DNA from: Candidatus Parcubacteria bacterium
GTDB lineage: Bacteria; Patescibacteriota; Minisyncoccia; Phycocordibacterales; UBA2100
Reading direction: 5' to 3'
Assembly (NCBI GenBank): GCA_041168925.1
Contig: JBEEJY010000008.1
Coordinates: forward strand, 1 to 61,499
Length of the DNA stretch: 61,499 bases
In this document: positions 1 to 61,499 of the stretch, piece after piece
How positions within the stretch are numbered: position 1 is the stretch's first letter
Layout: the number at the start of each line of letters is the position of its first letter
Position numbers and translations under genes: made by a program
The notes under the pieces: generated by a model
Seen by the model: the letters and a program-made list of their open reading frames with translations, nothing else
What the model was told of the DNA's origin: nothing
Database searches by the model: none

Positions 1-85
1 GTGCGCAGGGGGAGACTCGAACTCCCATGCCCTTGCGGGCGCTACCACCTCAAGGTAGTACGTCTACCAATTTCGCCACCTGCGC
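1..85 (-). tRNA. tRNA-Leu (anticodon GAG), class II long variable arm; 3' end touches window edge
   Basis: The reverse complement folds by hand. Acceptor GCGCAGG/CCTGCGC, D-arm GCGAAATTGGTAGACG-like, anticodon stem-loop CTACC-TTGAGGT-GGTAG, long extra arm, T-arm GGGAG-TTCGAGT-CTCCC, discriminator A. Confidence 0.85.
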
Positions 86-101
86 AGCGACGTAAATATA
101 A

Positions 102-560
102 CTAGTTTTTCTCGAGAGTACCAGCTTCTGCTGCAACCGGTTCAGCTCCTTCGCGTACTTCCGCTTCAGCTTCCGTCTCCAGTTTGGATCCGGTCATCTG
201 ATTGCTCCCCATAAGACGAGTGCGTCGAAGCTGACGGCGCGCTTCGCGCGCCACCTTTTCGCGGATGTAGTAGAGCTTGGCGCGGCGCACTCGCGCGCGC
301 TTCACGACTTCCACTTTGTCTATCATCGGCGAGTAGAGGGGATAAATCTTCTCGACACCCACTCCCGAAGCAACGCGCCGTACTGTGAAGGTGGCGCCGG
401 GCTCGGTGCCGTGTTTCCTGCCCAAGACGAGTCCCTCAAAAATCTGAACGCGATACTTTCCTTTCTCATCGATTTTTTGGTGCACGCGCACCGTATCCCC
501 CGGCCGAAGGTCTAGGTTTTTACGCGCGTCCATATTGACGGGTGAGATTTTCACTGCCAT
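102..560 (-). CDS. rplS: 50S ribosomal protein L19 with acidic C-terminal tail
   Basis: An internal ATG (cat at 558-560) gives [51 protein letters not shown]..., the typical L19 core. The upstream part of ORF 102..800 is a non-coding extension. Confidence 0.93.
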
Positions 561-857
561 ACGTCGCAGGACTATAGCATTCGGGGGATTAGAAAACAAC
601 TTCGAACGCTTTGTACGCTCCGGTCGGGGTGCGCCATTCGATTTCGATATTTGATACTCGGGCGAGGAAGGGGCCGCGGCGCACATGCGCCAAAAAATTC
701 TCCAACTCGGGGCGGAAGCCTTATGCGAGGATCTCAACGGCAAAGTCCGGCAGGTTGTGCACGTAGCCGGCGAGCGCCATATGCCTCGCATGCTTCGCAT
801 CCATCGGATCCTGATGATGCTGTTTCGTACACCCGATTTCAGTTATCATAGAAAAAT

Positions 858-933
858 GGGCGGTTAGCTCAGTTGGTAGAGCGACTGATTTACACTCAGT
901 AGGCCGCGGGTTCAAGTCCTGCACCGCCCACCA
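858..933 (+). tRNA. tRNA-Val (anticodon TAC), CCA encoded
   Basis: GGGCGGTTAGCTCAGTTGGTAGAGCG...ACTGA-TTTACAC-TCAGT...GCGGG-TTCAAGT-CCTGC-ACCGCCC-A-CCA; cloverleaf folded by hand. Confidence 0.9.
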
Positions 934-942
934 TCCTTTAAT

Positions 943-1036
943 TGCAGAATACTTGAAATAGCTCGAACCAGCGCCGCCGCCCCCACCGGCGGCGCAAAAC
1001 CCCCACAGGAAAACGGCGCGGCGAAGCCGCACCGCT
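943..1036. repeat. Inverted repeat arm A (94 bp), perfect reverse complement of 2223-2316
   Basis: Base-by-base hand alignment gives 94/94 identity. The arm begins with TGC, 9 nt after the CCA of tRNA-Val. It contains a GC hairpin, GCGCCGCCG-ccccac-CGGCGGCGC. Confidence 0.95.
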
Positions 1037-1119
1037 GACAATATCAAATTTTTCTTTGGCGGACTAGGTACGGGCGTGCGGAGCGCGCACCACTAAATTT
1101 TTTAGTAGACCCAAAAACA

Positions 1120-2037
1120 TCAACGAAATACACTTATGGCCTCATTCCAATTATCGCTTTCTTCTACTCGCGGAGATGAGCCTGTAATATCTCTCCGATA
1201 CGCGATCGGATCTCGGACGAGTAATGGCTCACCGGCGTACGAAAACTCCATGGTAGAAATATCGAAAATATACTGTTGGCGCATACGAATATTATTTTTA
1301 GTTAGATTTGCATCAACGAGGAATAAACATTTGTTACGACCGCTCTGCATAACGAAACGCGTTTCGGTCGCATTTAGAGAGAAGTCAGAAACGACGATGT
1401 CGTCAATCATGTCGATGGTCTTTGCGCTAATCTCCTGCACAGATCGCTTGCAAGAATCTTCATCGCGCAAGGCAGTTTGGATCCATGTTTGTCTTTTGGC
1501 TTCAACGTCAACTTCCTGTTGTGCCTCATTTGCGGAGATCTCGGCGCTACTGGGACCAATACCAACTATCGGGAACCACAACATACGAAATTCCCACGCG
1601 AAGTATGCAGAACCAAGCAAGAGAACAACGCCTATGACTTTTGCCGCGATTGACGGACGAAATAGCAATACTATCCCTCCAGCGAAAGGAATGACGATGA
1701 CACAAAGAGGCAGCAAGAACAAACCGACAATCCAGCCGAGGCCGAACATACTAATACCAAAAGAATCAAGCGGACTTGTACAGACGCCGCCGGAACACGT
1801 GGACGGAACCAAAATGTTCATCAAGAAAAATAGTGCAACGAAAAGACACAGCAAGAAAACAGGCGTCAAAGCAATGTACGCGAAGATTCTTCCGGCAGTC
1901 CATTTCGAGGGCGGCGAAACCGCAGAGGACTGCATAGTTGTTGGGGCTTTGGAACGTCGCATGTCTTTTACCAATGCGTATATGCCCCAAACAACGAAAG
2001 CAACGGCAGCGACTAAAGCAATGGTTCCTATGGACAT
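1120..2037 (-). CDS. Hypothetical polytopic membrane protein (about 5 TM helices plus a C-terminal soluble domain); cargo of the recombinase element
   Basis: ATG at 2035-2037 gives MSIGTIALVAAVAFVVWGIYALV..., followed by several hydrophobic helices. It has low GC like the recombinase gene. The ORF-track extension to 2466 runs through the repeats and starts at TTG. Confidence 0.6.
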   Translation of the reverse strand: MSIGTIALVAAVAFVVWGIYALVKDMRRSKAPTTMQSSAVSPPSKWTAGRIFAYIALTPVFLLCLFVALFFLMNILVPSTCSGGVCTSPLDSFGISMFGLGWIVGLFLLPLCVIVIPFAGGIVLLFRPSIAAKVIGVVLLLGSAYFAWEFRMLWFPIVGIGPSSAEISANEAQQEVDVEAKRQTWIQTALRDEDSCKRSVQEISAKTIDMIDDIVVSDFSLNATETRFVMQSGRNKCLFLVDANLTKNNIRMRQQYIFDISTMEFSYAGEPLLVRDPIAYRRDITGSSPRVEESDNWNEAISVFR

Positions 2038-2222
2038 GGGGATATTATGGCACACCTTTAAGTTGCGCGACACACGAAAGCCCACAACTCTATTCGGGGC
2101 TTCTGAAATTGGTATGCCAAAAAGTTTTCTTTTTCCCGAAACAAATTCAGAGCGGGCTATGCCCGCACCGAATGAGAATGGTTTGCGCCGATGTTTTTCA
2201 CCGGGCTCTTTTGCGGTTTTCG

Positions 2223-2413
2223 AGCGGTGCGGCTTCGCCGCGCCGTTTTCCTGTGGGGGTTTTGCGCCGCCGGTGGGGGCGGCGGCGCTGGTTCGAGCTA
2301 TTTCAAGTATTCTGCACCACATAGGAAATTGCAAGGTGGAGCTCGCCGCCGCGCAGGGCGCGGCGGCTCGCGCGTACTGCAGTTTGGCCTCGAATTCAAA
2401 TTGGCGATTTCGC
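2223..2413. repeat. Abutting inverted repeat arms A' (2223-2316) and B' (2314-2413), overlapping by GCA (= TGC on the other strand)
   Basis: A' is the exact reverse complement of 943-1036. B' is the reverse complement of 3840-3939 with 2 mismatches. Confidence 0.95.
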
Positions 2414-2469
2414 TTTCGAGAAAAAGAAAACTTTTTGTTCATTCCTTTAGCAATTAGAGACAACAAAAT

Positions 2470-3990
2470 ATGAGATACGTACTATACGCCAGAAAATCTA
2501 CAGAGGAAGATGACCGCCAAGTGCTTTCAATTCAAGCTCAGCTTGCTGAGCTTTCTTCGTATTCCGCCAAAGAAAAATTTGATATTGTCGCCTCGTTTTA
2601 CGAGGCGAAAACCGCAAAAGAGCCCGGGCGGACAGGGTTCGCCGAAATGCTGTCATTCATTGAGTGTGGGAAAGCAGACGGCATCATATCGTGGCACCCC
2701 GACCGCCTCGCGCGCAATTCTGTGGACGGCGGTCGAATAATCCACATGGTGGATCGCGGCTTGATTCGTTCCCTCAAATTTCCGACCCACTGGTTTGAAC
2801 CAACCCCGCAAGGCCTCTTTATGCTGAACATTGCTTTCGGGCAGAGTAAATATTTCTCCGACAATTTGCGAGAGAATGTGAAGCGCGGACTACGGCAAAA
2901 GATACGAAACGGCGTATGGCCCGGCTGGGCTCCGGTGGGATACACAAACAACCCCAAGACACGAGGAATTGATGTAGACGAAGTAAACGCTCCCAAAGTG
3001 AAACAGCTATTTGAACTGTATTCCACCGGAGCCTATACACTAAAATCTCTCGCAAATTGGTGCGCCGAACAACATCTCAAAACGAACGCAAACAACCTAG
3101 TGTCATTGAGCAATGTTCAGCATATTCTCCAAAATCCCTTCTACACCGGACTGATGAGATACAAGTCGGAAATCTTTGAGGGGACTCACGAGCCGATCCT
3201 GACAAAGAAACTTTTTGACCGAGTGCAGGAAGTAATGAGCAAGCGCGGCAACACGCACGAAACGAAAAAGCACAACTTCGCATTTCTCGGCCTAATGAAG
3301 TGCGCCTCGTGCGGAGCAAGTATCACGGCACAATACGCAAAGGGCAACGGCGGTATCTACACCTACTACCGCTGTACCAAAAAACGAGGCGCATGTGCCG
3401 AGAAATATCTGCGCGAAGATGTGCTTGAAACGCAAGTCAAATCGTTTCTACAAAAAGTTTCTTTGTCGAGCCAAGACACGCAAAAGGTTTTGGCGGCGTT
3501 GGAACAGGACGAACAACAAGCAAAAGAGGAAGCGCGAACGGAGGCAAAAACTCTGAAAGCGGAACTCTCGACTATGGACAACCAGCTAGAAAAGTTGCTC
3601 AACCTCTTTCTCGCTGACGCGCTATCCACACACGAATACGCCACCAAAAAGAATACTCTCATATCTCAAAAAGTGAGAATGGAAGAGAAAATATCCGATA
3701 TCGAGACTATGGGCGTGTCTTGGCTCGAACCGGCTCGTGAGTTTGTATTATCCTTGAATCAAGCCGCGAATCTGCTCTCCCACAACGACTTGAGCGGAAT
3801 GACAGCATTTCTGAAAAACATCGGCGCGAACCATTCTCTGCGAAATCGCCAATTTGAATTCGAGGCCAAATTACAGTACGCGCGAGCCGCCGCGCCCTGC
3901 GCGGCGGCGAGCTCCACCTTGCAATTTCCTATGTGGTGCCCTCGGTTGGAATCGAACCAACATCAGCGGCTTAGAAGTCCGCAGTTCTGA
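2470..3990 (+). CDS. Large serine recombinase (resolvase catalytic domain, recombinase domain, zinc ribbon, coiled coil)
   Basis: N-terminus MRYVLYARKSTEEDDRQVLSIQAQ (catalytic Ser motif), ...ISWHPDRLARN; Cys cluster CASCGAS...YYRCTKKRGAC; long charged coiled coil. The last roughly 50 codons are encoded by repeat B and the antisense of tRNA-Arg. Confidence 0.9.
   Translation: MRYVLYARKSTEEDDRQVLSIQAQLAELSSYSAKEKFDIVASFYEAKTAKEPGRTGFAEMLSFIECGKADGIISWHPDRLARNSVDGGRIIHMVDRGLIRSLKFPTHWFEPTPQGLFMLNIAFGQSKYFSDNLRENVKRGLRQKIRNGVWPGWAPVGYTNNPKTRGIDVDEVNAPKVKQLFELYSTGAYTLKSLANWCAEQHLKTNANNLVSLSNVQHILQNPFYTGLMRYKSEIFEGTHEPILTKKLFDRVQEVMSKRGNTHETKKHNFAFLGLMKCASCGASITAQYAKGNGGIYTYYRCTKKRGACAEKYLREDVLETQVKSFLQKVSLSSQDTQKVLAALEQDEQQAKEEARTEAKTLKAELSTMDNQLEKLLNLFLADALSTHEYATKKNTLISQKVRMEEKISDIETMGVSWLEPAREFVLSLNQAANLLSHNDLSGMTAFLKNIGANHSLRNRQFEFEAKLQYARAAAPCAAASSTLQFPMWCPRLESNQHQRLRSPQF
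3840..3939. repeat. Inverted repeat arm B (100 bp), 98/100 identical to the reverse complement of 2314-2413
   Basis: Hand alignment. The only differences are 3871 and 3873 (TTA here versus CTG in the other copy). The arm ends in TGC, overlapping the 3' end of tRNA-Arg. It contains the hairpin GCCGCCGCGC-cct-GCGCGGCGGC. Confidence 0.95.
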
Positions 3991-4009
3991 TCCATTGAAC
4001 TACGAGGGC
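3934..4009 (-). tRNA. tRNA-Arg (anticodon TCT), CCA encoded; A31-G39 mismatch in the anticodon stem
   Basis: The reverse complement reads GCCCTCG-TA-GTTC...GAAC-T-GCGGA-CTTCTAA-GCCGC-TGAT-GTTGG-TTCGATT-CCAAC-CGAGGGC-A-CCA. Confidence 0.82.
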
Positions 4010-4077
4010 AGAAGCGTGCAAAATGAGAATACAACGTAATCCGCGTCTCGGCGAGCCACGTATGTCTGTAAAATAGA

Positions 4078-4410
4078 CTACCGATTCGGATCCGCGATGA
4101 GCGCCGGGGGGCTGGACTTGAAATTGAGAAAATTCGTCTGACGAATTTTGAATGTCCGTACCGTATCCTCGAGCGCAGAGCGGCTGAAGGGCGCGGGCGG
4201 CGGCGCCGACGTGTCCGTCGACGCGGCGATCGCGTTCAAGACCCCGATCAAATCCCAGGTGCCGTAGAAGAATATCGCGACGAGTGCGACGAGTGCGCTG
4301 CACAGGAGCACTCGCCAGTACACGAGCGCAATGACGCGAACGCCCTCCGGCTCGCTCTTGCCATCGATGAACTCTCGAAAGGTGCCGAATATATCTGCGC
4401 TGAATTTCAT
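4078..4410 (-). CDS. Hypothetical single-pass membrane protein, last gene of the pilMNO operon
   Basis: ATG at 4408-4410 gives MKFSADIFGTFREF... with one TM helix (VIALVYWRVLLCSALVALVAIFFYG). It lies just downstream of the pilO-like gene. Confidence 0.45.
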   Translation of the reverse strand: MKFSADIFGTFREFIDGKSEPEGVRVIALVYWRVLLCSALVALVAIFFYGTWDLIGVLNAIAASTDTSAPPPAPFSRSALEDTVRTFKIRQTNFLNFKSSPPALIADPNR

Positions 4411-4442
4411 ATGCCTGATCCGTCCATGATAGCTTGCTTCGC

Positions 4443-4997
4443 TCACACAGATGCTCCTGAAGACGTGAGCACCTTGATATAGAGGTCGAGATGCCATGTC
4501 TCAGGGATTTTCTCACCCGCTTGGTGCGGTGGCTGGAATACATCGAAGCGCTCAATGCGCGAGGGCACGGGAAGCGTCTCGAAAAGCGCGACCGCGCGCA
4601 TGAGATTCGAAAACGAACCATCAGCGCCCACGGTGAAGCCGATCGCCTGTGCCGAAACCCCGCCCGGAAGAGATGCCGAGGGGCCTTCCGGGAGCACGCT
4701 CGAAACTTCCGCTTTGACGCCGATCGCTTTTGCGTTCGTTTCGATCGCGTCCGCAACGGACACCACATCGACATCAAGGAGAGTTGCGAGTCCCGCGCGT
4801 GAATCCCTCGTCTCCGCGGCAAGTGCGTGAGCGCGAAGCGCGGTAGCGGCATCGACCGACGATTGACGCGTGGCAACGACACGCGAACGGCGGTCATGTT
4901 CGGCCTGCGAAATCGTCCAGGCAAACGCGGCAGCGGTGCCCCACGCGAGAATCGCGAGGATTAATGCGCCGTATGCGATGAGGGTGATGCGCGACAT
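4443..4997 (-). CDS. pilO: Type IV pilus assembly protein PilO-like (bitopic)
   Basis: MSRITLIAYGALILAILAWG is an N-terminal TM helix followed by a periplasmic domain. Position follows pilM-pilN. The assignment rests on architecture and synteny only. Confidence 0.5.
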   Translation of the reverse strand: MSRITLIAYGALILAILAWGTAAAFAWTISQAEHDRRSRVVATRQSSVDAATALRAHALAAETRDSRAGLATLLDVDVVSVADAIETNAKAIGVKAEVSSVLPEGPSASLPGGVSAQAIGFTVGADGSFSNLMRAVALFETLPVPSRIERFDVFQPPHQAGEKIPETWHLDLYIKVLTSSGASV

Positions 4998-5002
4998 AAC
5001 GG

Positions 5003-5515
5003 TCAAAAGTTACCCCTAAGAGTGACGGAAAAGGTCCCGCTCCCGCTGCCTGCCAAATCGGAGATTGGAACGGAAACGGTCTTGAAAAGCTTTTCGGTGG
5101 AAAGCGCGGCGCGGTACGCCTTGATATTCTCTCGACTGAAGGCCGACCCGTTCACGATAATCACGCTCTCGGCGCCTCGCGCGTACGATATCCGATCGAT
5201 CGCAACCCCCTTCGGACGCGCAGTGATCGCGCGCCTCACGGCTTCGGTGACATCCGTTGTCGTCGCGTAGGGAGAGAGCAGCGCAAGAAGCGCTTGCGCG
5301 TGCGCAATCGCGTCTTGGTCGTCTTTCGTGGCGATGTCGGCAGATTTCGCGGGTGCGGCGCTCTCGTCCACGCGAAGCGCGAGGTAGCTCGGCAGCAGCG
5401 AGAGCAGCGCGAGTATGGCGAGCACGAGAATCACAAGCGCGCCGAGCAAGACGAGACGCGATCGGTATGTGCTCCACGTCGATTTCGCCTCGATCAGCGG
5501 CAAGACGTTACTCAT
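5003..5515 (-). CDS. pilN: Type IV pilus assembly protein PilN-like (bitopic)
   Basis: MSNVLPLIEAK...LVLLGALVILVLAILALLSLLPSYL is a TM helix. The start overlaps the pilM stop (ATGA at 5512-5515). Confidence 0.55.
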   Translation of the reverse strand: MSNVLPLIEAKSTWSTYRSRLVLLGALVILVLAILALLSLLPSYLALRVDESAAPAKSADIATKDDQDAIAHAQALLALLSPYATTTDVTEAVRRAITARPKGVAIDRISYARGAESVIIVNGSAFSRENIKAYRAALSTEKLFKTVSVPISDLAGSGSGTFSVTLRGNF

Positions 5516-6633
5516 ACAAGGGGTTCGACGGCTCGCAGCGCGAGGCCAATCGCAGTCGCGTATTGAAGCGAGGCTCGGCGATCGATCGACGGTACGTACT
5601 CGTTGAAGTTGCAAACGTGGCGCCAGACATCTCCGCAGAAAGCGGGTGCTTGCACGCGCCCGGCGATGTAGTCCGAGAGGCCGTTCAAATTGGAGCTGCC
5701 ACCGACGAGTACGACCCTCTCGACAGGAGTCATCCGCTCGCCGCGTTCGTTGCGTCTCGTATCCCAGTAATGGTAGTGACGGGCGACCTCGTCTGCGAGC
5801 GCGGACGCGACCGGCGTCACGGCCTCGGATCCCGGTGATTTTGCGCCGTCCCCGCTCACAAGCCCCTGTTCGTTGCGAAACGTGATCGCATCTTCCGGAG
5901 TGAGCTTGAGTTTCTCGACGAGCGCGCGCGTAATGGCGTCTCCGCCGACCTCTACGGTCGAGGTGAAAATGGGAATGCCGCGCTTTAAAACGGCAAAACC
6001 GGTACGGGCGCGTCCGAAATCTACGAGGAGCGAGATCGGCTCGCCGCTTTGCGCGCTCGTGACCGCGCGGGCGATCGAGCGCGCCTCGATCTCGAGCGAA
6101 AGGAGCCCAATGCCCGCCTTCGCAAACGCGGAGACATAACTTTCTGCGAGCTCGCGAGGAAACACCGCCACCCCGATATCAGCCCCGACGCCGTCGTGCG
6201 TTTGAATGACATCGAAGTCGAAGACTGCTTCCGAGGGCGGGATCGGTACGCGGCCTTCAAACTCGAACTCGATCATGTGCAAGATTTCCGAGCGCTTCGT
6301 TCCGTCAGGCACGTGCATTTCAAACACGTAAGCCGCCTCTTCCGGCAAGGCCGCGTGCGCGTAGACGATTCCGCGCAGCTGCCGCCGTACTTCGTGAAGC
6401 GCTTCGGCGAGCGCGTCCACGTTTTGTATCACGCCGTTTATAACGATCCCCTCTTGGAGGGGTTGCTCGCCGGACGTCCCTATCTCGTACCCGTCGGCGG
6501 CGGACGAAAGGGCAAGCCATTTCACCGACGCGTCGGAAATATCGATTCCTGCCGATGCGGGGTAAATGAGCGATGGCGTCGGGAACCATCGCGCAAGCGC
6601 ACGCGAAAAAGACTGCGCACCGATGCGTTGCAT
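5512..6633 (-). CDS. pilM: Type IV pilus assembly ATPase-fold protein PilM (actin-like)
   Basis: GIDISDASVKWLAL..., LLVDFGRARTGF, VVLVGGSSNLNGLSDYI are typical PilM/FtsA-like phosphate and adenosine motifs; 373 aa. Confidence 0.85.
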   Translation of the reverse strand: MQRIGAQSFSRALARWFPTPSLIYPASAGIDISDASVKWLALSSAADGYEIGTSGEQPLQEGIVINGVIQNVDALAEALHEVRRQLRGIVYAHAALPEEAAYVFEMHVPDGTKRSEILHMIEFEFEGRVPIPPSEAVFDFDVIQTHDGVGADIGVAVFPRELAESYVSAFAKAGIGLLSLEIEARSIARAVTSAQSGEPISLLVDFGRARTGFAVLKRGIPIFTSTVEVGGDAITRALVEKLKLTPEDAITFRNEQGLVSGDGAKSPGSEAVTPVASALADEVARHYHYWDTRRNERGERMTPVERVVLVGGSSNLNGLSDYIAGRVQAPAFCGDVWRHVCNFNEYVPSIDRRASLQYATAIGLALRAVEPLV

Positions 6634-6663
6634 CGCACATAAGTATACCGCGATTCCTCGGCG

Positions 6664-6993
6664 CTATTTCAATCTCGTCCCGTTTGGGAGCGGACGCTCG
6701 GCGATAAGAAGCGCCGCCCCTTCCTCGTCGGAGGCGGCGAGCAACATTCCCTGACTCTCGACTCCTCGGAGCACTCTCGGCGCGAGATTCACGACGTAGG
6801 GCAATTGCTTGCCGACCAGCTCTTCCGGTTTTTTCCACTGCGCGATTCCGGATACGATCGTGCGCTGACCAAGATCGCCGAAATCGACCGTGCATCTGAT
6901 GAGTTTGTCGGTGTCGGGCACGAGCTCGGCAGTCTGTATTGTCCCGATCCGTATATCAAGCCTCGCAAAATCTTCGTATGAAATCTCGGGCAT
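6664..6993 (-). CDS. tRNA-binding domain protein (CsaA / MetRS C-terminal EMAP-like OB fold)
   Basis: DFARLDIRIGTI...AELVPDTDKLIRCTVDFG...RTIVSGIAQW...LVGKQLPYVVNLAPRVLRGVESQGMLLAA. Confidence 0.8.
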   Translation of the reverse strand: MPEISYEDFARLDIRIGTIQTAELVPDTDKLIRCTVDFGDLGQRTIVSGIAQWKKPEELVGKQLPYVVNLAPRVLRGVESQGMLLAASDEEGAALLIAERPLPNGTRLK

Positions 6994-6998
6994 GATGG

Positions 6999-7382
6999 TT
7001 ACTGTACCCCATCGAGGTAGCGCTGCAAAATGATGGCTGCGGCGGCAGCGTCATCGTGGGTTTTCCCTGCGGGAGCGTATCGCGATGCTTCGACTGATGA
7101 AAAAACTTCCATCGCGCGCTTCACGGGGACATCGACGAGGTTCGTAAGCGCGTCGGCAAACGAATCGGCTTCTTTGGTCACGGGATTTTCCGCGCCGCCG
7201 AAGGATCGGGCATCCCCGACCACGATGACCGCGATCTTCTCCTTCTCGACGTACGCAGCGAGCCGCTCGAGGAGCGAAGCATCGTTGGGGAAAGTTTCCC
7301 GCGGGAACGCGAGCGCGCCATCAGGGTCCGATACCGCGAGTCCGACGCGTTTCGTCCCGTAATCGATACCGAGGTGCTTCAT
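6999..7382 (-). CDS. ruvX: Putative pre-16S rRNA nuclease / Holliday junction resolvase-like YqgF
   Basis: MKHLGIDYGTKRVGLAVSD...IAVIVVGDA...AAAIILQRYLD. A TATACT box lies 7 nt upstream of the ATG. Confidence 0.85.
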   Translation of the reverse strand: MKHLGIDYGTKRVGLAVSDPDGALAFPRETFPNDASLLERLAAYVEKEKIAVIVVGDARSFGGAENPVTKEADSFADALTNLVDVPVKRAMEVFSSVEASRYAPAGKTHDDAAAAAIILQRYLDGVQ

Positions 7383-7498
7383 GAACGCGAGTATAGCAAA
7401 AAGCCGCATCGGGGTCGTGATGCGGCTTTTTGCATTATTTTCCGGATGCTTCGAGAGCATCGGATACTTTCTACTACAGAGTACCGGCTTTCCGTATT

Positions 7499-8194
7499 TC
7501 ACTCCCTGACTTCGCGTATGCCAAACGCCCGTATCGTATCGGTACTCGTCTCGTCCCCGATCACGACGACGAAATCGCCAGGCTCGAAATCCGCGCCAAA
7601 CGGAAGCCGTGTGCCGCGCGAGATCAAAACAGTCGAGGTCGCGTCTTTAAAATCCGCGAGGATGAATCCCTCGGGCAGAATCCGCGCTATGACACCGTGA
7701 TAGAGTTCTTTCTCGCGCGGCGGGCGCAAACCGGTACCGTACAAAAACCCCGCGGGAGGAGGCAGGTTGCCATGATGCGCTCCATCAGCCAGCTGTCGAT
7801 GAAGCGGGCTCTCCCCGACAGCCCATCCGCCCAAGAATACGATTGAGACGATGACGATGAGAGATGCGATGAGCGGCTTCTGATAGACGAACCGGTAGCG
7901 GCGCGCGAGGAGCTGCAAAAGCGCGATGAACACCAGAACCAGAGTGATAAGAATCCACGGCAATCCGCGCAAGAGAACGAACCATCCGCGCATTCCGAAG
8001 CTTGGCGTAAAAAGCGCGCCGCTTTCGCGCATAAAAAAGACGGCGAGCGACGCGACGTAGACGAGCAAGAGAGAGACAATCGCGACCCCGACGACGCCAA
8101 ACGCGGAGTAGATCAGGAAATGCCAGCGCGGGCGCATGCGTACGCGGCCTTCTGCGATTGCCTCCATGACGACGCCCTTGAGCGAATCATTCAT
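7499..8194 (-). CDS. Membrane protein co-translated with the ECF sigma factor (possible anti-sigma; no zinc-ASD motif seen)
   Basis: ATGA overlap with the sigma gene stop (8191-8194). Four predicted TM helices and a C-terminal soluble domain. Confidence 0.45.
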   Translation of the reverse strand: MNDSLKGVVMEAIAEGRVRMRPRWHFLIYSAFGVVGVAIVSLLLVYVASLAVFFMRESGALFTPSFGMRGWFVLLRGLPWILITLVLVFIALLQLLARRYRFVYQKPLIASLIVIVSIVFLGGWAVGESPLHRQLADGAHHGNLPPPAGFLYGTGLRPPREKELYHGVIARILPEGFILADFKDATSTVLISRGTRLPFGADFEPGDFVVVIGDETSTDTIRAFGIREVRE

Positions 8195-8751
8195 AGCTCG
8201 CCCTTGCGCATCGCAACAGCGCGCAGCCGCTCACGGGCGCGCGCGAGCCGCACGCCGACCGTCGAGACCGGTATCGCCAAAATGTCAGAAATTTCCCTGT
8301 AGTCCATACTTTCAAAGTAATACAAGATAAGCGGCTCGCGATATTTCGAATCGAGCTCGTCGAGGTGCGCTTCGAGGATTGATCGTAAATCCCGATCGAG
8401 AGTCGCGCTATCGGTCTCTTCCGGCGCGGGAAGATGCGGAAAGAGCGTGTCGGCATCGAAACCGAAAGAGATACGCGCGCTCGCGCGCTTCTTGAGCGCG
8501 TTGACGAATTCGTTGTGCGCGATCCTGTATATCCATGGAGAAAACCGGCGCGCGGCATCGAAACTTTGGATATTCTCGAACGCCTTGATGAAGATATCTT
8601 GGACGATGTCGGCCGCGTCTTCGGGATCACGCAAAAATTTGCGCGCATAGCGCATCAGTTTCGCCTGATAGCGCTCTATGAGTTCTCCGAAGCGCTCGAT
8701 ATCGCCCGATTGCACGCTCCCCGCGATCTGCTCATCACTCTCTTCGCTCAT
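8191..8751 (-). CDS. RNA polymerase ECF-type sigma-70 factor
   Basis: Region 2: [14 protein letters not shown]...[17 protein letters not shown]. Region 4 HTH: [26 protein letters not shown]. Confidence 0.9.
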
Positions 8752-9155
8752 ATGAGTTTAGAAGTCTTGTAGAGCTCCGGCTTATGCGGTTTAAGTCGCA
8801 CAATCCGTACTGTTGCGCCCGCCGCTTTCAGATCTTTTTCAAGATTCGAAACGTACTCTCCCTCCTGGTCGTACCCGAGAGCGATGACGTCTGGCCGCGC
8901 TTCGAGTATATGCTCGAGGTATCCGTCTTCTTGGCCAAGTACTACCTCGTCGACGAGCACGTTGCGCCCCACGAGCGCTTCACGCTCCGCTTCGGAGCGC
9001 CGCGGCCACGCGCCTTTGATGCGCTTCACGACAGGATCGCGCGCGAGGGAGACGATGAGATACGGATCGTCCGCGAGAGCGCGCGCTTGCCTGAAAAGAT
9101 CGAGGTGTCCTTCATGCACCATGTCGAAAGTGCCGAAGACCATGATGCGCGTCAT
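8748..9155 (-). CDS. Cytidylyltransferase-fold nucleotidyltransferase, RibL-like (candidate FMN adenylyltransferase)
   Basis: [21 protein letters not shown] (HxGH motif), ...[15 protein letters not shown]...[10 protein letters not shown]. The pattern recalls archaeal RibL and TagD. It sits in an operon with riboflavin kinase. Confidence 0.6.
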
Positions 9156-9192
9156 CGCCCCAGCGTACAACGCGCGCGAAACTCGGTACAGT

Positions 9193-10146
9193 TCACCCTG
9201 TTTCGCCCTCCGACTCTTGGTTGACGCGGGAGAGCATGAGCATGGCGAGAAGGAGGAGAAGAGTGCCGAGCCACTGTCCGGCAAAAAGCCCGAAGTACGG
9301 GCCTACGCCCTGCGCGTCGGGGATGAAGTGCGCATTGATAAACACCGCGGCGAGCGGAAAGCCGAGCTCGGCGATCGTCGCGATCGATGCGCGCGTGTAC
9401 TGCAATCCGTAGTAGTAGAGAAAGAGCGAAAAGACGCCCGAGGTGATCGCGACGATAAAAAGGAAAAGCCAGTCGAGTTCGGTCATGGTGCCCGGCGCGG
9501 GGAACGAGTGCTGCAGCGCGCTCAATACGCCGAGAAATACAAGGCCGACGACAAAACGCAGCGACGTAAGCGTCTGGAAGGCTGCTGTTTTAAGCACGTA
9601 CTTGCCAAACACCGTCGAAGCGCCCCATAGAGAAGCGGCGCCGAGCGCGAGCGCGGCACCGATGAGATTGGGATTGAATACCTCTCCCGCATATAGCTGC
9701 GGTTTGAGATCCGGAAAACTCACGAGGTAGGCGCCAAAGAGCGCGAGCGCGCTCCAGAGCCAAAAATTCTTATGCATCCGCTCGCCTAAGAGCCACCACG
9801 CGAGCGCAATCGCGATAAGCGGCTGGATTTTTTGAAGCACGATCGATACCGAGGGGTTGACGTAGTGAAAAGATTGCGTGAAGGCCACCGCGGCGAGCGC
9901 GGAACCTCCGATGCCGATGAAGAGAGAGCACAGCCACTCGCGCGCAGAGAGCGCCTTCAGTTCTTTCCAGTTGAGCAGAAGAACCGGGATCGCGACGACG
10001 CAGGATATCGCATGCTCGATGAATACGATGAAATTCGAGGCAAGCTCTTTCGTGAGGTGAATGCGAAATGGCGCATCGGTTGCCCAGAGCGCCGCCGCCA
10101 GGAACACGAGGGTCGGGCCGTACAGGGTGATCGATCGAGTTTTCAT
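9193..10146 (-). CDS. EamA/DMT-family transporter (10 TM)
   Basis: Two EamA-like halves, about 10 hydrophobic helices, 317 aa. Confidence 0.75.
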
Positions 10147-10157
10147 GAACGCGCATT

Positions 10158-10502
10158 TTATCGCGCTTTTTCAAAATACGCTCGCACGGCGGCAATGTCC
10201 GCCGCGATCTGCCTTCGAAGAGCCGCGTCATCCGAGAACCGTTTGCTCTCGCGCTGTTTTTCAAGGAGCTCAATGGCAACGTTCCAGCCATAGAGATCCT
10301 CATCGAAGTCGAGTATGTGCGCCTCGAGGATTTCGCGCTTCGGGTCGGCATACGCCGCCGCAGGGTATTTCTCATCCCCGACTTTCACCAATGCGGCATA
10401 AATACCCGAAACGGCGGAGTCTTTAAGGACAATGTTGATCGTCGGATACCCGAGCTCCTTGCCGCGTCCGGCTCCTTTCTTTACGACGCCTGAAAATCGC
10501 AT
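10158..10502 (-). CDS. Riboflavin kinase (stand-alone RibF C-terminal domain type)
   Basis: MRFSGVVKKGAGRGKELGYPTINI...GIYAALV...EAHILDFDEDLYGWNVAIELLEKQRESKRFS. The ORF-track N-terminal extension is antisense to tRNA-Ser. Confidence 0.8.
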   Translation of the reverse strand: MRFSGVVKKGAGRGKELGYPTINIVLKDSAVSGIYAALVKVGDEKYPAAAYADPKREILEAHILDFDEDLYGWNVAIELLEKQRESKRFSDDAALRRQIAADIAAVRAYFEKAR

Positions 10503-10504
10503 AA

Positions 10505-10589
10505 CGGAGGGGGTGAGATTCGAACTCACGGTGCCTTGCGACACTCCTGTTTTCAAGACAGGTGCGATAGACCGCTCTGCCACCCCTCC
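10505..10589 (-). tRNA. tRNA-Ser (anticodon TGA), long variable arm, no encoded CCA
   Basis: The reverse complement reads GGAGGGG-TG-GCAGAGCGGTCTATCGC-A-CCTGT-CTTGAAA-ACAGG-extra arm-GTGAG-TTCGAAT-CTCAC-CCCCTCC-G. Confidence 0.85.
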
Positions 10590-10630
10590 AGAGAGTGTTG
10601 TAGCATGAAAAAGCTGTACACACCCCCATC

Positions 10631-10658
10631 TTGAGAGCTCCGCGGGAGGGTCTACAAT
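10631..10658 (+). promoter_or_regulatory. Sigma-70-like promoter of the pilin gene (TTGAGA-N16-TACAAT), start codon 8 nt after the -10 box
   Basis: -35 at 10631-10636, -10 at 10653-10658, ATG at 10667. No SD-like purine run lies between them. Confidence 0.55.
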
Positions 10659-10666
10659 ATTTCCAT

Positions 10667-11092
10667 ATGAAAAAACAGGGCTTCGGCCGTGTATCTAGGG
10701 GTTTCACCCTTATCGAATTACTAGTAGTGATAGCGATTATTGGCATTTTGGCTTCGATAGTCCTGGCGTCCCTCAACAGCGCCCGCGTCAAAGCGCGCGA
10801 CGCGCGACGCCTCGCAGACGTCGACGCCATCAAGAAGGCGCTCGCGCTCTACGACAACGACCACAACCTCTACCCGGTCTCGGCAGCAACGACCACGATC
10901 ACCGGGTCGGATTCCGTCTCGACGGCGCTCACCGGAGGCGGGTACATCTCGACGGTGCCGGTTGATCCGCAGGCGGGTACCAACGACTATAGCTACAGAA
11001 GCGCGAACGGTACTACCTACACGATCGGCTACTGCATGGAACAGGCCAACAACGGCCATGCGCAAGGCTGCGGTAACTATATTTCTCCGTAA
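10667..11092 (+). CDS. Type IV pilin (prepilin with N-terminal methylation/cleavage motif)
   Basis: MKKQGFGRVSRG-FTLIELLVVIAIIGILASIVLASL is the class III signal peptide with a conserved Glu5. Confidence 0.88.
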   Translation: MKKQGFGRVSRGFTLIELLVVIAIIGILASIVLASLNSARVKARDARRLADVDAIKKALALYDNDHNLYPVSAATTTITGSDSVSTALTGGGYISTVPVDPQAGTNDYSYRSANGTTYTIGYCMEQANNGHAQGCGNYISP

Positions 11093-11113
11093 CTTGGAGC
11101 GGTTTGCCAGAGG

Positions 11114-11146
11114 AAAGCCGCCGGCCAGAAGGCCGGCGGCTTTTTT
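11114..11146 (+). terminator. Rho-independent terminator after the pilin gene
   Basis: AAA-GCCGCCGGCC-agaa-GGCCGGCGGC-TTTTTT. Confidence 0.85.
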
Positions 11147-11166
11147 GAGTGCTACAATAAAATGCC

Positions 11167-11637
11167 ATGCCTCCCCCACGGACTACTTTGCGATGGAGCG
11201 CCTTCGAGCACGAACACATCCCGCGCGGGAGCGACTGGTTCTGGGCGCTCGGAATCATCGCGTGCTCTGCGGCGATCATCGCGATCCTTTTCCACGACTA
11301 TCTCTTCGCGATTCTCGTCGTACTTGCGGCGGCGATCTTCGGCATGCTCGCCAACGTACCGCCCGATATAGTCAATTTCGAGATCTCCGACCGCGGGATC
11401 CGCACGGGAGACACCATGCATCGTTTCGAAGAAATCATCGCATTTTGGGTGGAAGAACACGACATCGAGCGGCCGCTCCTCCTCGTCGACACCGTCAAAT
11501 TCATGGCGCCGAATCTCATCATTCCGATCGAGAATATCGACCCGCATCTCGTGCGTGCCTTCCTGCAAAAACACGTAGACGAAGTGCCGATGACAGAGCC
11601 CTTCGCGCACAAGGTGCTGGAATTTTTCGGGCTCTAA
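11167..11637 (+). CDS. Conserved hypothetical membrane protein (2 TM helices plus a soluble C-terminal domain)
   Basis: WFWALGIIACSAAIIAILFHDYLFAILVVLAAAIFGML. TACAAT lies 8 nt upstream of the ATG. Confidence 0.6.
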   Translation: MPPPRTTLRWSAFEHEHIPRGSDWFWALGIIACSAAIIAILFHDYLFAILVVLAAAIFGMLANVPPDIVNFEISDRGIRTGDTMHRFEEIIAFWVEEHDIERPLLLVDTVKFMAPNLIIPIENIDPHLVRAFLQKHVDEVPMTEPFAHKVLEFFGL

Positions 11638-11642
11638 ATCCT

Positions 11643-14066
11643 CTATCTCGCGGCCGCGACGCTCACGGTCGCATCCCTCGTACCGCCCGCAAGGGTCTCG
11701 CAACGGAGTGTGAAATCGCTGTTCTTCTTGATTGGCGATGTTTTTGCCGTTCCGTTCGGACTCGTATTCGAAGCGTTTCGGTCGGTGAAGTCTTGTTGAT
11801 CTGGACTTGAGATGACGCAGGATTTCATCCCCGTCGTGATCCAGCCGATGAGCGATTCGCTCCCCTGATTCACGGTTTTCGGGTTCGCGACGAGAATGAT
11901 CGAAGGTATCCCGATTTGTATGGAACATTGCGCGCCGGCGGTTTGGCCGTTGTTGTCGCATGTGAGATTGTAGGTGGCCGTATTGGAGCCTTGCGGCGGA
12001 CGCTGGATCGTCGCGGATGCCGAGCCCGACGAGCTGCCGCCCGTATCGAATCCGCCTCCTTTCGCTGTTCCCGACGAACACGAGAACGAGATCGCGATCG
12101 ACATGCCGACATCTGCAACATCGGGCTGGCATGAGATCTCGGCTTTGGGCGCACCGGCGTCTTTGGGCACGCACTGCCAGCCGACAATGCACACGCCGCT
12201 GTAGGTCGCACGCCACGAGCCAGAGGTGCAATTCGCCGCAGGAGGTTGTTGCGGTTGCGCCTGGCACTGCTGCCCCGTGGACGGGGTGCATCCTTGCGGC
12301 TGCATCGGCATCTGCATCGGCGGGGGAGGAGTCTGGCCGTAGTACTGCGCGTTGTACTGATTGAGCTGCTGCTGATAGTTGTACTGCTGGAGCTGGTAGT
12401 TGTATTGCTGCAGCTGCTGCTGGTACTGCTGTTGCTGCTCAGCGTACACATTCGAATCGGTCGAGCACTGCTGCGAAGGCGGCGTTTGCGGGCGCGGCTG
12501 CTGCTGTTGGCCGAGCGCTTTTCCGAGCGCCTTCATCATCTCCCCAAACGGATTTTGTCCCTGACCTTGCGCCTTGTTTTGCCCCGGATATTGGCCTCCC
12601 GGATTCGTGTTGCTCGGATAGCACTGCGGCGGCGAGCCAATCGTACCGGCCGGACACTGCCTGCGTGGGTCGGGTTTGCAAGAGCACGTCGCGCTGTCGA
12701 TAACTTGTCCGTCGCCGCACCAGATGCCGCAGGCATCCGATTTGCATTCTCCGTTCACGAGTCGCATTCCCGCCGGACATCTGGTGGGATTGCCTACGCA
12801 CAAGCATGTCACCTGTGAATCGTATATCTGCCCGGTATCCCTGCAGGGATCCACGATGGCGAGCGGGCAATTCGCCCTTCGGACGCACCCGCTCTGGCCA
12901 TAGGAATCGTTCGGCCCGCATTCCGGCTTGCAGCCTCCGACAACCGGGAGAGAGCCGTCGGGACAATACCCGCAGCGACCGCTCGAAGGGTCCATCGATC
13001 CAAACTGGCATGGTCCCTGATACGCTTCCGGACACTTCCCGGTGTTTGGATCAACCTCTGTGCCGCTTGGGCACGGACCTTGGTACGGACCTTGCACGCC
13101 CGCATTCTTCCGGCACGCCTCCTGGTCTGCGCCCGGCTGATCGCACGGGATGCCGGACGGATCGGTGTTTGATGTAAGCGAAACCTGACTCTCTTTAAGC
13201 TTGTCCATCTGTTCCTGCAACTTTTTGTTATCATCCTCGAGCTGCTTTTGTTGGTCGACCAGATTTTGACGATACGCCGATCCGCATGTCTCAATATCGG
13301 CGTCGCACTTATCGATGTACTTTTGTATGCCGTCGATTGTCGCGTTATTTTCGTCGATTTGACCTTGCTTGTAAACAACCTCTTGCTCATATGCGCTCAA
13401 AATCCGTTGTTGATCCGAATCATTCATTGCGCCGAAAATATTCTTGTATCCCGCTGGGTTCGTTTCCCTCATGAACTGCATCAGGCCCGCGGTGCTCGGA
13501 TTTTTTTTCAGCTCGTCATAGGTACTTTTTTCATCCTTCGCGTCGGCGTCGAAATCCTTCACGACCTGGCATTTCTCTTTGCCGTTTTGGATAGCGCACG
13601 CGAGCACGCGGCACGAATCCATTTTTTCCATCTGTCGGCATTCGGCCGGCGAATTCGGCACCCCCACCCATCCCCTGGACGGATCTTTTTTGAAGCATTG
13701 GATCGGCTTGTCGGTCAGCTGAATTATTTTCCCGTTGATGATGGCGACTTTGTTGATGTAGCCGGGATCGCATCGTTGCTGTATTCCCTCCTTCGGAATA
13801 TCGTCTTTTGATTTTACTTCTATTGGGTTGCCGGACGCATCGGTGGGGGTGCTAAAACCCCACTTCGTATCGTAACAATACGGTTTAGGCTTGTTGTTGA
13901 AGGGAAAACAATTTACCGCCGCGACTTGCGGGACGGATGAGCGCGCTATGGGCGCGAAGTCGAGTGCGCCAAACTGAATACCGATGGTGACGGCCGCGAG
14001 AATGCCGATGAAGACGAGCGCCGCGAGAATGGACGCGCCGCAGCTGCCCTTTGGGAGGGTTTGCAT
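11643..14066 (-). CDS. Giant surface/secreted protein, paralog 1 (N-terminal TM anchor, Cys-rich module, Q/N/Y-rich linker, C-terminal Ig-like repeats)
   Basis: 807 aa. MQTLPKGSCGASILAALVFIGILAAV anchor. The C-terminal roughly 200 aa align by eye with the C-terminus of 14341-16827. Confidence 0.7.
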   Translation of the reverse strand: MQTLPKGSCGASILAALVFIGILAAVTIGIQFGALDFAPIARSSVPQVAAVNCFPFNNKPKPYCYDTKWGFSTPTDASGNPIEVKSKDDIPKEGIQQRCDPGYINKVAIINGKIIQLTDKPIQCFKKDPSRGWVGVPNSPAECRQMEKMDSCRVLACAIQNGKEKCQVVKDFDADAKDEKSTYDELKKNPSTAGLMQFMRETNPAGYKNIFGAMNDSDQQRILSAYEQEVVYKQGQIDENNATIDGIQKYIDKCDADIETCGSAYRQNLVDQQKQLEDDNKKLQEQMDKLKESQVSLTSNTDPSGIPCDQPGADQEACRKNAGVQGPYQGPCPSGTEVDPNTGKCPEAYQGPCQFGSMDPSSGRCGYCPDGSLPVVGGCKPECGPNDSYGQSGCVRRANCPLAIVDPCRDTGQIYDSQVTCLCVGNPTRCPAGMRLVNGECKSDACGIWCGDGQVIDSATCSCKPDPRRQCPAGTIGSPPQCYPSNTNPGGQYPGQNKAQGQGQNPFGEMMKALGKALGQQQQPRPQTPPSQQCSTDSNVYAEQQQQYQQQLQQYNYQLQQYNYQQQLNQYNAQYYGQTPPPPMQMPMQPQGCTPSTGQQCQAQPQQPPAANCTSGSWRATYSGVCIVGWQCVPKDAGAPKAEISCQPDVADVGMSIAISFSCSSGTAKGGGFDTGGSSSGSASATIQRPPQGSNTATYNLTCDNNGQTAGAQCSIQIGIPSIILVANPKTVNQGSESLIGWITTGMKSCVISSPDQQDFTDRNASNTSPNGTAKTSPIKKNSDFTLRCETLAGGTRDATVSVAAAR

Positions 14067-14121
14067 ACCGCAATCATGCGCCCCAAGGAGAACCGGCGCA
14101 ACGCGAAAATGTGGATACGAT

Positions 14122-14193
14122 TGCTCCCGGCAGGAATCGAACCTACATTACAACCTCCGCAAGGTTGCGTCCTATCCATTGAACGACGGGAGC
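14122..14193 (-). tRNA. tRNA-Arg (anticodon GCG), no encoded CCA
   Basis: The reverse complement reads GCTCCCG-TC-GTTC-AATGGATA-GGAC-G-CAACC-TTGCGGA-GGTTG-TAAT-GTAGG-TTCGATT-CCTGC-CGGGAGC-A. Confidence 0.85.
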
Positions 14194-14340
14194 TGACGAG
14201 GAACAAAATGAGGATACAACATATCCGCATTTTTTCCGAGTGACGCTCCCGCACTTCGCGCGGGAGCCTAAGAGAAACAAGCGGAGAATACTACACTTTC
14301 ACCCTTTTTTCGAGGCTGTGCGCGATGAGGCGGTGCCGAC

Positions 14341-16827
14341 TCAATTGCTCGTCGTGACGGTCGTCGTCGCCTGTCGAATCGAGCCCGCGAATGTCTGACA
14401 CGTGAGCACGAAGCCGGCGTCTCCGGTGACGGGCGAAGTGAGCGCCGTGCCGTTGGCGCTCGTATTCGGCGCGTTGCGCGTCGTGAAATCGCCCTGGTCG
14501 GGACTGGAGACAATGCATGACTGCATGCCGCTCGTGATCCAGCCGATGAGTGATTGCTCGCCGCGCTTCACGCTCTTGGGGTTGGCGACGAGGATGATCG
14601 ACGAGCGGTTGATCTCGACCGAGCAGCGCGCGCTCGAGGTCTGACCTTGATTCGTGCAGGTGAGCGTGTAGGTTGCGGTATTTGCCCCATCGGGCGGATT
14701 CGCGATCGTCGTTGAAGCGGTCCCGGAAGGCTGCGAGGTGACGCTAAAGCCGCTCCCGCTTGCCGTGCCCGCGGCGCATGAGTAGGAAATCGCCAGCGTC
14801 GAACCGACGTCGACGATATCGGGCGCGCAAGAAATCTCCGCCGAAGTCGTCGCGTTTTGATTCGGCACGCACTGCCAGTTCGTAATACAGCTGCCGCTAT
14901 ACGCTGCCCTCCACGTCCCCACAGAACAGCTCGCGGCGTCCGGCTGCGGCGGCTGAGAAGCGCACTGCCGATCATTCGAAGGCGTACAGGGGCTCGGCTG
15001 CGTCGGCATCGGCGGAGCGGGATAATTGGTTCCGTAATAGTAGCTGTTGTACTGGTTCTGCTGGACCTGGTAGTTGTACTGCTGCATCTGGTAATTGTAC
15101 TGATCGAGCTGTTGCTGGTATTGCTGCTGCTGTTGAGCGTATATATTCGGATCTGTCGAGCATGCTTGCGCCGGCTGTTTTTGCGGCTGCTGCGGCTGGT
15201 TCAACATCTTGCCAAGCGCTCCAAGAAGCGACCCGAGTGCGCCAAGCGGATTCCCGCCTCCGCTCGCATTGCCGGTACTATCTCCCGTCGGACCTCCGCC
15301 TGGACCTCCGGGACCGCCCGGCCCATCGGGGCCATTGGGACCGTTTGGCGTATGCGGCCCCCGAGGGTCGGTGGGTGGAAGCGGGACCGTCGGGCTGGGT
15401 TTTTCGGTGGCGGGAATTGGCTTCCCATCGGGGCCAACACATCCCCCCTTGCTGCAATCGACTCCAGGTTGATCCGTGCCGGGGATAATGCCTTCCGACT
15501 GCGGCACTGGTTTCCCATCAGGGCCGATACAGCCGCCCTGGCGGCAAAGCACATCGACTCCTGGCTGATCCGCGCCGGGGATAATTCCGTTCTCCGGGCG
15601 CGGCCGAGGAAGCGGGACAGCTTCTTCCGATGGAGACGTAGGTGCTGCGGCGCCTGGCTGGTCCGCATAGTATGGCCCATTCGGGCCGACTTCTTTGCTG
15701 ACGTTGGTGGTCGTATCTCCGAGCCGGCCGCGTTCGCACGCTTCGCTCTTGCAGGTCGTACCCCACTGTGTCCAATCATCAATCACCGGAAGTTCGGCCG
15801 TTTCTTTCCCCGTGTGCAGTCCCTCCGTTGCCCAGGCTTCGGTTGCGGTAGGGAGACCGTCGACTGCTTCGACCTTCACCTCCGGAATACTCACTTGGGC
15901 TTGCCCTCGGACCGGGGAATCTGGTGCTTGCGAATCGTTTGGATTTTCGTTGTATGTCACGAATGTCGTGTTCGAGGGCGGCTGTCCCGTCTGCGGAGTC
16001 TCAGGATTTTCGTTGGTGCCGGGCAGATTGACGGTCGCTCTCGGAGCTTGCGGCAATCCGCCTGTGCCGTCGACCTCCCCGGTCGGTAAAGTTGCTTGTA
16101 CGGATGCTGATCCATCCGGATTGGCGCTACTACTCTGGGGCGCATTCGCATAGGCGCCTATGCCGCGCTCTGCGGATCCAGAATCGACAAACCCGGTATT
16201 TGAATTTGAAGAAGACGGCGTCTGTGCGAACCAATCGCCTACTTGCGTATTGGAGCCGCCCGGCGCTTCGCCGACCGGAGGAGTCTGCGAAAACTCGATC
16301 GGAAGATAATTGCCTTGCGGATCTATCGGAGGTTTGTATCCCGGCAAACCGCCATGCGTGAAAATGTCCTTTATATTTTTATCTATATCGCCGGTCGTCG
16401 TAAATTCCTTACCCGTAATGGGATCAATGCCCGAGCTCTCGCACGTGCCTGCTTTCAGTTTGTCGTTTGCTTTCGACCCGGATATTTTGAGCCCTTTGTT
16501 TGAACCAACCGAGAGCTTGTTGCTGACGCCGACCATGACGGGGTTCCCGTTCGCGTCTTTTTTGGTCGAACTCTGCATGCTGCATACGCCTTTTTGAGCA
16601 CCCTGCGGCGATGCCTCGGTCCCGGCAGTCCCTGCGGCAGTGTCGCCGGTGGAGGTTTGCGAAGAAGCGCTCGCGCTCGCTTCTGCTCCTGCCGCGGTTT
16701 GCCCGCGCATGTCATAGGCGTATTGCAAAGCGCGCGAGCGATCGAGCGCGATCGCGCCACTCACGATCACGAATACCAAAATGAGCGCGGCAAGTATAGA
16801 GGCGCCCCTCTGTCGGGAGGAGTACAT
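14341..16827 (-). CDS. Giant surface/secreted protein, paralog 2 (TM anchor, G/P-rich and tandem-repeat region, Q/N/Y-rich linker, C-terminal Ig-like repeats)
   Basis: Start chosen at ATG 16825-16827 (MYSSRQRGASILAALILVFVIV) because CATGATTG-N-ATG upstream matches paralog 1. The ORF track starts 18 nt earlier. Confidence 0.7.
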   Translation of the reverse strand: MYSSRQRGASILAALILVFVIVSGAIALDRSRALQYAYDMRGQTAAGAEASASASSQTSTGDTAAGTAGTEASPQGAQKGVCSMQSSTKKDANGNPVMVGVSNKLSVGSNKGLKISGSKANDKLKAGTCESSGIDPITGKEFTTTGDIDKNIKDIFTHGGLPGYKPPIDPQGNYLPIEFSQTPPVGEAPGGSNTQVGDWFAQTPSSSNSNTGFVDSGSAERGIGAYANAPQSSSANPDGSASVQATLPTGEVDGTGGLPQAPRATVNLPGTNENPETPQTGQPPSNTTFVTYNENPNDSQAPDSPVRGQAQVSIPEVKVEAVDGLPTATEAWATEGLHTGKETAELPVIDDWTQWGTTCKSEACERGRLGDTTTNVSKEVGPNGPYYADQPGAAAPTSPSEEAVPLPRPRPENGIIPGADQPGVDVLCRQGGCIGPDGKPVPQSEGIIPGTDQPGVDCSKGGCVGPDGKPIPATEKPSPTVPLPPTDPRGPHTPNGPNGPDGPGGPGGPGGGPTGDSTGNASGGGNPLGALGSLLGALGKMLNQPQQPQKQPAQACSTDPNIYAQQQQQYQQQLDQYNYQMQQYNYQVQQNQYNSYYYGTNYPAPPMPTQPSPCTPSNDRQCASQPPQPDAASCSVGTWRAAYSGSCITNWQCVPNQNATTSAEISCAPDIVDVGSTLAISYSCAAGTASGSGFSVTSQPSGTASTTIANPPDGANTATYTLTCTNQGQTSSARCSVEINRSSIILVANPKSVKRGEQSLIGWITSGMQSCIVSSPDQGDFTTRNAPNTSANGTALTSPVTGDAGFVLTCQTFAGSIRQATTTVTTSN

Positions 16828-16880
16828 GCGACAATCATGCGTCATATGGACGCTTTCGCAATGCCTCCGGAGTGGAGAAA

Positions 16881-17147
16881 TTATGCCGACATCGCGGCAA
16901 GCCGCTTTGCCACGCGCGCTTTCATGCGCGCCGCCGTGTTTTGATGGATCGTCCCGCCCTTGGCGGCCTTGTCGATCGCGCGGTAAAAAGCCGGAAGAGC
17001 CGCCGACGCTTCTTTGCCTGATTTCGCCCTGGTCAGCGCCGTGATTTCTTTCACCGCATCTTTCATCGCGCGTTTTCTACGCGTGTTGATGACGCGGCGG
17101 CGCAAGGCGACGCGCTCGGCTTTCTTGGCGGACGACGTATTGGCCAT
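16881..17147 (-). CDS. rpsT: 30S ribosomal protein S20
   Basis: MANTSSAKKAERVALRRRVINTRRKRAMKDAVKE... Confidence 0.95.
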   Translation of the reverse strand: MANTSSAKKAERVALRRRVINTRRKRAMKDAVKEITALTRAKSGKEASAALPAFYRAIDKAAKGGTIHQNTAARMKARVAKRLAAMSA

Positions 17148-17232
17148 GAGGGAGCATCATACGCGAAGTGAGGCGTTCGCGCAACGAGCGCCTTCAGATG
17201 AGCTTTGGACGAGTTCGCGGTATGATTTGCTC

Positions 17233-17805
17233 ATGATCGGGCGACTGGAGGGTAGCGTAAAGGCGGTGCGGACCGGATTTGTCATTCTTTCGGCGGGGGG
17301 CGTAGGTTACAAAGTGTTTGCGACACGCGAGAGCCTCGCCCGAATGAAACACGAGGAAACGATCGCAGTGTGGACGCACCTTGCGGTGCGAGAAGGCGTG
17401 CTCGATCTTTACGGCTTCGCTTCGGAAGAGGAGCTGCGTTTTTTCGAGCTTCTCATGACCGTACCCGGCATCGGGCCGAAATCGGCGCTCGCAATCCTCG
17501 ACATCGCATCGATCGGTACGCTTCAAAACGCCATCGCGGCAGGCAACGCGAGCTACCTTACCAACGTGTCTGGGGTCGGAAAGAAAACGGCGGAAAAGAT
17601 CGTGCTCGAGCTGAAGGACAAAGTCGGACGCGCCGACGAAGGCGCGAGCGGTGCGCTGCGGGGAGACGAGGAGGCGCTCGAAGCGATGCGGAGCCTCGGC
17701 TTCTCTCAAGCGGAAGCGCGCGAGGCGTTGCGCAAGGTTCCTGCCAAAATCGAAAAAGCGAGCGATCGTCTGCGGGAAGCGCTGAAAATCGCGAGCGGGA
17801 AATAA
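17233..17805 (+). CDS. ruvA: Holliday junction DNA helicase subunit RuvA
   Basis: MIGRLEGSV...GVGYKVF...LYGF...ELRFFELLMTVPGIGPKSALAIL...VSGVGKKTAEKIVLELKDK. Confidence 0.92.
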   Translation: MIGRLEGSVKAVRTGFVILSAGGVGYKVFATRESLARMKHEETIAVWTHLAVREGVLDLYGFASEEELRFFELLMTVPGIGPKSALAILDIASIGTLQNAIAAGNASYLTNVSGVGKKTAEKIVLELKDKVGRADEGASGALRGDEEALEAMRSLGFSQAEAREALRKVPAKIEKASDRLREALKIASGK

Positions 17806-17818
17806 ACCCGGGACAGGC

Positions 17819-19102
17819 ATGCGAATCTTAAAACAAATTCTCGAACGATTGTTCCCCTCTCGGATTTTCTCCCTCTACCATCTCCTGCTCGCCTACCTGG
17901 GCGCTATTCGATATGGCTTTCCCTCGACGAAATTACTCGTGATCGCCGTGACCGGCACCAAGGGAAAATCATCGACGACGGAGCTCGTGAACGCGATACT
18001 CGAAGAAGCGGGCTATAAAATCGCGCTTCTCAATTCAATTCGCGTCAAAATCGCCGACCGCTCGGAGGCGAACGTTATGCGCATGTCGATGCCGGGGCGG
18101 TTTTTCATACAGCGCTTTTTGTCGAAGGCGCTTCGCGCGGGCTGCACGGCGGCGATATTGGAAATGACGTCGGAAGGCGCTCGACAGCATCGTCACCGCG
18201 GCATCGCACTCGACGCGCTCGTCTTCACCAATCTTGCGCCCGAGCACATAGAATCGCACGGCTCGTTTCAAGAGTACGCCGACGCAAAATTCGAGATCGG
18301 GAAGCAGCTTGTCCGCTCCTCGAAGCGTCCGCGCATCATCGTTGCCAACGCCGACGATCCGCAAAGCCCTCGATACCTTGCCTTGCCCGTGGAGCAGGCT
18401 CTCCCCTTTTCTCTTTCCGCGCAGCCGCCGTGGTTTGCAAACGAGAGAGGCGGATACTTCACGTTCGACGGCGCAAAGATCTCGATTCGCTTGCCCGGGG
18501 AGTTTTCTCTCAAAAACGCGATTAGCGCCTCAGTGCTCGCTCGCGCGCTGAAAATCGACACAAAGACGATCGCGCGCGGGCTCGAAAAAGTGCTCACCAT
18601 TCCCGGCCGCGCCGAGCGCATCGAGGCGGGACAAGATTTTGCGGTCGTTGTCGACTACGCTCATACGCCTGATTCGCTTGAAGCGCTCTATAAGGCCTAC
18701 GGCAGCCAAATAAAAATCTGCATTATGGGCGCCACCGGCGGCGGACGCGACCGGTGGAAGCGTCCGGTCATGGGATCCCTTGCCGACACGTATTGCGAAG
18801 CGGTAGTGCTCACCGACGAAGATCCGTACGACGAAAACCCGCGCGCTATCGTCGAAGAGCTTAAAAGCGGTATGCGACGAACTCCTGAGGTCATCATGGA
18901 CAGACGCGCGGCTATTTCGAGAGGACTCGAAATCGCCCTGAACTATTCGGAGGGCAGAGGGAATGGGCGCGGCGTCGCCGCGCTCATCACCGGCAAGGGT
19001 ACCGACCCGTGCATCTGCGGTCCGCACGGCAAAAAAATTCCCTGGAGCGACGCGAAAGTAGCCCGCGAAGAACTCGCCGCTCTTCAAAGACGCCGAGTAT
19101 AA
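17819..19102 (+). CDS. Mur ligase family protein (MurE-like UDP-MurNAc-dipeptide ligase)
   Basis: IAVTGTKGKSSTTELV P-loop, EMTSEG, FTNLAPEHIESHGS, VVDYAHTPDSLEAL. Confidence 0.75.
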   Translation: MRILKQILERLFPSRIFSLYHLLLAYLGAIRYGFPSTKLLVIAVTGTKGKSSTTELVNAILEEAGYKIALLNSIRVKIADRSEANVMRMSMPGRFFIQRFLSKALRAGCTAAILEMTSEGARQHRHRGIALDALVFTNLAPEHIESHGSFQEYADAKFEIGKQLVRSSKRPRIIVANADDPQSPRYLALPVEQALPFSLSAQPPWFANERGGYFTFDGAKISIRLPGEFSLKNAISASVLARALKIDTKTIARGLEKVLTIPGRAERIEAGQDFAVVVDYAHTPDSLEALYKAYGSQIKICIMGATGGGRDRWKRPVMGSLADTYCEAVVLTDEDPYDENPRAIVEELKSGMRRTPEVIMDRRAAISRGLEIALNYSEGRGNGRGVAALITGKGTDPCICGPHGKKIPWSDAKVAREELAALQRRRV

Positions 19103-19109
19103 TGATCGC

Positions 19110-20096
19110 ATGATCAAGACCGTTTTGCTGTGGGTACTCGTACTTTTCATTTTGGCGCTCGTTGCTTTCTGGTTTTGGAGCGGGGGGTTCGAGGCCGTGC
19201 GACGTACCGCTCACACGCTTATCAATCCCGTCGATCTCTTCTGGAGTGGAGAAGCAACTGGCTCGCCGCTCCGACTCCCGTGGCAACCTTCCGATATGAC
19301 GCGCGGTCCCGACATTTCGGGCTATGCGACCGAAGCCGACGCGATCCAGGCACGAATGTCGCCCGAGGATCAGGACGGCGCATATGTATCCGAAAATGAC
19401 GCGCGCATCAAGACGTTCGGCAATCCCTCCGCATACGCCGGAATCGTGAGGATAACGGGTAGCGCCGCGACGGAGAGTGGTGCCGGCCGGGAGTATATCG
19501 AGATCCGAGCGTCAGAAAGTGCAAACGCTCCCGTCGAGATCTCCGGATGGTCGTTGCAGAGCGCGGTCTCGGGATTGCGCGCATACGTGGGGCAAGGAGT
19601 GGAGATTTTCGGACAAGGCGTCGTCAACGAGGTGCGGCCCGTTTTTCTGCAAGCGGGCGATCGAGCGTTTATCACGACCGGCGCGTCGCCCGTCGGCGCT
19701 TCATTCAAGGAAAACATCTGCAGCGGCTACCTCGCCCAATCGCAGCAATTCGCACCGGATATGACCGGTTCGTGCCCTTCACCCGGCGATGCGCTGCCGC
19801 AAACGGCGGATACCCTCCGGACCTACGGGCCGTCGTGTTTCGATTACCTCGCGAGCCTGCCTTCGTGCGAGACGCAGACAAAAGCTCCGGCGAGTCTCTC
19901 TGCCAACTGTCTTACGTTTATCGGATCGACAATCTCATACAACGGCTGCGTGAGCGCAAACCGCGGAAGGGGCGACTTTTCCGAGCCGGCATGGCGAATC
20001 TATCTCGGCGTACGCAGCGCGCTCTGGTACGACACGCACGATGTCATTCGCCTGCTAGACGGCGAGGGGCGGATCGTCGACGTGCTATCGTACTGA
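19110..20096 (+). CDS. Lamin-tail-domain (LTD) protein with N-terminal TM anchor
   Basis: GIVRITGSA...REYIEIRASESANAPVEISGWSLQS is an LTD-like core. The C-terminal part is Cys-containing. Confidence 0.65.
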   Translation: MIKTVLLWVLVLFILALVAFWFWSGGFEAVRRTAHTLINPVDLFWSGEATGSPLRLPWQPSDMTRGPDISGYATEADAIQARMSPEDQDGAYVSENDARIKTFGNPSAYAGIVRITGSAATESGAGREYIEIRASESANAPVEISGWSLQSAVSGLRAYVGQGVEIFGQGVVNEVRPVFLQAGDRAFITTGASPVGASFKENICSGYLAQSQQFAPDMTGSCPSPGDALPQTADTLRTYGPSCFDYLASLPSCETQTKAPASLSANCLTFIGSTISYNGCVSANRGRGDFSEPAWRIYLGVRSALWYDTHDVIRLLDGEGRIVDVLSY

Positions 20097-20549
20097 AAAA
20101 AGCACGACTCCGGCGGCGACGGCGACATTGAGCGATTCTTTTGCGCCATGCATCGGGATCTCCACGATCGCGTCGCATGCTTTGAGCAGCGATCGAGAAA
20201 CGCCCGTAACTTCGTGACCGAATACAAAGAGCGCTGGTGTCGCGAGTTTGCATTTCCGATAATCGACCGATCGCGGATGCTGCTCGACGCCGATGATCGT
20301 CCAGCCTCGGCGCTTCAGGGTCGAAATGAGAGCCTTCGGCGAGGCCACGCGCTGCCATGAGAGCGAATGCTCGGCGCCTAGCGCCACTTTGGCGATTTCT
20401 TTCTGTACGCGACCGAAACGATCCTGCGGCAGGGGTGTGTAGCCGCTGATGTAGAGTCTCGATACGCCTGCGGCTTCTGCGGTGCGAAATATCGAACCGA
20501 CGTTATGCGCGCTTCGGATATCGTGCAGCAGTACCGCCGTTTCTTTCAT
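20085..20549 (-). CDS. SpoU/TrmH-family RNA 2'-O-methyltransferase
   Basis: HNVGSIFRTAEAAGV..., LVFGHEVTGVS..., IPMHGAKESLNVAVAAGVVLF. Confidence 0.82.
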   Translation of the reverse strand: MKETAVLLHDIRSAHNVGSIFRTAEAAGVSRLYISGYTPLPQDRFGRVQKEIAKVALGAEHSLSWQRVASPKALISTLKRRGWTIIGVEQHPRSVDYRKCKLATPALFVFGHEVTGVSRSLLKACDAIVEIPMHGAKESLNVAVAAGVVLFSVR

Positions 20550-20612
20550 GCGAGCACGATAGCACCGGCGCTCGGTATTTACTATTGCGCCCTTTCTTCG
20601 TACTATTTGCTC

Positions 20613-21017
20613 ATGCATCCTCTCTCGCTCCTTCCCGAGCTTCTGTTCCTCGCACCGCTTTCATCGACGCTCTTGCGCATCGCCGCAGCGGTCATATTTC
20701 TGCTTGCCGCGTGGACGCACTACCAAAAACGCCGGGAGCACGGTCGCATCGATTTTATCGCCGTCGGTTCGGGCATCTGGATTCCGGTCGTGACGGCAAT
20801 CGTGGAAGCGATTATAGGAGCCGGACTCTTCGCCGGATTATATACGCAAGCGGCGGCGATCGCGGGCGCGCTTATCGCTGCAAAATATTTCATCTGGAAG
20901 CAGCGCTATTCGGCGTTTTTCCCGCTCTCACGGACCGCAAGCGCTCTCCTTTTTGTGATATGCGTCTCGCTCGTCTTCACCGGCGCTGGAGCATTCTCCT
21001 TCGACCTCCCGCTGTAG
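20613..21017 (+). CDS. DoxX-like small membrane protein
   Basis: Four hydrophobic helices, 134 aa. TACTAT lies 6 nt upstream of the ATG. The assignment is by architecture. Confidence 0.5.
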   Translation: MHPLSLLPELLFLAPLSSTLLRIAAAVIFLLAAWTHYQKRREHGRIDFIAVGSGIWIPVVTAIVEAIIGAGLFAGLYTQAAAIAGALIAAKYFIWKQRYSAFFPLSRTASALLFVICVSLVFTGAGAFSFDLPL

Positions 21018-21023
21018 CATGTA

Positions 21024-21094
21024 TCCCCCCACTAGGAATCGAACCTAGGTCAACTGCTTAAAAGGCAGCTGCTCTACCATTGAGCTATGAGGGG
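21024..21094 (-). tRNA. tRNA-Lys (anticodon TTT); acceptor stem starts with C1:G72
   Basis: The reverse complement reads CCCCTCA-TA-GCTC-AATGGTA-GAGC-A-GCTGC-CTTTTAA-GCAGT-TGAC-CTAGG-TTCGATT-CCTAG-TGGGGGG-A. Confidence 0.75.
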
Positions 21095-21356
21095 CAATTT
21101 TGAAATATACCACGGGCAACGGATTTTTAGTGTTTGAGCGCTTTCTCCAGCCGCTCAAGCGCGATGCAAAATGCGGCGCGGTGTCATATACTGAAGTGAA
21201 TGATTTCTATCGGCGATCGAGCCAGCGCGAATGAAAGCTGGGTCAACAGGTAAAAGCGATTTTGAAGAGTTTCGTAATTCACGGATAAGCACGCCGCAAT
21301 CCACAGAGGCGGCGTCATTCGCCGGATCGAGCAGGGAGACGTGCTATACCTACGAC

Positions 21357-24059
21357 ATGGTGCGCGGGGTCCGCATCTCTCGATTCGTAAGTGTGAGCGC
21401 GCTCTTTGTAGCCGCGCTCTTTCTCATAACGCCCTGCTCCGCGAGGGCGTCTTCGCTCGTGTGGGGGGATGAAGCAGGCGGATCGCCCGCGCAAATGGAG
21501 ATGCGTGAGGGCGGCACCTATGCAGTCGCACTCAATACGCCCTCGTCCGCGTATCTTGCGACAGATATTCCCTTCACGAGCGGACTCCTCTATTACATCG
21601 ACGATTCGGGTGGATCTCCGCAGCGGCAACTGGTATCGAGTATCTTCGTCAAAGCATGGGAGGCGTCGGATGACGTCGTCTTTGGATGGCCCGCGGTCGG
21701 GCAATACGAGCTCGATATCGTCCAGATCGGACCGCCGTGCTGCCTCAATCTAAAGAACGATCCGCTGCATTTTTTCGTGAAGCTTTTCTTCGGCGATGTC
21801 GCGTACGCGCAGTTTGATCCGCCGACCGTCGTCGAAACGCTGCATTTCGGTATCGAAGATGCCAACGCCGGCTGCGCGGAGGACTGTTTTTCGAATGTGC
21901 TTTTCCTCCCCGGCATCGAAGCAAGCCGGCTCTATCGGCCGTACGGCGGCGGCGAAAAGCGATTGTGGGAGCCTGGAAGGTCGGCAGATGCGATCGAACT
22001 CGAGATGAACCCCGACGGCTCAAGCATGCGCGCCGACATTTACACGCGGGACGTGCTCGACAATGCATACGTTCCCGCGAAGGGCAACGTGTATGCGTCA
22101 TTCATTGCCGACATGAACGGCCTCAAGGCGAATGGAACCATAAACGACTGGGAGGCCGCGCCGTACGATTGGCGCCTCACTCCCGATCAAATACTTGAGA
22201 GCGGCTCTCAAAACGGCTCCAACATATCGTATCTTGCTGCAACGGATACGCCGTTCATACTGCAGGAACTTCAGCGGCTCGCGCATTCTTCAAAATCTGG
22301 AAAAGTCACGCTGATAGCTCACTCGAATGGAGGCCTCGTCGCAAAAGCGCTCATGCAAAAACTTGGCTCCGCGGTGACTGCACAGCTGGTCGACAAGGTC
22401 ATCTTGGTCGCCTCGCCGCAGGCGGGCACGCCGCAAGCACTTGCCGGACTCCTGCACGGACATGATCAAGCGCTTCCCTTTGCCGCTTTCCCATACGCCC
22501 TTACACCTTCTGTGGCGCGACAAATCGGCGACACGATGCCGGGACTCTATACGCTTATCCCATCGGCATCGTATTTCACATATGTGAACGACCCGGTTTT
22601 TACTTTCTCCACGTCATCCGTAGCCGATTGGGCGGGGCTCTACGGCGATGTCATTCATTCCGGAGAAACTCAACATGCATTCCTCACGGATACCGCGCAC
22701 AGGACTCAACCGTCAGTAGACGACTTGAGTAATCCGACGATACTGAGTGACGCTGCTCTCACAGAGGCGGAATCGGTGCATGATTCGCTCGATGCGTGGA
22801 CGCCACCGGACGGAGTACGGCTGATACAGATCGCCGGTTGGGGAGTACCGACGACGGTGTCCGGCATTGACTACGTGAGAACGCTCGATGATGGTGCACT
22901 GACCATCTTGCCGAATCCAAGATTTGTCATCGACGGCGACGGCACGGTCGTCGTCCCAAGTGCACTGTGGGTGAATGAAGCTACGGGCGCAAAAGATTAT
23001 TGGGTGAACTTAGAAAAATACAACGTTGACCATAAATTCACAACACTTTTCGGCCATATTCCTTTCTCGCACGCAAATATATTAGAAATTGCTGAATTAA
23101 GAAATCTTGTCAGAGATCTGATCGCGGATGTTGTAAAGCCAGTGGTGGATTATGACTATTTATCTACAGAGTCCCCTTCTTCCACTCTTTCTCGGCTCCG
23201 CTATGCTCTCCATTCCCCTCTCACACTCAATCTATACGACAATCTGGGGCATCACACCGGCATCTCAACCACGACCGGTGAAATCGACGAGGACATTCCG
23301 GGTTCGTACTACACGGAATTCGGTGACATTAAATATATTTTCGCGGATGGTACCGCTCCAGCGCACATTTTTATGGACGGGTACGGAGATGGCGCGTTCA
23401 CCTTCAACGTCGACCAATTTGAGGGAAATAGCCTCATCGCCAGTACCACGTTCAAAGATGTACCGACGACATCGAATACTTTCGTAAATCTCGACATCGG
23501 ATCTGACATATCGACGCTCTCTCCGATGCATGTGGATGAGAACGGCGACGGAAAGACGGACTTCACGTTGCCGGTAAAACTCGGCGGGGTTGCGACCGTC
23601 GATACGACTCCCCCTGAAGCATCGGTGACCGTCAGTACTTCGACCAGGGACTTTGCCATAACGGGGATTGACGACAATGCACCAGTTGGAGTCGTGAAAG
23701 GCACGACAAGCGCAACGCTCACTGATGCCGCCGGTAATTCGACTGTCCTTTCGTTCCAAAAAGTGTCACTGGGTAAACTTCTGAACACGGTGAAAATCAC
23801 CGGCATCAAATATGGTTCGGGTGCGAAACTTGCCTTATCTTCCTCCCTCACCTACATCTGGGACTCAAAGCAAAATCTCATCAGCCAGACGGTCGTCGTC
23901 GACAATCAAACGGTTATACAGGCGACCTTTGACCCGAAGAAGAACAGAAGTGCAATACTCATTCTCAAAAAGGGAAAATCTGCCCAGTTATTCAACTTGA
24001 ACGGACTTGCTCTCATTAGGTTGATGACGAATAAAGGGATTGTAGGGTATGGATGGTAG
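21357..24059 (+). CDS. Large secreted alpha/beta-hydrolase (LCAT/PGAP1-like lipase or esterase) with a long C-terminal beta-rich extension
   Basis: Signal anchor MVRGVRISRFVSVSALFVAALFLITPCSARA. Nucleophile elbow VTLIAHSNGGLVAKAL (GxSxG-type). An alternative ATG exists at 21231. Confidence 0.6.
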   Translation: MVRGVRISRFVSVSALFVAALFLITPCSARASSLVWGDEAGGSPAQMEMREGGTYAVALNTPSSAYLATDIPFTSGLLYYIDDSGGSPQRQLVSSIFVKAWEASDDVVFGWPAVGQYELDIVQIGPPCCLNLKNDPLHFFVKLFFGDVAYAQFDPPTVVETLHFGIEDANAGCAEDCFSNVLFLPGIEASRLYRPYGGGEKRLWEPGRSADAIELEMNPDGSSMRADIYTRDVLDNAYVPAKGNVYASFIADMNGLKANGTINDWEAAPYDWRLTPDQILESGSQNGSNISYLAATDTPFILQELQRLAHSSKSGKVTLIAHSNGGLVAKALMQKLGSAVTAQLVDKVILVASPQAGTPQALAGLLHGHDQALPFAAFPYALTPSVARQIGDTMPGLYTLIPSASYFTYVNDPVFTFSTSSVADWAGLYGDVIHSGETQHAFLTDTAHRTQPSVDDLSNPTILSDAALTEAESVHDSLDAWTPPDGVRLIQIAGWGVPTTVSGIDYVRTLDDGALTILPNPRFVIDGDGTVVVPSALWVNEATGAKDYWVNLEKYNVDHKFTTLFGHIPFSHANILEIAELRNLVRDLIADVVKPVVDYDYLSTESPSSTLSRLRYALHSPLTLNLYDNLGHHTGISTTTGEIDEDIPGSYYTEFGDIKYIFADGTAPAHIFMDGYGDGAFTFNVDQFEGNSLIASTTFKDVPTTSNTFVNLDIGSDISTLSPMHVDENGDGKTDFTLPVKLGGVATVDTTPPEASVTVSTSTRDFAITGIDDNAPVGVVKGTTSATLTDAAGNSTVLSFQKVSLGKLLNTVKITGIKYGSGAKLALSSSLTYIWDSKQNLISQTVVVDNQTVIQATFDPKKNRSAILILKKGKSAQLFNLNGLALIRLMTNKGIVGYGW

Positions 24060-24069
24060 TATTGTCCGT

Positions 24070-24486
24070 ATGGTCGAGAAAAAGTCAGTTCTTATTACAT
24101 CCGCAATGGTGTCCGCAGCTTTCATTGTTTGGGATTACATGGGGAACTATCGTCTATGCGATTACCTCGCAAAAGATGGTCACATGGGATCTTGCCCTTT
24201 TCTGCTTTCCTCTACGGAATTAATCTTGATTCCATTTTTTCCGTTTTTTTTCTTTTCCCTCATCACCTACTTCATGCGAGAAGACGTTTTTCGTGCATGG
24301 GTGCGGTTCGCAATTCCGGCGGTAATTGTTTCCATGATCCTCATTTTGCTCACTCCCGACTCGCCCGCCGGCGGATTCGGTCCGCAAATAGCCCTCGGGA
24401 AGAGCGATACGGCTCTCGTTGCTTCCGTACTTTTCTCCCTCATTAGCTTGATACTTATCGTTGTGAAACTAATCCGTACGAAATAG
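24070..24486 (+). CDS. Hypothetical small membrane protein (4 TM), low-GC
   Basis: TAGTAT-N7-ATG at 24057-24072. MVEKKSVLITSAMVSAAFIVW... The ORF track begins at 24049. Confidence 0.5.
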   Translation: MVEKKSVLITSAMVSAAFIVWDYMGNYRLCDYLAKDGHMGSCPFLLSSTELILIPFFPFFFFSLITYFMREDVFRAWVRFAIPAVIVSMILILLTPDSPAGGFGPQIALGKSDTALVASVLFSLISLILIVVKLIRTK

Positions 24487-24608
24487 TGCTTGGCGCTACA
24501 TCCTGATTCGGCCAAGTGAATATACTAAACTTATGCTATAGCACAGATTTAGTATAGCGAAGAATTACCGCAAAAGAACCTGGAGAAAGACATCGGCGCT
24601 TGTCACTC

Positions 24609-25859
24609 TTAAATGGACAAGTTGACCGTCACGCTATTCTCCGCTTTCGATCCGTCGGGCGTTTCGCACGAAATGGTAAACGTGGTCGCTCCCGTGAGCG
24701 GTACCGTCGCCGCGCCTCCCGAGAGCGAAGTCTGGTTGAAGCTTCCGTCGGAAGAAGTCTCTTTGCACGATTTCACGCCGCGCGTGTTCCAAAAGATCGA
24801 CGTACGCCCTCCGAGCGATACGGAAGCGGGCGACGCCCAGATGTCTACCTTCGGAGCAACAGTCGGACCAGTCGAGGTGGCGACAGGCGTCGAAGACGGT
24901 TTCTTTTTGACGGGCGGCACATAGGCCGCTCCTGGCGTTTGCGGCTCGCCCACCTGGTAGCCGCGCGCGGCGCAAAGATTGTCGAAAAAGGACGGCGGGA
25001 TGAGTTTTGAGAGAAAGTTGGTCGCCCACGGCCGTGTCCGGCACCAGGTCGCGATAAGGCCGAGCGCCTGCGAGCCGCCGGAGCCGGCGCCATAGAATCC
25101 CGCGATGCTCGCGTTGCTTTCCGCGTCGGTCGCGCCGACGTACGCGGTCGCTCCGGTGCCGCCCGCTTTGAGATCGCCGGAGACCCCGGACCCGGGAGCA
25201 AGCCCCGTAATCATCTCTCCGGTCGTCGAAGCAAAGCGCGGCGCGGGCGCGCTCGCCGCGGGCGTGGTGCTCGCATGAGTCGTGCCGGCAGCGCCTCCCG
25301 AGCCTCCGCCTCCCGAGTTGGTGTCGTTGCACGTACCGAGCGCGATCGAGAGCGCGTCGCATCCGGCGCTCTTGCCGGTGTCGATGCTGGTCGAGGTCGG
25401 CGGAGTGTACTGCGCGCAGGGATTGGACATCTGCGTAATGTCGGACGTTTGGAAATACTGACCTTGGCAGCCGCTTGTTGGAGTCGAAGGCGTCGGCGAA
25501 CCTCCGCCGCCGCTTCCGCCCCCGCCGCCCTCTTTCGGCTTCAGCGCATCCATGAGGCCCTTGAGCGCTTGCATGAGTCCTTCCATGCCGCCACCGCCGC
25601 CTTCGCCGCCAGGCGCCTGGCCTTTGCAGATTCCAGGCGACACGCACATTCCCGGGGTCGTGTGGCCGTTCGTTATGTCTTTACACGGAACCGTGGGGCA
25701 AAACTTCGGTTTTTTCGGATCCATCTGGCACCCGGCGCATTCCATGTCGCCCTGATTGCCGACCGCGCGCACGGCGATCGGATATGAAATAAAGAGCGTG
25801 AGTACTAGGACAAACGCTCCGACCGCGCCTTTCAGCAAGAAGGCTCGCAGGGATCGCAT
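24609..25859 (-). CDS. Secreted protein, paralog 3 of the giant surface-protein family (signal anchor, Cys pairs, poly-Gly linkers, one C-terminal Ig-like domain)
   Basis: MRSLRAFLLKGAVGAFVLVLTLF. The motif GLMQALKGLMDALKP resembles MMKALGKALGQ and LGALGKMLNQ in paralogs 1 and 2. The C-terminus WASPASVSLGGRTSIFWNTRGVKSC...FTISCE resembles their terminal domain. Confidence 0.65.
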   Translation of the reverse strand: MRSLRAFLLKGAVGAFVLVLTLFISYPIAVRAVGNQGDMECAGCQMDPKKPKFCPTVPCKDITNGHTTPGMCVSPGICKGQAPGGEGGGGGMEGLMQALKGLMDALKPKEGGGGGSGGGGSPTPSTPTSGCQGQYFQTSDITQMSNPCAQYTPPTSTSIDTGKSAGCDALSIALGTCNDTNSGGGGSGGAAGTTHASTTPAASAPAPRFASTTGEMITGLAPGSGVSGDLKAGGTGATAYVGATDAESNASIAGFYGAGSGGSQALGLIATWCRTRPWATNFLSKLIPPSFFDNLCAARGYQVGEPQTPGAAYVPPVKKKPSSTPVATSTGPTVAPKVDIWASPASVSLGGRTSIFWNTRGVKSCKETSSDGSFNQTSLSGGAATVPLTGATTFTISCETPDGSKAENSVTVNLSI

Positions 25860-25874
25860 ACGTGATCAATAATA

Positions 25875-26513
25875 TCACGCAACCGACAAGAGAAATCGCT
25901 CTAGTGCATACTCCAACTCCTCTCCTCTACGCCTCGATGCATGCGGGAGCTCGGCCAATAGTGCGATGAGTTTCGCGCCGCGCTTTCGGGTTTTTTCATC
26001 TCTCGCTTTCATGAATATATCTTTCGCGCGCCAGAAAAGGATGCCGTGCACGGCTTCAGATGGCTTCCCGCCCTCAAGTGCCCTCTGCAGCGCCACCCAT
26101 CGCGTTTTCTTGCTCTCATCGAGAAGCGCATGCGCAATCTTAAAAAAATCATCGCCTTCTTTCTTGCGAGGTGCCTCGAACTTTTGCACGTCATCCGCCT
26201 TCGCTTCAATGCGCTTGCGGGTAGGAGCGTCGAGCTTCTCCTCGAACATAAAAAAGTGTTCTTTCGCGTTCGAAACACGTTCGAGCGCGTCGAAAAACAT
26301 GTCCGCCATCTCCGCGTTCGATATTATGCCGTCTAATACGACCGCGGTCTCCCCTCCGAACAAGCCGCCGCCTGAAAGCGCGGCGGCGAGGTCTGCGGGC
26401 ATGTTCGCATCGCTGATCCTGACGACAGACGCTCGCGGCGCATTTTTCTTGAGATCGACGCTCATGCTCTCTCTCGCGCGCGCTCTATCTGATCCGATGT
26501 AGAGGTGAAGCAT
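25875..26513 (-). CDS. holA: DNA polymerase III delta subunit-like (short HolA)
   Basis: 212 aa, immediately downstream of polA. MLHLYIGSD...GGLFGGETAVVLDG... resembles the HolA N-terminal domain. The call is weak. Confidence 0.45.
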   Translation of the reverse strand: MLHLYIGSDRARARESMSVDLKKNAPRASVVRISDANMPADLAAALSGGGLFGGETAVVLDGIISNAEMADMFFDALERVSNAKEHFFMFEEKLDAPTRKRIEAKADDVQKFEAPRKKEGDDFFKIAHALLDESKKTRWVALQRALEGGKPSEAVHGILFWRAKDIFMKARDEKTRKRGAKLIALLAELPHASRRRGEELEYALERFLLSVA

Positions 26514-26514
26514 A

Positions 26515-28914
26515 TCAACGCGAGATCTTTTTCATGCTGCCCCAATGGTCTCCAACGGCAGCCTCCACGATGATAGGGACGCCGGAGAGATCTTTTTTTG
26601 GAGCGACCGATTCCATCGCGTGGCGGATATTCGGCGCAGCGGCGTGCACGAGTTTTTCATCGAGCTCGTATACGAGTTCGTCGTGCACCTGCAAGACGAG
26701 CTCGACCTTGTCCCGCCAGCCTTCTCGTTCAATGAGGCGGTCGGCCTCGACCATCGCGAGCTTGATGATATCGCTCTGCGTACCTTGCATCGGCGCATTG
26801 ATGGCCATGCGCTCCGATTGTGCCCGCACTCCGGGGAGAGTCGATGTAAGGCCGGGGAAATACCGCCGGCGTCCGAAAAGCGTTTCCGTGTAGCCTTTTC
26901 GCGCGGCATCCATTTTCGTGCGTTCGATGTAGTGCGCGAGTCCGGAGAAATTCTTGAAGTAATCCGCGAGATACTTCGCGGCATCTTCCCGCGAAACGCC
27001 TTCGCCGAGCGTCGTGCGAAGCGCATTCACTCCCATTCCGTAGAGGATCCCGAAGTTGATAACCTTGGCGCGGCGGCGCATCTCGTAATCCACGTGCTCC
27101 GGAGGCACGCCGAATACTTCCGAGGCGACAGCCGCGTGCACGTCGCCGCCGCGTTTGAATATGGAAACGAGCTTTTCGTCGCCCGAGAGTCCCGCCGCGA
27201 TGCGCAATTCGATCTGCGAGTAGTCGAGTGAAACGAGCACTCGCCCCCCCGGGGCGCCGAACGCTTCACGGATGCGCCGGCCGTATTCCGTCTTGATAGG
27301 GATGTTCTGCAAATTCGGGTTCTGGCAACCCATACGGCCTGTCACGGTACCCGTCTGCAAGAATTCCGCATGCAATCGGCCGTCGCTCCCGATGAGTGCG
27401 GGCATCTTGTCGATGTAGGTCGAGAGCAATTTCTGCAACTCGCGGTACGCGAGCACGTCGGCGATGATGGGATGGAGCCCGCTCAACTTCACCAGCTCGT
27501 CTTCGCGAGTCGTCCGCGCGCCGCGCGCAGTTTTCTTCTGCCGCTCCGGCGTGATCTTGAGTTCGTCGTAGAGAACCGCCGCGAGTTGTTTGGGCGAATT
27601 CACGTTGAACTCATGCCCGGCATGCTTGTAAATGCGGCCTGCGGCTGCGCCGAGCTCTTTGCTGTATTCACGCGACAGCTCTTTGAGGTGCGGCGCATCG
27701 ATGTACACGCCAGCCGCGTTCATCCGCTCGACGATGGGAATGAGTGGTTTCTCGATATGGTCGAACACTTCCTGCAGGCGGCCGGTTTTCCGCAGTTCGC
27801 GGAAGACATGCTCTCGCGCTTTCTCGAAATCTTCCGCATTGGTCTCGCGCATGATGTCGGCGAGACTCGGATTCGTCACATCGGAGTGCAGCAGCCAGAG
27901 CGCGACCGAGGTTTCCTTCAGCGCTTCGCGATCCACCGCTTCTTCTTTCGGCGCACCGACCTCCTCTTTGCCCACGCGGCTGTTCAAACGCTCTTTGAGC
28001 GAGCGGAATTCGAACTTGTCGCACAGTGCCGCGATCGAAGCGGCGTGGTCGGCGAGGTGCCAGTGCAGTTTTGGAAGCGAAAAACGTATCGGCACATTGG
28101 CGTGGATGGTCGCGAGGGTTTTTGAAAATGCCGCGTCCGCCTTGCCGGTTTTCAAAAGCTCGACGGTGCGCGGCTTTACTTTTTTCTCGAAGTCCGATGG
28201 ATGCTTCTCAAGCGCCTGATAGATCCCGTCGAGCGAACCGAATTCTCTGATGAGCTCGGTTGCGATTTTCTCTCCGATGCCGCGGATGCCGGGTATGTTG
28301 TCGGATGGGTCGCCGCGAAGCGCCTTGTAATCCACGATGTGTTCCGGGCCGAACCCGAAACGCTCACGCACCGCGCCTTCATCGTAGATGACGGTGTCGC
28401 TCAAGCCTTTACGCAGCGTGAAAACGCGTACATGCGTACCCTGCACCAGTTGCAGGGTGTCCATATCCCCGGTCGCTATGATGATCTCGAGATCGCTGCG
28501 CGCCGACACCTCTTTCACGATAGTGCCAACGACGTCATCGGCCTCGTGTCCGGCGTGCGCATACACGGGGATCCCGAACGCGTCGAACACCTCCGGCGCT
28601 TTCTCCAGTTGCGCGACGAGCTCGTCTTCCGTTTTCACCCGCGTCGCTTTGTACGCTTCAAAAAGCTCATGCCGCTGCGTCTTGCCCGGCAGGTCGCGCG
28701 CGGCGATGAGGTAGTCGGGCTTCAAGCTCTCGGCGATTTTCAACAGCATCGAGACGAGGCCGTACAGAGCGCCTGTCGGCTCGCCCTTGCCCGAGGTGAA
28801 ATCAGGGAGCGCGTGGTACGCGCGGTGGATTATGGCGTGCGAGTCGAGAATGACGAGACGCACTGGCTTTTCGGGCGTCCCGGCCGCTTTCGCCCTGGTT
28901 TTTTTCCTGGCCAT
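26515..28914 (-). CDS. polA: DNA polymerase I (5' nuclease plus polymerase domains)
   Basis: VRLVILDSHAIIHRAYHAL (5' nuclease), DNIPGIRGIGEKIA, SLDYSQIELRIAAGLSGD (motif A), RRRAKVINFGILYGMG (motif B), LQVHDELVYE (motif C). TACAAT lies 8 nt upstream of ATG 28914. Confidence 0.95.
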   Translation of the reverse strand: MARKKTRAKAAGTPEKPVRLVILDSHAIIHRAYHALPDFTSGKGEPTGALYGLVSMLLKIAESLKPDYLIAARDLPGKTQRHELFEAYKATRVKTEDELVAQLEKAPEVFDAFGIPVYAHAGHEADDVVGTIVKEVSARSDLEIIIATGDMDTLQLVQGTHVRVFTLRKGLSDTVIYDEGAVRERFGFGPEHIVDYKALRGDPSDNIPGIRGIGEKIATELIREFGSLDGIYQALEKHPSDFEKKVKPRTVELLKTGKADAAFSKTLATIHANVPIRFSLPKLHWHLADHAASIAALCDKFEFRSLKERLNSRVGKEEVGAPKEEAVDREALKETSVALWLLHSDVTNPSLADIMRETNAEDFEKAREHVFRELRKTGRLQEVFDHIEKPLIPIVERMNAAGVYIDAPHLKELSREYSKELGAAAGRIYKHAGHEFNVNSPKQLAAVLYDELKITPERQKKTARGARTTREDELVKLSGLHPIIADVLAYRELQKLLSTYIDKMPALIGSDGRLHAEFLQTGTVTGRMGCQNPNLQNIPIKTEYGRRIREAFGAPGGRVLVSLDYSQIELRIAAGLSGDEKLVSIFKRGGDVHAAVASEVFGVPPEHVDYEMRRRAKVINFGILYGMGVNALRTTLGEGVSREDAAKYLADYFKNFSGLAHYIERTKMDAARKGYTETLFGRRRYFPGLTSTLPGVRAQSERMAINAPMQGTQSDIIKLAMVEADRLIEREGWRDKVELVLQVHDELVYELDEKLVHAAAPNIRHAMESVAPKKDLSGVPIIVEAAVGDHWGSMKKISR

Positions 28915-29006
28915 CAGACGTGATTGTACGCCTCCTCCTCTCAAAGTCGAAGGTCTCTTTTATGATTGCCGCGTCCTTCCTTTTTTGTGCGTTACAATAT
29001 CGGTAC

Positions 29007-30701
29007 ATGACGACGACGTTCAACGAAAAGAAACAGGACGAAAGATTGCACGAGCTGCGTTTGCGCGAAGAAGAGCAGCTCGCCGAGATGCTCTCCGGCA
29101 AGTACGGCGTCGATTACGCCGATCTCACCTCGAAATCAATCGACACCGACGCGCTGCGGCTCGTACCTGAGAAGGAGGCGCGTGCGGCGGAAGTCGCCGC
29201 GTTTCGAAAGGTCAACAAGACGCTTTTCCTCGCGATGCGCGCGCCGGAGCGCCCCGACGGCCTGAAAGTCTTCGAAAATCTGCAAAAGCTCGGCTACGAC
29301 GTGCGGCGCGTCATCGTCTCGCGCGCATCGCTCGATCACGCGTGGGATCGCTACCACGATCTTTCGTATGCGACCGAAACGGAAGCCGGCATTCTCACGC
29401 TCTCCAACGAAACGATCCAGCGGATGCTTCAGAAGTTGAAGACGCTGCAGGACGTGCAGGCGGAGATTCAGTCGCACGCCGGTTCGAAAGACACGCATCG
29501 GATCTCGCGCGTTCTTGAGATCGTGATGGCGGGGGCCATGTCGCTCGGCGCTTCCGACGTGCACTTGGAGCCGCAAGAGGAATCGGTGCGCATGCGCTAT
29601 CGTCTCGACGGCGTATTGATCGAGGTTCTCACCTTCGACTTCCCGACCTACGCGCTCATCTCTTCGCGCATCAAGCTGCTCTCCGGACTCAAACTCAACA
29701 TAAAAAGCTCCGCGCAAGACGGGCGCTTTTCGATTCTCATCAATGAAAAAGAGATCGAGATCCGCGCAAGCGTGCTCCCGGGCGCCTACGCCGAGACGAT
29801 CGTTATGCGTATTCTCGATCCGACCACGATCGCGCTCCCGATGGAGGCGCTCGGATTCGACAAGTATCTGATGGACATATTCAACCGAGAAATCCAGAAG
29901 CCAAACGGGATGATTCTCAACACGGGTCCGACGGGAAGCGGAAAGACGACGACGCTCTACGCCTTCCTCTCGCGCGTTGCGACGCCCGAAATCAAAATCG
30001 TCACGATCGAAGACCCGATCGAGTACCACCTCAACGGCATCGTTCAAACCCAAGTATCGAAAGACTATACTTTCGCATCGGGGCTTCGATCGACCTTGCG
30101 CCAAGACCCGGACGTCATCATGGTCGGCGAGATCCGCGATGCCGAGGTGGCCTCGACGGCGGTGCACGCTTCGCTTACCGGCCACCTCGTTTTCTCGACG
30201 CTCCACACCAACGACGCGGCCGGCACGTTCCCGCGCCTCATAGACATGGGCGTCAACGCCGACATTTTGGGTGCGGCACTCACGGTTGCCATGGCGCAAC
30301 GCCTCGTCCGCAGACTTTGCTCCAACTGCCGCCAAGCGGCACCGATCGAAGGCGAAGCGAAAGAAACGATGGCGCCACTTTTCGCCAACATACCGCACAA
30401 AGAAGACCTGCCTGCGAATCGCGAACAGATGTGGGTCCCGAAGGGGTGCGAGAAATGCGGCGGACTCGGCTACAAAGGCCGCATCGCGGTCGTCGAGGTT
30501 GTGCTGATGGACAAAGAGATTGAAGACACGGTCCGCAAATCGTCGAGCGAGCGTGAAATCTGGCTCGCGTCGCGTCATCAACAGATCCGCCGTATGGCCC
30601 AGGACGGCGCGGTGAAGGTATTGCAGGGCGTCACGTCATTCGACGAGCTCAACCGCATGGTTGACCTGCATGATGAAGTGTTGCTGGAGATGATCAAGTG
30701 A
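29007..30701 (+). CDS. pilB: Type II/IV secretion ATPase GspE/PilB (pilus extension ATPase)
   Basis: GPTGSGKTTTLYA Walker A, IMVGEIRD, tetracysteine CSNC...CEKCGGLGYKGR. TACAAT lies 8 nt upstream of the ATG. Confidence 0.9.
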   Translation: MTTTFNEKKQDERLHELRLREEEQLAEMLSGKYGVDYADLTSKSIDTDALRLVPEKEARAAEVAAFRKVNKTLFLAMRAPERPDGLKVFENLQKLGYDVRRVIVSRASLDHAWDRYHDLSYATETEAGILTLSNETIQRMLQKLKTLQDVQAEIQSHAGSKDTHRISRVLEIVMAGAMSLGASDVHLEPQEESVRMRYRLDGVLIEVLTFDFPTYALISSRIKLLSGLKLNIKSSAQDGRFSILINEKEIEIRASVLPGAYAETIVMRILDPTTIALPMEALGFDKYLMDIFNREIQKPNGMILNTGPTGSGKTTTLYAFLSRVATPEIKIVTIEDPIEYHLNGIVQTQVSKDYTFASGLRSTLRQDPDVIMVGEIRDAEVASTAVHASLTGHLVFSTLHTNDAAGTFPRLIDMGVNADILGAALTVAMAQRLVRRLCSNCRQAAPIEGEAKETMAPLFANIPHKEDLPANREQMWVPKGCEKCGGLGYKGRIAVVEVVLMDKEIEDTVRKSSSEREIWLASRHQQIRRMAQDGAVKVLQGVTSFDELNRMVDLHDEVLLEMIK

Positions 30702-30796
30702 TTTGACCACAAAACCCGATTGCGGAGTCATAATCGGATGTTAGGCTTAAGAGGGAAAAGTCCTTCGACGCTGCCCCGCATAAAAGAGGTGGGCAC

Positions 30797-30908
30797 TATC
30801 GGGCGATGCTTTTGAAAAAAGTTGCAACGTGGTCCTAAGGATGGCGGCAGCACACTGCCGCAAGCGGCAATACCGCCGCGTCCTCGGAAAAGTCACCATC
30901 GCCCGATA
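30797..30908. ncRNA. Candidate structured RNA element (family unassigned) in the pilB-ruvB spacer
   Basis: A 12-bp perfect long-range pairing, TATCGGGCGATG (30797-30808) with CATCGCCCGATA (30897-30908), encloses the hairpin GCGGCAG-caca-CTGCCGC (30844-30861) and GGCGG/CCGCC pairs. No ORF is present. Confidence 0.3.
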
Positions 30909-30985
30909 CTGCGCGCCTCTTTGAAAGACCGAAAGGAAAAAGCGGACGAGATCCGCTTCTGGGTAGACAATATAGCATATAATAA

Positions 30986-32041
30986 ATGAAAGTCAAGAGC
31001 CTTCGCGCCCGCGCGTTTCGCGGCCGCAAGCCTCCGCATATGAAAAACGAAACAGAAAAAACACCGCGTTCTCTTGATCAGGCGCTTCGCCCTGCCAATT
31101 GGAGCGAATACATCGGCCAACCGACGATAAAAGAAAATCTCCGCATCCTCCTCACGGCTGCCAAAGGACGCAATCATCAGCCTGAACACGTCCTATTGTA
31201 CGGACCGCCGGGCCTCGGCAAAACCACGCTCGCGCATTTGATCGCAAAAGAGATCGGCGCGAATCTTCGAAGCACATCGGGGCCTGCGATCGAGCGCGTC
31301 GGCGATCTCGCGTCGATCCTCACCAACCTCTCCTCCGGCGATGTGCTCTTCGTCGACGAAATTCATCGCCTGAATCGAACGATCGAAGAGGTACTCTATC
31401 CCGCGATGGAATCGGGGGTGCTCGATATCGTCATCGGCAAGGGGCCGTCGGCGCGCACCGTGCAACTCGAGTTGCCACCATTCTCGCTCATCGCGGCAAC
31501 GACACGCATCTCGATGCTTAGCGCGCCGCTTCGCTCGCGCTTTTCCGGCGGCACCTTCCGTCTGCAGTACTACGATGATGATGAGATCGCGGAAATACTG
31601 AGACGTTCCGCACACATCCTTAAAATCGCGATCGACGAATACTCGCTCAAAGAGATCTCGCGCCGCTCGCGCGCGACACCTCGCACCGCGAACTACCTGC
31701 TGAAACGAGCGCGCGATTTCGCCGAAGTGAATCAGGAAAAATTAGACCTCAAGACCGTGAAAAAAGCGCTCGCGCTCCTTGAGATCGACGAGGGCGGGCT
31801 CAACCAGACCGATCGCGACATTCTCACGCTTCTTGTCGAAAAATTCGGCGGCGGGCCGGTCGGCCTCAAAACCATCGCGGCCGCTCTTTCGGAAGAAGAG
31901 GCGACGATCGAAGAAGTAAACGAGCCCTACCTCATGCAGACCGGGCTAATTGAAAGAACTCCTCGAGGGCGTACCGTTACCAAAAAAGGCTACATCCACA
32001 TCGGTGCTGAATCGCCGAAGACTCAAAACACGCTCGTGTGA
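30986..32041 (+). CDS. ruvB: Holliday junction DNA helicase RuvB
   Basis: LRPANWSEYIGQ..., LLYGPPGLGKTTLAHLIA Walker A, LFVDEIHRL Walker B. The first ATG, 30986, follows TAGCAT by 7 nt. An internal ATG at 31040 (MKNETEK) is an alternative start. Confidence 0.93.
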   Translation: MKVKSLRARAFRGRKPPHMKNETEKTPRSLDQALRPANWSEYIGQPTIKENLRILLTAAKGRNHQPEHVLLYGPPGLGKTTLAHLIAKEIGANLRSTSGPAIERVGDLASILTNLSSGDVLFVDEIHRLNRTIEEVLYPAMESGVLDIVIGKGPSARTVQLELPPFSLIAATTRISMLSAPLRSRFSGGTFRLQYYDDDEIAEILRRSAHILKIAIDEYSLKEISRRSRATPRTANYLLKRARDFAEVNQEKLDLKTVKKALALLEIDEGGLNQTDRDILTLLVEKFGGGPVGLKTIAAALSEEEATIEEVNEPYLMQTGLIERTPRGRTVTKKGYIHIGAESPKTQNTLV

Positions 32042-32130
32042 ACTGGGGCCCCGCGCGCAACGAGCGCGTGTGGATAAGCGACACGCTCCCTGATTAAGTG
32101 CGTACAATGCGTGATGAACGCACGGTATCG

Positions 32131-32165
32131 AAACGGCCTCCCTTGCGGGAGGCCGTTTTCGTTCT
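32131..32165 (+). terminator. Strong GC hairpin, terminator-like, 90 nt after ruvB
   Basis: AAACGGCCTCCC-ttgc-GGGAGGCCGTTT followed by TCGTTCTC. It would also form on the opposite strand. Confidence 0.65.
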
Positions 32166-32660
32166 CGGTCATTTTGAATCTCGGTGAGTGAGCGGGCTCA
32201 ACTTGATACGATCTCATCAAAGCCCGCGAAGTCCTAGATGTGCGTCCGAACTTACTTCACCCATCCCACCACTCCTGACCGACGACTCCCGCAGTGTCGC
32301 CCGACTCCCGCCGGGAAAGACTCACGGAGCTGCCAGAGCGTTCGGGGCTTACGCCCGTTCCCCTGCTGGCGCCGACGCACGGTAAAGCGCATCAGAGCCC
32401 AAATGATACAAGGACATTTTTCCCCGCGACTTCACGTCAAGCGCCTGTTTTCGTGGATTTCCTGTTCCCTTGCTTGTGCATAACCCTGTGTATATCTCCG
32501 GTAACAGTGGCGGGTCCGCGGCATCAGATTTCTCCGCGCAATCTCCGCGCAATCTTGTCTAATGCGCTTCTGCAGCGCATACTTGGCACGAGAAACGAGT
32601 TGGCCGTGGACGCTGATGGGGTCTTCATGGCTGCTAATCTCGCTTCGCCGCTACTCAACC

Positions 32661-33191
32661 ATGGGAGGACACAACAAATGGTCGCAGATAAAACGGCAAA
32701 AGGGCGCTAACGACGCCGCGAAGAGCCAGGTGTGGGCGAAACTTTCGCGCCGATTGACGGTCGAGAGTAAAAAAGCCGGAGGAAAAGCTGACGCGGCCAA
32801 TGTGCGCAGCGTCGTCGATACGGCTCGGAAAGAGAACATGCCGAAAGATGCGATTGAACGGGCGATCGCGAAAGGCGCCGGTTCCGACGCGATGGCGCTC
32901 GAATCGGCGACCTACGAGGCCTACGGTCCGGGTGGCGCGGCCATAATCATCGATGCGCTTACCGACAGCCGCAATCGCACCGCACAAGAGATCAAGCATC
33001 TTTTGAGCGAGCGGGGCCTTTCGCTCGCTTCCCCCGGCTCGGCACTGTGGGCTTTCGACAAAAACGCCGATGGCTACGCGCCAAAATCGACCGTGCCGCT
33101 CTCCGAAGAAGATGGTGCGAAGCTCATGAGCATCATGGAAACGATAGACGGGCACGACGATGTGCAGGCGGTCTATACGAACGCGCAATAG
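32661..33191 (+). CDS. yebC: YebC/PmpR-family transcriptional regulator (short form)
   Basis: MGGHNKWSQIKRQKGANDAAKSQVWAKLSRRL... is the canonical YebC N-terminus. Confidence 0.85.
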   Translation: MGGHNKWSQIKRQKGANDAAKSQVWAKLSRRLTVESKKAGGKADAANVRSVVDTARKENMPKDAIERAIAKGAGSDAMALESATYEAYGPGGAAIIIDALTDSRNRTAQEIKHLLSERGLSLASPGSALWAFDKNADGYAPKSTVPLSEEDGAKLMSIMETIDGHDDVQAVYTNAQ

Positions 33192-33200
33192 TATGAATAC

Positions 33201-33671
33201 ATGAAAGTACTCGCAATCGATCCGGGGTACGGCAGGTGCGGGGTTGCGGTAGTCGAAAAACAAACGGGCAAAGAAATCTTGTTGTACTCGAATTGCATCG
33301 AGACTTCTGCAACGCTGGATTTCCCCGCTCGACTTGCGGCGGTGGCCGACGAGTGCGGACGACTGATGCGGGAATACGCGCCGGATTCAGTCGCGATGGA
33401 GAAACTCTACTTCACCAAAAATCAAAAAACGGCGATGCGGGTTGCCGAAGTGCGCGGCGCACTTATTGATACTGCCGCCCGCGCGAGGCTCAAGGTCTTC
33501 GAATACACGCCTGGCGAAGTAAAAGCTGCGGCGGCCGGTTCGGGGAGCGCCGACAAACAGGCAGTTGCAAAGATGCTTCATGCGCTGGTGAAGATCGAAA
33601 AGAAGATCTCTCATGACGACGAGTACGATGCGATTGCGATCGCCGTGACGCATCTAGCGCGGGCTAGATAG
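33201..33671 (+). CDS. ruvC: Crossover junction endodeoxyribonuclease RuvC
   Basis: MKVLAIDPGYGRCGVAVVE..., VAMEKLYF..., HDDEYDAIAIAVTH. Confidence 0.9.
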   Translation: MKVLAIDPGYGRCGVAVVEKQTGKEILLYSNCIETSATLDFPARLAAVADECGRLMREYAPDSVAMEKLYFTKNQKTAMRVAEVRGALIDTAARARLKVFEYTPGEVKAAAAGSGSADKQAVAKMLHALVKIEKKISHDDEYDAIAIAVTHLARAR

Positions 33672-33706
33672 CGAAAAGGGCAAAAAAGCGCTAACATGCT
33701 GGACAC

Positions 33707-36133
33707 ATGCGGACTCTGATGCGTTTGTGGCGGAAGCTCCCGCCGTGGCTCGAATTCAGCTTGATGGTCTTCGCGGCCGTCTGTTTTTTCATGGTCGGCG
33801 CGACGATTCTCTGGGCAGCCGTGATGCCGATTCCCGCCATTTCCAATTTCGAAAACAGACAGGTCGCGCAATCTACCAAGATTTACGACCGCACGGGCAA
33901 CATCGTGCTCTACGATGTTCACGGCACGATGCGACGCACCGCCGTGAAATTGGAAGATATTTCACCCTTCGTGCAAAAGGCCGCGATCGCGGTCGAGGAC
34001 GACACGTTTTACACCAACGCCGGGTTTCGTCCGCTTTCTTTCATGCGCGCGATACTCGTCGATCTCACTTCGGGCGGTTATGCGCAAGGCGGCTCGACCA
34101 TCACGCAGCAGGTTGTCAAAAATACGCTCCTCACCCAAGACAAAACCATCATGCGCAAAGCGAGAGAGATCGTTCTTGCGCTTCGCCTCACGAAGGCCTA
34201 CACGAAGGACGAGATTCTCAATACGTATCTCAACGAAACGCCCTATGGCGGTACGGTCTATGGAGTTCAGGAGGCGAGCCAGTACTTTTTTGGCGTGGAC
34301 GCCAAGGATCTCGATCTCGCGCAAGCGGCGTATCTCGCGGCGCTTCCGCAAGCGCCCACGTATTTTTCACCGTACGGCAACCACCGCGACGCGCTCGACG
34401 CGCGCAAAGATCTCGTCCTCTCGCGCATGAAAGATTCGGGCTTTATTACGGAGGACGAATACGCGCAGGCGAAGGCGGAGAAAGTGGATTTTCGCGCCGA
34501 GCAGGAGGCCGGCATCAAGGCGCCGCATTTCGTTTTTTTCATTCGCGAGTATCTGGAAGAAAAATACGGCGCGGACGCGGTTTCTCAGGGCGGACTCAAG
34601 GTTACGACGACGCTTGATTACGACCTGCAGCAAAAGGCCGAAAGTGCGGTGAAGAAATTCGCGCCGGAGATGCAGGCGAATTTCAATGCGTCGAACGAAG
34701 GCGTCGTCGCGATCGATCCGAAGACCGGACAGATTCTCTCCATGATCGGTTCGCGCGATTACTTCAACGAAGACATCGACGGCGCGGTCAATGTCGCGCT
34801 CGCGCGCCGTCAACCGGGCTCTTCATTCAAGCCGTTCGTCTACGCGACGGCTCTTGAAAAAGGCTATACGCCGGATACCGTAATTTTCGATCTCCCCACG
34901 CAATTTTCGACCTATTGCGAGCCTTCGGACAACCTCAACGACACGCCGCCTTGTTATTCGCCGTCGAATTACGACGGCGCGTTCAAGGGGCCGATGACGC
35001 TTCGCAACGCTATCGCGCAATCGCAAAACGTCCCGTCGGTGAAAGTGCTCTACTTGGCCGGCATTCGCGATTCGATTTCGACCGCGCAGGCGGTGGGGAT
35101 CTCGACGCTCGGCGACGCCGATGTGTACGGCCTCACGCTCGTACTCGGCGGCGGCGAGGTCACGCTTCTCGAGATGACGAGTGCCTATGGCGTGTTCGCC
35201 AATGACGGCGTGCGCAATCCTCCGACCGGAATCCTCAAGGTCGAAGACAGCGCCGGACGCGTGCTCGAGGAGTACCAGCAGAAACCGACTCGGGTAATCG
35301 AGCCGCAGATCGCCCGCCAGATGAGCGACATCCTCTCCGACAACGTCGCGCGCACGCCGGAATTCGGCGCTAACTCGCCGCTCTATTTCCCCGGCTACGA
35401 TGTCGCGGACAAAACCGGTACGACCAACGACTTTCACGACGTGTGGGTCCTTGGCTACACGCCCGACATCGCTGTCGGCGCGTGGGCGGGAAACAACGAC
35501 AACTCGCCCATGGCGAAAAAAATCGCGGCTTTCATCATCGCACCCCTGTGGCATGAGGTCATGGCGCAAGCGCTCGAGAAGTACGGCTCAAGCGATTCCT
35601 TCCCGCAGCCGGCGCCCGACGCGGCGACAGGCTCGCTCGCGCCCGTGCTTTCGGGAAATTGGAATTCAAACCCGAGCCAGGGGGTACACGACATCCTCTA
35701 TTGGATCAACAAAGACAATCCGCGCGGAGCGCCGCCCTCCAACCCCTCAAGCGATCCGCAATTCGCGCGCTGGGAGTACCCGGTCCAACAGTGGACTATG
35801 CAGAATCCTGGGCTTATCGCGAACGGATCGTCTGTACCAACGGATATTTCCGCGTTTCAAGGCGGGACGAATGATTTCAATATCACCTCGCCTTCGCAGG
35901 GCGCCTCCTTTCCGTTTGGAGCTGCCGTCACGCTTTCCGCATACGATTCGAACCCGAGCTCCATCAGAGACGTTACTTACTATGTGAACGGCGCGATGGT
36001 TGGAATTTCAGGCCAGATGCCGTATACGGTTTCATTTAGCCCGCTGCTTCGCGGCCCCGTAACGCTGCGCGCGGTCGCACAGCTCCAAGGCGGAGGCACC
36101 AAGGAACGATCGCTCACGTTCGTGATCCAGTAG
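33707..36133 (+). CDS. Class A penicillin-binding protein (GT51 transglycosylase plus transpeptidase) with a C-terminal Ig-like extension
   Basis: EDDTFYTNAGF, GGSTITQQVVKN (GT51); SSFKPF (SxxK), KTGTTND (KTG). Confidence 0.9.
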   Translation: MRTLMRLWRKLPPWLEFSLMVFAAVCFFMVGATILWAAVMPIPAISNFENRQVAQSTKIYDRTGNIVLYDVHGTMRRTAVKLEDISPFVQKAAIAVEDDTFYTNAGFRPLSFMRAILVDLTSGGYAQGGSTITQQVVKNTLLTQDKTIMRKAREIVLALRLTKAYTKDEILNTYLNETPYGGTVYGVQEASQYFFGVDAKDLDLAQAAYLAALPQAPTYFSPYGNHRDALDARKDLVLSRMKDSGFITEDEYAQAKAEKVDFRAEQEAGIKAPHFVFFIREYLEEKYGADAVSQGGLKVTTTLDYDLQQKAESAVKKFAPEMQANFNASNEGVVAIDPKTGQILSMIGSRDYFNEDIDGAVNVALARRQPGSSFKPFVYATALEKGYTPDTVIFDLPTQFSTYCEPSDNLNDTPPCYSPSNYDGAFKGPMTLRNAIAQSQNVPSVKVLYLAGIRDSISTAQAVGISTLGDADVYGLTLVLGGGEVTLLEMTSAYGVFANDGVRNPPTGILKVEDSAGRVLEEYQQKPTRVIEPQIARQMSDILSDNVARTPEFGANSPLYFPGYDVADKTGTTNDFHDVWVLGYTPDIAVGAWAGNNDNSPMAKKIAAFIIAPLWHEVMAQALEKYGSSDSFPQPAPDAATGSLAPVLSGNWNSNPSQGVHDILYWINKDNPRGAPPSNPSSDPQFARWEYPVQQWTMQNPGLIANGSSVPTDISAFQGGTNDFNITSPSQGASFPFGAAVTLSAYDSNPSSIRDVTYYVNGAMVGISGQMPYTVSFSPLLRGPVTLRAVAQLQGGGTKERSLTFVIQ

Positions 36134-36150
36134 CGAGAGCGCGTGAGAGG

Positions 36151-37248
36151 CTAACGGTTGAGCGGCATTACCAAATAGGTAAACGAGGTGTCGGATACTC
36201 CGCGTATAACGAGCGGCTTGCCGGCGCCGGAAAACCCGAGCGCGACGGAGTCGGATTCGATCGAAGGGAGACAGTCCGCGAGATAACCGATGTGAAAGTT
36301 GATATCAAGATCCTCGCCCGAGAGCGCTGAATCGATCGAATCGGACATTTCGCCGATCTCGTTGCTTCGCGCGGTCGCCGAGAATATTTTCTTTTTCGGA
36401 TAAAGATGCAGTCCGACATGCTGATCGTTACCGGAGAACACGCGCGCTTTGCGAAGCATCTCCGCAAAATCACTTTTGAGGACTGTCGCTTCGGTTGTGA
36501 ATTTTTTGGGGAGGATTTCTTTGTAATTCGGAAAGGAGCCGTCAACTACGCGCGAGACGTAGCGAATACCGGGCACCGAAACAACAAGCTGCGACTCGTC
36601 GGCTCCGAGTAAGACGACTTCGTCTGATACCTGTTCGAGAATGTGTACGAGTTCGCCCGCATGCTTGAGCGGGACGAGAAGCTCCACCTCTTGTTTCCCC
36701 GCGCGCGTGGAAATCGCTTTTTCCGCGAGCCGGAACGAATCAGTCGCGACACAAAGAACACCCTCTGGTTTGATGGATACATAGACGCTTCCAAGTTCCG
36801 GCCGAATCATGGATGGAGATGCCGCATACAGCACGCTCTGCAGGCCGCGCATAAGCTCAAGCCGCGGTACCTGCATTCCCCTTTTCTCACTCGAATCTCC
36901 CAGTTTCGGGAATTCTTCATGTGGTATGGCCTTGATGAGCGTTCTCGTCCCTCGTGACTCAATGATTAAATTATAATCTTCAGACAAGCAAGAGACCATA
37001 TCGCCCGAAATAGAGCGAAGGGTTTGGGAGAGAATGGTTGCGGGAACCGCTATCGATCCCTTCTCTTCTATATCACACGGAATAGTTACCATAACACCAG
37101 CTTCGAGATTTGTTGCGCGCACAACACACTCCTTCCCTACATCAAACAACACACAAGAGAGTACAGGGAGAGATTCTTTTTTTCCTACGATTCGTTCAGT
37201 AAGGAGCACGGCCTGTAGTATTTTTTCCCGCGAGGTTTTGAATTTCAT
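36151..37248 (-). CDS. dnaN: DNA polymerase III beta sliding clamp
   Basis: MKFKTSREKILQAVLLTERIVGKKESLPVLSCVLF...; 365 aa, directly downstream of dnaA. Confidence 0.9.
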   Translation of the reverse strand: MKFKTSREKILQAVLLTERIVGKKESLPVLSCVLFDVGKECVVRATNLEAGVMVTIPCDIEEKGSIAVPATILSQTLRSISGDMVSCLSEDYNLIIESRGTRTLIKAIPHEEFPKLGDSSEKRGMQVPRLELMRGLQSVLYAASPSMIRPELGSVYVSIKPEGVLCVATDSFRLAEKAISTRAGKQEVELLVPLKHAGELVHILEQVSDEVVLLGADESQLVVSVPGIRYVSRVVDGSFPNYKEILPKKFTTEATVLKSDFAEMLRKARVFSGNDQHVGLHLYPKKKIFSATARSNEIGEMSDSIDSALSGEDLDINFHIGYLADCLPSIESDSVALGFSGAGKPLVIRGVSDTSFTYLVMPLNR

Positions 37249-37467
37249 ACTTGATATAAATACATAAAGAAACTACTACTACTATTAACGATGTGGGAAA
37301 TGTGGAAAGGTTATTGTGAGCGTGAAATAGATGAATTTTTTACCGTTTTCGAATTGAGGATTTGGTGTGGATGGCTCTGATGTAGGGTGGGGAAAATTAC
37401 CGCAACAGTATGGTATGCGACTTTTTCGGCACAGCTATCAGCGCTTCGCGCAGCGTTTGTCCCCGCG
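37249..37467. promoter_or_regulatory. Putative oriC module in the dnaA-dnaN spacer: AT-rich unwinding stretch plus a DnaA-box-like cluster
   Basis: AT-rich 37251-37290. Three same-orientation 7/9 matches to TGTGGATAA: TGTGGGAAA (37292-37300), TGTGGAAAG (37301-37309), TGTGGATGG (37366-37374). Confidence 0.5.
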
Positions 37468-38835
37468 TTATGCATGGATGAGTGAACGGATATGCTCGAG
37501 TTCTTGCTCGAGCGATGTGTTCGATTTGACCTCCTCTTTTATCTTTTCACACGAGTGAATGACTGTCGTGTGATCTCTCCCCCCGAGCTTCTCCCCGATC
37601 GACGGATAGGAGACACTGAATTCCTCACGGAGCATATACATGATGATCTGCCGGGGCTTCACGACCTCTTTTTTGCGGGTTTTTTCGTAAATGCTCTTTT
37701 CCGGTATCTCGTAGTACTGCGAAATGCGTCGAACGACTTCCTCTACGGAAACGCCGCGATTCGGTTTGACATTGTGTTTGATAAGCGCCCTCACGTCCGC
37801 GAGCGTCACGCCGCGGCCCTTGAGCTGCGATTTGCATACGATCATATTGAGAATGCCTTCGAGTTCTCGGATGTTGCCGCGCACGTTCTCCGCGATGTGG
37901 ACGATGATATCCTCGGGGATGGAAAAGCCATGCTGCTCGAGCTTCGCCTTGATGATCGCCGTGCGCGATTCGATGTCGGGCTCGGGGATCTCCGCGATCA
38001 TGCCGGCCCCGAAGCGCCCCTTGAGGCGGTCCTCTAAACCGGGGAGAAGCATCGGGTGTTTGTCTGAAGAGAACACGATCTGTTTGTTGTTGTCGTGCAT
38101 CGCGTTGAAGAGATGGAAAAGCTCTTCCTGGGTTTTTTCCGTATTAGCGATGAACTGGATGTCGTCCATGATGAGGACATCGTACTGGCGGTACTGGTCT
38201 TTGAAATTATTAGCCGCGCCCTTGCGCACCGCGTTGATATAGTCGATCGCGAATCGCTCGCTCGTGACATACAGGACTTTTTTGTTCGCGTGCTGTTTCT
38301 TGAAGTAGTTGCCGACCGCTTGAATGAGGTGAGTCTTTCCGTGGCCTGTTTGCCCGTAGATAAAGAGCGGGTTGTATGCGAGGCCCGGACGCTCAAGCAC
38401 CGCCCTCGCGGCGGTGTAGGCGAGCTGGTTGAACGGGCCTACGACGAATGTATCGAAAGTGTAGCGGGGGTTTAGATTGTCGCGCTTGTCTATATAGAGG
38501 CTGCCAAGATCGAGCGACGCGTTCTCGGTTTGCGTCTCGCGCGTGACTTTTCGTTCTCCCGGAGCGGCGGCGGAGCGGTGAACGACGTATTCGACCGTGC
38601 GGATCGTGTTGTCAAGACCGCGCAGCGCTTTCAAGATGAGCTTGTGGTGCTTTTCCATGAGCCACTCCTTGACGATCTTCGAGGGAACGGCGACGTGTAC
38701 CACCCCCTGGCCGCGATTCGCGATGTCGGTATTGCGGAACCATGTACGGAACGATGCCTCGGACGTACCGAGCTCGATCTGCACGAGGGCGTTTTGCCAC
38801 AGTTCCCTGTTGCTCATGGTAGTGCTGATAGTCAT
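37468..38835 (-). CDS. dnaA: Chromosomal replication initiator DnaA
   Basis: YNPLFIYGQTGHGKTHLIQAVGN Walker A, VLIMDDIQF, C-terminal DNA-binding domain ...GGRDHTTVIHSCEKI. Confidence 0.95.
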   Translation of the reverse strand: MTISTTMSNRELWQNALVQIELGTSEASFRTWFRNTDIANRGQGVVHVAVPSKIVKEWLMEKHHKLILKALRGLDNTIRTVEYVVHRSAAAPGERKVTRETQTENASLDLGSLYIDKRDNLNPRYTFDTFVVGPFNQLAYTAARAVLERPGLAYNPLFIYGQTGHGKTHLIQAVGNYFKKQHANKKVLYVTSERFAIDYINAVRKGAANNFKDQYRQYDVLIMDDIQFIANTEKTQEELFHLFNAMHDNNKQIVFSSDKHPMLLPGLEDRLKGRFGAGMIAEIPEPDIESRTAIIKAKLEQHGFSIPEDIIVHIAENVRGNIRELEGILNMIVCKSQLKGRGVTLADVRALIKHNVKPNRGVSVEEVVRRISQYYEIPEKSIYEKTRKKEVVKPRQIIMYMLREEFSVSYPSIGEKLGGRDHTTVIHSCEKIKEEVKSNTSLEQELEHIRSLIHA

Positions 38836-38952
38836 GCGCGAAGTTCGACCATTATACGCGTACGCGGATCAAGCGAAAGCTTGTGCTGATGCTCGGGGCA
38901 TGTTCACAAACTGTGCATAACGTGTGTACGCGGATTTTCGAGCGATTCGAGG

Positions 38953-38981
38953 TTGCGATTTTGCGGAAATTCGTTTAGTAT
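38953..38981 (+). promoter_or_regulatory. rpmH promoter TTGCGA-N17-TAGTAT; ATG 6 nt after the -10 box
   Basis: -35 at 38953-38958, -10 at 38976-38981, ATG at 38988. Confidence 0.55.
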
Positions 38982-38987
38982 GGCGCA

Positions 38988-39122
38988 ATGAAACGAACGT
39001 GGCAGCCTAAAAAGCGCAAACGAGCGCGGACGCACGGCTTTTTAACCAGAAGCGCAAGTCGCACCGGACGAAACCTTCTCCGCCGCCGCCGCCGCAAGGG
39101 TCGCGCGCGCTTGAGCGTCTAG
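38988..39122 (+). CDS. rpmH: 50S ribosomal protein L34 (below the ORF-track length cutoff)
   Basis: Hand translation: [44 protein letters not shown], stop TAG at 39120-39122. Confidence 0.92.
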
Positions 39123-39125
39123 CGA

Positions 39126-39461
39126 ATGCCCCCGCGCAACCGCCTTGCGCGCGCTGATTTCGCTCGCCTCGGGTTGAAGCGCCGCCGCGAGCACGGGAAA
39201 TACTTCTCACTCGTTATCGCAGCGCTTCCCGGCGCCGAGGCACCGAAAATCGCCTGCGTTGTCGGAAAAAAAGTCGTTGCACGCGCCGTTTCGCGCAACG
39301 CGATAGAAAGGCGCTGTCGGGAGGCGCTGCGCCCCCTCGTACCGACTCTTCCGAAGGGTCTTGCGCTTGTCTTTTACGCGAAACGGGAAGCGCGCGAAGC
39401 GTCGTTTTCAGACATCGCGCGGGACATGCGCGCGCTTCTTGCGCGCGCCGCGACCCCGTAG
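39126..39461 (+). CDS. rnpA: Ribonuclease P protein component
   Basis: Basic 111-aa protein 3 nt after rpmH. ...VVGKKVVARAVSRNAIERRCREAL... is RnpA-like (RNR motif region). Confidence 0.8.
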   Translation: MPPRNRLARADFARLGLKRRREHGKYFSLVIAALPGAEAPKIACVVGKKVVARAVSRNAIERRCREALRPLVPTLPKGLALVFYAKREAREASFSDIARDMRALLARAATP

Positions 39462-39537
39462 CGAAATTCCACCCTGCGCCAAAGGCGCAACATCACGCAG
39501 TAGCTGAAATTCCAGCACAGGGTACAATGCCGAGGAC

Positions 39538-40293
39538 ATGCTATCGGCGTTTTTCCATGCCGCGATCTACGACCCGCTCTACAACGGGCTTGTTTTTTTG
39601 GTCGGCGTCGTGCCCGGCAACGACATAGGGCTCGCGGTCATCCTTCTCACGATCATCGTGCGCATCATTATCTATCCGCTCTCGAAGCGCGCTATCCTCT
39701 CACAGCTTGCGATGAAGAAAATCGCACCGGAGGTGGAAGAGCTTAAAAAGAAGTATAAAAATAATTCCGCGGAACAGGGAGCTGCGATTTTCGCGCTCTA
39801 CCGGGAGCGCGACATACACCCTTTCGCGAGTTTCGGGCTTCTTCTCGTCCAATTCCCCATCCTGATCGGTCTATACTTCGTCTTTCTCAACAAAACTTTT
39901 CCCGGCGTCGATCCGACGCTCCTCTACCCGTTCATAGAGGCGCCGTCGCACATCAACATGCAGTTCCTCGGCCTATTGGACATGTCGGCGCATCACAATA
40001 TCCCTCTTGCGATACTGGTCGCCCTCTCGCAGCTCGTCTACTCGCGCCTTTCCATGGGCCCCCGCGAAAAGATCCTCGATTCGACACCGGTCGAAGCGAC
40101 CCTTTCAGGAGATATGGCGAAGAGCTTCGATCTTCAAGCACGCTACGTCTTTCCGCTCATCTTCGGCGTCATTTCCTACTCAGTCGCCGCCGCCGCGCCG
40201 CTCTACTGGCTCACGAGCAATCTCTTCATGATCGGACAAGAACTCGCGATGGGTAAACGATTCACGACTCAACTGCGGTCTGAGCGCGCGTAA
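39538..40293 (+). CDS. yidC: Membrane protein insertase YidC (short Gram-positive/CPR form)
   Basis: AVILLTIIVRIIIYPLSKRAILSQLAMKKIAPEVEELKKKYKNN...; 5 TM helices. Confidence 0.85.
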   Translation: MLSAFFHAAIYDPLYNGLVFLVGVVPGNDIGLAVILLTIIVRIIIYPLSKRAILSQLAMKKIAPEVEELKKKYKNNSAEQGAAIFALYRERDIHPFASFGLLLVQFPILIGLYFVFLNKTFPGVDPTLLYPFIEAPSHINMQFLGLLDMSAHHNIPLAILVALSQLVYSRLSMGPREKILDSTPVEATLSGDMAKSFDLQARYVFPLIFGVISYSVAAAAPLYWLTSNLFMIGQELAMGKRFTTQLRSERA

Positions 40294-40329
40294 TTTTGAA
40301 AAACAAGTCCAAGAGAGTATAGTGCCCCG

Positions 40330-40800
40330 ATGGACGTTGAGACCATCGTGCGCGAACTCCTTGATGCCGCCGGTGTCGCGTACTCTGGTGTCGAAAAGAG
40401 TGTGCTTGCGGGGCAAGAAATCTACGCGATCAAAGCGGAGGATGCGGCGCGCGCGCTGATCGGCGGACACGGAGATACCGTACACGCACTCGACCTCTTG
40501 GTGAAAAAAATATACGAGAAGCGCCACCCCGCGGAAGCGGGCGACGAGGAAGATCGCGGCCCGATGTTTCTTATCGATGTCAATGACTATCGCACGAAGC
40601 AGATCAAAGATCTGCAGACAAAAGCGCTCATGATGGCGGAGCGCGCGCGCAGCTTCCAGTATGACGTCGAGCTCTCGCCCATGAGCTCGTACGAGCGTCT
40701 CATCATTCATACGACGCTCCAGAACGCGCCGAACGTGAAGACGGAATCGCAAGGAGAAGGGCGCAATCGGCGTGTGGTTATCAAGTACTCGGCCGCATAG
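40330..40800 (+). CDS. jag: Jag/KhpB-like RNA-binding protein (KH plus R3H)
   Basis: C-terminal R3H: SSYERLIIHTTLQNAPNVKTESQGEGRNRRVVIK. Canonical position after yidC. Confidence 0.75.
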   Translation: MDVETIVRELLDAAGVAYSGVEKSVLAGQEIYAIKAEDAARALIGGHGDTVHALDLLVKKIYEKRHPAEAGDEEDRGPMFLIDVNDYRTKQIKDLQTKALMMAERARSFQYDVELSPMSSYERLIIHTTLQNAPNVKTESQGEGRNRRVVIKYSAA

Positions 40801-40801
40801 T

Positions 40802-41356
40802 TTACGGACTTATCGGCTCCGGATTAAATGTGTCGCAACCGTTGACCCCGCATCCATTGATGTAAGGATCAAAAACGTCCGGCGTAAAGGCGTTGTCCGC
40901 TCTGGGAGTTTGGGACTGTTGTAACCTGCCGGGCTCCTGCGCTGGAGCAGGGTTGTTCTTGATCGCGTCGAGCGCCCTGAGTGAAAGTATGTCCGGATTG
41001 ATTTGCCGGAGAATAAGGTAGATTGCGAGTAAGAGTATCAAGCCCAAGGTCACATCGCCTATGATTTGCTTTGCCTCCCCCTTGTGGCTCCACATGTCGG
41101 ATTGGCCCATGTAGAGGTATCCCGCGTAAGCAAGCCGCAATACGCCGCCGATCGCGCCGACGATAAGCGCAAACGTAAACAACTTTTGAACAAAGTCCGC
41201 GAGATTGCCGGAGTCGTAGAGTCCGGAGAGACGAGGTGATTGCGAGATGTCGGCAAGCGGCACGAACGTCCCCTGCGCCAGAGCAATGGTTGGTATCGCG
41301 CATCCTGCCGTGATGCAGGCGATGCGCAAGAGAGAAATATGAGAACGCAGTTTCAT
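40802..41356 (-). CDS. VirB2/TrbC-shaped protein (signal peptide plus two hydrophobic helices), last gene of the T4SS-like operon
   Basis: MKLRSHISLLRIACITAGCAIPTIALAQG signal. Helices FVQKLFTFALIVGAIGGVLRLAYAGYLY and IIGDVTLGLILLLAIYLIL. The assignment is by architecture only. Confidence 0.4.
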   Translation of the reverse strand: MKLRSHISLLRIACITAGCAIPTIALAQGTFVPLADISQSPRLSGLYDSGNLADFVQKLFTFALIVGAIGGVLRLAYAGYLYMGQSDMWSHKGEAKQIIGDVTLGLILLLAIYLILRQINPDILSLRALDAIKNNPAPAQEPGRLQQSQTPRADNAFTPDVFDPYINGCGVNGCDTFNPEPISP

Positions 41357-41359
41357 ACG

Positions 41360-42736
41360 TTAGCGCTCGAGGCGCAAGATCCAGAGCGTGTCATCGATGG
41401 CGTTTATAAACGCGATGTGAGTCCCCGTCGTGTCGATCACGGGGTCTTTTACGTCGATCGTGTTTTCAGGCGAGTAAACAAGCTCGGCCGTGCTCGAGCT
41501 CACGCCGACGCGCCAGATCGCATCGGACGTGTGGACGATCCCGCGGTACCAGTTGTTGAGAAAATCTCCGGTGGGAGCGTTTTGGGGAACCGCGCAATAC
41601 GCGAGCGTGCCGGACGGCGCCCACGCGCATTTATCGGCGACCGTTTTTATAGAAAGCCGTATCGGCGCGTCATTTTGGCTTCGCGTGAGAAAGAACGCGA
41701 GGTTGCCGCTGGATGATTGTCCCGAGAGGAAGCCCCCCGACGCGCGCGGCAGCAAAGTGAGTCCGGGTGCGTGCGTGATCGGTTCGAGCGTGCCGTTTTG
41801 CACCTCATACGCGTAGCCGGACAGACCATCGGATGCGGACTGTACGAGGATGATCTTGTCGGCTTTCTGAGTGGCGCCCGGAAGGTAATAGAGCCGCCAA
41901 TTGGGAAGCGCTGAAGAAAAAAGTCGTTTCTGCTGCGAGCCATCCGCCTTGGCGCGCCAGAGCGCTATCCCACGGTCATCTCGCGCCAGGTACACAATCG
42001 AGTCAGAGACAGGACTGGCCGCGATGCGCACAATATCGGGCGCGAGTTGGACGCCGCTTAATGATTTAAGAGACGAGGTCGCGCTGATCGACGTGCTCGT
42101 CGCGAGTATTCCCGAGAACGTGCTGATGAGTCCTGAATTTTCGATGGAGCGTTCGAGAATCCGATCTCGAGAGAACGCTGCCTCGTATATTTTTGGCATG
42201 AGGGTTCCTGAGAGTCTTGTTATTACTCCGCTCATAGGATCCGCCTCCATCACATTCCCGCTGGAGCGCTCAACGAAGCGCACCCGGCCATTTTGCATGA
42301 ACGCAACTCCGGCGACGGGCGCTGCATGCGCATGCCACAAGAGCGGCGGCAACTGCACCGCGGGAGCGGCCGAACGCGTATCCGCAGAAGGGGCACCGAA
42401 CTGTCCGGATGTGCCGATAGCGCCGAAAGAGTTCGACGCCGGTGGCTGCGAAGCCGAGCTGCCCGTTCTCGCGAAGAGCGCATTGAAGACCCGGGCGAAT
42501 AAACCGGGATTGTTTCGCGATCCGTCGTTGAAGGTGGTCACGCCCGACGCCGTGCCGCTTCTGCTTGGCGCAGCTTCACTTGGGGAAGAAGCGCCGCTCG
42601 TGAATCCCCGGGCAGCGTCAGCCTGTTGGGTCGCTTTCGTTTGCGTGCGTATGAAAAAGTACCAGCCCGAAAGCGCGCCGAGAATAACGACGATCAGCGC
42701 AACAAGCAGATACGTGATAATGGAACGTACGCGCAT
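41360..42736 (-). CDS. Hypothetical bitopic protein with an extracytoplasmic beta-propeller-like domain (T4SS-like operon)
   Basis: MRVRSIITYLLVALIVVILGALSGWYFF anchor, then repeated beta-strand-rich segments (TolB-like feel). Start chosen 1 nt after the upstream stop. The ORF track starts at 42769. Confidence 0.55.
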   Translation of the reverse strand: MRVRSIITYLLVALIVVILGALSGWYFFIRTQTKATQQADAARGFTSGASSPSEAAPSRSGTASGVTTFNDGSRNNPGLFARVFNALFARTGSSASQPPASNSFGAIGTSGQFGAPSADTRSAAPAVQLPPLLWHAHAAPVAGVAFMQNGRVRFVERSSGNVMEADPMSGVITRLSGTLMPKIYEAAFSRDRILERSIENSGLISTFSGILATSTSISATSSLKSLSGVQLAPDIVRIAASPVSDSIVYLARDDRGIALWRAKADGSQQKRLFSSALPNWRLYYLPGATQKADKIILVQSASDGLSGYAYEVQNGTLEPITHAPGLTLLPRASGGFLSGQSSSGNLAFFLTRSQNDAPIRLSIKTVADKCAWAPSGTLAYCAVPQNAPTGDFLNNWYRGIVHTSDAIWRVGVSSSTAELVYSPENTIDVKDPVIDTTGTHIAFINAIDDTLWILRLER

Positions 42737-42737
42737 A

Positions 42738-43787
42738 TCAAAAACCACCGAACGGATTTTGACCCGCATCGCCGCTCGAGAAGATCACGTTCCACGCCGA
42801 CTTCGCGTCGAGATAGAAGTTGGTTTTGTGCGTGAGCTCGAGGCCGATCAGCGCTCTCCCCGTCGAATTTTTCGCGTTGATGGTAATTTCGTTTTCCTGC
42901 CCGCTCCGCACGGGAATTAGAGCGTCGTTGACCCTCCACTCGTATGAGAGCGCCGGATCATGCGCGGTGCGTGCTTGTGCGAAATACGGGATCGCGGCGA
43001 ACGCCATCTCGGAGCCTGACACGAAGCTCGTTGCGCCAAACGCCTGGCCGAGGCGGATCCCATAGAGCGGATGGTCTTCATAGAGGACGAGCGTCGGCTG
43101 AATCGACGGAATCGTCACCGATGCTTTCCCGGAGAACAACCCGTCGCTCGATCGCGCCTCGACTGATATCGTATCGGAGCCGTAGAGGTGCGGTGAAGGG
43201 ATGCTTACGATGAAATGGCCTTTGCCCGAAACGCTGCCGATCGCTTCGCCATCGCGCTTCCATATGTACGTCAGGTCGGGCGCGCTCACCGGTCCGCTCG
43301 GGCCGCGAAAATATGGAATAGCCTCGACGATCAGATTGGTCCCTGCGGATGCGAGGGCGCGGCCCCGGTAAAAGGGCGGTACGTAAGAATCAGAATCGAC
43401 GAGCAGATCGAGCCCGGTCGGCACGATGGTCGCTTTCGCCGAGGCGGCGATATTGTTTGCCGTCGCGATATTTACCTCGACCTCTTTTTGCGTCCCAAGC
43501 GCGCCTGTTGAGACATCGACGCTTGTCACCCCGATGCCTTGCGCGATCGCTTTTCCGTCGACGAGCCAGACGATCGAGCTGGTATCGAGATCGAGCGCCG
43601 AACTTGTGAGCTCGAGGTGAACAGCCTCATTGGCGCCAGGGTAGACAGGCGAGGTCGTGATCATGGCCGCGCGCTCGATTCCGATCAAGGCGCCTTGGGC
43701 ATGGAGGCGTGTCGGCGTGAGTATGGGCGCCGCGGCCGCGAGAAAAACGAGCCCCATAAGTCCAGCGTGCGTGCGGGCGAACTTCAT
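42738..43787 (-). CDS. Hypothetical secreted protein with three Ig-like repeats (T4SS-like operon)
   Basis: Signal MKFARTHAGLMGLVFLAAAAPILTPTRLHAQG. Three repeats carry the W-x-x-DG-x-x-I signature (IVWLVDGKAI, YIWKRDGEAI, YEWRVNDALI). Confidence 0.6.
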   Translation of the reverse strand: MKFARTHAGLMGLVFLAAAAPILTPTRLHAQGALIGIERAAMITTSPVYPGANEAVHLELTSSALDLDTSSIVWLVDGKAIAQGIGVTSVDVSTGALGTQKEVEVNIATANNIAASAKATIVPTGLDLLVDSDSYVPPFYRGRALASAGTNLIVEAIPYFRGPSGPVSAPDLTYIWKRDGEAIGSVSGKGHFIVSIPSPHLYGSDTISVEARSSDGLFSGKASVTIPSIQPTLVLYEDHPLYGIRLGQAFGATSFVSGSEMAFAAIPYFAQARTAHDPALSYEWRVNDALIPVRSGQENEITINAKNSTGRALIGLELTHKTNFYLDAKSAWNVIFSSGDAGQNPFGGF

Positions 43788-45742
43788 TGTTTCGGTTGGG
43801 CGCTCGCTGATGCGGCCGCGGCGCTGAAATTGACCTGAGAAGCCTGCACGCGCGCCGCTTGCGATGCGCCGCTCGCTTCGCCTTGTATGGCTCCTTCGAG
43901 TACCTTTGCGCCAAGCGCCGCTTCCTTCGCTCGTTCGAGCTCCTGTTTTGCCTTTTTGATGGCGAGGATTTGGGACGGGTCCGAGGTGATGATCTGGTCT
44001 TCGGTGTACGAGGCGATGACCTTGATGGCGACGTGTTTCAGCCCCGCGAAGAAAATACCCTCCCCCACATCGGACTCGAGCAGCAAGTATTTTTCTTCGT
44101 CCGACAGCTTGAATGTCTGCTGAATGAGATCGACGGATGTCGGCGATTGTCGCAGCAGCAACTGGATAGACGAGTTCGTTATCATCGCGGCGCCGTACGG
44201 TGAAGTCAGAAAGTCGTTTACGTCTTGGGTGATCGTGGAAAGGCCGAGGTAGTATTTACGGCCGCGCTTGGCGATGCCGAAGAGGAAGCTCGCCGTATCT
44301 TGCGATTTCATCATCCACCACGCCTCGTCGATGACGAGGAGGCGCTTGCGCAGCTCTTTGCGCACCGTGTTCCAGATGTGGTGCGTGATGATGTACATCG
44401 CGACGGGCTTCAGGTCGTCTTCCATGTCTCGCACCGAAAAGACGATGAGCTTTTTATTCATGTCGACGTTGGTCGGGCGGTTCATAAAGCCCGACCAGGT
44501 GCCCTTGGTGTACTTTGAGAGGCGCTGCACGAGGGATTCGGAACCTTCCATGCCCGAGAGCACGAGCTCGAAGTCGGACAGGAGCGGCGGCTCGATCGCG
44601 GCGAAGTTCGCGTCCGCGGTAATATCCTTCAGCGCGTACGTTTCGGTGATCGCCTTGTCGATAATGGCGTCTTCCTCCGGCGTGAGTCCGCCGAGCATGA
44701 TGCGGAAGAGCCCGACGAGCGTGATGATGTTGTTGCGTAGCACGTCGGAGGGGTTTTCATCTTCACGCGGTATCGGCAGGTCGAACGGATTGATGTGGTG
44801 CTCGGAAGAGAGCGAAATGTTGAAGTAGCGACCGCCGACCGTCGTTGCAAGATATTCATACTCGCGTTCCGGGTCGATGACGATGACCTCGGTGTCAAAC
44901 ATGAGGCTGCGGAGAATCTCAAGCTTCGTCGTGTAACTTTTGCCGGCGCCCGATTTTGCGAATGTCACCGAGTTGTAGTTTTCGAGCGAAAAACGATCGA
45001 AGAGAATGAGCGAGGAATTGTGGCGGTTGATGCCGTAGAGAATGCCGCGATCCGAAGTGAGGTCGAATGAAATGAACGGGAAGATCGAGGAGAGTGGCGC
45101 AGAGTTGAGCTTCGTGTGTACGTTGATCTCGTCGGTTGCGAGCGGTAGGACCGAACGGAAGCCTTGCTCCTGCTGGAAAAGCGCGGGACGAATGTACACA
45201 AGCCGCGATTCGAGAATGGAGCGCACCTCGGTTTCCACCTTGTCGATCTCCTCTCGCGTATTGCCGTAGATCGTGAGGTAGAGTCCGATTTCGAAGATGC
45301 GCTCCTGCGCTTGTTGCAGCGAATCACGCAGCTGCTCCAGGTCGGAGTAGGCGGTATCGAGCATCGGGTCGCGCACCATGCCTTTTTGCTCGCGCGTCGC
45401 GATCTGGCTCTGTACTTCGGCGACTTTTTTCTGGAATTTGCGGAGCATCTCGTTGGTATCCATCGGATGGATGAAGATCGAAATATCGAGCACCTTGTCC
45501 ATGTTGATGATCGGCGCGAACCAGCCGGTCGTGAGAAAGCGCGGATACGAGATGACGAAGAAGGTGCGCGCGATTTTCTCGCCGAGATCTAGCTCTCGCG
45601 AATTGATGCGAAGCGCGTGAGGCGCGATCACGTCTTGCAGGTCGAGTACTCCCGATTTGTAGATTTCGGAAGGGAGGACGGGCAGCACGTTGGGCGATTC
45701 TTCTTTTTTCTTTCCAAACGGCAGAAGGTCGAGAAGTCCCAT
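43784..45742 (-). CDS. virB4: VirB4/TrbE-family type IV secretion ATPase
   Basis: Walker A FAKSGAGKSYTTK, Walker B LLVIDEAWWMM, N-domain ARTFFVISYPRFL, 652 aa. ATG at 45740-45742, 4 nt after the upstream stop. Confidence 0.85.
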   Translation of the reverse strand: MGLLDLLPFGKKKEESPNVLPVLPSEIYKSGVLDLQDVIAPHALRINSRELDLGEKIARTFFVISYPRFLTTGWFAPIINMDKVLDISIFIHPMDTNEMLRKFQKKVAEVQSQIATREQKGMVRDPMLDTAYSDLEQLRDSLQQAQERIFEIGLYLTIYGNTREEIDKVETEVRSILESRLVYIRPALFQQEQGFRSVLPLATDEINVHTKLNSAPLSSIFPFISFDLTSDRGILYGINRHNSSLILFDRFSLENYNSVTFAKSGAGKSYTTKLEILRSLMFDTEVIVIDPEREYEYLATTVGGRYFNISLSSEHHINPFDLPIPREDENPSDVLRNNIITLVGLFRIMLGGLTPEEDAIIDKAITETYALKDITADANFAAIEPPLLSDFELVLSGMEGSESLVQRLSKYTKGTWSGFMNRPTNVDMNKKLIVFSVRDMEDDLKPVAMYIITHHIWNTVRKELRKRLLVIDEAWWMMKSQDTASFLFGIAKRGRKYYLGLSTITQDVNDFLTSPYGAAMITNSSIQLLLRQSPTSVDLIQQTFKLSDEEKYLLLESDVGEGIFFAGLKHVAIKVIASYTEDQIITSDPSQILAIKKAKQELERAKEAALGAKVLEGAIQGEASGASQAARVQASQVNFSAAAASASAQPKQ

Positions 45743-45746
45743 ACTA

Positions 45747-46415
45747 CTATTGTTGATTCTGGAGCGGCATCGGCTTGCCTTCTTCGCCCGGATTGAACAT
45801 CTTGTACATGAGCTCAATCGCTTCTTCCGTGCCGAGCTGTACCGTGCGCACGCCCGTGCGGACCAGTCCTTGCTGCACGATCGAGATGCGCTGTTCGAGC
45901 TGCGTCACATGTTCCTCGAACGTCATATTCGATTCCTCGTCGCCGGTTTTTTTCTTGCCGAACGGAAGCATCGAGAGCGCTCCTTTGCGGGTGATCTGGA
46001 GCGATGGCGAGTACGGCACGACGACGAAGAAATTCTTCGTCATGATGTTCGCCGCCTCGGTGAAACTCTTGATGAACTCGATGTATTCGCGAATCTGGAT
46101 GCGCATCAGGTCGTCGAGCTGCTGTTTATATTGCACCTCGAGCGTCGCGACGTACGGCCGGATGTCGAGCATGCGCGATTGCACGAAGATCTGGCACGAA
46201 AAATCGAGCGAGTTGAGGAAATTCTGGAACTGCACGATAAAAGCCGTCTGTTCATCTTCAGATTTGAGCGCGAAGTTAAGCGACGAGGCGAGCAGTATCG
46301 CGCGCAAGCCGCCGTCTTTCATCACGATGACGCCGTCACGCACTTCGGAAATGGGAAGAAAGTCCTGGGTGGATTTTGCGCTTGCGCGCGGGTTTGCAGC
46401 TGCGGTCGTGGGCAT
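45747..46415 (-). CDS. Stand-alone VirB4 N-terminal-domain-like protein (no ATPase domain)
   Basis: DFLPISEVRDGVIVMKDGGLRAILLASSLNFALKSEDEQ...FLNSLDFSCQIFVQS follows the N-domain pattern of Gram-positive VirB4 proteins. It shares the LPFGKKK motif with the start of the adjacent VirB4. Confidence 0.5.
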   Translation of the reverse strand: MPTTAAANPRASAKSTQDFLPISEVRDGVIVMKDGGLRAILLASSLNFALKSEDEQTAFIVQFQNFLNSLDFSCQIFVQSRMLDIRPYVATLEVQYKQQLDDLMRIQIREYIEFIKSFTEAANIMTKNFFVVVPYSPSLQITRKGALSMLPFGKKKTGDEESNMTFEEHVTQLEQRISIVQQGLVRTGVRTVQLGTEEAIELMYKMFNPGEEGKPMPLQNQQ

Positions 46416-46417
46416 AC

Positions 46418-46942
46418 CTATTGGTCGGTGTCTTCCGCGAAGTGACGCAAAACTTGCTGCGGGGTGCGAACCGGGACGACGATGTCTTGGTCTGTCTTGT
46501 AAATGTGGCTTTCACGGTCATTCTCGAGCCCGGCCGCGATGCGCTCTTTGATATCGAGGCTCCACGCGAGTTCGTGGAGCTTACTCTCGGAGAGTTTCGG
46601 CACGTACACCTCGGCTTTTCTCTGGTCGAGCGCCCCGATCACGGGCGGGACAACTTTCTTTTTGCGCTCGTTGTTCCACAGGTACAGTTTATTGCGCGCG
46701 AAAAAGAAGAACGCGCTCTCGAGTGCGAGGATAAAGGGGCGTCCATTCCACTGGAAAAACGCGAGCGCGGCCGCGAGCCCTCCGATAACGACAATGAACG
46801 GCGCAGCTACGACAAGCGGGAGCGTGCGCCACAGAAGGTAGCAGGCACCCGCTCCGCCGCCCATATAGATGAATTGTTTGAACGTGAGCGGGCCGAAGAT
46901 CTTGTCCTCGACCTCGATGAATTGGGGCACTTGGAATTGCAT
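46418..46942 (-). CDS. PrgI-family (VirB3-like) small membrane protein
   Basis: MQFQVPQFIEVEDKIFGPLTFKQFIYMGGGAGACYLLW followed by 2 TM helices, the characteristic PrgI-family N-terminus. Confidence 0.6.
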   Translation of the reverse strand: MQFQVPQFIEVEDKIFGPLTFKQFIYMGGGAGACYLLWRTLPLVVAAPFIVVIGGLAAALAFFQWNGRPFILALESAFFFFARNKLYLWNNERKKKVVPPVIGALDQRKAEVYVPKLSESKLHELAWSLDIKERIAAGLENDRESHIYKTDQDIVVPVRTPQQVLRHFAEDTDQ

Positions 46943-47062
46943 AGCGCGTTTACTCGACAACCTCGCCAGCAACAAAAGCGGTGGCGTGAGGTCACCGGAG
47001 TACCACAATCATATCACGCAACATTTGGGGTGTTCTGTCAGTTGTGCACGGAGAACGCCGCA

Positions 47063-47683
47063 TCAGGCGGGCGGTTCCCGATAGGGGTCGTCTTGTACGT
47101 TCGCACGCGCGGTGCTCGGTTGGCCCGATTGGTATGCACTCGATACAGGCGCCCGCTTCGCGGTCGTTGTCGGCGCTGGCGCAGGTGGGGTTGCAGGAGC
47201 AACCGTCGGCGCGACAGAAAGTGTAGGAGCGGGAGGAGCGTTCTGCGTTCCTCCTTGTGCGGCTGACTCCCCAGATTGGCCTGCAAGCGCCTCTTGACGC
47301 GCGGTCTCAACGTCGCTTACCTCGGCCGCCTTTGCCTCAGGGTGCTCGAGCAGCCGCTCAAGCTCGCCGCGTATCGGCTCGAAGACGGTTTTCGAAATGT
47401 CTTCCGCAAGCGCCGCCGCCTCCTCGTCCGTCACACCGACCTCGCTTTTAATGTTGTCTTTCAGTTTGTCGGTCGGCTGGAATCCGAGGAGCGTGAGCAT
47501 CACTTCGTTTTCGAGAAGCTGCCATTGATCGAGATGCAGCTTTTGCGTCTCGGCAAGATCGCGCAGATGCTTCTGCACATCCGCGGACGTGATCGCGTCT
47601 TGCACGATCTTTGGCAGCGTCTTGAACCGCTCCGCAAGCTGCGCGTTCAATTCAGTTTCATGCCCCTGTATTGCCGTGTCCAT
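47063..47683 (-). CDS. Hypothetical soluble protein with a Pro/Ala/Thr-rich tail (T4SS-like operon)
   Basis: 206 aa, no TM helix. C-terminal APPAPTLSVAPTVAPATPPAPAPTTT. It starts 3 nt after the upstream stop. Confidence 0.5.
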   Translation of the reverse strand: MDTAIQGHETELNAQLAERFKTLPKIVQDAITSADVQKHLRDLAETQKLHLDQWQLLENEVMLTLLGFQPTDKLKDNIKSEVGVTDEEAAALAEDISKTVFEPIRGELERLLEHPEAKAAEVSDVETARQEALAGQSGESAAQGGTQNAPPAPTLSVAPTVAPATPPAPAPTTTAKRAPVSSAYQSGQPSTARANVQDDPYREPPA

Positions 47684-47686
47684 ACA

Positions 47687-50290
47687 CTAGTGACCGCTCG
47701 TTGGAGCTGCGGGCGTGCCTGGAGCCTCCGGCGCCGCTCCACCGGAACTCTCGGTCTCTTTTTTCAGATAATCTTCCAGCGCTTTTTTAATGCTCTCGGT
47801 TCCCGCGCTCGTTTTGATTTTACTGCGCGCCGCCTTTGCCACGCGTTCTCCGGTTTCTGTAAATTGAGCAATGGGACCGGCCATCTGTCGTCCGACTTCT
47901 CCGGCAACGTTCTGTCGCGCCTCCTCCATTCCTCGTAGCTTTTCTCTTGTCCGTTCTTCTGATATCGAGACCGTTTCGCGATTATGAGATTCGAGCTCGT
48001 TGCGTGCCGCATTGTCTGCAGTCTCAGCTTCCTCGCCCGACATAATGACCGTTTTGCCTCTCACATTCGCTTCCCGTTGAGGTTTATTTACATTTTTAAG
48101 TTTTGTGTCGATCTGCTGCAAGGCCATTCGAGCTTGTTCTATGTGTTGTGATTGTTCGTTCAGTTTAAGTGCACGGTCAGTTTCGATCTGTTGACGCTCT
48201 TGGTCGGTTTGAGCACCCGTACCAAGCTGTGAGAGCCGCTGTTCGAAATCTCGCTCCATGGTGCGTTTCGTTTCAACCGCTCGTTGATAATCGGTGTCTT
48301 TTGCCTCGCGCTCCTGCTTCAATTGATCCTTTTCGACTGCGATGACCTGCTCGATCGCTTCCCGCATTTCTTTAGTGCTCTGTTTCGTCGCCTCAAGCGC
48401 TTCTTTTCTGCCGCGACGTTCTTCGGAGACAGTCATGCCGGCTTCCTCGCGTATTTTCTTCTTCTGCTCGTCGCTGATCTGCGGCGTCGCTTTTTCTGCT
48501 GCTTCTGCTTTCGCTTTGACTTTCCCGGCGTAGCTCAAATCACCTTTCGCTGATGCGCCTGCGGCGAAGCCAGTCAGCCCGGCTTGTTTGGCCGCAGCTT
48601 TCATGGCCGCAGTGTCCATCATATTCATCTTGCTGTCAGCCAGTTCTCCGAACCGGCCGGCCCATGTAGCGCGCCGAGCTCCAGCTCTCTTCAGCCTGTC
48701 CGCTTCACGTTGTGCCTGAGCCGCGAGTGCATAATTGCCCGCACCTCTTGCGGCTTTTGCGCCTCGTTCGGCAGCCTCCTGCCGGCCCAACCTTTCTTGG
48801 TACTCTTTCCCGGTGAGACCTCCCTTGATCCCGAACGCCAGACTACCGAGTGTATTTCTAAGCAGGGGCGCAAGCGCGAATCTTGAGCCGAGGGCGACCG
48901 CGAGCCCTGCGGGCATCGCTGCCCAGTCAAACCCTGCGATCTTGCTCGAAAACACGCTTGCGATCCGGAAAGAAATAAAGAGAAGCCCGAGCACGATGAC
49001 GTACACGAAAAGCGCATCGAGATTCGCCGCCTTCGTAGGTTCCGCGAGCAGACCGCCCAGCGTTCCCGTCGCTTCCGGCTTTATCGCATGCCCGATCGTG
49101 AGCGTGACCCAAATCGCAAGCATCAGTATCGGAGCAAGCGCGGCGCACCTCACAAGCGAGCTCCACCACGTACTCCATCCGTAGCTGCTCCCCGCCCATT
49201 TCGGCACAAGATAGGAAGCGAAGGCGAGCGAGGCGGTGACCAGAAGGAAAATGAAGAGCAAAGCCCGCGCAAAAAGGAGAAAGCATCCGTATAAAAGGAT
49301 GGCCGCCGCCGCGAGGAGAACCGTTGCGGAGACAAGGCCGTGTAAAAGGGCGAGCAAACCGTTGGCACCGCTGTAGTTATTCGTCGCCGTGCCGAATGCG
49401 GCGCTGGAGAGCGCTTTGTACGTGTCTGCGAGACTCGTAACACCCATCAGGTTGATAAACTGTCCCGATATCCCGGACTGGGAGAATTCCGTCGCGGTTG
49501 TCCCGGTCGATGCGTCTTCCCCGCTCGGAAGCCTGGCTGCGTTGTAGAACTGCGTCGCCGTATAATTCGACGCGTCGATAATGACTTTCGTGAAGAGCAG
49601 GCTGAAGTTGATGAGCACCGCGATAATCAAGACGTTGGCGATAAGGCGTTTTTGCCCGAACTCTTTCAATCCGAGGATTATCGATATCGCGATAAAAGTG
49701 AAAATGCCGATGATGAGAATATTCGCGATATCGCGAAACGCGGCCCACGCCGTCTCGATCCCGGATTTGATCGCGGTGCTGTAAAGAAACTGACTGAAAT
49801 TGACGATCGTGTGATCGACAAGTACGTTGAAGAGCAATCCGGCCACGGCCAAGAGCCACGCCGTGACTGAAATGAGAGCGGTTCCGATCAGGACGCTCGC
49901 CATCCTCCCGAAGCAGGTGAAACCTATCCAGTCGGTCCAATGCTGACAAGAGTTTCCCGCACTCTCTACCGCCTTCTGCGCTTTCGCTTCATCCGCCTGC
50001 TGCGCATCGGAGCAGTTCTTGAATTGATCGCATTGGGAAAGCGCGATCAAAATCGCGCGGTCGGCGGTGCTGCACGGACCGCTGCCGTCCATACAGGCGG
50101 GATCAACGTCTTCGATGGTACAGGTGCCGAGATTGAAGCCGAATGCGCTCGTGATGTTGTTCTTGACGCAACCCAAAGCGGACGCGGTATGCATGCCCGA
50201 AAACGAAAACGGAAGTAAAACCGCCGTGATCGCGACGAGGCCGGTAAGAAGACCGAGCTGCAATTTCCTTCTTGTCGTCAGTCGTTGCAT
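47687..50290 (-). CDS. Giant polytopic membrane protein, VirB6/TrbL-like candidate, with a Cys-rich ectodomain and a roughly 350-aa charged coiled-coil C-terminus
   Basis: 867 aa with a signal/anchor. The N-terminal ectodomain has 7 Cys, followed by at least 8 hydrophobic helices. The C-terminal K/E/R/A/Q-rich region is predicted helical. Confidence 0.5.
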   Translation of the reverse strand: MQRLTTRRKLQLGLLTGLVAITAVLLPFSFSGMHTASALGCVKNNITSAFGFNLGTCTIEDVDPACMDGSGPCSTADRAILIALSQCDQFKNCSDAQQADEAKAQKAVESAGNSCQHWTDWIGFTCFGRMASVLIGTALISVTAWLLAVAGLLFNVLVDHTIVNFSQFLYSTAIKSGIETAWAAFRDIANILIIGIFTFIAISIILGLKEFGQKRLIANVLIIAVLINFSLLFTKVIIDASNYTATQFYNAARLPSGEDASTGTTATEFSQSGISGQFINLMGVTSLADTYKALSSAAFGTATNNYSGANGLLALLHGLVSATVLLAAAAILLYGCFLLFARALLFIFLLVTASLAFASYLVPKWAGSSYGWSTWWSSLVRCAALAPILMLAIWVTLTIGHAIKPEATGTLGGLLAEPTKAANLDALFVYVIVLGLLFISFRIASVFSSKIAGFDWAAMPAGLAVALGSRFALAPLLRNTLGSLAFGIKGGLTGKEYQERLGRQEAAERGAKAARGAGNYALAAQAQREADRLKRAGARRATWAGRFGELADSKMNMMDTAAMKAAAKQAGLTGFAAGASAKGDLSYAGKVKAKAEAAEKATPQISDEQKKKIREEAGMTVSEERRGRKEALEATKQSTKEMREAIEQVIAVEKDQLKQEREAKDTDYQRAVETKRTMERDFEQRLSQLGTGAQTDQERQQIETDRALKLNEQSQHIEQARMALQQIDTKLKNVNKPQREANVRGKTVIMSGEEAETADNAARNELESHNRETVSISEERTREKLRGMEEARQNVAGEVGRQMAGPIAQFTETGERVAKAARSKIKTSAGTESIKKALEDYLKKETESSGGAAPEAPGTPAAPTSGH

Positions 50291-50291
50291 A

Positions 50292-51968
50292 TCATTGCTG
50301 CCACGCGCTCTTCCATGCGTTGACGACGCCGGGATTGTTGACGTTGCACCAGCCGGCCGGATTGCTCGGACTCACCGATCCCGAAGGCGCTCCGTCGGCC
50401 CACGATTGCACGGTGTTTTGCACAAGAGTAGACATCGTGCTCTGCACATTGGTGTACTGCGTCGTGACATTTGCAAGATCCGGCTGGATGTGAAGGGCGT
50501 GTTGGTAGACGAGGGCGTCGAGCTGCTGGAGCGCGATACGCTGCGCGTCGAGCGATTGAGTGTTGGTGATTCCTTGAATGATGCCGTCGATGAGGCTTAG
50601 TGCTCGGCGTGACGCGTTGATACTGGCAAGCGCCGCGTTCGCAAGCGGGGTGATCTGCGAATTGACGATCGGTTGCGAGAAAGCGGTCGAGGTGGCGATG
50701 CGGAAGCGCGCGCCGCCGGAATCGGTGCACACGTTATCAGCCCCGGGCGGATTACCGGTACACACGCGCTGAGTGATGAGATTCCAACACTGGTTTTCGG
50801 CGCTTCGCAGTTGTGCGATGGTCTGGGTAAGCACCGACGCTATACCGTTGACCGCTTGGAAATATTGCGCTTCGACTTGCCGCGCCGCGGAAAGGATCTG
50901 GATCGCGGCGTTCGCCGCGGCGTTGCGCACGCCCTGCGAGGACTCGGCGGCGACCTGGTCGAGATACGAGGGCTGGCCGCCGAAGCTTTGCGTCAAGCCC
51001 GCAAGTCCCTGGCTGTCGGAGATAATCTGAGTGGTCATACCCCCGTAGAGCGCACTGATCATCTGGCCGATATCGTTGGCGCTCTCAAGCTGGCGTACTG
51101 GCGAATCGAGAATCGTCTGGAAGGACTCTTGCACCGTGATCGACGGCGTGAGCACGTTCTGCAGGAGGGGATCGTCGTTGTTGTCGGTTACCGCATAATA
51201 GCCGTTGCCCCATTGCCACTGATCGCGCTGATACGCGACGGCTGTTGCGATACGTACTTCGGCGAGCTGTCGGGAATTGTTGTATGCGATAAGCGGGTTG
51301 CATGAGCTGCCGAGCGACAATACCGCGTCCCACACGTTTGACGGATTCCCTCGCAGCATCGCCGAGAGGTCGCCTTTGTATGGGCACGCGAGCGCTTCCT
51401 GCGCGTTTCTTGTCTGCGCTTCGTATGATTGCGCGAGTGCGCGCTGAACCGGCGATTTGAGAACCGGGTTCAGACTGTTCATCTCATTGCGCAAGAACGG
51501 CAAGAACGCGGCGTCGCTCACGTTCAGCTCCTCCTTCCGCTCATTGACGACGTACAGCGGATTTCCGTTGCGAGCGGTTTTGATCGCGATCACCGCGCGC
51601 TTGCCGAAGGCCGCTGTAGCCGCTTCGCGCTCGCGATCCACGACTTCGCGCAGCACGCATTCTTTGTAGACCAGAATGCCGGTATTGAGCTCCACGGTCG
51701 CGTCCGCGACCGGCACGTACGCTCCGCCGCCCGCGGTCATGGAGCCGATCGACATCGCGTATGCGCCGTTTAAGTTGCAATCGAAGATTCCCTGCCTTTG
51801 GAAACGATAGGGCGCGTCGGCCGATGGCGTTTGCGCGGTCTGATCTCCTTGATCGCCAGCCGGATCGGTCTGCGCGTACGAAGCGAGCGGCGCGATTAGG
51901 AAAAGCGCGAGGAGCGCAGCGATATATCTCATGCCCCGAAGTGAAATTTCAGCTCGCGCACTTTTCAT
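50292..51968 (-). CDS. Hypothetical secreted protein (558 aa), T4SS-like operon
   Basis: Signal ...MRYIAALLALFLIAPLASYAQ. No motif recognised. ATGA overlap with the upstream gene. Confidence 0.55.
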   Translation of the reverse strand: MKSARAEISLRGMRYIAALLALFLIAPLASYAQTDPAGDQGDQTAQTPSADAPYRFQRQGIFDCNLNGAYAMSIGSMTAGGGAYVPVADATVELNTGILVYKECVLREVVDREREAATAAFGKRAVIAIKTARNGNPLYVVNERKEELNVSDAAFLPFLRNEMNSLNPVLKSPVQRALAQSYEAQTRNAQEALACPYKGDLSAMLRGNPSNVWDAVLSLGSSCNPLIAYNNSRQLAEVRIATAVAYQRDQWQWGNGYYAVTDNNDDPLLQNVLTPSITVQESFQTILDSPVRQLESANDIGQMISALYGGMTTQIISDSQGLAGLTQSFGGQPSYLDQVAAESSQGVRNAAANAAIQILSAARQVEAQYFQAVNGIASVLTQTIAQLRSAENQCWNLITQRVCTGNPPGADNVCTDSGGARFRIATSTAFSQPIVNSQITPLANAALASINASRRALSLIDGIIQGITNTQSLDAQRIALQQLDALVYQHALHIQPDLANVTTQYTNVQSTMSTLVQNTVQSWADGAPSGSVSPSNPAGWCNVNNPGVVNAWKSAWQQ

Positions 51969-52777
51969 AATGGCAGTTTGCTCTTCTCGTATGAGACGAG
52001 CGCGCGAAACGCGACAAGCATGTCGGTCTCGGCCTGATTGTATGAACGAAGGAGCGCGACGGAGGCAAACGGGTCGCTCGCGTTGGCCGCCATTTCGTTG
52101 AGGGTAGCCCCGAATTGCCGCATCGCGTTTAAGATCGCGACGTGATACGGAGATGCGTCCGCGGGTACGACGATATGTGCGCTTGCCGTGGCCGCATCGG
52201 CGTAATCTTTTGCGACGGCGCGAAGCCGCGCGAGGTACAACGAATCTTTCGTTTCGACATACTGCCCGAAGAGTTCGAATTCGGGGCGCGTGTTTTTCAT
52301 GAGCGGTGCAAGCGACCCCTGGAGATCTTTGCGGTACGCGAGCATGCGCTCATACGACGTGTCGGGAGTCGTCTTGATATCGGCCGAGGTGAAGGGCACG
52401 TATGCGACGCTGGGCTTCAGCGTGCTCGCCATCGCTTCGGCGGTTTTTTCTCCCCTATCCGGCGTATACGATCCTTGGCTCTCCAGGGTGACGTAGCGCG
52501 TAATGAGGTTACCGAGGACGGCGTTTCCGAGTGGAGTCGCTTCCGGGCTCCACAGCGCTTCGTCTTGCGCCGTTTGGTCCGTGAGGCCAGGCGGGTTTTC
52601 CTTCTGCGGATCGGAGCTCGCGCTCGAAGCGCTCGCCACATAGGTGGTCGCGAATCTTTTTTCGGCAATGGTTTGCTCGATCTTCCAACCCGCGACTGCT
52701 AAAAGCGCGATCACAGAAAGTGTCGCGGTGGCACCAATAGCCGAAAACCTCCCGGCGCCTGAATTCCGAGTTTTCAC
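51965..52777 (-). CDS. Hypothetical bitopic protein, VirB8-shaped (N-terminal TM plus roughly 220-aa ectodomain); GTG start
   Basis: GTG at 52775-52777 preceded by TATAAT-N7. Anchor IGATATLSVIALLAVAGW. Confidence 0.5.
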   Translation of the reverse strand: MKTRNSGAGRFSAIGATATLSVIALLAVAGWKIEQTIAEKRFATTYVASASSASSDPQKENPPGLTDQTAQDEALWSPEATPLGNAVLGNLITRYVTLESQGSYTPDRGEKTAEAMASTLKPSVAYVPFTSADIKTTPDTSYERMLAYRKDLQGSLAPLMKNTRPEFELFGQYVETKDSLYLARLRAVAKDYADAATASAHIVVPADASPYHVAILNAMRQFGATLNEMAANASDPFASVALLRSYNQAETDMLVAFRALVSYEKSKLPL

Positions 52778-52895
52778 GCATTCAATTATAGCGTGGCCCG
52801 CAGGCTACGGTTTGTATTTTTCGCAAGAATAGGGACAACGGGGAGCACTCAAGCGGTCAATCTCTCCGAAGGCGAACGGCTCCCGATTTTCTCGC

Positions 52896-53888
52896 CTAGA
52901 GGCCAATGGGCGTGAACGCGAACACACTGCCGGGATCGGTTTGGTTGAATTTCACCGCGTAAGCCTCGAAAAAACTCGCCAACGCGACATAATTTTTCCC
53001 GAATTCGTCGACCGAATTATCGTATGTCTGAATTCGCGCGAGAAAATCCTCATCGCTCGTTGCAGCAGGTATCAGTTCGAGATTCTTGCCGATCTGGATA
53101 TAGCTTTTCGCGAGCGCAAGGTGCGGTTCAAGCGCCTGGTCGGGGATGGTGTCCATATCCATGAGATTTTGGCCGACATTTTTCAGCGCTTTCGCGAGCG
53201 ATACGACTGCGGCGGCTTTTTGCGGATCGCTGCGGTCTTCGGCCTGGTTTTTTAGCGTCTGTGCCATCCCGAAGTGAAGATCTTCGAACGATTGTACGTA
53301 AGAGCCCGTTTCGTTGCCGTAATCGTAGAGTTTTTGCTGGAGATCGGAGCGGTTCTCTTCTGGCGCTGCGGTCGACACGAGCCCCTGTGGCAGGAACGAG
53401 TATGCGTCGGAAAGCGAGCCGTCACTTCCGGACGGCGGCCCGCTCGACTGCGTCTTCGTGCCGCCGGAAAGGGATTTGACGAACGCATCGAAATCAAATG
53501 CGGTTCCGACATTCGCATTCGCGTCTTCGCCATTGTTGCTCGTACCGACATCGGGCGCGGCAGGAGGTACATAGGTATAAGGTGTCGCGCTCTGTATCTG
53601 CTCCATGATGCTATCGGGCGCTTGCGCGATAATCGGGGCGCGGCCATAGGAGGTCGTGTCGAGCGCCTGCAGATTCGCGCCGCCCCATGCACCCGCGTCT
53701 GATCTTTGCGGCGCGGTGGAAGATTTCGAGAAAATGAAGACTCCTCCGATAAGGAGAAGCCCGGCAATCGCCGCGGCACCGGCAAGATACGGATGCGCCG
53801 CGATCCAGCCGGCGCCACGCGGAGAAGAGGGCGGCGCAGGCGGCGACCCAAGACCGATCGAGTGTAAATCATTGCCTTGCGGCGGCAT
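52896..53888 (-). CDS. Hypothetical bitopic protein, first gene of the T4SS-like cluster
   Basis: ATG 53886-53888 preceded by TATACT-N7. MPPQGNDLH...AAHPYLAGAAAIAGLLLIGGVFIF anchor. Confidence 0.5.
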   Translation of the reverse strand: MPPQGNDLHSIGLGSPPAPPSSPRGAGWIAAHPYLAGAAAIAGLLLIGGVFIFSKSSTAPQRSDAGAWGGANLQALDTTSYGRAPIIAQAPDSIMEQIQSATPYTYVPPAAPDVGTSNNGEDANANVGTAFDFDAFVKSLSGGTKTQSSGPPSGSDGSLSDAYSFLPQGLVSTAAPEENRSDLQQKLYDYGNETGSYVQSFEDLHFGMAQTLKNQAEDRSDPQKAAAVVSLAKALKNVGQNLMDMDTIPDQALEPHLALAKSYIQIGKNLELIPAATSDEDFLARIQTYDNSVDEFGKNYVALASFFEAYAVKFNQTDPGSVFAFTPIGL

Positions 53889-53986
53889 GACACCAAGTAT
53901 ACCGCTCAACAGAGCGTGTGTGAGCGCTATACACAACCGCGCTCCTCTTGAGACACGTCATGGGTATAGGCTGTTAGAATAAGCGT

Positions 53987-54301
53987 ATGCGCTTCTTTGC
54001 AGCATCAGCGTTCGCAGCGGCCCTCTTCACCCCGCTTATAGCACTCGCGTTTCCCTTCGGCGGGCAGATTGGCATCGTGAAGCCCTGTTACAATCAGGCG
54101 ATTTACGCGAATCTCGGTCCGCCACGCGGAGGACCCTACATCTGGTCGACAGGAACGAAAACCTACCAGTTCGGGCCGCCGAGTCACGGAGGCCAGTGGC
54201 TCCTTGGTCTCGCGAGTGCGCCTTACTATTGCATCATCTCGATTCAGCCGATCATCGTCTGGCCGGGCACGTACATCACGATGATGGGCAGTAGTCGCTA
54301 A
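53987..54301 (+). CDS. Hypothetical small secreted protein (2 Cys)
   Basis: MRFFAASAFAAALFTPLIALA signal. TAGAAT-N6-ATG. Confidence 0.5.
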   Translation: MRFFAASAFAAALFTPLIALAFPFGGQIGIVKPCYNQAIYANLGPPRGGPYIWSTGTKTYQFGPPSHGGQWLLGLASAPYYCIISIQPIIVWPGTYITMMGSSR

Positions 54302-55074
54302 TGAGCGAGCGCTAGTTCCCGCGCCAGGCGCTTCCACGTCTGTAAATCGAGCTCCTCGGCCCGGTCGGTGTTCCCGAGCCACTTCGGAGCGTCGCCGAAT
54401 CGTTTTTTGAGATTTCCGCGGAGAATCTTCCGTTTGGAAGAAAATCCCGCCTTTACGACCGCGAAAAACTCCTCTTCGCTCGCGTCGTTGAAAAAATCTC
54501 TCGATATATCCGTGATAAGCAGAATGGCGGAGTCAACAGACGGCTGGGGATTGAAATTCCCTTTTGAGACCCTCGCGACGATCTTCGGAGTGCCGTATGC
54601 TTTGACCGAAAGAGAAAGGACGCTCTCTTTCCCGTTGCGCGCGACGATCCGATCCGCGACCTCTTTTTGCACGAGGAGCGCCATTGCGCGCGGCTGGCAG
54701 TTCGCCGTGAGAAAATATCGAATAATGTCACCCGTGATATAATACGGGATATTGGCGGCGACCACGTACGCTCCGAGATCCGACTCTTTGCCGTCGAGAT
54801 CGCGGATGTCGGCGGCGGCAAGAACCAGCCGCCCACGATCTATTTCGTTTTTAAATGTTTGTTCCAGTTCTTCGACAAGCCTCTTGTCTTTCTCGACCGC
54901 GACGACTCGCCCGCCCGTTCGGAGCAGTTCTTTTGTAAGCGCGCCCTTGCCGGGTCCGATCTCGAGTATCGTCTCGTTCGGCCGCACCGCTATAGCGTCC
55001 GCGAGCTTCTTCGCGGCCCACTGCCCCGTCAGAAAATGCTGGCCCAAGCGAGTGCCGCGTTTTTTCATGCTCAT
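54298..55074 (-). CDS. rsmA: 16S rRNA (adenine1518/1519-N6)-dimethyltransferase
   Basis: LGQHFL..., ILEIGPGKGALT SAM motif, VVANIPYYIT. The start overlaps the uvrD stop (ATGA). Confidence 0.9.
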   Translation of the reverse strand: MSMKKRGTRLGQHFLTGQWAAKKLADAIAVRPNETILEIGPGKGALTKELLRTGGRVVAVEKDKRLVEELEQTFKNEIDRGRLVLAAADIRDLDGKESDLGAYVVAANIPYYITGDIIRYFLTANCQPRAMALLVQKEVADRIVARNGKESVLSLSVKAYGTPKIVARVSKGNFNPQPSVDSAILLITDISRDFFNDASEEEFFAVVKAGFSSKRKILRGNLKKRFGDAPKWLGNTDRAEELDLQTWKRLARELALAH

Positions 55075-56987
55075 TCGATGACCTCTTCCGCGGCATCGGC
55101 GGTATTCGCCCACGCAAGGAGCCGATCGTCGATATCGCCGAGGAATTCCGACGGTACGGCAGGCTCGCGCGAGCCGAATTTCAGTCGCGAGCGGGCGAAG
55201 GTAAGAAAGAGACGATCCTTCGCCCGCGTGAGCGCGACGTAAAACAACCGCCTCTCCTCCTCCGGATCCGCGCCCTCGTCGAGTTTTTGTGACGGGAAGA
55301 GACCTTGCTCGAGCCCCGTCAAAAAGACCGATTCAAATTCCAGCCCTTTGGCGGCGTGAACCGTCATGAGCGATACGCGTTCGTCGTCTCGCATCTCGTC
55401 TTGATCGCTCTGCAGCGCGGCTTCTTCAAGCAGGAGCTCGATTCCGCGTGGCGGGAGCTCGGTATCGTAGCGCACCGCGAGGTTGACGAGCTCTTTTACG
55501 TTGTCGAAATGCTCCGCTTCTTCCCGACCCGCCTTTTCTTTGTACATTCGCTCCAAGCCGCTCTCTTCGATGAGGAATCTGAGCGCCTCCGAGAGCGGAA
55601 GAGTCTCGAGCGCATGTCGTACGCGCTTCAACATCTCCCGAAACGCGGCGAGTTTCGCGCGCGCCGCGCTCGACAAATCGCCTTCGGCGCCCGCGAGTAC
55701 TTTCGTGAGCGTGGAGCGTCCGATTCCGCGCGGCGGAGTCGCGATAATGCGCAAAAGATCGTGCATTCGCTTTGGATTGAGCGCGGCGCGCGCGTAAGCG
55801 AGCACGTCTTTAACCTCTTTGCGCTCGAAGAAGCGCGTCCCGATGACGCGATACGGGATGCCGAGTGCAAGGAACGCTTCTTCGAGCGCGCGCGACTGGA
55901 AATTATTGCGGTAGAGAACCGCGGTTTCTTTCGCGCGCTCTTTCTTTTTCATGAGCTGTTCAATTTGTTGCGCTACGAACCATGCCTCTTCCATTTCGTC
56001 GCGCGCCTCGTAGAGGTAAATCGGCTCGCCCGTCTCGCGCGTAGAGCGCAAAACCTTCGGTAATCGGTTGGCGTTTTTCGAGATAATGGCGTTGGCCGCA
56101 GCAATGATGGTTCCGGTCGAGCGGTAGTTTTCTTCGAGCACGACGGTCTTGGTACCCGGGAAAGAGCGCTCGAATGAGAGCAGGTTTTCGAGCTTCGCTT
56201 GCCGCCAGGTGTAAATGCACTGATCGAGGTCGCCGACGACGCAGATGTTTTGCCGCTCGCCGGCGAGAAGCCGCGCGATGTCGTATTGCACCACATTGGT
56301 ATCTTGGTATTCGTCGATCGTAATGTGGCTCCAGCGGGAGCGGAGCAGCTCGACGACGTCAGAGCGTCGTTTAAGCAACTCGCGCGCTTTCTGAAGCAGA
56401 TCGTCGAAGTCGAGCGCGCCCTCTTCCATGAGCGCGCTCTCATACATCTCCCAGGCGCGCGCAACCACTCGCTGTCGGTGGGATCGCGCTTCCTCCGCAT
56501 ACTCGGCCCGATCAACGCCGCTTCCCTTCTCGCGCGAGATCGCAGCGAGTATGCCGCTCGGGTTTTCATCTTCCATGCCCGTGGCCCGAAGAAGTCGCTT
56601 CATGGTCCGCAACTGATCGTCGCGATCGGCAATCGTGAAGCGCGCTGAAACCCCCACGTTGGGACCGAATTCGCGCAGGAGCCGCACGGCGAGCGAATGA
56701 AAGGTCGCGACAAGCGGCATCCCGCCGGCTCCACCGAGATGATCGACCTTCGTCCGATCCGCTTCGAGCAGGTTTCGCACCCGCTCCCGCATCTCCCCGG
56801 CCGCTTTGTTGGTGAACGTGACCGCCAGTATCCGGTTTCCCGCGACGCCGCTTCGTATAAGGTGTGCGATTCGGTGCGTGATGGTCTTCGTTTTTCCCGC
56901 CCCCGCTCCGGCGACGATAAGGAGGGGTCCCTCAAGGTGAGTGACAGCCTCGAGCTGTTTTTTATTCAAAGAATCGAGGTGCGACAT
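55071..56987 (-). CDS. UvrD/PcrA-family ATP-dependent DNA helicase
   Basis: LNKKQLEAVTHLEGPLLIVAGAGAGKTKTITHRIAHL (motif I), TFTNKAAGEM, ITIDEYQDTN, TVHAAKGLEF. Confidence 0.9.
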   Translation of the reverse strand: MSHLDSLNKKQLEAVTHLEGPLLIVAGAGAGKTKTITHRIAHLIRSGVAGNRILAVTFTNKAAGEMRERVRNLLEADRTKVDHLGGAGGMPLVATFHSLAVRLLREFGPNVGVSARFTIADRDDQLRTMKRLLRATGMEDENPSGILAAISREKGSGVDRAEYAEEARSHRQRVVARAWEMYESALMEEGALDFDDLLQKARELLKRRSDVVELLRSRWSHITIDEYQDTNVVQYDIARLLAGERQNICVVGDLDQCIYTWRQAKLENLLSFERSFPGTKTVVLEENYRSTGTIIAAANAIISKNANRLPKVLRSTRETGEPIYLYEARDEMEEAWFVAQQIEQLMKKKERAKETAVLYRNNFQSRALEEAFLALGIPYRVIGTRFFERKEVKDVLAYARAALNPKRMHDLLRIIATPPRGIGRSTLTKVLAGAEGDLSSAARAKLAAFREMLKRVRHALETLPLSEALRFLIEESGLERMYKEKAGREEAEHFDNVKELVNLAVRYDTELPPRGIELLLEEAALQSDQDEMRDDERVSLMTVHAAKGLEFESVFLTGLEQGLFPSQKLDEGADPEEERRLFYVALTRAKDRLFLTFARSRLKFGSREPAVPSEFLGDIDDRLLAWANTADAAEEVIE

Positions 56988-57266
56988 TATCCGACTATAG
57001 CACGTACTCAGGCAAGTCTCTAAAAAATGGCTTAAAATAAGGAGAAATAAGTTGACGAAGGATGTTATCCACCGCGCTGTCTAGACGTGAATTGACCGTG
57101 AAGCCCCGCTCGGGGTAGAGTGGAAGGTAGCGGTACCTCTGCTTCGACCGGCTCTAGTAAAAAGTGAGTCTTAGAGCCACTTTTCAGCCACTCCGTCCGT
57201 ATCGCGGCTTACTTTAGGCATATTTCTTCTAGAACACCACAAAACCCTCGCACGGAGGCTTCCCCT

Positions 57267-58328
57267 CTGCGTTCAGGAAAAAAAGGCCATCGATCCTCGC
57301 CGCGACCGGTAACGAGTCTCATTTCGCTCGCTCTCATCATCGGTTCCCTTATACCCGCCGCCGCGCGGGCTTCCGTTTTAGGCTCGCTCTTCGTCCATGT
57401 GGCCAAGGCGGATTCACAAATGAGCTCTTCCTACGGCAACCTCCAGACCATGCCGCTCTTGAAGCCGGCGATGAACTTCAACCCCTCTGCCGCGCGCGGC
57501 GGCGGCGATATCACGATCGTCAGCGGAACGGCGCTCATGCCCGAGGAAGGGCCGTCCGGCACGATTGCGGACATCGAGAAGTCGAAGAACGGCACCATCA
57601 GCCTCTACGTCGTTCGTCCGGGCGATACGTTGAGCGGCATTGCGCAGCTCTTCGATGTCGACGTCAATACCATTCTTTGGGCCAATAACCTCTCGAAGAG
57701 CTCGCCGCTCCAGATCGGCCAAACCCTCGTCATTCTTCCCATTCCCGGCGTTCGCCACACGGTCAAGAAAGGTGACACGCTCGCCTCGATCGCGAAAGCC
57801 TATGATGCCGATGCGGCCGAAATCGCAAGTTATAACGGAGTCGATGAATCCTCGCTCATCGTCGGATCGGAGATCATGATCCCGAATGGCGAAGTCGCGG
57901 CCGCCGCCCCAAGCTCGAAGCCGAGCGCAAGCGCTGGCGCGACAGCGCACAACATCGGCCCACAAGGCTCGCCAGAACAGATCGGTTACTACCTGCGCCC
58001 GATAATCGGCGGCACACGCACGCAGGGTATTCACGGCTACAACGGAATCGACCTCGCGGCCCCCGTCGGCACGCCGATTCTCGCCTCTGCCGAGGGCGAC
58101 GTGATTGTCGCTCGCGAAGGGGGATGGAACGGCGGCTACGGCAGCTATGTCGTGATCCAGCACAATAACGGCTCGCAAACGCTATATGCGCACTTGTCGG
58201 AAGTCTCGGTAGGAATCGGCCAGCATGTCGTGCAAAGCCAGGTCATAGGAGAAGTCGGCCGGACTGGTCGCGCGACCGGCCCGCACGTCCACTTCGAGAT
58301 ACGCAACGGCATCCGCAATCCGTTCTAA
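57267..58328 (+). CDS. Exported LysM(x2)-M23 peptidoglycan endopeptidase; proposed CTG start (the ORF-track GTG start is at 57399)
   Basis: LysM: YVVRPGDTLSGIAQLF, HTVKKGDTLASIAKAY. M23: GIDLAAPVGTPILASAEGDV, GRTGRATGPHVHFEI. The in-frame upstream codons encode a signal peptide, and GGAGG (57254-57258) lies 8 nt before CTG 57267. Confidence 0.8.
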   Translation: MRSGKKGHRSSPRPVTSLISLALIIGSLIPAAARASVLGSLFVHVAKADSQMSSSYGNLQTMPLLKPAMNFNPSAARGGGDITIVSGTALMPEEGPSGTIADIEKSKNGTISLYVVRPGDTLSGIAQLFDVDVNTILWANNLSKSSPLQIGQTLVILPIPGVRHTVKKGDTLASIAKAYDADAAEIASYNGVDESSLIVGSEIMIPNGEVAAAAPSSKPSASAGATAHNIGPQGSPEQIGYYLRPIIGGTRTQGIHGYNGIDLAAPVGTPILASAEGDVIVAREGGWNGGYGSYVVIQHNNGSQTLYAHLSEVSVGIGQHVVQSQVIGEVGRTGRATGPHVHFEIRNGIRNPF

Positions 58329-58439
58329 ATTGTTTCCGTGATAGGGCTGCTCCACTCGATCGTGTTTCTCGTGCGCCGCTATCTTTCGTAGTTTGATTGA
58401 AGGGCCTGAAGCTGCTACGATAAGGCAGCTGTGTTAACG

Positions 58440-59435
58440 ATGGACGTCATAGTCGATCTCCAGTACGGAGATTGTGGCAAGGGGAAAATCGCCCACTATC
58501 TCGCCCACCACAACCTCTACACCCACGTCCTCCGCTACAACGGCGGAGCGAACGCTGGCCACACCATCTTCCATAACGGCACCAAGTTCGTCACTCATCA
58601 GATACCCGCCGGCGTGTTTTTCGGCATAAAAAGCGTCATCGGCAACGGCTGCGTCGTCGACCCTGACCAGTTCTTCGCGGAACTCAAGATGCTTCAAGAC
58701 GGCGGCATCGATACGGAGGGAAAAATTTTCGTGGCAGAAAATGCGCACATCATTACCGATGCGCATAAGGAAGAAGACCGGCAGGTCGGGGCAAAGATCG
58801 GCACGACGGGGCGCGGCAACGGCCCGGCATATCGCGAGAAATACGGACGCACCGGCACGCGCGCGGTGCAGGTCGCAAGGCTGCAGCCCTACCTCATCAA
58901 CCTCTACAATGAATGGTTTTCAGGCAAAGATGTGAAGATACTTGCCGAGGGTGCGCAGGGTTTCGGGCTCGATATTGATTGGGGTGATTATCCTTTCGTC
59001 ACGTCTTCGCACTGCACGACTGCGGGCGCTCTTTTGAACGGCCTTCCGCCGGGATCAGTCGGCAACGTATGGGGTGTGGCGAAGGTGTATGAAACGTATG
59101 TCGGCAGCAAAGTATTTCAGCCCGATGGCGACGTGTTCAACAGAACCGCCGATATCGGCGAGGAGTATGGCGCGACCACCGGCCGTCGTCGCCAGGTCAA
59201 TTGGATGAATATGCAAACGCTCGAGCGTGCCATCCGCATGAACGGTGTCACGCACATCGTCTTCAACAAAGTCGATGTGCTGCGGGCAGTTGGACGATGG
59301 GCGGCGATCGACGCCGGGAAAGTAGTCGACTTTGGGGACGAGGCATCATTCGCCAGCTTCGTCGGAGAGCGGCTCCAATCGCTCGGGATCAAAAAAGAGA
59401 ATATTTTTTTCTCGGAGAGCAAAGAAACGATCTAA
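58440..59435 (+). CDS. purA: Adenylosuccinate synthetase, short (about 330 aa) form
   Basis: MDVIVDLQYGDCGKGKIAHYL (P-loop GDxGKGK), YNGGANAGHT, GTTGRGNGPAY, GATTGRRR. Confidence 0.85.
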   Translation: MDVIVDLQYGDCGKGKIAHYLAHHNLYTHVLRYNGGANAGHTIFHNGTKFVTHQIPAGVFFGIKSVIGNGCVVDPDQFFAELKMLQDGGIDTEGKIFVAENAHIITDAHKEEDRQVGAKIGTTGRGNGPAYREKYGRTGTRAVQVARLQPYLINLYNEWFSGKDVKILAEGAQGFGLDIDWGDYPFVTSSHCTTAGALLNGLPPGSVGNVWGVAKVYETYVGSKVFQPDGDVFNRTADIGEEYGATTGRRRQVNWMNMQTLERAIRMNGVTHIVFNKVDVLRAVGRWAAIDAGKVVDFGDEASFASFVGERLQSLGIKKENIFFSESKETI

Positions 59436-59483
59436 GGTTGAGGCCGGGCAAAGCCCGGCCCCGCAAGAAAGAGAGGGCTCGGA

Positions 59484-59648
59484 TCAGAATTCGCGCGGTA
59501 TGCCATACTCGGCACCGCACTTGTCGCACTTAAAATGCGTCTCGTCTTTGCGCCGCAGTTCGCCCTCGCCGCAACTTCCGCACCGATTCTTCAGGTCGCG
59601 GAACTCGCCTCTGACAGTGACTACATCGCCCATTTGCTGCTCGCTCAT
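59484..59648 (-). CDS. Small zinc-ribbon protein (54 aa, below the ORF-track cutoff)
   Basis: Hand translation: MSEQQMGDVVTVRGEFRDLKNRCGSCGEGELRRKDETHFKCDKCGAEYGIPREF. It has CxxC...CxxC, and SD GAGGTG lies 4 nt upstream. Confidence 0.5.
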   Translation of the reverse strand: MSEQQMGDVVTVRGEFRDLKNRCGSCGEGELRRKDETHFKCDKCGAEYGIPREF

Positions 59649-59730
59649 GGCTCACCTCGTTTAGGAGCATGCACACTCCTACTCGTAAGCGTACTATGAA
59701 AATCCCGATCGGAAACGAACCTGTGCACAA

Positions 59731-61278
59731 TTAAAATTCGCGCTGGCGGTATTGCAGGGCCTCCAACATATGCGCCGGTTCGATCGGCGCGCTTTCGGCG
59801 AGGTCGGCGATGGTGCGAGCGAGCTTGATCGTGCGGTGATATCCGCGCGGAGAGAGCTTCATTGCTTTTGCGGCGCTCTGCAGCGTCGCTTCCGCTTTCG
59901 GTGACAGATTCGCGAAACTCTCGATCTCTTTTGGCCCCATGTCGGCGTTGGTCGAGACGCCTTTTTGGGTTTGAAATCGCCCGCGTTGCCGCGTGCGCGC
60001 CTTTGCAACCTGCGCGCGGGCCCGCTTCGTTTCGCCGGATTCCGTCTTTCGCTGAGTCGAAAGGGTTTCAAACGGAATGTGCCCGACCGAGACCCACATG
60101 TCGATCCGATCCGCGACCGGTCCGGAGATCTTCCGGCGGTACTTTTCGATCGAATGCGGCATGCACTGGCATCTAGGCGTGCCCCAAAAACCGCACGGAC
60201 AAGGATTAAGCGCCGCGATGAGCATGAAGTTCGCCGGAAAGATTGCCGAACCTTTTGCGCGCGAGATTGAGACGACTCGATCTTCGAGCGGTTCGCGCAG
60301 CGCATTGATCACGTCGCGGTGGAATTCCGGAAATTCGTCTGCGAAGAGCACTCCGCGATGCGCAAGCGTCGCTTCACCCGGGCGGATCGCGCTCGATCCG
60401 CCGCCGATGAGCGAAGCGTACGAGCTCGTGTGGTGCGGAGAGCGAAACGGCGGGCGCACGATGACGTTTGATGCAAGCGTCCCGGCAAGCGAGTGAATCG
60501 TCGTCACCTCGATCATCTCCTCTTCGGAGAGGTCTGGAAGAATGGAAGCTGCCGCGCGAGCGAGCAGCGTCTTTCCCGTCCCGGGCGGTCCGTAGAGCGC
60601 GAGGTTGTGGCCGCCCGCGGAGGCGATGATGAGGCCGCGCTTCGCGCTTTCCTGACCGCGTATCTCATCAAGCGCCGCGTCGTCTTCATCCTGTTCGCGC
60701 GGGCGCTTTGGCGCGTAGGGCTCTGCGGGCGATTCGCTCTGCAGTTCTTCAAGCAGCTCGCCGAGCGAGTGGACGGCATGTACGCGCAATTCGGATATGA
60801 GTGCCGCTTCCGCCGCGTTTTCTTCCGGCACGTAAATGTCGGTGAAACCCGCCGCTTTTGCCGCCTGTGCGATTGAAAGCGCGCCTAGGATTCGGCGCAT
60901 ACTCCCATCGAGCGCGAGTTCACCGGCGAATGTCTTTCCCGCGGGATCGAAGATCACCTGTTCGGAAGCGAGCAAAAACGAAAGCGCGAGCGGCAGGTCG
61001 AACGCGGAGCCTTCTTTTTTGAGATCGGCGGGAGCGAGCGAGAGCACGATCTTTTTATTGGAGCGTTTCGGCGATTCAAGTTCGCCCGTATTCTTGATGG
61101 CGGCAGCGATTCGATCTTTCGATTCTTCCACTGCCTTATCCGGAAGCCCGACGATCGTGAACGCGTGCAGGCCTTTCACGATGTCGCATTCGACCGAAAC
61201 GACCACTCCTTTCGGAAGCATCGGCTGCGCGCCAAATACGCGCGCGAAGCCCGATTCGATTTTTTGCTTTTGACCCAC
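59731..61278 (-). CDS. comM: YifB/ComM Mg-chelatase-like AAA+ ATPase (competence/recombination helicase family)
   Basis: N-terminal Lon-like domain VGLPDKAVEESKDRI, Walker A LYGPPGTGKTLLA, GVLFADEFPEF, C-terminal ...SPRGYHRTIKLARTIADL. GTG start preceded by TACAAT-N6. Confidence 0.9.
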   Translation of the reverse strand: MGQKQKIESGFARVFGAQPMLPKGVVVSVECDIVKGLHAFTIVGLPDKAVEESKDRIAAAIKNTGELESPKRSNKKIVLSLAPADLKKEGSAFDLPLALSFLLASEQVIFDPAGKTFAGELALDGSMRRILGALSIAQAAKAAGFTDIYVPEENAAEAALISELRVHAVHSLGELLEELQSESPAEPYAPKRPREQDEDDAALDEIRGQESAKRGLIIASAGGHNLALYGPPGTGKTLLARAAASILPDLSEEEMIEVTTIHSLAGTLASNVIVRPPFRSPHHTSSYASLIGGGSSAIRPGEATLAHRGVLFADEFPEFHRDVINALREPLEDRVVSISRAKGSAIFPANFMLIAALNPCPCGFWGTPRCQCMPHSIEKYRRKISGPVADRIDMWVSVGHIPFETLSTQRKTESGETKRARAQVAKARTRQRGRFQTQKGVSTNADMGPKEIESFANLSPKAEATLQSAAKAMKLSPRGYHRTIKLARTIADLAESAPIEPAHMLEALQYRQREF

Positions 61279-61292
61279 CCGCGTATTGTACT

Positions 61293-61499
61293 CTACGCGT
61301 GCGCGATGCAGGTGCGCGCGGCGGGATTCGCTTCGAGACGGTCAAACGGAATCGCATCGCCGCATTTTTCGCAAAGGCCGTAGGTACCGTCGTCGAGGCG
61401 CCCGAGCGCGCTTTCGATCTGCTTGTGTCGTTGTTCGAGCTCAGCGACGAGCGGGACATTCACCGAGAGCTCTTCGATATTGTCCGCGGCGTCGATCGG
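61293..61499 (-). CDS. DksA/TraR-family C4 zinc-finger protein (5'-truncated by the window edge)
   Basis: Hand translation of the reverse strand: ...ELEQRHKQIESALGRLDDGTYGLCEKCGDAIPFDRLEANPAARTCIAHA, stop TAG at 61293-61295. Confidence 0.7.
   Translation of the reverse strand, partial: PIDAADNIEELSVNVPLVAELEQRHKQIESALGRLDDGTYGLCEKCGDAIPFDRLEANPAARTCIAHA

Follow-up and report, generated by a model that had tools for sequence, protein, structure and literature searches.

A large serine recombinase element at tRNA genes of Patescibacteria with an inverted internal attP copy and a putative folding scaffold

Positions 943 to 3939 of the 61,499-nucleotide stretch analysed here (contig JBEEJY010000008.1 of a Candidatus Parcubacteria bacterium, hereafter the window) are an integrated element of approximately 3 kb of the large serine recombinase (LSR) type, which carries attL, attR and an internal inverted copy of attP. 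Judged by comparison with related loci, it is very probable that such an element is integrated at a tRNA-Arg gene, with the inverted attP copy and with complementary blocks and repeats that covary. The whole account, which adds a proposed folding scaffold and a decay into cassettes devoid of the recombinase gene, is given a probability of about 0.6. The element family is widespread in Patescibacteria and apparently undescribed; a literature search did not retrieve a description of such an architecture. The layout suggests a step in serine-recombinase mobility that has so far not been described.

The left host flank consists of tRNA-Val(TAC) on the + strand (858–933; ARAGORN, Rfam 74 bits) and a host spacer (934–942), which separates the tRNA by 9 nt from the left core TGC (943–945), the crossover region of attL. 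The target gene, tRNA-Arg(TCT), is encoded on the − strand (3934–4009; ARAGORN, Rfam 66 bits). Arm B of the element includes the six terminal bases of this gene, GCACCA (TGGTGC on the + strand, 3934–3939), and its end restores the last two acceptor-stem bases, the discriminator A and CCA. An earlier note on this DNA, made from the letters alone, had placed the TGC 9 nt after tRNA-Val and the end of arm B inside tRNA-Arg(TCT), with the encoded CCA supplied by arm B, and the ARAGORN and Rfam coordinates agree with it. The two tRNAs were the only Rfam families in the window, so that a known RNA family was rejected. The same TGC terminates arm B, joins the central arms as GCA and occurs once in the empty site of a Kaiserbacteria genome (L154), which reads tRNA-Val...CCA-AAATATTTTGTG-TGC-CCTCGG...tRNA-Arg and thus contains the tRNA-Val...TGC-CCTCGG...tRNA-Arg arrangement predicted beforehand. 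The core comprises 2–6 nt in most relatives and overlaps of up to 13 nt in some; the actual crossover core is probably 2 bp within TGC. The T arm of tRNA-Arg (GGAATCGAACC on the + strand) corresponds to a conserved attB half site found in the right flanks of 83 loci. In both subfamilies, the distance of TCGAAC from the core is 13 nt on the side of the tRNA flank and 18 nt within arm A; contact of this motif with the zinc ribbon is assumed from published models. As read from these junctions, crossover at TGC in the 3' acceptor end of tRNA-Arg(TCT) is the entry route of the element, putatively by LSR-catalysed recombination of attP with attB. The integration chemistry appears ordinary and is well supported.

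Arm A (943–1036, + strand), the element half of attL, is a 94/94 reverse complement of 2223–2316 and is conserved in relatives. An attP-type half site makes up its outer 25–30 nt, in which TCGAACC is 18 nt away from the core, while its inner end contains a terminator-like hairpin on the − strand (1030–1013). Arm B (3840–3939, + strand), the element half of attR, is a 98/100 reverse complement of 2314–2413, both mismatches being located at 2380–2382/3871–3873. The central segment A'-GCA-B' (2223–2413, + strand), in which the arms share GCA at 2314–2316 as an overlap, is a complete inverted copy of the joined ends, i.e. an attP-type B-TGC-A, and is found likewise in relatives; the cargo gene and the recombinase gene diverge from it. 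The complementarity of both arms and the GCA overlap had all been recorded before and were borne out at these positions, as were the remaining sequence facts of the earlier note, and its reading of attL- and attR-type junctions around an inverted attP-type junction holds. The GC content is approximately 0.59–0.64 in windows over the arms, 0.38–0.52 in the interiors and 0.53–0.66 in the flanks. The arm sequences are 76–92% conserved between loci at different tRNAs; because of this homology they are regarded as element DNA, and a host origin was rejected. Since no inverted repeat longer than 16 nt was found elsewhere in the 61-kb window, a chance origin of those in the element is excluded.

The LSR open reading frame (2470–3990, + strand) contains the Pfam domains Resolvase (PF00239, E = 4.5e-21, residues 4–150, motif YARKS with Ser10), Recombinase (PF07508, E = 4.9e-17) and Zn_ribbon_recom (PF13408, E = 7.2e-11), which confirms its previous assignment as a large serine recombinase. 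The C-terminal part matches the structure of the A118 integrase C-terminal domain (4KIS), and the nearest solved structures are the A118 and SPbeta integrases. The protein comprises at least 456 amino acids; the conserved part stops at approximately 3837, whereas the tail, the length of which varies among homologues, derives from arm B and from antisense tRNA sequence. Taken together, the catalytic domain with its serine, the Recombinase and zinc-ribbon domains and the short core shared by hybrid attL and attR place the protein among the integrase-type LSRs. The cargo gene (1120–2037, alternative start 2085, − strand) was likewise confirmed as an open reading frame; its hydrophobic product of approximately 305 amino acids is probably a membrane protein, as had been proposed, and gave no Pfam or NCBIfam match. 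The cargo is different in every relative. Neither a conserved third gene or candidate directionality-factor gene nor a Rep, relaxase, replication or partition gene was found within the 3 kb, and no consensus sigma-70 promoter was found.

More than 7000 homologues of the recombinase were retrieved, the best 120 of them at 66–92% identity, and nearly all named sources are Patescibacteria. No relative was found in viral contigs, and a phage origin was rejected on these grounds. Of 35 independently assembled relatives for which enough sequence was available, approximately 30 share the layout; arm B was present in 30, arm A in 31, S2 in 34, S7 in 32, S6 in 30 and S4 in 29 (the S blocks are described below). 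It recurs at tRNAs for Arg, Leu, Gly, Phe, Val, Tyr, Ile, Ala, Ser and Glu, so that the comparison with related genomes proposed in the earlier note yielded both the same layout at many different tRNAs and, in one relative, the empty site. That the inverted duplication is an artefact or chimera of metagenome assembly, which the same note had considered, is refuted by these comparative data and retains a negligible probability. The window is probably part of a metagenome-assembled genome, judged by its relatives, and many related contigs are indeed interrupted at the arms by the inverted repeats; against this, dozens of assemblies, which stem from different projects and were made with different assemblers, contain the layout in sequences that are specific to each lineage and show compensated changes, and the recombinase reading frame stays intact through all repeats.

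Besides the arms, further inverted repeats were detected that are confined to the element and had gone unmentioned so far. Adjacent to arm A, S2 (1037–1066, + strand) is an inverted copy of recombinase codons 31–40 (30 nt, 97% with 2560–2589; 27 nt exact, 1037–1063/2563–2589). S4 (2118–2141, + strand) is an inverted copy of S4' (2414–2437, + strand; 24 nt, 96%) and is followed by a variable spacer, S5 (2142–2173, + strand), with the local hairpin GCGGGC-TAT-GCCCGC, which measures 1–32 nt in relatives. S6 (2174–2200, + strand) has its inverted partner in S6' (3812–3838, + strand; 27 nt, 96%), a 3' segment of the recombinase gene that abuts arm B, and S7 (2201–2222, + strand) is an inverted copy of recombinase codons 46–53 (22/22 with 2606–2627). 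The partners of S2 and S7 form a bridge within the gene (2560–2627, + strand), composed of S2' (2560–2589), a hairpin h (2590–2605; GCCTCG-TTTTA-CGAGGC with flanks) and S7' (2606–2627). On the − strand, S4 precedes the cargo gene by 80 nt, or by 32 nt if the alternative start at 2085 is used, and S4' lies 32 nt upstream of the recombinase ATG; this sequence, preceding both genes, may represent a shared promoter or leader. An assignment of the S blocks as LSR crossover sites of a separate recombinase module was rejected, as no dinucleotide is shared at the S4/S5 and S6'/B boundaries. Elements consisting of the recombinase only (A followed by S7') were not found among approximately 90 loci.

At least seven pairs of nested perfect inverted repeats are located within the recombinase reading frame (2644–3811, + strand), namely 2644–2658/3797–3811, 2754–2767/3756–3769, 2820–2835/3109–3124, 2862–2875/3046–3059, 2928–2944/3017–3033, 3201–3217/3451–3467 and 3466–3481/3713–3728. 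Their position is conserved and they covary across the family. For S7, S6, the helices a, b and d and the hairpin h, both sides change between lineages: S7 occurs in three sequence variants, each with a matching partner, S6 of L033 differs in sequence yet is perfectly matched to its partner, and the stem of h reads GCCTCC...GGAGGC in L045. The minimum free energy of the reading frame is −494 kcal/mol compared to −386 ± 9.5 kcal/mol for synonymous shuffles (z = −11.4). Covariation and fold are counted here as signs of selection on complementarity.

This fold, the restriction of the inner repeats to the recombinase gene (the cargo is without any) and a terminator-like hairpin behind S7 on the + strand (2229–2246) would also be in line with control at the RNA level, in which the recombinase mRNA is tightly folded and either the upstream S6–S7 or an antisense RNA with S2 pairs with the coding region, which keeps expression of the recombinase low or silences read-through transcripts. 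The transposase mRNA of IS10, which is inhibited by fold-back, offers a precedent. However, the mismatches show no G.U-compatible excess on either strand in any repeat class: G.T and A.C mismatches amount to 47 and 48 in the arms, 52 and 45 in the S blocks and 26 and 23 in the inner repeats. The complementarity is of the Watson-Crick type only, and given these counts it looks as if it acted at the level of DNA rather than RNA. Moreover, near-perfect helices of 94–100 bp are unlike RNA regulatory structures, A and S2 are located 1.4–1.5 kb upstream, beyond an oppositely oriented gene, and a consensus promoter was lacking. Control at the RNA level is considered unlikely.

The orientation of the element is strongly biased. 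A tRNA at the 3' end of the recombinase gene was found in more than 90% of the loci with a tRNA nearby, while it lies on the other side in only approximately 4–6 of 65–70 such loci; the inverted blocks S2 and S7 lie upstream in almost all loci for which enough sequence was available. An intact locus with a flipped cargo segment was not seen. The contigs in opposite orientation (L055, L062, L064, L070 and L101) could be mis-joins through the 100-nt repeat. L142, at first sight a new arrangement, turned out to be the standard layout seen from the opposite strand.

The earlier note had offered three readings of the arrangement. Integration followed by recombinase-mediated rearrangement is unlikely, since members of the family normally share this arrangement in conserved form. 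A programmed double inversion switch, in which the recombinase flips the cargo segment (A–A') as well as its own segment (B'–B) to give four isomers, is suggested by the 94–100-nt near-perfect inverted repeats that bound both segments and by the recombinase gene being enclosed in one of these segments, which recalls Hin-type systems. In a few contigs, the tRNA precedes the recombinase gene (L055, opposite to L054 and L059 at tRNA-Val(cac), as well as L062 and L064), and a flipped isomer is the simplest origin of L045 and L046. Mis-joins may account for the flipped contigs, however, and the predominance of one orientation does not favour a switch. The S4' block that precedes each of the two genes lies in the same segment as the gene in question, so that flipping would not uncouple expression; the enzyme is of the large integrase type and the arms measure 100 nt, unlike 26-bp hix-type sites; synapsis of attP with attL or attR is not expected under established LSR models, and the nested repeats are left unexplained. 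The switch is thus weakly supported and regarded as improbable. The third reading, a double-stranded circle with two inverted attP copies resembling the yeast 2-micron plasmid, would have integrated through one copy, with the second serving orientation-independent integration or copy-number amplification. The geometry of the element is in exact agreement with such a circle, as joining of the ends gives B-TGC-A, identical to the inverted central copy, and L070 and L101 hold B-core-A downstream of the recombinase. An interpretation of the latter as excised circles was rejected, as an inverted isomer or a mis-joined path through the repeat explains them equally. Two equivalent attP sites predict approximately 50:50 orientations, which is at odds with the bias observed, replication and partition genes are missing, and the S blocks and inner repeats are again unaccounted for; such a circle is rather improbable.

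Cassettes without a recombinase gene (A-S2-cargo-S4-B) are common among the relatives, and tandem accretion was found as well. One of them (L046) occupies the same tRNA-Val/tRNA-Arg site, and L045 carries a deletion between S7 copies. A rare homologous inversion across the 100-nt arms would turn the S blocks into direct repeats, between which a deletion would shed the recombinase and leave A-S2-cargo-S4-B. The chances that the cassettes arise by this inversion and deletion are judged to be even; they could also be the primary form.

For the repeats themselves, we tentatively favour a folding scaffold for a single-stranded DNA stage, e.g. DNA that is taken up by natural transformation, which Patescibacteria perform, or that becomes accessible at a replication fork. 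Within a single strand, A would pair with A' and B' with B, by which the ends of the element would be aligned on the internal copy and a duplex attP rebuilt. The S2'-h-S7' bridge in the gene would tie both ends of the variable, otherwise unstructured cargo loop, and S4-S5-S6 would tie the recombinase loop likewise, resulting in two four-way junctions. That the repeats serve in this way is possible but doubtful. To our knowledge, all LSRs described act on duplex DNA, and single-stranded or circular forms of the element are hypothetical; the element is without Rep or relaxase genes, and the cargo loop is without internal repeats, hence the fold does not extend to the element in its entirety. The S helices would be pseudoknotted once A:A' and B':B have formed, and could then exist only with a hinge at the core. 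Ordinary gene conversion could keep the arms perfect. Furthermore, a single folding strand should tolerate G.T slightly better than A.C; from the symmetry of both it follows that both strands must matter, or identity as such. A version in which either strand serves in the single-stranded stage, with the inverted attP and the two bridges acting as splints that rebuild duplex attP without an excision factor, appears rather unlikely.

LSRs are major tools of genome engineering, and their known biology comprises recombination of duplex attP with attB and a separate factor for reversal. In the present element, an inverted internal attP and four bridge blocks are retained in thousands of natural copies, together with a recombinase gene whose fold is as strong as that of a structured RNA genome, although its signature is of the DNA type. 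Should the scaffold function in the way proposed, this would reveal how an element without a candidate directionality-factor gene leaves or re-forms its site, how arbitrary cargo is carried and by what route genes pass from one of the very small Patescibacteria genomes to another, in which few mobile elements have been characterised. Splinting of single-stranded DNA, if true, would mean that nucleic acid serves as the template on which the recombination site of a serine recombinase is assembled, and that the element is adapted to spread by transformation. Even if the scaffold has a regulatory role, the family remains a compact cassette system, with the conserved T arm of numerous tRNAs as its target.

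Several known systems share part of these features. In Hin, Gin and Cin systems, the recombinase gene is enclosed by inverted repeats as well, and the enhancers of Hin and Gin, which sit in the 5' part of the recombinase gene, are matched in position by the S2'-h-S7' cis element. Those systems, however, comprise invertases of approximately 190 amino acids, 26-bp sites and a Fis enhancer, with both orientations common, whereas an integrase-type enzyme, 100-nt arms and one predominant orientation were found here; protein size and arm length rule out a small invertase with short sites. The circle deduced for the present element would contain two inverted repeats with sites and two unique segments, as in the yeast 2-micron plasmid. 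The latter uses a tyrosine recombinase and has replication and partition genes; as it encodes only a serine recombinase next to its variable cargo, and its isomers are far from equimolar, the element does not qualify as such a plasmid. Integron attC and CTXphi attP(+) display the same geometry, in which one arm of a self-complementary site is intact inside and the other split between the ends. They are substrates of tyrosine recombinases that exchange one strand at imperfect hairpins with extrahelical bases, while the helices predicted here would be near-perfect and approximately 190 bp long and the sole recombinase is of the serine type, so that the likeness is only geometric.

SCC elements (CcrAB/CcrC) and the clostridial transposons Tn4451 (TnpX) and Tn5397 (TndX) are small cargo elements moved by an LSR via a circle, free of phage functions; like the present element, they insert into a conserved gene at its 3' end, and both cassettes devoid of the recombinase and tandem accretion are found in either case. 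The CcrB, CcrA and XisF profiles match the recombinase weakly (CcrB 110 bits compared to a cut-off of 900) and the target is a tRNA 3' end instead of rlmH, which argues against an SCC-type cassette. The internal sites of SCC and Tn4451 are direct, those of the present element inverted, and we know of no report of such a scaffold for SCC elements or clostridial serine-recombinase transposons. With the LSR integrases of phages (A118/LI, SPbeta SprA, Bxb1, phiC31), the element shares the domain set (Resolvase, Recombinase, zinc ribbon), a short crossover core, restoration of the target gene upon insertion and, if TCGAAC is taken for the zinc-ribbon contact, attP- and attB-type half sites with a common motif at a 5-bp spacing difference. 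In contrast to these, it measures only 3 kb, has a single, variable cargo gene and lacks a candidate directionality-factor gene, no relative of it was found in viral contigs, and it targets the 3' end of many different tRNAs; it also differs by the internal inverted attP, the interlocked complementary blocks and the strongly folded recombinase gene.

The two outer arms of the element (943–3939) recur in inverted orientation in its centre, as the earlier note had described. Arm A (943–1036) is the reverse complement of 2223–2316 (A') at 94 of 94 positions and arm B (3840–3939) that of 2314–2413 (B') at 98 of 100, and both central copies share the GCA at 2314–2316, the complement of the TGC crossover core. 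Chance is excluded as the origin of these repeats, since no inverted repeat longer than 16 nt was found elsewhere in the 61-kb window. The element is flanked by tRNA-Val(tac) (858–933, +) and tRNA-Arg(tct) (3934–4009, −), the final six bases of the latter (GCACCA) being located inside arm B. It encodes a large serine recombinase (LSR; 2470–3990, +) with Resolvase, Recombinase and zinc-ribbon domains and, on the opposite strand, a hydrophobic protein without family match (1120–2037).

More than 7000 homologues of the recombinase were found. The best 120 of these are 66–92% identical, and nearly all existing source names among them are Patescibacteria. The analysis covered 127 related loci from genomes and metagenomes, none of them from a viral contig. 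The layout of the element recurs with lineage-specific sequences among those with enough flank. Relatives occupy the 3' ends of tRNAs for Arg, Leu, Gly, Phe, Val, Tyr, Ile, Ala, Ser and Glu. Their arms are homologous across loci (76–92% identity) irrespective of the tRNA and are therefore element DNA rather than host DNA. The empty site predicted earlier exists in a Kaiserbacteria genome (L154), where nothing is inserted between the same convergent tRNAs and the sequence reads ...CCA-AAATATTTTGTG-TGC-CCTCGGTTGGAATCGAACC... With a probability of roughly 0.85–0.9, 943–3939 is an LSR element that has integrated, with attL and attR at its ends and an inverted attP in its interior, and it belongs to a family that is large, conserved and apparently undescribed.

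The crossover site lies in the acceptor 3' strand of the tRNA, and the element provides the final two acceptor-stem bases, the discriminator and CCA. The T arm is the host half site, and this accounts for the great variety of tRNAs targeted. The overlap of the central arms, equivalent to the direct repeat at the element ends, comprises 2–6 nt in most loci and up to 13 nt in some, lengths that fit a 2-bp serine-recombinase crossover plus chance extension. In both subfamilies, the distance from TCGAAC to the core is 13 nt on the tRNA side and 18 nt in arm A; in the published model for LSRs, the motif of the zinc-ribbon domain is shifted by 5 bp between attB and attP half sites. In about seven relatives (L047:6474–6520; right flanks of L060, L014/L094, L075, L100, L114 and L025), the sequence after B-core is not a tRNA but a diverged arm of the A type, in which GAAC has attP-type spacing. 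This arrangement points to tandem accretion at an attL-like site that was already present, i.e. the formation of cassette arrays.

Many additional inverted repeats inside the element had been overlooked in the earlier note; a repeat search revealed no direct repeats within it. Block S2 (1037–1066), directly after arm A, pairs with 2560–2589 (recombinase codons 31–40), and S7 (2201–2222), directly before A', with 2606–2627 (codons 46–53). The partner of S6 (2174–2200) abuts arm B (3812–3838) and that of S4 (2118–2141) abuts B' (2414–2437). Among loci with enough flank, pairing was found in 30/35 for B/B', 31/35 for A/A', 34/35 for S2, 32/35 for S7, 30/35 for S6 and 29/35 for S4. Within the recombinase gene, S2' and S7' (primes denote the inverted partners) flank a 16-nt hairpin (h), and at least seven more perfect pairs of 14–17 nt are strictly nested. 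The fold of this ORF reaches −494 kcal/mol compared to −386 ± 9.5 for synonymous-codon shuffles (n = 24; z = −11.4), and its minimum-energy structure is made of exactly the nested inverted-repeat helices.

These repeats look selected for complementarity, apparently on the DNA level. S7 has three main versions that differ in sequence, and the partner matches in every case; both sides are altered between lineages in S6, hairpin h and the ORF helices a, b and d (inverted-repeat pairs in the recombinase gene), some of these two-sided changes at the cost of an amino-acid change. When 69 genes are aligned, hairpin h and four of the long-range helices prove to be 81–96% Watson-Crick paired across both subfamilies; the remaining ORF helices are subfamily-specific. 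Control on the RNA level would explain part of the data. In structured RNA, however, one strand should show a marked excess of G.U, and a wobble bias is absent among the mismatches of the arms (47 G.T, 48 A.C), the S blocks (52 and 45) and the inner repeats (26 and 23). This signature fits DNA whose two strands are both important, or a requirement for identity as such.

As read from the sequence, single-strand pairing of A with A' and of B' with B lays both element ends on the central copy, forming a duplex of the attP sequence. Where A:A' ends on its inner side, the strand runs on into S2 and comes in from S7, which pair with S2' and S7' around hairpin h to give a four-way junction with zero unpaired bases. 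The same junction is formed at the inner end of B':B by S4' and S6' with S4-S5-S6 (S5 being a variable spacer). The segment from S6 to S6' (2174–3838) alone folds without pseudoknots. Since S2'-h-S7' pairs with S2 and S7, the bridge tying the cargo loop sits in the conserved recombinase gene, and it would bring the loop ends together regardless of the cargo.

The cargo differs in each relative and is always located on the strand opposite the recombinase. Cassettes lacking the recombinase (A-S2-cargo-S4-B) are common at tRNA ends; one (L046) occupies a tRNA-Val/tRNA-Arg site identical to that of the window. L045 is a deletion between two copies of S7, and L135 terminates with S4-S5-S6-S7-TTTTGGTGC at tRNA-Leu. 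If the recombinase segment inverted first, the S blocks would become direct repeats and deletion between them would be expected to yield products like L045 and L046. The breakpoint in L023:4885–5060 and L122:22–180 (one lineage) is the S2'/hairpin-h site: the recombinase gene begins at about residue 39 and is joined via approximately 25 nt resembling the B' start to the 3' end of tRNA-Ser(gga). Three unrelated contigs (L061, L062, L064) end within the gene at about residue 425 (nt 1275), adjoining the 3' arms of inner helices and not an arm. Tiny remnants at tRNA ends (L150:5985–6148, L145:4916–5221) look like near-empty cassettes or scars; in L150, about 29 nt of the arm A start and about 37 nt of the arm B end directly precede tRNA-Leu(caa).

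An inversion switch, or a circle with two attP copies, would each explain part of the data. Both conflict with the orientation bias: of the loci that have a tRNA close by, more than 90% carry it at the recombinase 3' end, and S2 and S7 stand upstream, inverted, in nearly all loci with enough sequence. A few contigs deviate, with the tRNA on the upstream side of the recombinase (L055, L062, L064) or with B-core-A on its downstream side (L070, L101); an assembly path through the 100-nt repeat could account for them. We tentatively favour another role for the scaffold of interlocking repeats, service to a single-stranded DNA stage. This model accounts for the nested arrangement, the fully paired junctions, the strand symmetry of the mismatches and the location of the cargo bridge in the conserved gene. 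Against a single-stranded stage, the element contains no gene able to make single strands, the cargo loop is unfolded and the known LSR enzymes act on duplex DNA.

Just past tRNA-Arg, a region on the − strand (4078–6633) encodes the type IV pilus protein PilM (PF11104, E = 7.8e-34); the three small ORFs that come next have no family match and occupy the places expected for PilN and PilO. Pili are part of the DNA-uptake machinery, which provides no more than context for a possible single-stranded stage reached via transformation. The two tRNAs are convergent in the window, L046 and L154 and co-oriented neighbours in Kaiserbacteria L001:1584–1730 and L002:8601–8917; an old inversion at this cluster is possible. 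The ribosomal protein L19 ORF (102–800, −) is listed with 232 amino acids and probably starts further downstream, since the L19 domain covers only residues 95–188.

More distant recombinases (41–43% identity) in Verrucomicrobiota and Hydrogenedentota bins (L036, L039, L041) are flanked by far longer inverted repeats (139–400 nt), without repeats inside the ORF and without A-type arms; an earlier or less elaborate version of such a repeat-enclosed recombinase may have looked like this. No description of the architecture reported here was found in the literature searched. The finding is a genuine one, and the earlier note had not recognized how unusual it is: the integration module is of an already known kind, and the conserved self-complementary architecture is the new part.

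Follow-up and report, generated by a model that had tools for sequence, protein, structure and literature searches.

The 61,499-nt stretch of DNA analysed here (the window) carries, at positions 40802–53888, a locus that we read with a probability of about 0.8 as a chromosomal, non-conjugative Patescibacteria T4SS, putatively descended from monoderm MPF-FATA conjugation machinery from which conjugation was lost. The organism is a Candidatus Kaiserbacteria relative, i.e., one of the ultra-small Patescibacteria. The energising and translocon part of the system consists of a PrgI(VirB3)-TrsD-VirB4 core and a VirB6-like channel protein of extended form; it is joined by a VirB2-like pilin exported via Sec, and five lineage-specific families (g10, duplicated as g11, and g9, g7, g3 and g2) always accompany these parts. 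This agrees with the core of a first-pass annotation, which had proposed a T4SS-like operon encoding a VirB4 ATPase, a PrgI-family protein, a giant multi-TM protein, a VirB2-shaped protein and further members without a nameable motif. The locus is important and real but not new, since the Patescibacteria T4SS has been described since 2023–2025: the origin-proximal context, TrsD, pilin and missing relaxase are already published (PMC10633639, PMC12102498, PMC12857230), and the same system, context and absent relaxase were described for 2,400+ Patescibacteria genomes (PMC12102498). The annotation had regarded both composition and role as not established; that caution stands for the role, but the composition is published for Patescibacteria.

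All 11 minus-strand ORFs annotated at 40802–53888 (–) were verified, and the ATGA overlaps at 43784–43787 (VirB4 stop/g3 start) and 51965–51968 (g10 stop/g9 start) were re-derived from the sequence, as were the 1–4 nt gaps at 41356/41360, 42736/42738, 45742/45747, 46415/46418, 47683/47687 and 50290/50292. Wider intergenic gaps lie between g7 and PrgI (~120 nt, 46943–47062) and between g11 and g10 (118 nt, 52778–52895). A promoter scan placed a leaderless-type –10 box (5′-TATACT-3′) at 53896–53901 (–), 7 nt upstream of the g11 ATG, with TATA-like boxes 5–12 nt before the ATG in close relatives of g11. Another leaderless-type –10 box (5′-TATAAT-3′) is located at 52785–52790 (–), 7 nt upstream of the GTG of g10, the first gene of the ancestral unit, and the arrangement TATAMT-N6/7-GTG is conserved across loci L001–L023. 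Within the g10/g11 family the –10 pattern recurred in 42/72 cases (2.4 expected), and 41/75 PrgI orthologues had a –10 box 6–8 nt before the ATG (3.3 expected) that is lacking in the window copy; g3 in relatives likewise has a conserved –10 box 6–8 nt upstream of its start codon. These conserved leaderless-type boxes argue for several transcription units rather than one, with transcription probably starting at g11 and g10 and, in relatives, at PrgI and g3. Translational coupling, as previously annotated, holds within each block, but a single operon is doubtful. The cluster does read toward the neighbouring dnaA (37468–38835 (–), 2 kb from the cluster's 3′ end). The annotated proximity to dnaA/oriC applies to dnaA, but oriC was not located: no DnaA-box cluster was found as a sign of it, and cumulative GC-skew showed a local minimum only, at ~34–38 kb.

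The 652-aa VirB4 ATPase without N-domain (g4; 43784–45742 (–)) bears the Walker A (KSGAGKS) and Walker B (LLVIDEAW) motifs by which it had been called, and matches the CD1110-family model NF045971 (2.3e-109, 366.7 bits, cutoff 325) over profile positions 182–733 only. Among solved VirB4 structures, the Firmicutes protein 4AG5 (PDB; 2.8e-43) is closest to it, and it also aligns to TrwK residues 290–735. In database searches it is most similar to Kaiserbacteria/Paceibacterota proteins (86–95% identity), and identity among 80 Paceibacteria loci is 75–94%; the best plasmid relatives (29–36% identity) are monoderm in every case. The neighbouring g5 (222 aa; 45747–46415 (–)) had been taken for a free VirB4 N-domain paralog, and is instead a TrsD-type, split-off N-domain. 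It matches the N-termini of VirB4 profiles (VirB4_plasma, 1.4e-9; TrsD NF041427, 8e-6; CD1110 positions 4–119), and its family profile covers residues 20–196 of the unsplit 783-aa VirB4 of a C. perfringens plasmid (hhalign 79.9%, 1.4e-5), on which g4 begins at approximately residue 185. On the shared profiles, as on the unsplit plasmid VirB4, g4 and g5 complement each other, and in 78/78 loci g5 has an ORF of its own. The PrgI-family (VirB3-like) membrane protein g6 (46418–46942 (–); 174 aa from the ATG at 46942) matches PF12666 (1.1e-9, 39.1 bits, cutoff 27), carries the annotated PrgI-family N-terminus (MQFQVPQFIEVEDKIFGPLTFKQF) and is present in 50/50 complete loci.

The sole pilin gene within the window, g1 (184 aa; 40802–41356 (–)), encodes the signal peptide plus two TM helices of the VirB2-shaped protein noticed earlier (hydrophobic segments at 9–27, 59–77 and 98–116), with conserved G..Y and QINP motifs and a short tail containing Cys. 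The window copy scores only 0.024 against PF18895 (T4SS_pilin), below the Pfam threshold, while 36/39 orthologues match this family and 6/39 match TrbC/VirB2; no solved pilin was matched by sequence with the g1 profile. The polytopic membrane protein g8 (867 aa; 47687–50290 (–)), annotated as a giant with at least eight TM helices, has 8 hydrophobic segments and 10 Cys, laid out as an N-terminal signal/TM segment, a Cys-rich ectodomain, ~7 TM helices and a ~420-aa charged coiled-coil tail. It is present in 50/50 complete loci and has no plasmid homologue. The window copy itself has no Pfam match, and 5/41 orthologues match PF04610 TrbL/VirB6 (best 6e-5). The pilin and extended VirB6-like assignments are thus transitive, via the Pfam matches of orthologues, and both proteins are designated as predicted.

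The accessory proteins likewise fit their annotated outlines, with one exception. The one annotated as TM plus propeller-like, g2 (458 aa; 41360–42736 (–), alternative start 42769), has a single N-terminal TM segment (6–24) and a probable TolB-like beta-propeller ectodomain, on weak profile matches only (TolB, 0.027–0.04; PD40/DPPIV_N from single members). The secreted three-Ig-like-repeat protein g3 (349 aa; 42738–43787 (–)) combines a signal-like segment (8–26) with three ~105-aa repeats that are homologous to one another (hhalign 97.1/86.8/97.0%), contain the invariant W74, W176 and W284, and yield an Ig-like match to Hoc (4e-4); a plasmid homologue was not found. The soluble g7 (206 aa; 47063–47683 (–)) comprises a helical N-domain, a Pro/Ala/Thr-rich linker and a C-terminal DPYREP motif (D199-P-Y-R-E203 at least 90% conserved), and has no TM segment and no Pfam or PDB relatives. 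The 558-aa secreted protein in which no motif could be named, g9 (50292–51968 (–); called by JGI as 546 aa from 51932), is Cys-containing and predicted to be elongated and all-helical (AF2 with 101 sequences, pLDDT 78.7, pTM 0.63), with helices of up to 68 residues. Foldseek searches with its model against PDB and BFVD gave nothing at E<0.1, and its sequence has no match in PDB, Pfam or plasmids; some homologues carry extra C-terminal FN3 or cupredoxin domains.

The exception concerns g10 (270 aa; 51965–52777 (–), GTG start) and g11 (330 aa; 52896–53888 (–)), annotated as two VirB8-shaped bitopic proteins. Bitopic they are, g10 consisting of a TM helix, a disordered linker and an ectodomain, but the predicted ectodomain is all-helical (AF2, pLDDT 84.9, pTM 0.72), which speaks against the alpha+beta, NTF2-like VirB8 fold; Foldseek returned generic 4-helix bundles only (E>0.2). 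The cluster yielded neither a VirB8-like nor a VirB1-like protein. The two proteins are paralogues, matching over their C-terminal ~140 aa (hhalign 99.3%, E 2.9e-20; pairwise BLASTP, E 0.005), and represent a Kaiserbacteria-type duplication, the family being single-copy in 33 and duplicated in 17 of 50 loci. We infer the roles given below to g2, g3, g7 and g9–g11 from topology and position only.

Among 80 related species-level genomes of the class Paceibacteria, the order uvrD-ksgA-[cluster]-jag-yidC-rnpA | dnaA-dnaN did not vary in any locus whose flank was long enough. Families were kept throughout the complete loci (66/66 for g2 and g3; 50/50 for g7, for g9 by jackhmmer and for g10/g11), with the pilin in 63/66, and median identity in the same loci was 77% for VirB4 vs. 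56% for DnaA, 50% for UvrD and 48% for KsgA. This complete co-conservation in related genomes places the cluster beyond chance, and the unassigned ORFs evidently travel with VirB4. A decayed or domesticated ICE or plasmid fragment lying near oriC by chance would fit the homology of VirB4, PrgI and TrsD to Gram-positive conjugation parts, and a large serine recombinase does sit beside tRNA-Arg in the window (2470–3990). However, that recombinase lies 37 kb off, not at a border of the cluster; the cluster's GC (0.556–0.597) is the same as in the DNA around it; its site between ksgA and jag/yidC is constant; VirB4 is better conserved than DnaA; and the accessory genes lack plasmid homologues. In line with the first-pass annotation, there is also no relaxase, T4CP (VirD4), VirB11 or bounding integrase among the ORFs of the window or 8 kb beyond (the relaxase/T4CP search covering ~70 kb of the 219,744-bp contig). 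A conjugative-element fragment is thereby effectively refuted, leaving it a very improbable origin, and the homologous loci, with their fixed chromosomal order, point to a vertically inherited core locus rather than an ICE. VirD4 homologues occur in most Patescibacteria, usually distant from virB4 (PMC12102498), and a coupling protein may be encoded elsewhere in the genome.

The locus differs in nothing essential from the Patescibacteria-clade T4SS (Quinonero-Coronel et al. 2025, PMC12102498; Wang et al. 2023, PMC10633639; reference locus Southlakia epibionticum SEML1_0006–0019, Wang et al. 2023). Shared features are the MPF-FATA-derived VirB4, TrsD and PrgI adjoining virB4, a VirB6-like protein and VirB2-like pilin near it, the lack of a relaxase and of a nearby T4CP and, in Paceibacteria, the site beside dnaA, dnaN, rnpA, rpmH and ksgA; the single pilin gene contrasts with the 2–11-gene pilin arrays of Saccharimonadia and Microgenomatia. 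The portions of the published accounts consulted here leave the five accessory families and g12 (see below) unnamed and do not discuss promoter structure or orientation. Firmicutes MPF-FATA systems (CTn2/CD1110 type, e.g., C. perfringens pSXP-169_2; pGO1/pSK41 Trs; pCF10 Prg) share the CD1110-family VirB4, PrgI just upstream of VirB4, a monoderm envelope without VirB7/9/10 and, in the pGO1 subclass, a separate TrsD-like N-domain. In contrast, pSXP-169_2 carries MobC-relaxase-VirD4 (CD1115)-PrgI-VirB4-SLT with unsplit VirB4, whereas MobC, relaxase, VirD4 and SLT hydrolase are all absent from the present cluster and its VirB4 is split. Moreover, the cluster has a VirB2-like pilin, which Gram-positive systems lack (PMC12857230), and no NTF2-like VirB8 analogue was found in it. 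Bordetella Ptl, Brucella VirB and Helicobacter ComB also have VirB2/3/4/6-type parts and no coupling protein or relaxase, but they are diderm, with a VirB7/9/10 outer-membrane core and VirB8, none of which was detected here, and a sequence relationship to them was found for VirB4 only.

The lack of a coupling protein or relaxase beside the cluster suggests T4CP-independent action, as in Ptl, Brucella VirB and ComB, and our preferred reading is a pilus or conduit that leads to the host cell and works without a coupling protein. VirB4, its N-domain supplied in trans by TrsD, would dock onto PrgI and the VirB6-like protein and pull the pilin out of the membrane into a VirB2-type pilus or tube, which g2, g3 and g10/g11 would steer through the wall, which g9 would cap or lengthen, and which would touch or pierce the host cell. 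Import of cytoplasmic material or nucleic acids from the host is tentatively favoured over effector export, which appears somewhat unlikely, and over adhesion only, which appears quite unlikely. A DNA (or RNA) uptake machine like ComB or archaeal Ced, importing nucleic acid to supply an organism unable to synthesise its own nucleotides, is plausible, albeit short of probable. Such a role has been proposed (PMC11665869), T4CP and relaxase are absent as in ComB, a PNPase gene lies ~12 kb off on the same contig, and a cultivated relative feeding on host RNA bears tubes, possibly T4SS pili, that reach into the host (bioRxiv 10.64898/2026.06.21.733656). The match to CedB (1.3e-8, 34 bits) is weak, however, and far under its cutoff of 700, and none of the genes in the cluster was recognised as encoding a DNA-binding protein or nuclease. 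A saccharibacterium requires its T4SS and pilin genes for epibiotic growth, independently of ComEC (PMC10633639, PMC12857230), and since ComEC is dispensable in Southlakia while the T4SS is essential (PMC12857230), classical transformation is not the essential role. A T4CP-independent exporter of effectors that manipulate or lyse the host, like Ptl or Brucella VirB, is unlikely: protein export has been suggested (Wang et al., PMC10633639), T4SSs without coupling protein have precedents (PMC12102498), the fast-evolving extracellular components are consistent with a host interface, and g7 with its conserved C-terminus could be a substrate or adaptor, but the cluster is not accompanied by any gene for an effector-like toxin or enzyme, and Ptl-type systems ship Sec-delivered periplasmic cargo, for which no candidate was identified here.

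Finally, the count of 11 genes misses a conserved twelfth, g12 (104 aa; 53987–54301 (+)), a small secreted protein encoded divergently between ksgA and g11 and annotated as a gene by JGI and Logan. A Pfam match was not found; its motifs are FPFGG...CYN...GPPRGG...GQWLLGL...YYC, and it occurs at the equivalent position in 20 loci by tblastn (33–82% identity) and in 25/50 by jackhmmer; as a part of the T4SS it is a candidate only. Upstream of uvrD-ksgA, a LysM-LysM-M23 peptidoglycan peptidase (57399–58328 (+); Pfam LysM x2 and Peptidase_M23) is a candidate VirB1-type wall-opening enzyme, as a neighbour only of the cluster. Its position and orientation are kept in the 6 loci with flank reaching there, and LysM/M23-containing VirB1 candidates have been reported near virB4 in Paceibacteria (PMC12102498).

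The eleven minus-strand genes between 40802 and 53888 (g1 to g11, with g1 nearest dnaA and g11 first in the direction of transcription) lie in a fixed chromosomal neighbourhood, with ksgA (54298–55113) beyond the g11 end and, on the other side, jag, yidC and rnpA (39126–40800, on the strand opposite to the cluster), dnaA (37468–38835) and dnaN (36151–37248). A survey of one genome per GTDB species yielded 80 related loci with VirB4 proteins 75–94% identical, whose record titles name Kaiser-, Taylor-, Nomura-, Campbell- and Adlerbacteria and some "uncultured Candidatus Saccharibacteria bacterium". The order uvrD-ksgA-cluster-jag-yidC-rnpA (the last three on the other strand)-dnaA-dnaN was identical in every locus with enough flank. 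Iterative profile searches (jackhmmer) recovered TrsD, PrgI, g7, g8, g9 and the g10/g11 family in 50 of the 50 loci complete upstream; g3 and g2 were present in all 66 loci complete downstream, and the pilin in 63 of these 66 (situated between g3 and g2 in more distant lineages). The ORFs initially left unassigned are hence co-conserved with VirB4 by synteny, i.e., in 50/50 or 66/66 complete loci.

Within the same loci, median identity was 77% for VirB4, 61% for TrsD, 56% for DnaA, 50% for UvrD, 48% for KsgA, 41% for YidC, 40% for DnaN and 27–34% for the exported T4SS proteins, where the selection of loci by VirB4 similarity biases the absolute identities but not the comparison within a locus. 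The cluster belongs to the chromosomal core and is inherited vertically; purifying selection on it is strong, its surface evolves fast, and it is no fragment of a mobile element. An ICE was considered and rejected, as no integrase bounds the cluster, its GC content (0.56–0.60, no different from the rest of the window) is that of the flanks, and all 80 genomes have the cluster at the same site.

The T4SS block, ksgA and uvrD run toward dnaA, and rpmH-rnpA-yidC-jag run away from it (window positions 36151–54301), an orientation kept in every surveyed locus (L001–L080) that reaches dnaA. The first-pass annotation had proposed that the cluster is transcribed toward dnaA and head-on with a rightward fork; the former is conserved, while the latter holds only if oriC lies at dnaA. 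A search for oriC via DnaA boxes returned 12 near-consensus boxes in the window, none clustered at dnaA.

The g4 product (43784–45742) carries KSGAGKS (Walker A) and LLVIDEAW (Walker B), these motifs and the PrgI N-terminus being found in the translations as originally quoted. It matches NF045971 (CD1110 family, Gram-positive) at 2.3e-109 (366.7 bits vs. a cutoff of 325), and its closest solved relative is 4AG5 (Thermoanaerobacter VirB4 C-domain, 2.8e-43), with TrwK matched at 4.5e-7. On VirB4 profiles the alignment of this protein begins no earlier than about position 180, and on the unsplit 783-aa VirB4 of a Clostridium perfringens plasmid it begins at about residue 185. The g5 product (45747–46415), in turn, matches the N-termini of the VirB4 profiles found with g4, as well as the TrsD/TraD family, and a profile of 41 g5 orthologues aligns to residues 20–196 of the same 783-aa protein. 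Since g5 takes up the N-terminal matches and g4 starts at about residue 185, g5 is the split-off N-domain of VirB4 and not, as first proposed, a free N-domain paralogue: both are complementary on one unsplit VirB4. All 78 related loci that extend to this point keep the split.

Next in line, g6 encodes a PrgI-family (VirB3-like) protein that scores above the Pfam cutoff for PF12666, and the order PrgI-TrsD-VirB4 is kept in 50/50 complete loci. Relatives of this VirB4 number thousands, the best 120 (86–95% identical) all being named Kaiserbacteria, Paceibacterota or Patescibacteria; the best plasmid VirB4 among 72,556 plasmids is 36% identical. Judged by these identities, the protein appears nearer to other Patescibacteria VirB4s than to those of plasmids or ICEs, and, as a VirB4-family ATPase with both Walker motifs, it places the cluster in the VirB4-defined T4SS superfamily.

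The noted absence of a relaxase, a VirD4/TcpA-type coupling protein (T4CP) and VirB11 was borne out by Pfam searches of the window's other sizeable ORFs, which comprise type IV pilus and DNA-metabolism genes. The window is part of JGI contig Ga0451756_0000003 (219,744 bp), on which neither a relaxase nor a T4CP was found (via JGI gene calls) in the 8 kb beyond the window's right end, which encode DksA/TraR, PNPase, TerC, S15, RarA and others. None of the 11 cluster genes encodes a VirB1-like peptidoglycan hydrolase; a LysM-M23 peptidase 3.5 kb upstream, past ksgA and uvrD, is a neighbour and at most a candidate for this part. No VirB8-like (PrgL/TraM/TcpC) bitopic protein was recognised in the cluster; by profile, g2 is propeller-like and g3 Ig-like. 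In contrast, the nearest plasmid system (C. perfringens L083) reads MobC-relaxase-DUF3801-VirD4-x-x-PrgI-VirB4(783 aa)-SLT hydrolase, thus including the relaxase and VirD4 that are absent here. An MPF-FATA conjugative T4SS was rejected on the same grounds, with relaxase and T4CP missing from the window and the 8 kb beyond, and the archaeal Ced DNA-import system because the NF041017 CedB match reached 34 bits vs. a cutoff of 700.

Systems of this kind have been described. Wang et al. (2023) reported an unusual Gram-positive-like T4SS with pilins in Southlakia epibionticum, without recognisable coupling protein or relaxase and essential for epibiotic growth in the one species tested (PMC10633639). 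Quinonero-Coronel et al. (2025) surveyed 3,035 Patescibacteria genomes and found VirB4 in 2,417, forming a monophyletic clade nested in MPF-FATA; TrsD was the commonest associated component, with PrgI, VirB6 and VirB2-like pilins also near virB4, VirB8 almost undetectable outside ABY1, relaxases rare and T4CPs mostly distant (PMC12102498). In Paceibacteria and Microgenomatia the same study located the site near dnaA, dnaN, rnpA, rpmH and ksgA (PMC12102498), which is exactly the chromosomal context found here. Our cluster shares the features of this Patescibacteria clade (VirB4, adjacent TrsD and PrgI, pilin, and site), including the lack of an accompanying relaxase or adjacent T4CP in the window and 8 kb beyond. 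Such systems are listed as a new T4SS category in a 2025 review (PMC12857230), and a 2026 preprint on a cultivated relative that acquires host RNA describes tubes, possibly T4SS pili, reaching the host (bioRxiv 10.64898/2026.06.21.733656).

The system and its origin-proximal context are already known, so that the first reading of a T4SS-like locus is correct but not new, and its interest is modest because both have been published; as a whole, the earlier interpretation is partly supported and needs four corrections. In the published descriptions of the system we found no mention that the five accessory families are invariant across the class, and none of their structural models, of g10 and g11 being paralogues, of g12, of the promoter pattern or of the head-on orientation.

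As to the pilin, 36 of 39 g1 orthologues match PF18895 (T4SS_pilin) and 6 of 39 match TrbC/VirB2, the window copy staying below the PF18895 cutoff (15.1 vs. 26.6 bits) with a topology of a signal peptide plus two helices. In many orthologues the C-terminus is extended by a long, variable, Cys-rich stretch. The putatively VirB6-like g8 combines eight hydrophobic segments with a Cys-rich ectodomain at the N-terminus and a charged tail of roughly 420 residues, a topology that fits a VirB6/PrgH-like polytopic protein; TrbL/VirB6 is matched by 5 of its 41 orthologues (best 6e-5), and the window copy has neither a Pfam match at E≤1 nor a PDB match. When the g1 and g8 family profiles were compared with PDB sequences, the output was coiled-coil noise or empty, as it was for g7, g9 and g10.

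The bitopic proteins g10 and g11 are paralogous (hhalign 99.3%, E 2.9e-20), and 33 loci have one gene of their family where 17 have two. They had been called VirB8-shaped, of which the topology stands and the fold does not: in the AlphaFold2 model of g10 (pLDDT 84.9, pTM 0.72), a TM helix and a disordered linker accompany an ectodomain made up of helices alone, for which Foldseek returned generic helical bundles only (E>0.2) and nothing VirB8-like. A VirB8-like (NTF2) fold is ruled out for both, g10 being modelled as all-alpha and g11 being its paralogue. The secreted g9 was modelled from 101 sequences (pLDDT 78.7) as an elongated bundle with helices of up to 68 residues, for which Foldseek found nothing below E 0.1 in the PDB or BFVD (predicted viral structures). 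We rejected g9 as a VirB5-like tip, phage tail or tape-measure protein in the absence of Foldseek support in either database at E<0.1, and no TraC/VirB5-type tip was recognised in g9 (no PDB match at E<0.1) or g10 (generic bundles, E>0.2). Some g9 homologues (P0122, P0128, P0142, P0226 and others) have an extra FN3 or cupredoxin-like domain at the C-terminus; together with the variable g1 tails, these suggest modular ends that would be surface-exposed.

For g3, described at first as a three-repeat Ig-like secreted protein, profile comparison confirmed three repeats, each about 105 residues long and homologous to the other two (invisible to BLASTP self-comparison), and gave a weak Ig-like match to Hoc among PDB sequences. 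Its neighbour g2 has one TM anchor and weak TolB/PD40-type propeller signals only, and Pfam scans over all g7 and g2 orthologues yielded nothing useful. The soluble g7 (47063–47683), present in every locus, consists of a conserved helical N-domain, a Pro/Ala/Thr-rich linker and an almost invariant C-terminal DPYREP (residues 199–203), which may be a docking peptide or secretion signal; neither Pfam on its orthologues nor its profile against PDB sequences gave a family match. Searches of the 72,556 plasmids with g3, g8 and g9 (tblastn) gave zero matches. Between ksgA and g11, and divergent from the latter, g12 (53987–54301, plus strand) encodes a secreted protein of 104 aa that has two conserved cysteines and the motifs FPFGG, CYN, GPPRGG, GQWLLGL and YYC; it has no Pfam family and is found at the same position in 20–25 related loci.

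All eleven minus-strand ORFs are present where they were first placed, and the ATGA overlaps at 43784–43787 and 51965–51968, as well as the 1–4 nt gaps claimed at six further junctions (including 2 nt between PrgI and g5 and 4 nt between g5 and VirB4), were re-derived from the sequence. True intergenic gaps number two, i.e., about 120 nt ahead of PrgI and 118 nt ahead of g10. The two –10 boxes flagged by the first-pass annotation (53896–53901 and 52785–52790) are both conserved in relatives, and read in the window as TATACT-N7-ATG for g11 (53888–53901) and TATAAT-N7-GTG for g10 (52777–52790). The first gene of the block (g10/g11 family) has a TATA(A/C)T 6–8 nt before an in-frame start in 42 of 72 relatives (2.4 expected from shuffles), and a –10 box at this distance precedes PrgI in 41 of 75 (vs. 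3.3 expected) and g3 in 29 of 75 (vs. 3.0 expected). The window copies of PrgI and g3 have no strict match, and frequencies at the remaining cluster genes are near background in relatives. This spacing matches the geometry of leaderless mRNAs, often with GTG as the start codon across L001–L080, and its recurrence at several starts suggests that the eleven genes form several transcription units, each with translational coupling inside it, and not a single operon. Of the single coupled operon originally proposed, the coupling would hold inside the units and the single unit is doubtful, given the conserved predicted promoters at several genes.

In terms of mechanism, PrgI, TrsD, VirB4 and the VirB6-like protein would form a membrane translocon, with VirB4 powering the construction of a pilus or tube from the VirB2-like pilin, and the anchored and secreted g2, g3, g9 and g10/g11 might build its wall-spanning or distal part. 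Such a machine would act toward the host cell without a coupling protein, and on the published evidence we favour the uptake of host material, ahead of effector export or of adhesion by itself. We give about one chance in four to the reading that g10/g11, g9, g7, g3, g2 and perhaps g12 constitute a Paceibacteria-specific extracellular module without structural counterpart in any described T4SS, and that this module, together with the trans-split VirB4 and the VirB2-like pilus, defines a distinct T4CP-independent subclass that draws in host cytoplasmic nucleic acid.

Patescibacteria account for much of bacterial diversity and are unable to make nucleotides, lipids or most amino acids, and the role of their T4SS is an important question in the field. 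The window contributes no new kind of system; it provides a clean class-wide parts list for Paceibacteria of ten gene families in fixed order, which we regard as invariant (allowing for the pilin count), and two models (g9 and g10) that we consider confident, that match no solved or predicted viral structure (PDB, BFVD) and that exclude the expected VirB5-like and VirB8-like folds. These parts, models and promoters offer specific points of attack for genetics, pull-downs and cryo-ET in those few Paceibacteria-host pairs that can be cultivated.

Finally, some features lie apart from the cluster. In the rightward extension of the window (L081), PNPase is encoded at 14661–16847, about 12 kb past the T4SS block and accompanied by a DksA/TraR zinc-finger protein. 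A 2026 preprint ties PNPase and VirB4 to host-RNA feeding (bioRxiv 10.64898/2026.06.21.733656); the closeness of PNPase to the cluster may be coincidental. At the other end, window positions 1–4009 are low in GC (0.50–0.52 vs. about 0.58) and hold an unannotated 448-aa ORF (1120–2466, minus strand) and, 37 kb from the cluster, a large serine recombinase recognised by Pfam (2470–3990, plus strand) whose ORF end overlaps tRNA-Arg(tct) (3934–4009); this region possibly represents a small integrated element with no relation to the T4SS. GC content is also low (0.52) in a second stretch, where a plus-strand gene (21231–24059) encodes 942 aa that include an LCAT/PGAP1-like alpha/beta-hydrolase (lipase) domain. 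Type IV pilus-related genes, among them PilM, a prepilin with an N-methylation motif and a PilB/T2SSE ATPase, are scattered over 5512–6633, 10631–11092, 11643–16845 and 28920–30701, and among these regions two proteins of 807 and 834 aa without Pfam match, each with an N-terminal "GASILAAL" hydrophobic segment, are possibly giant pseudopilins.
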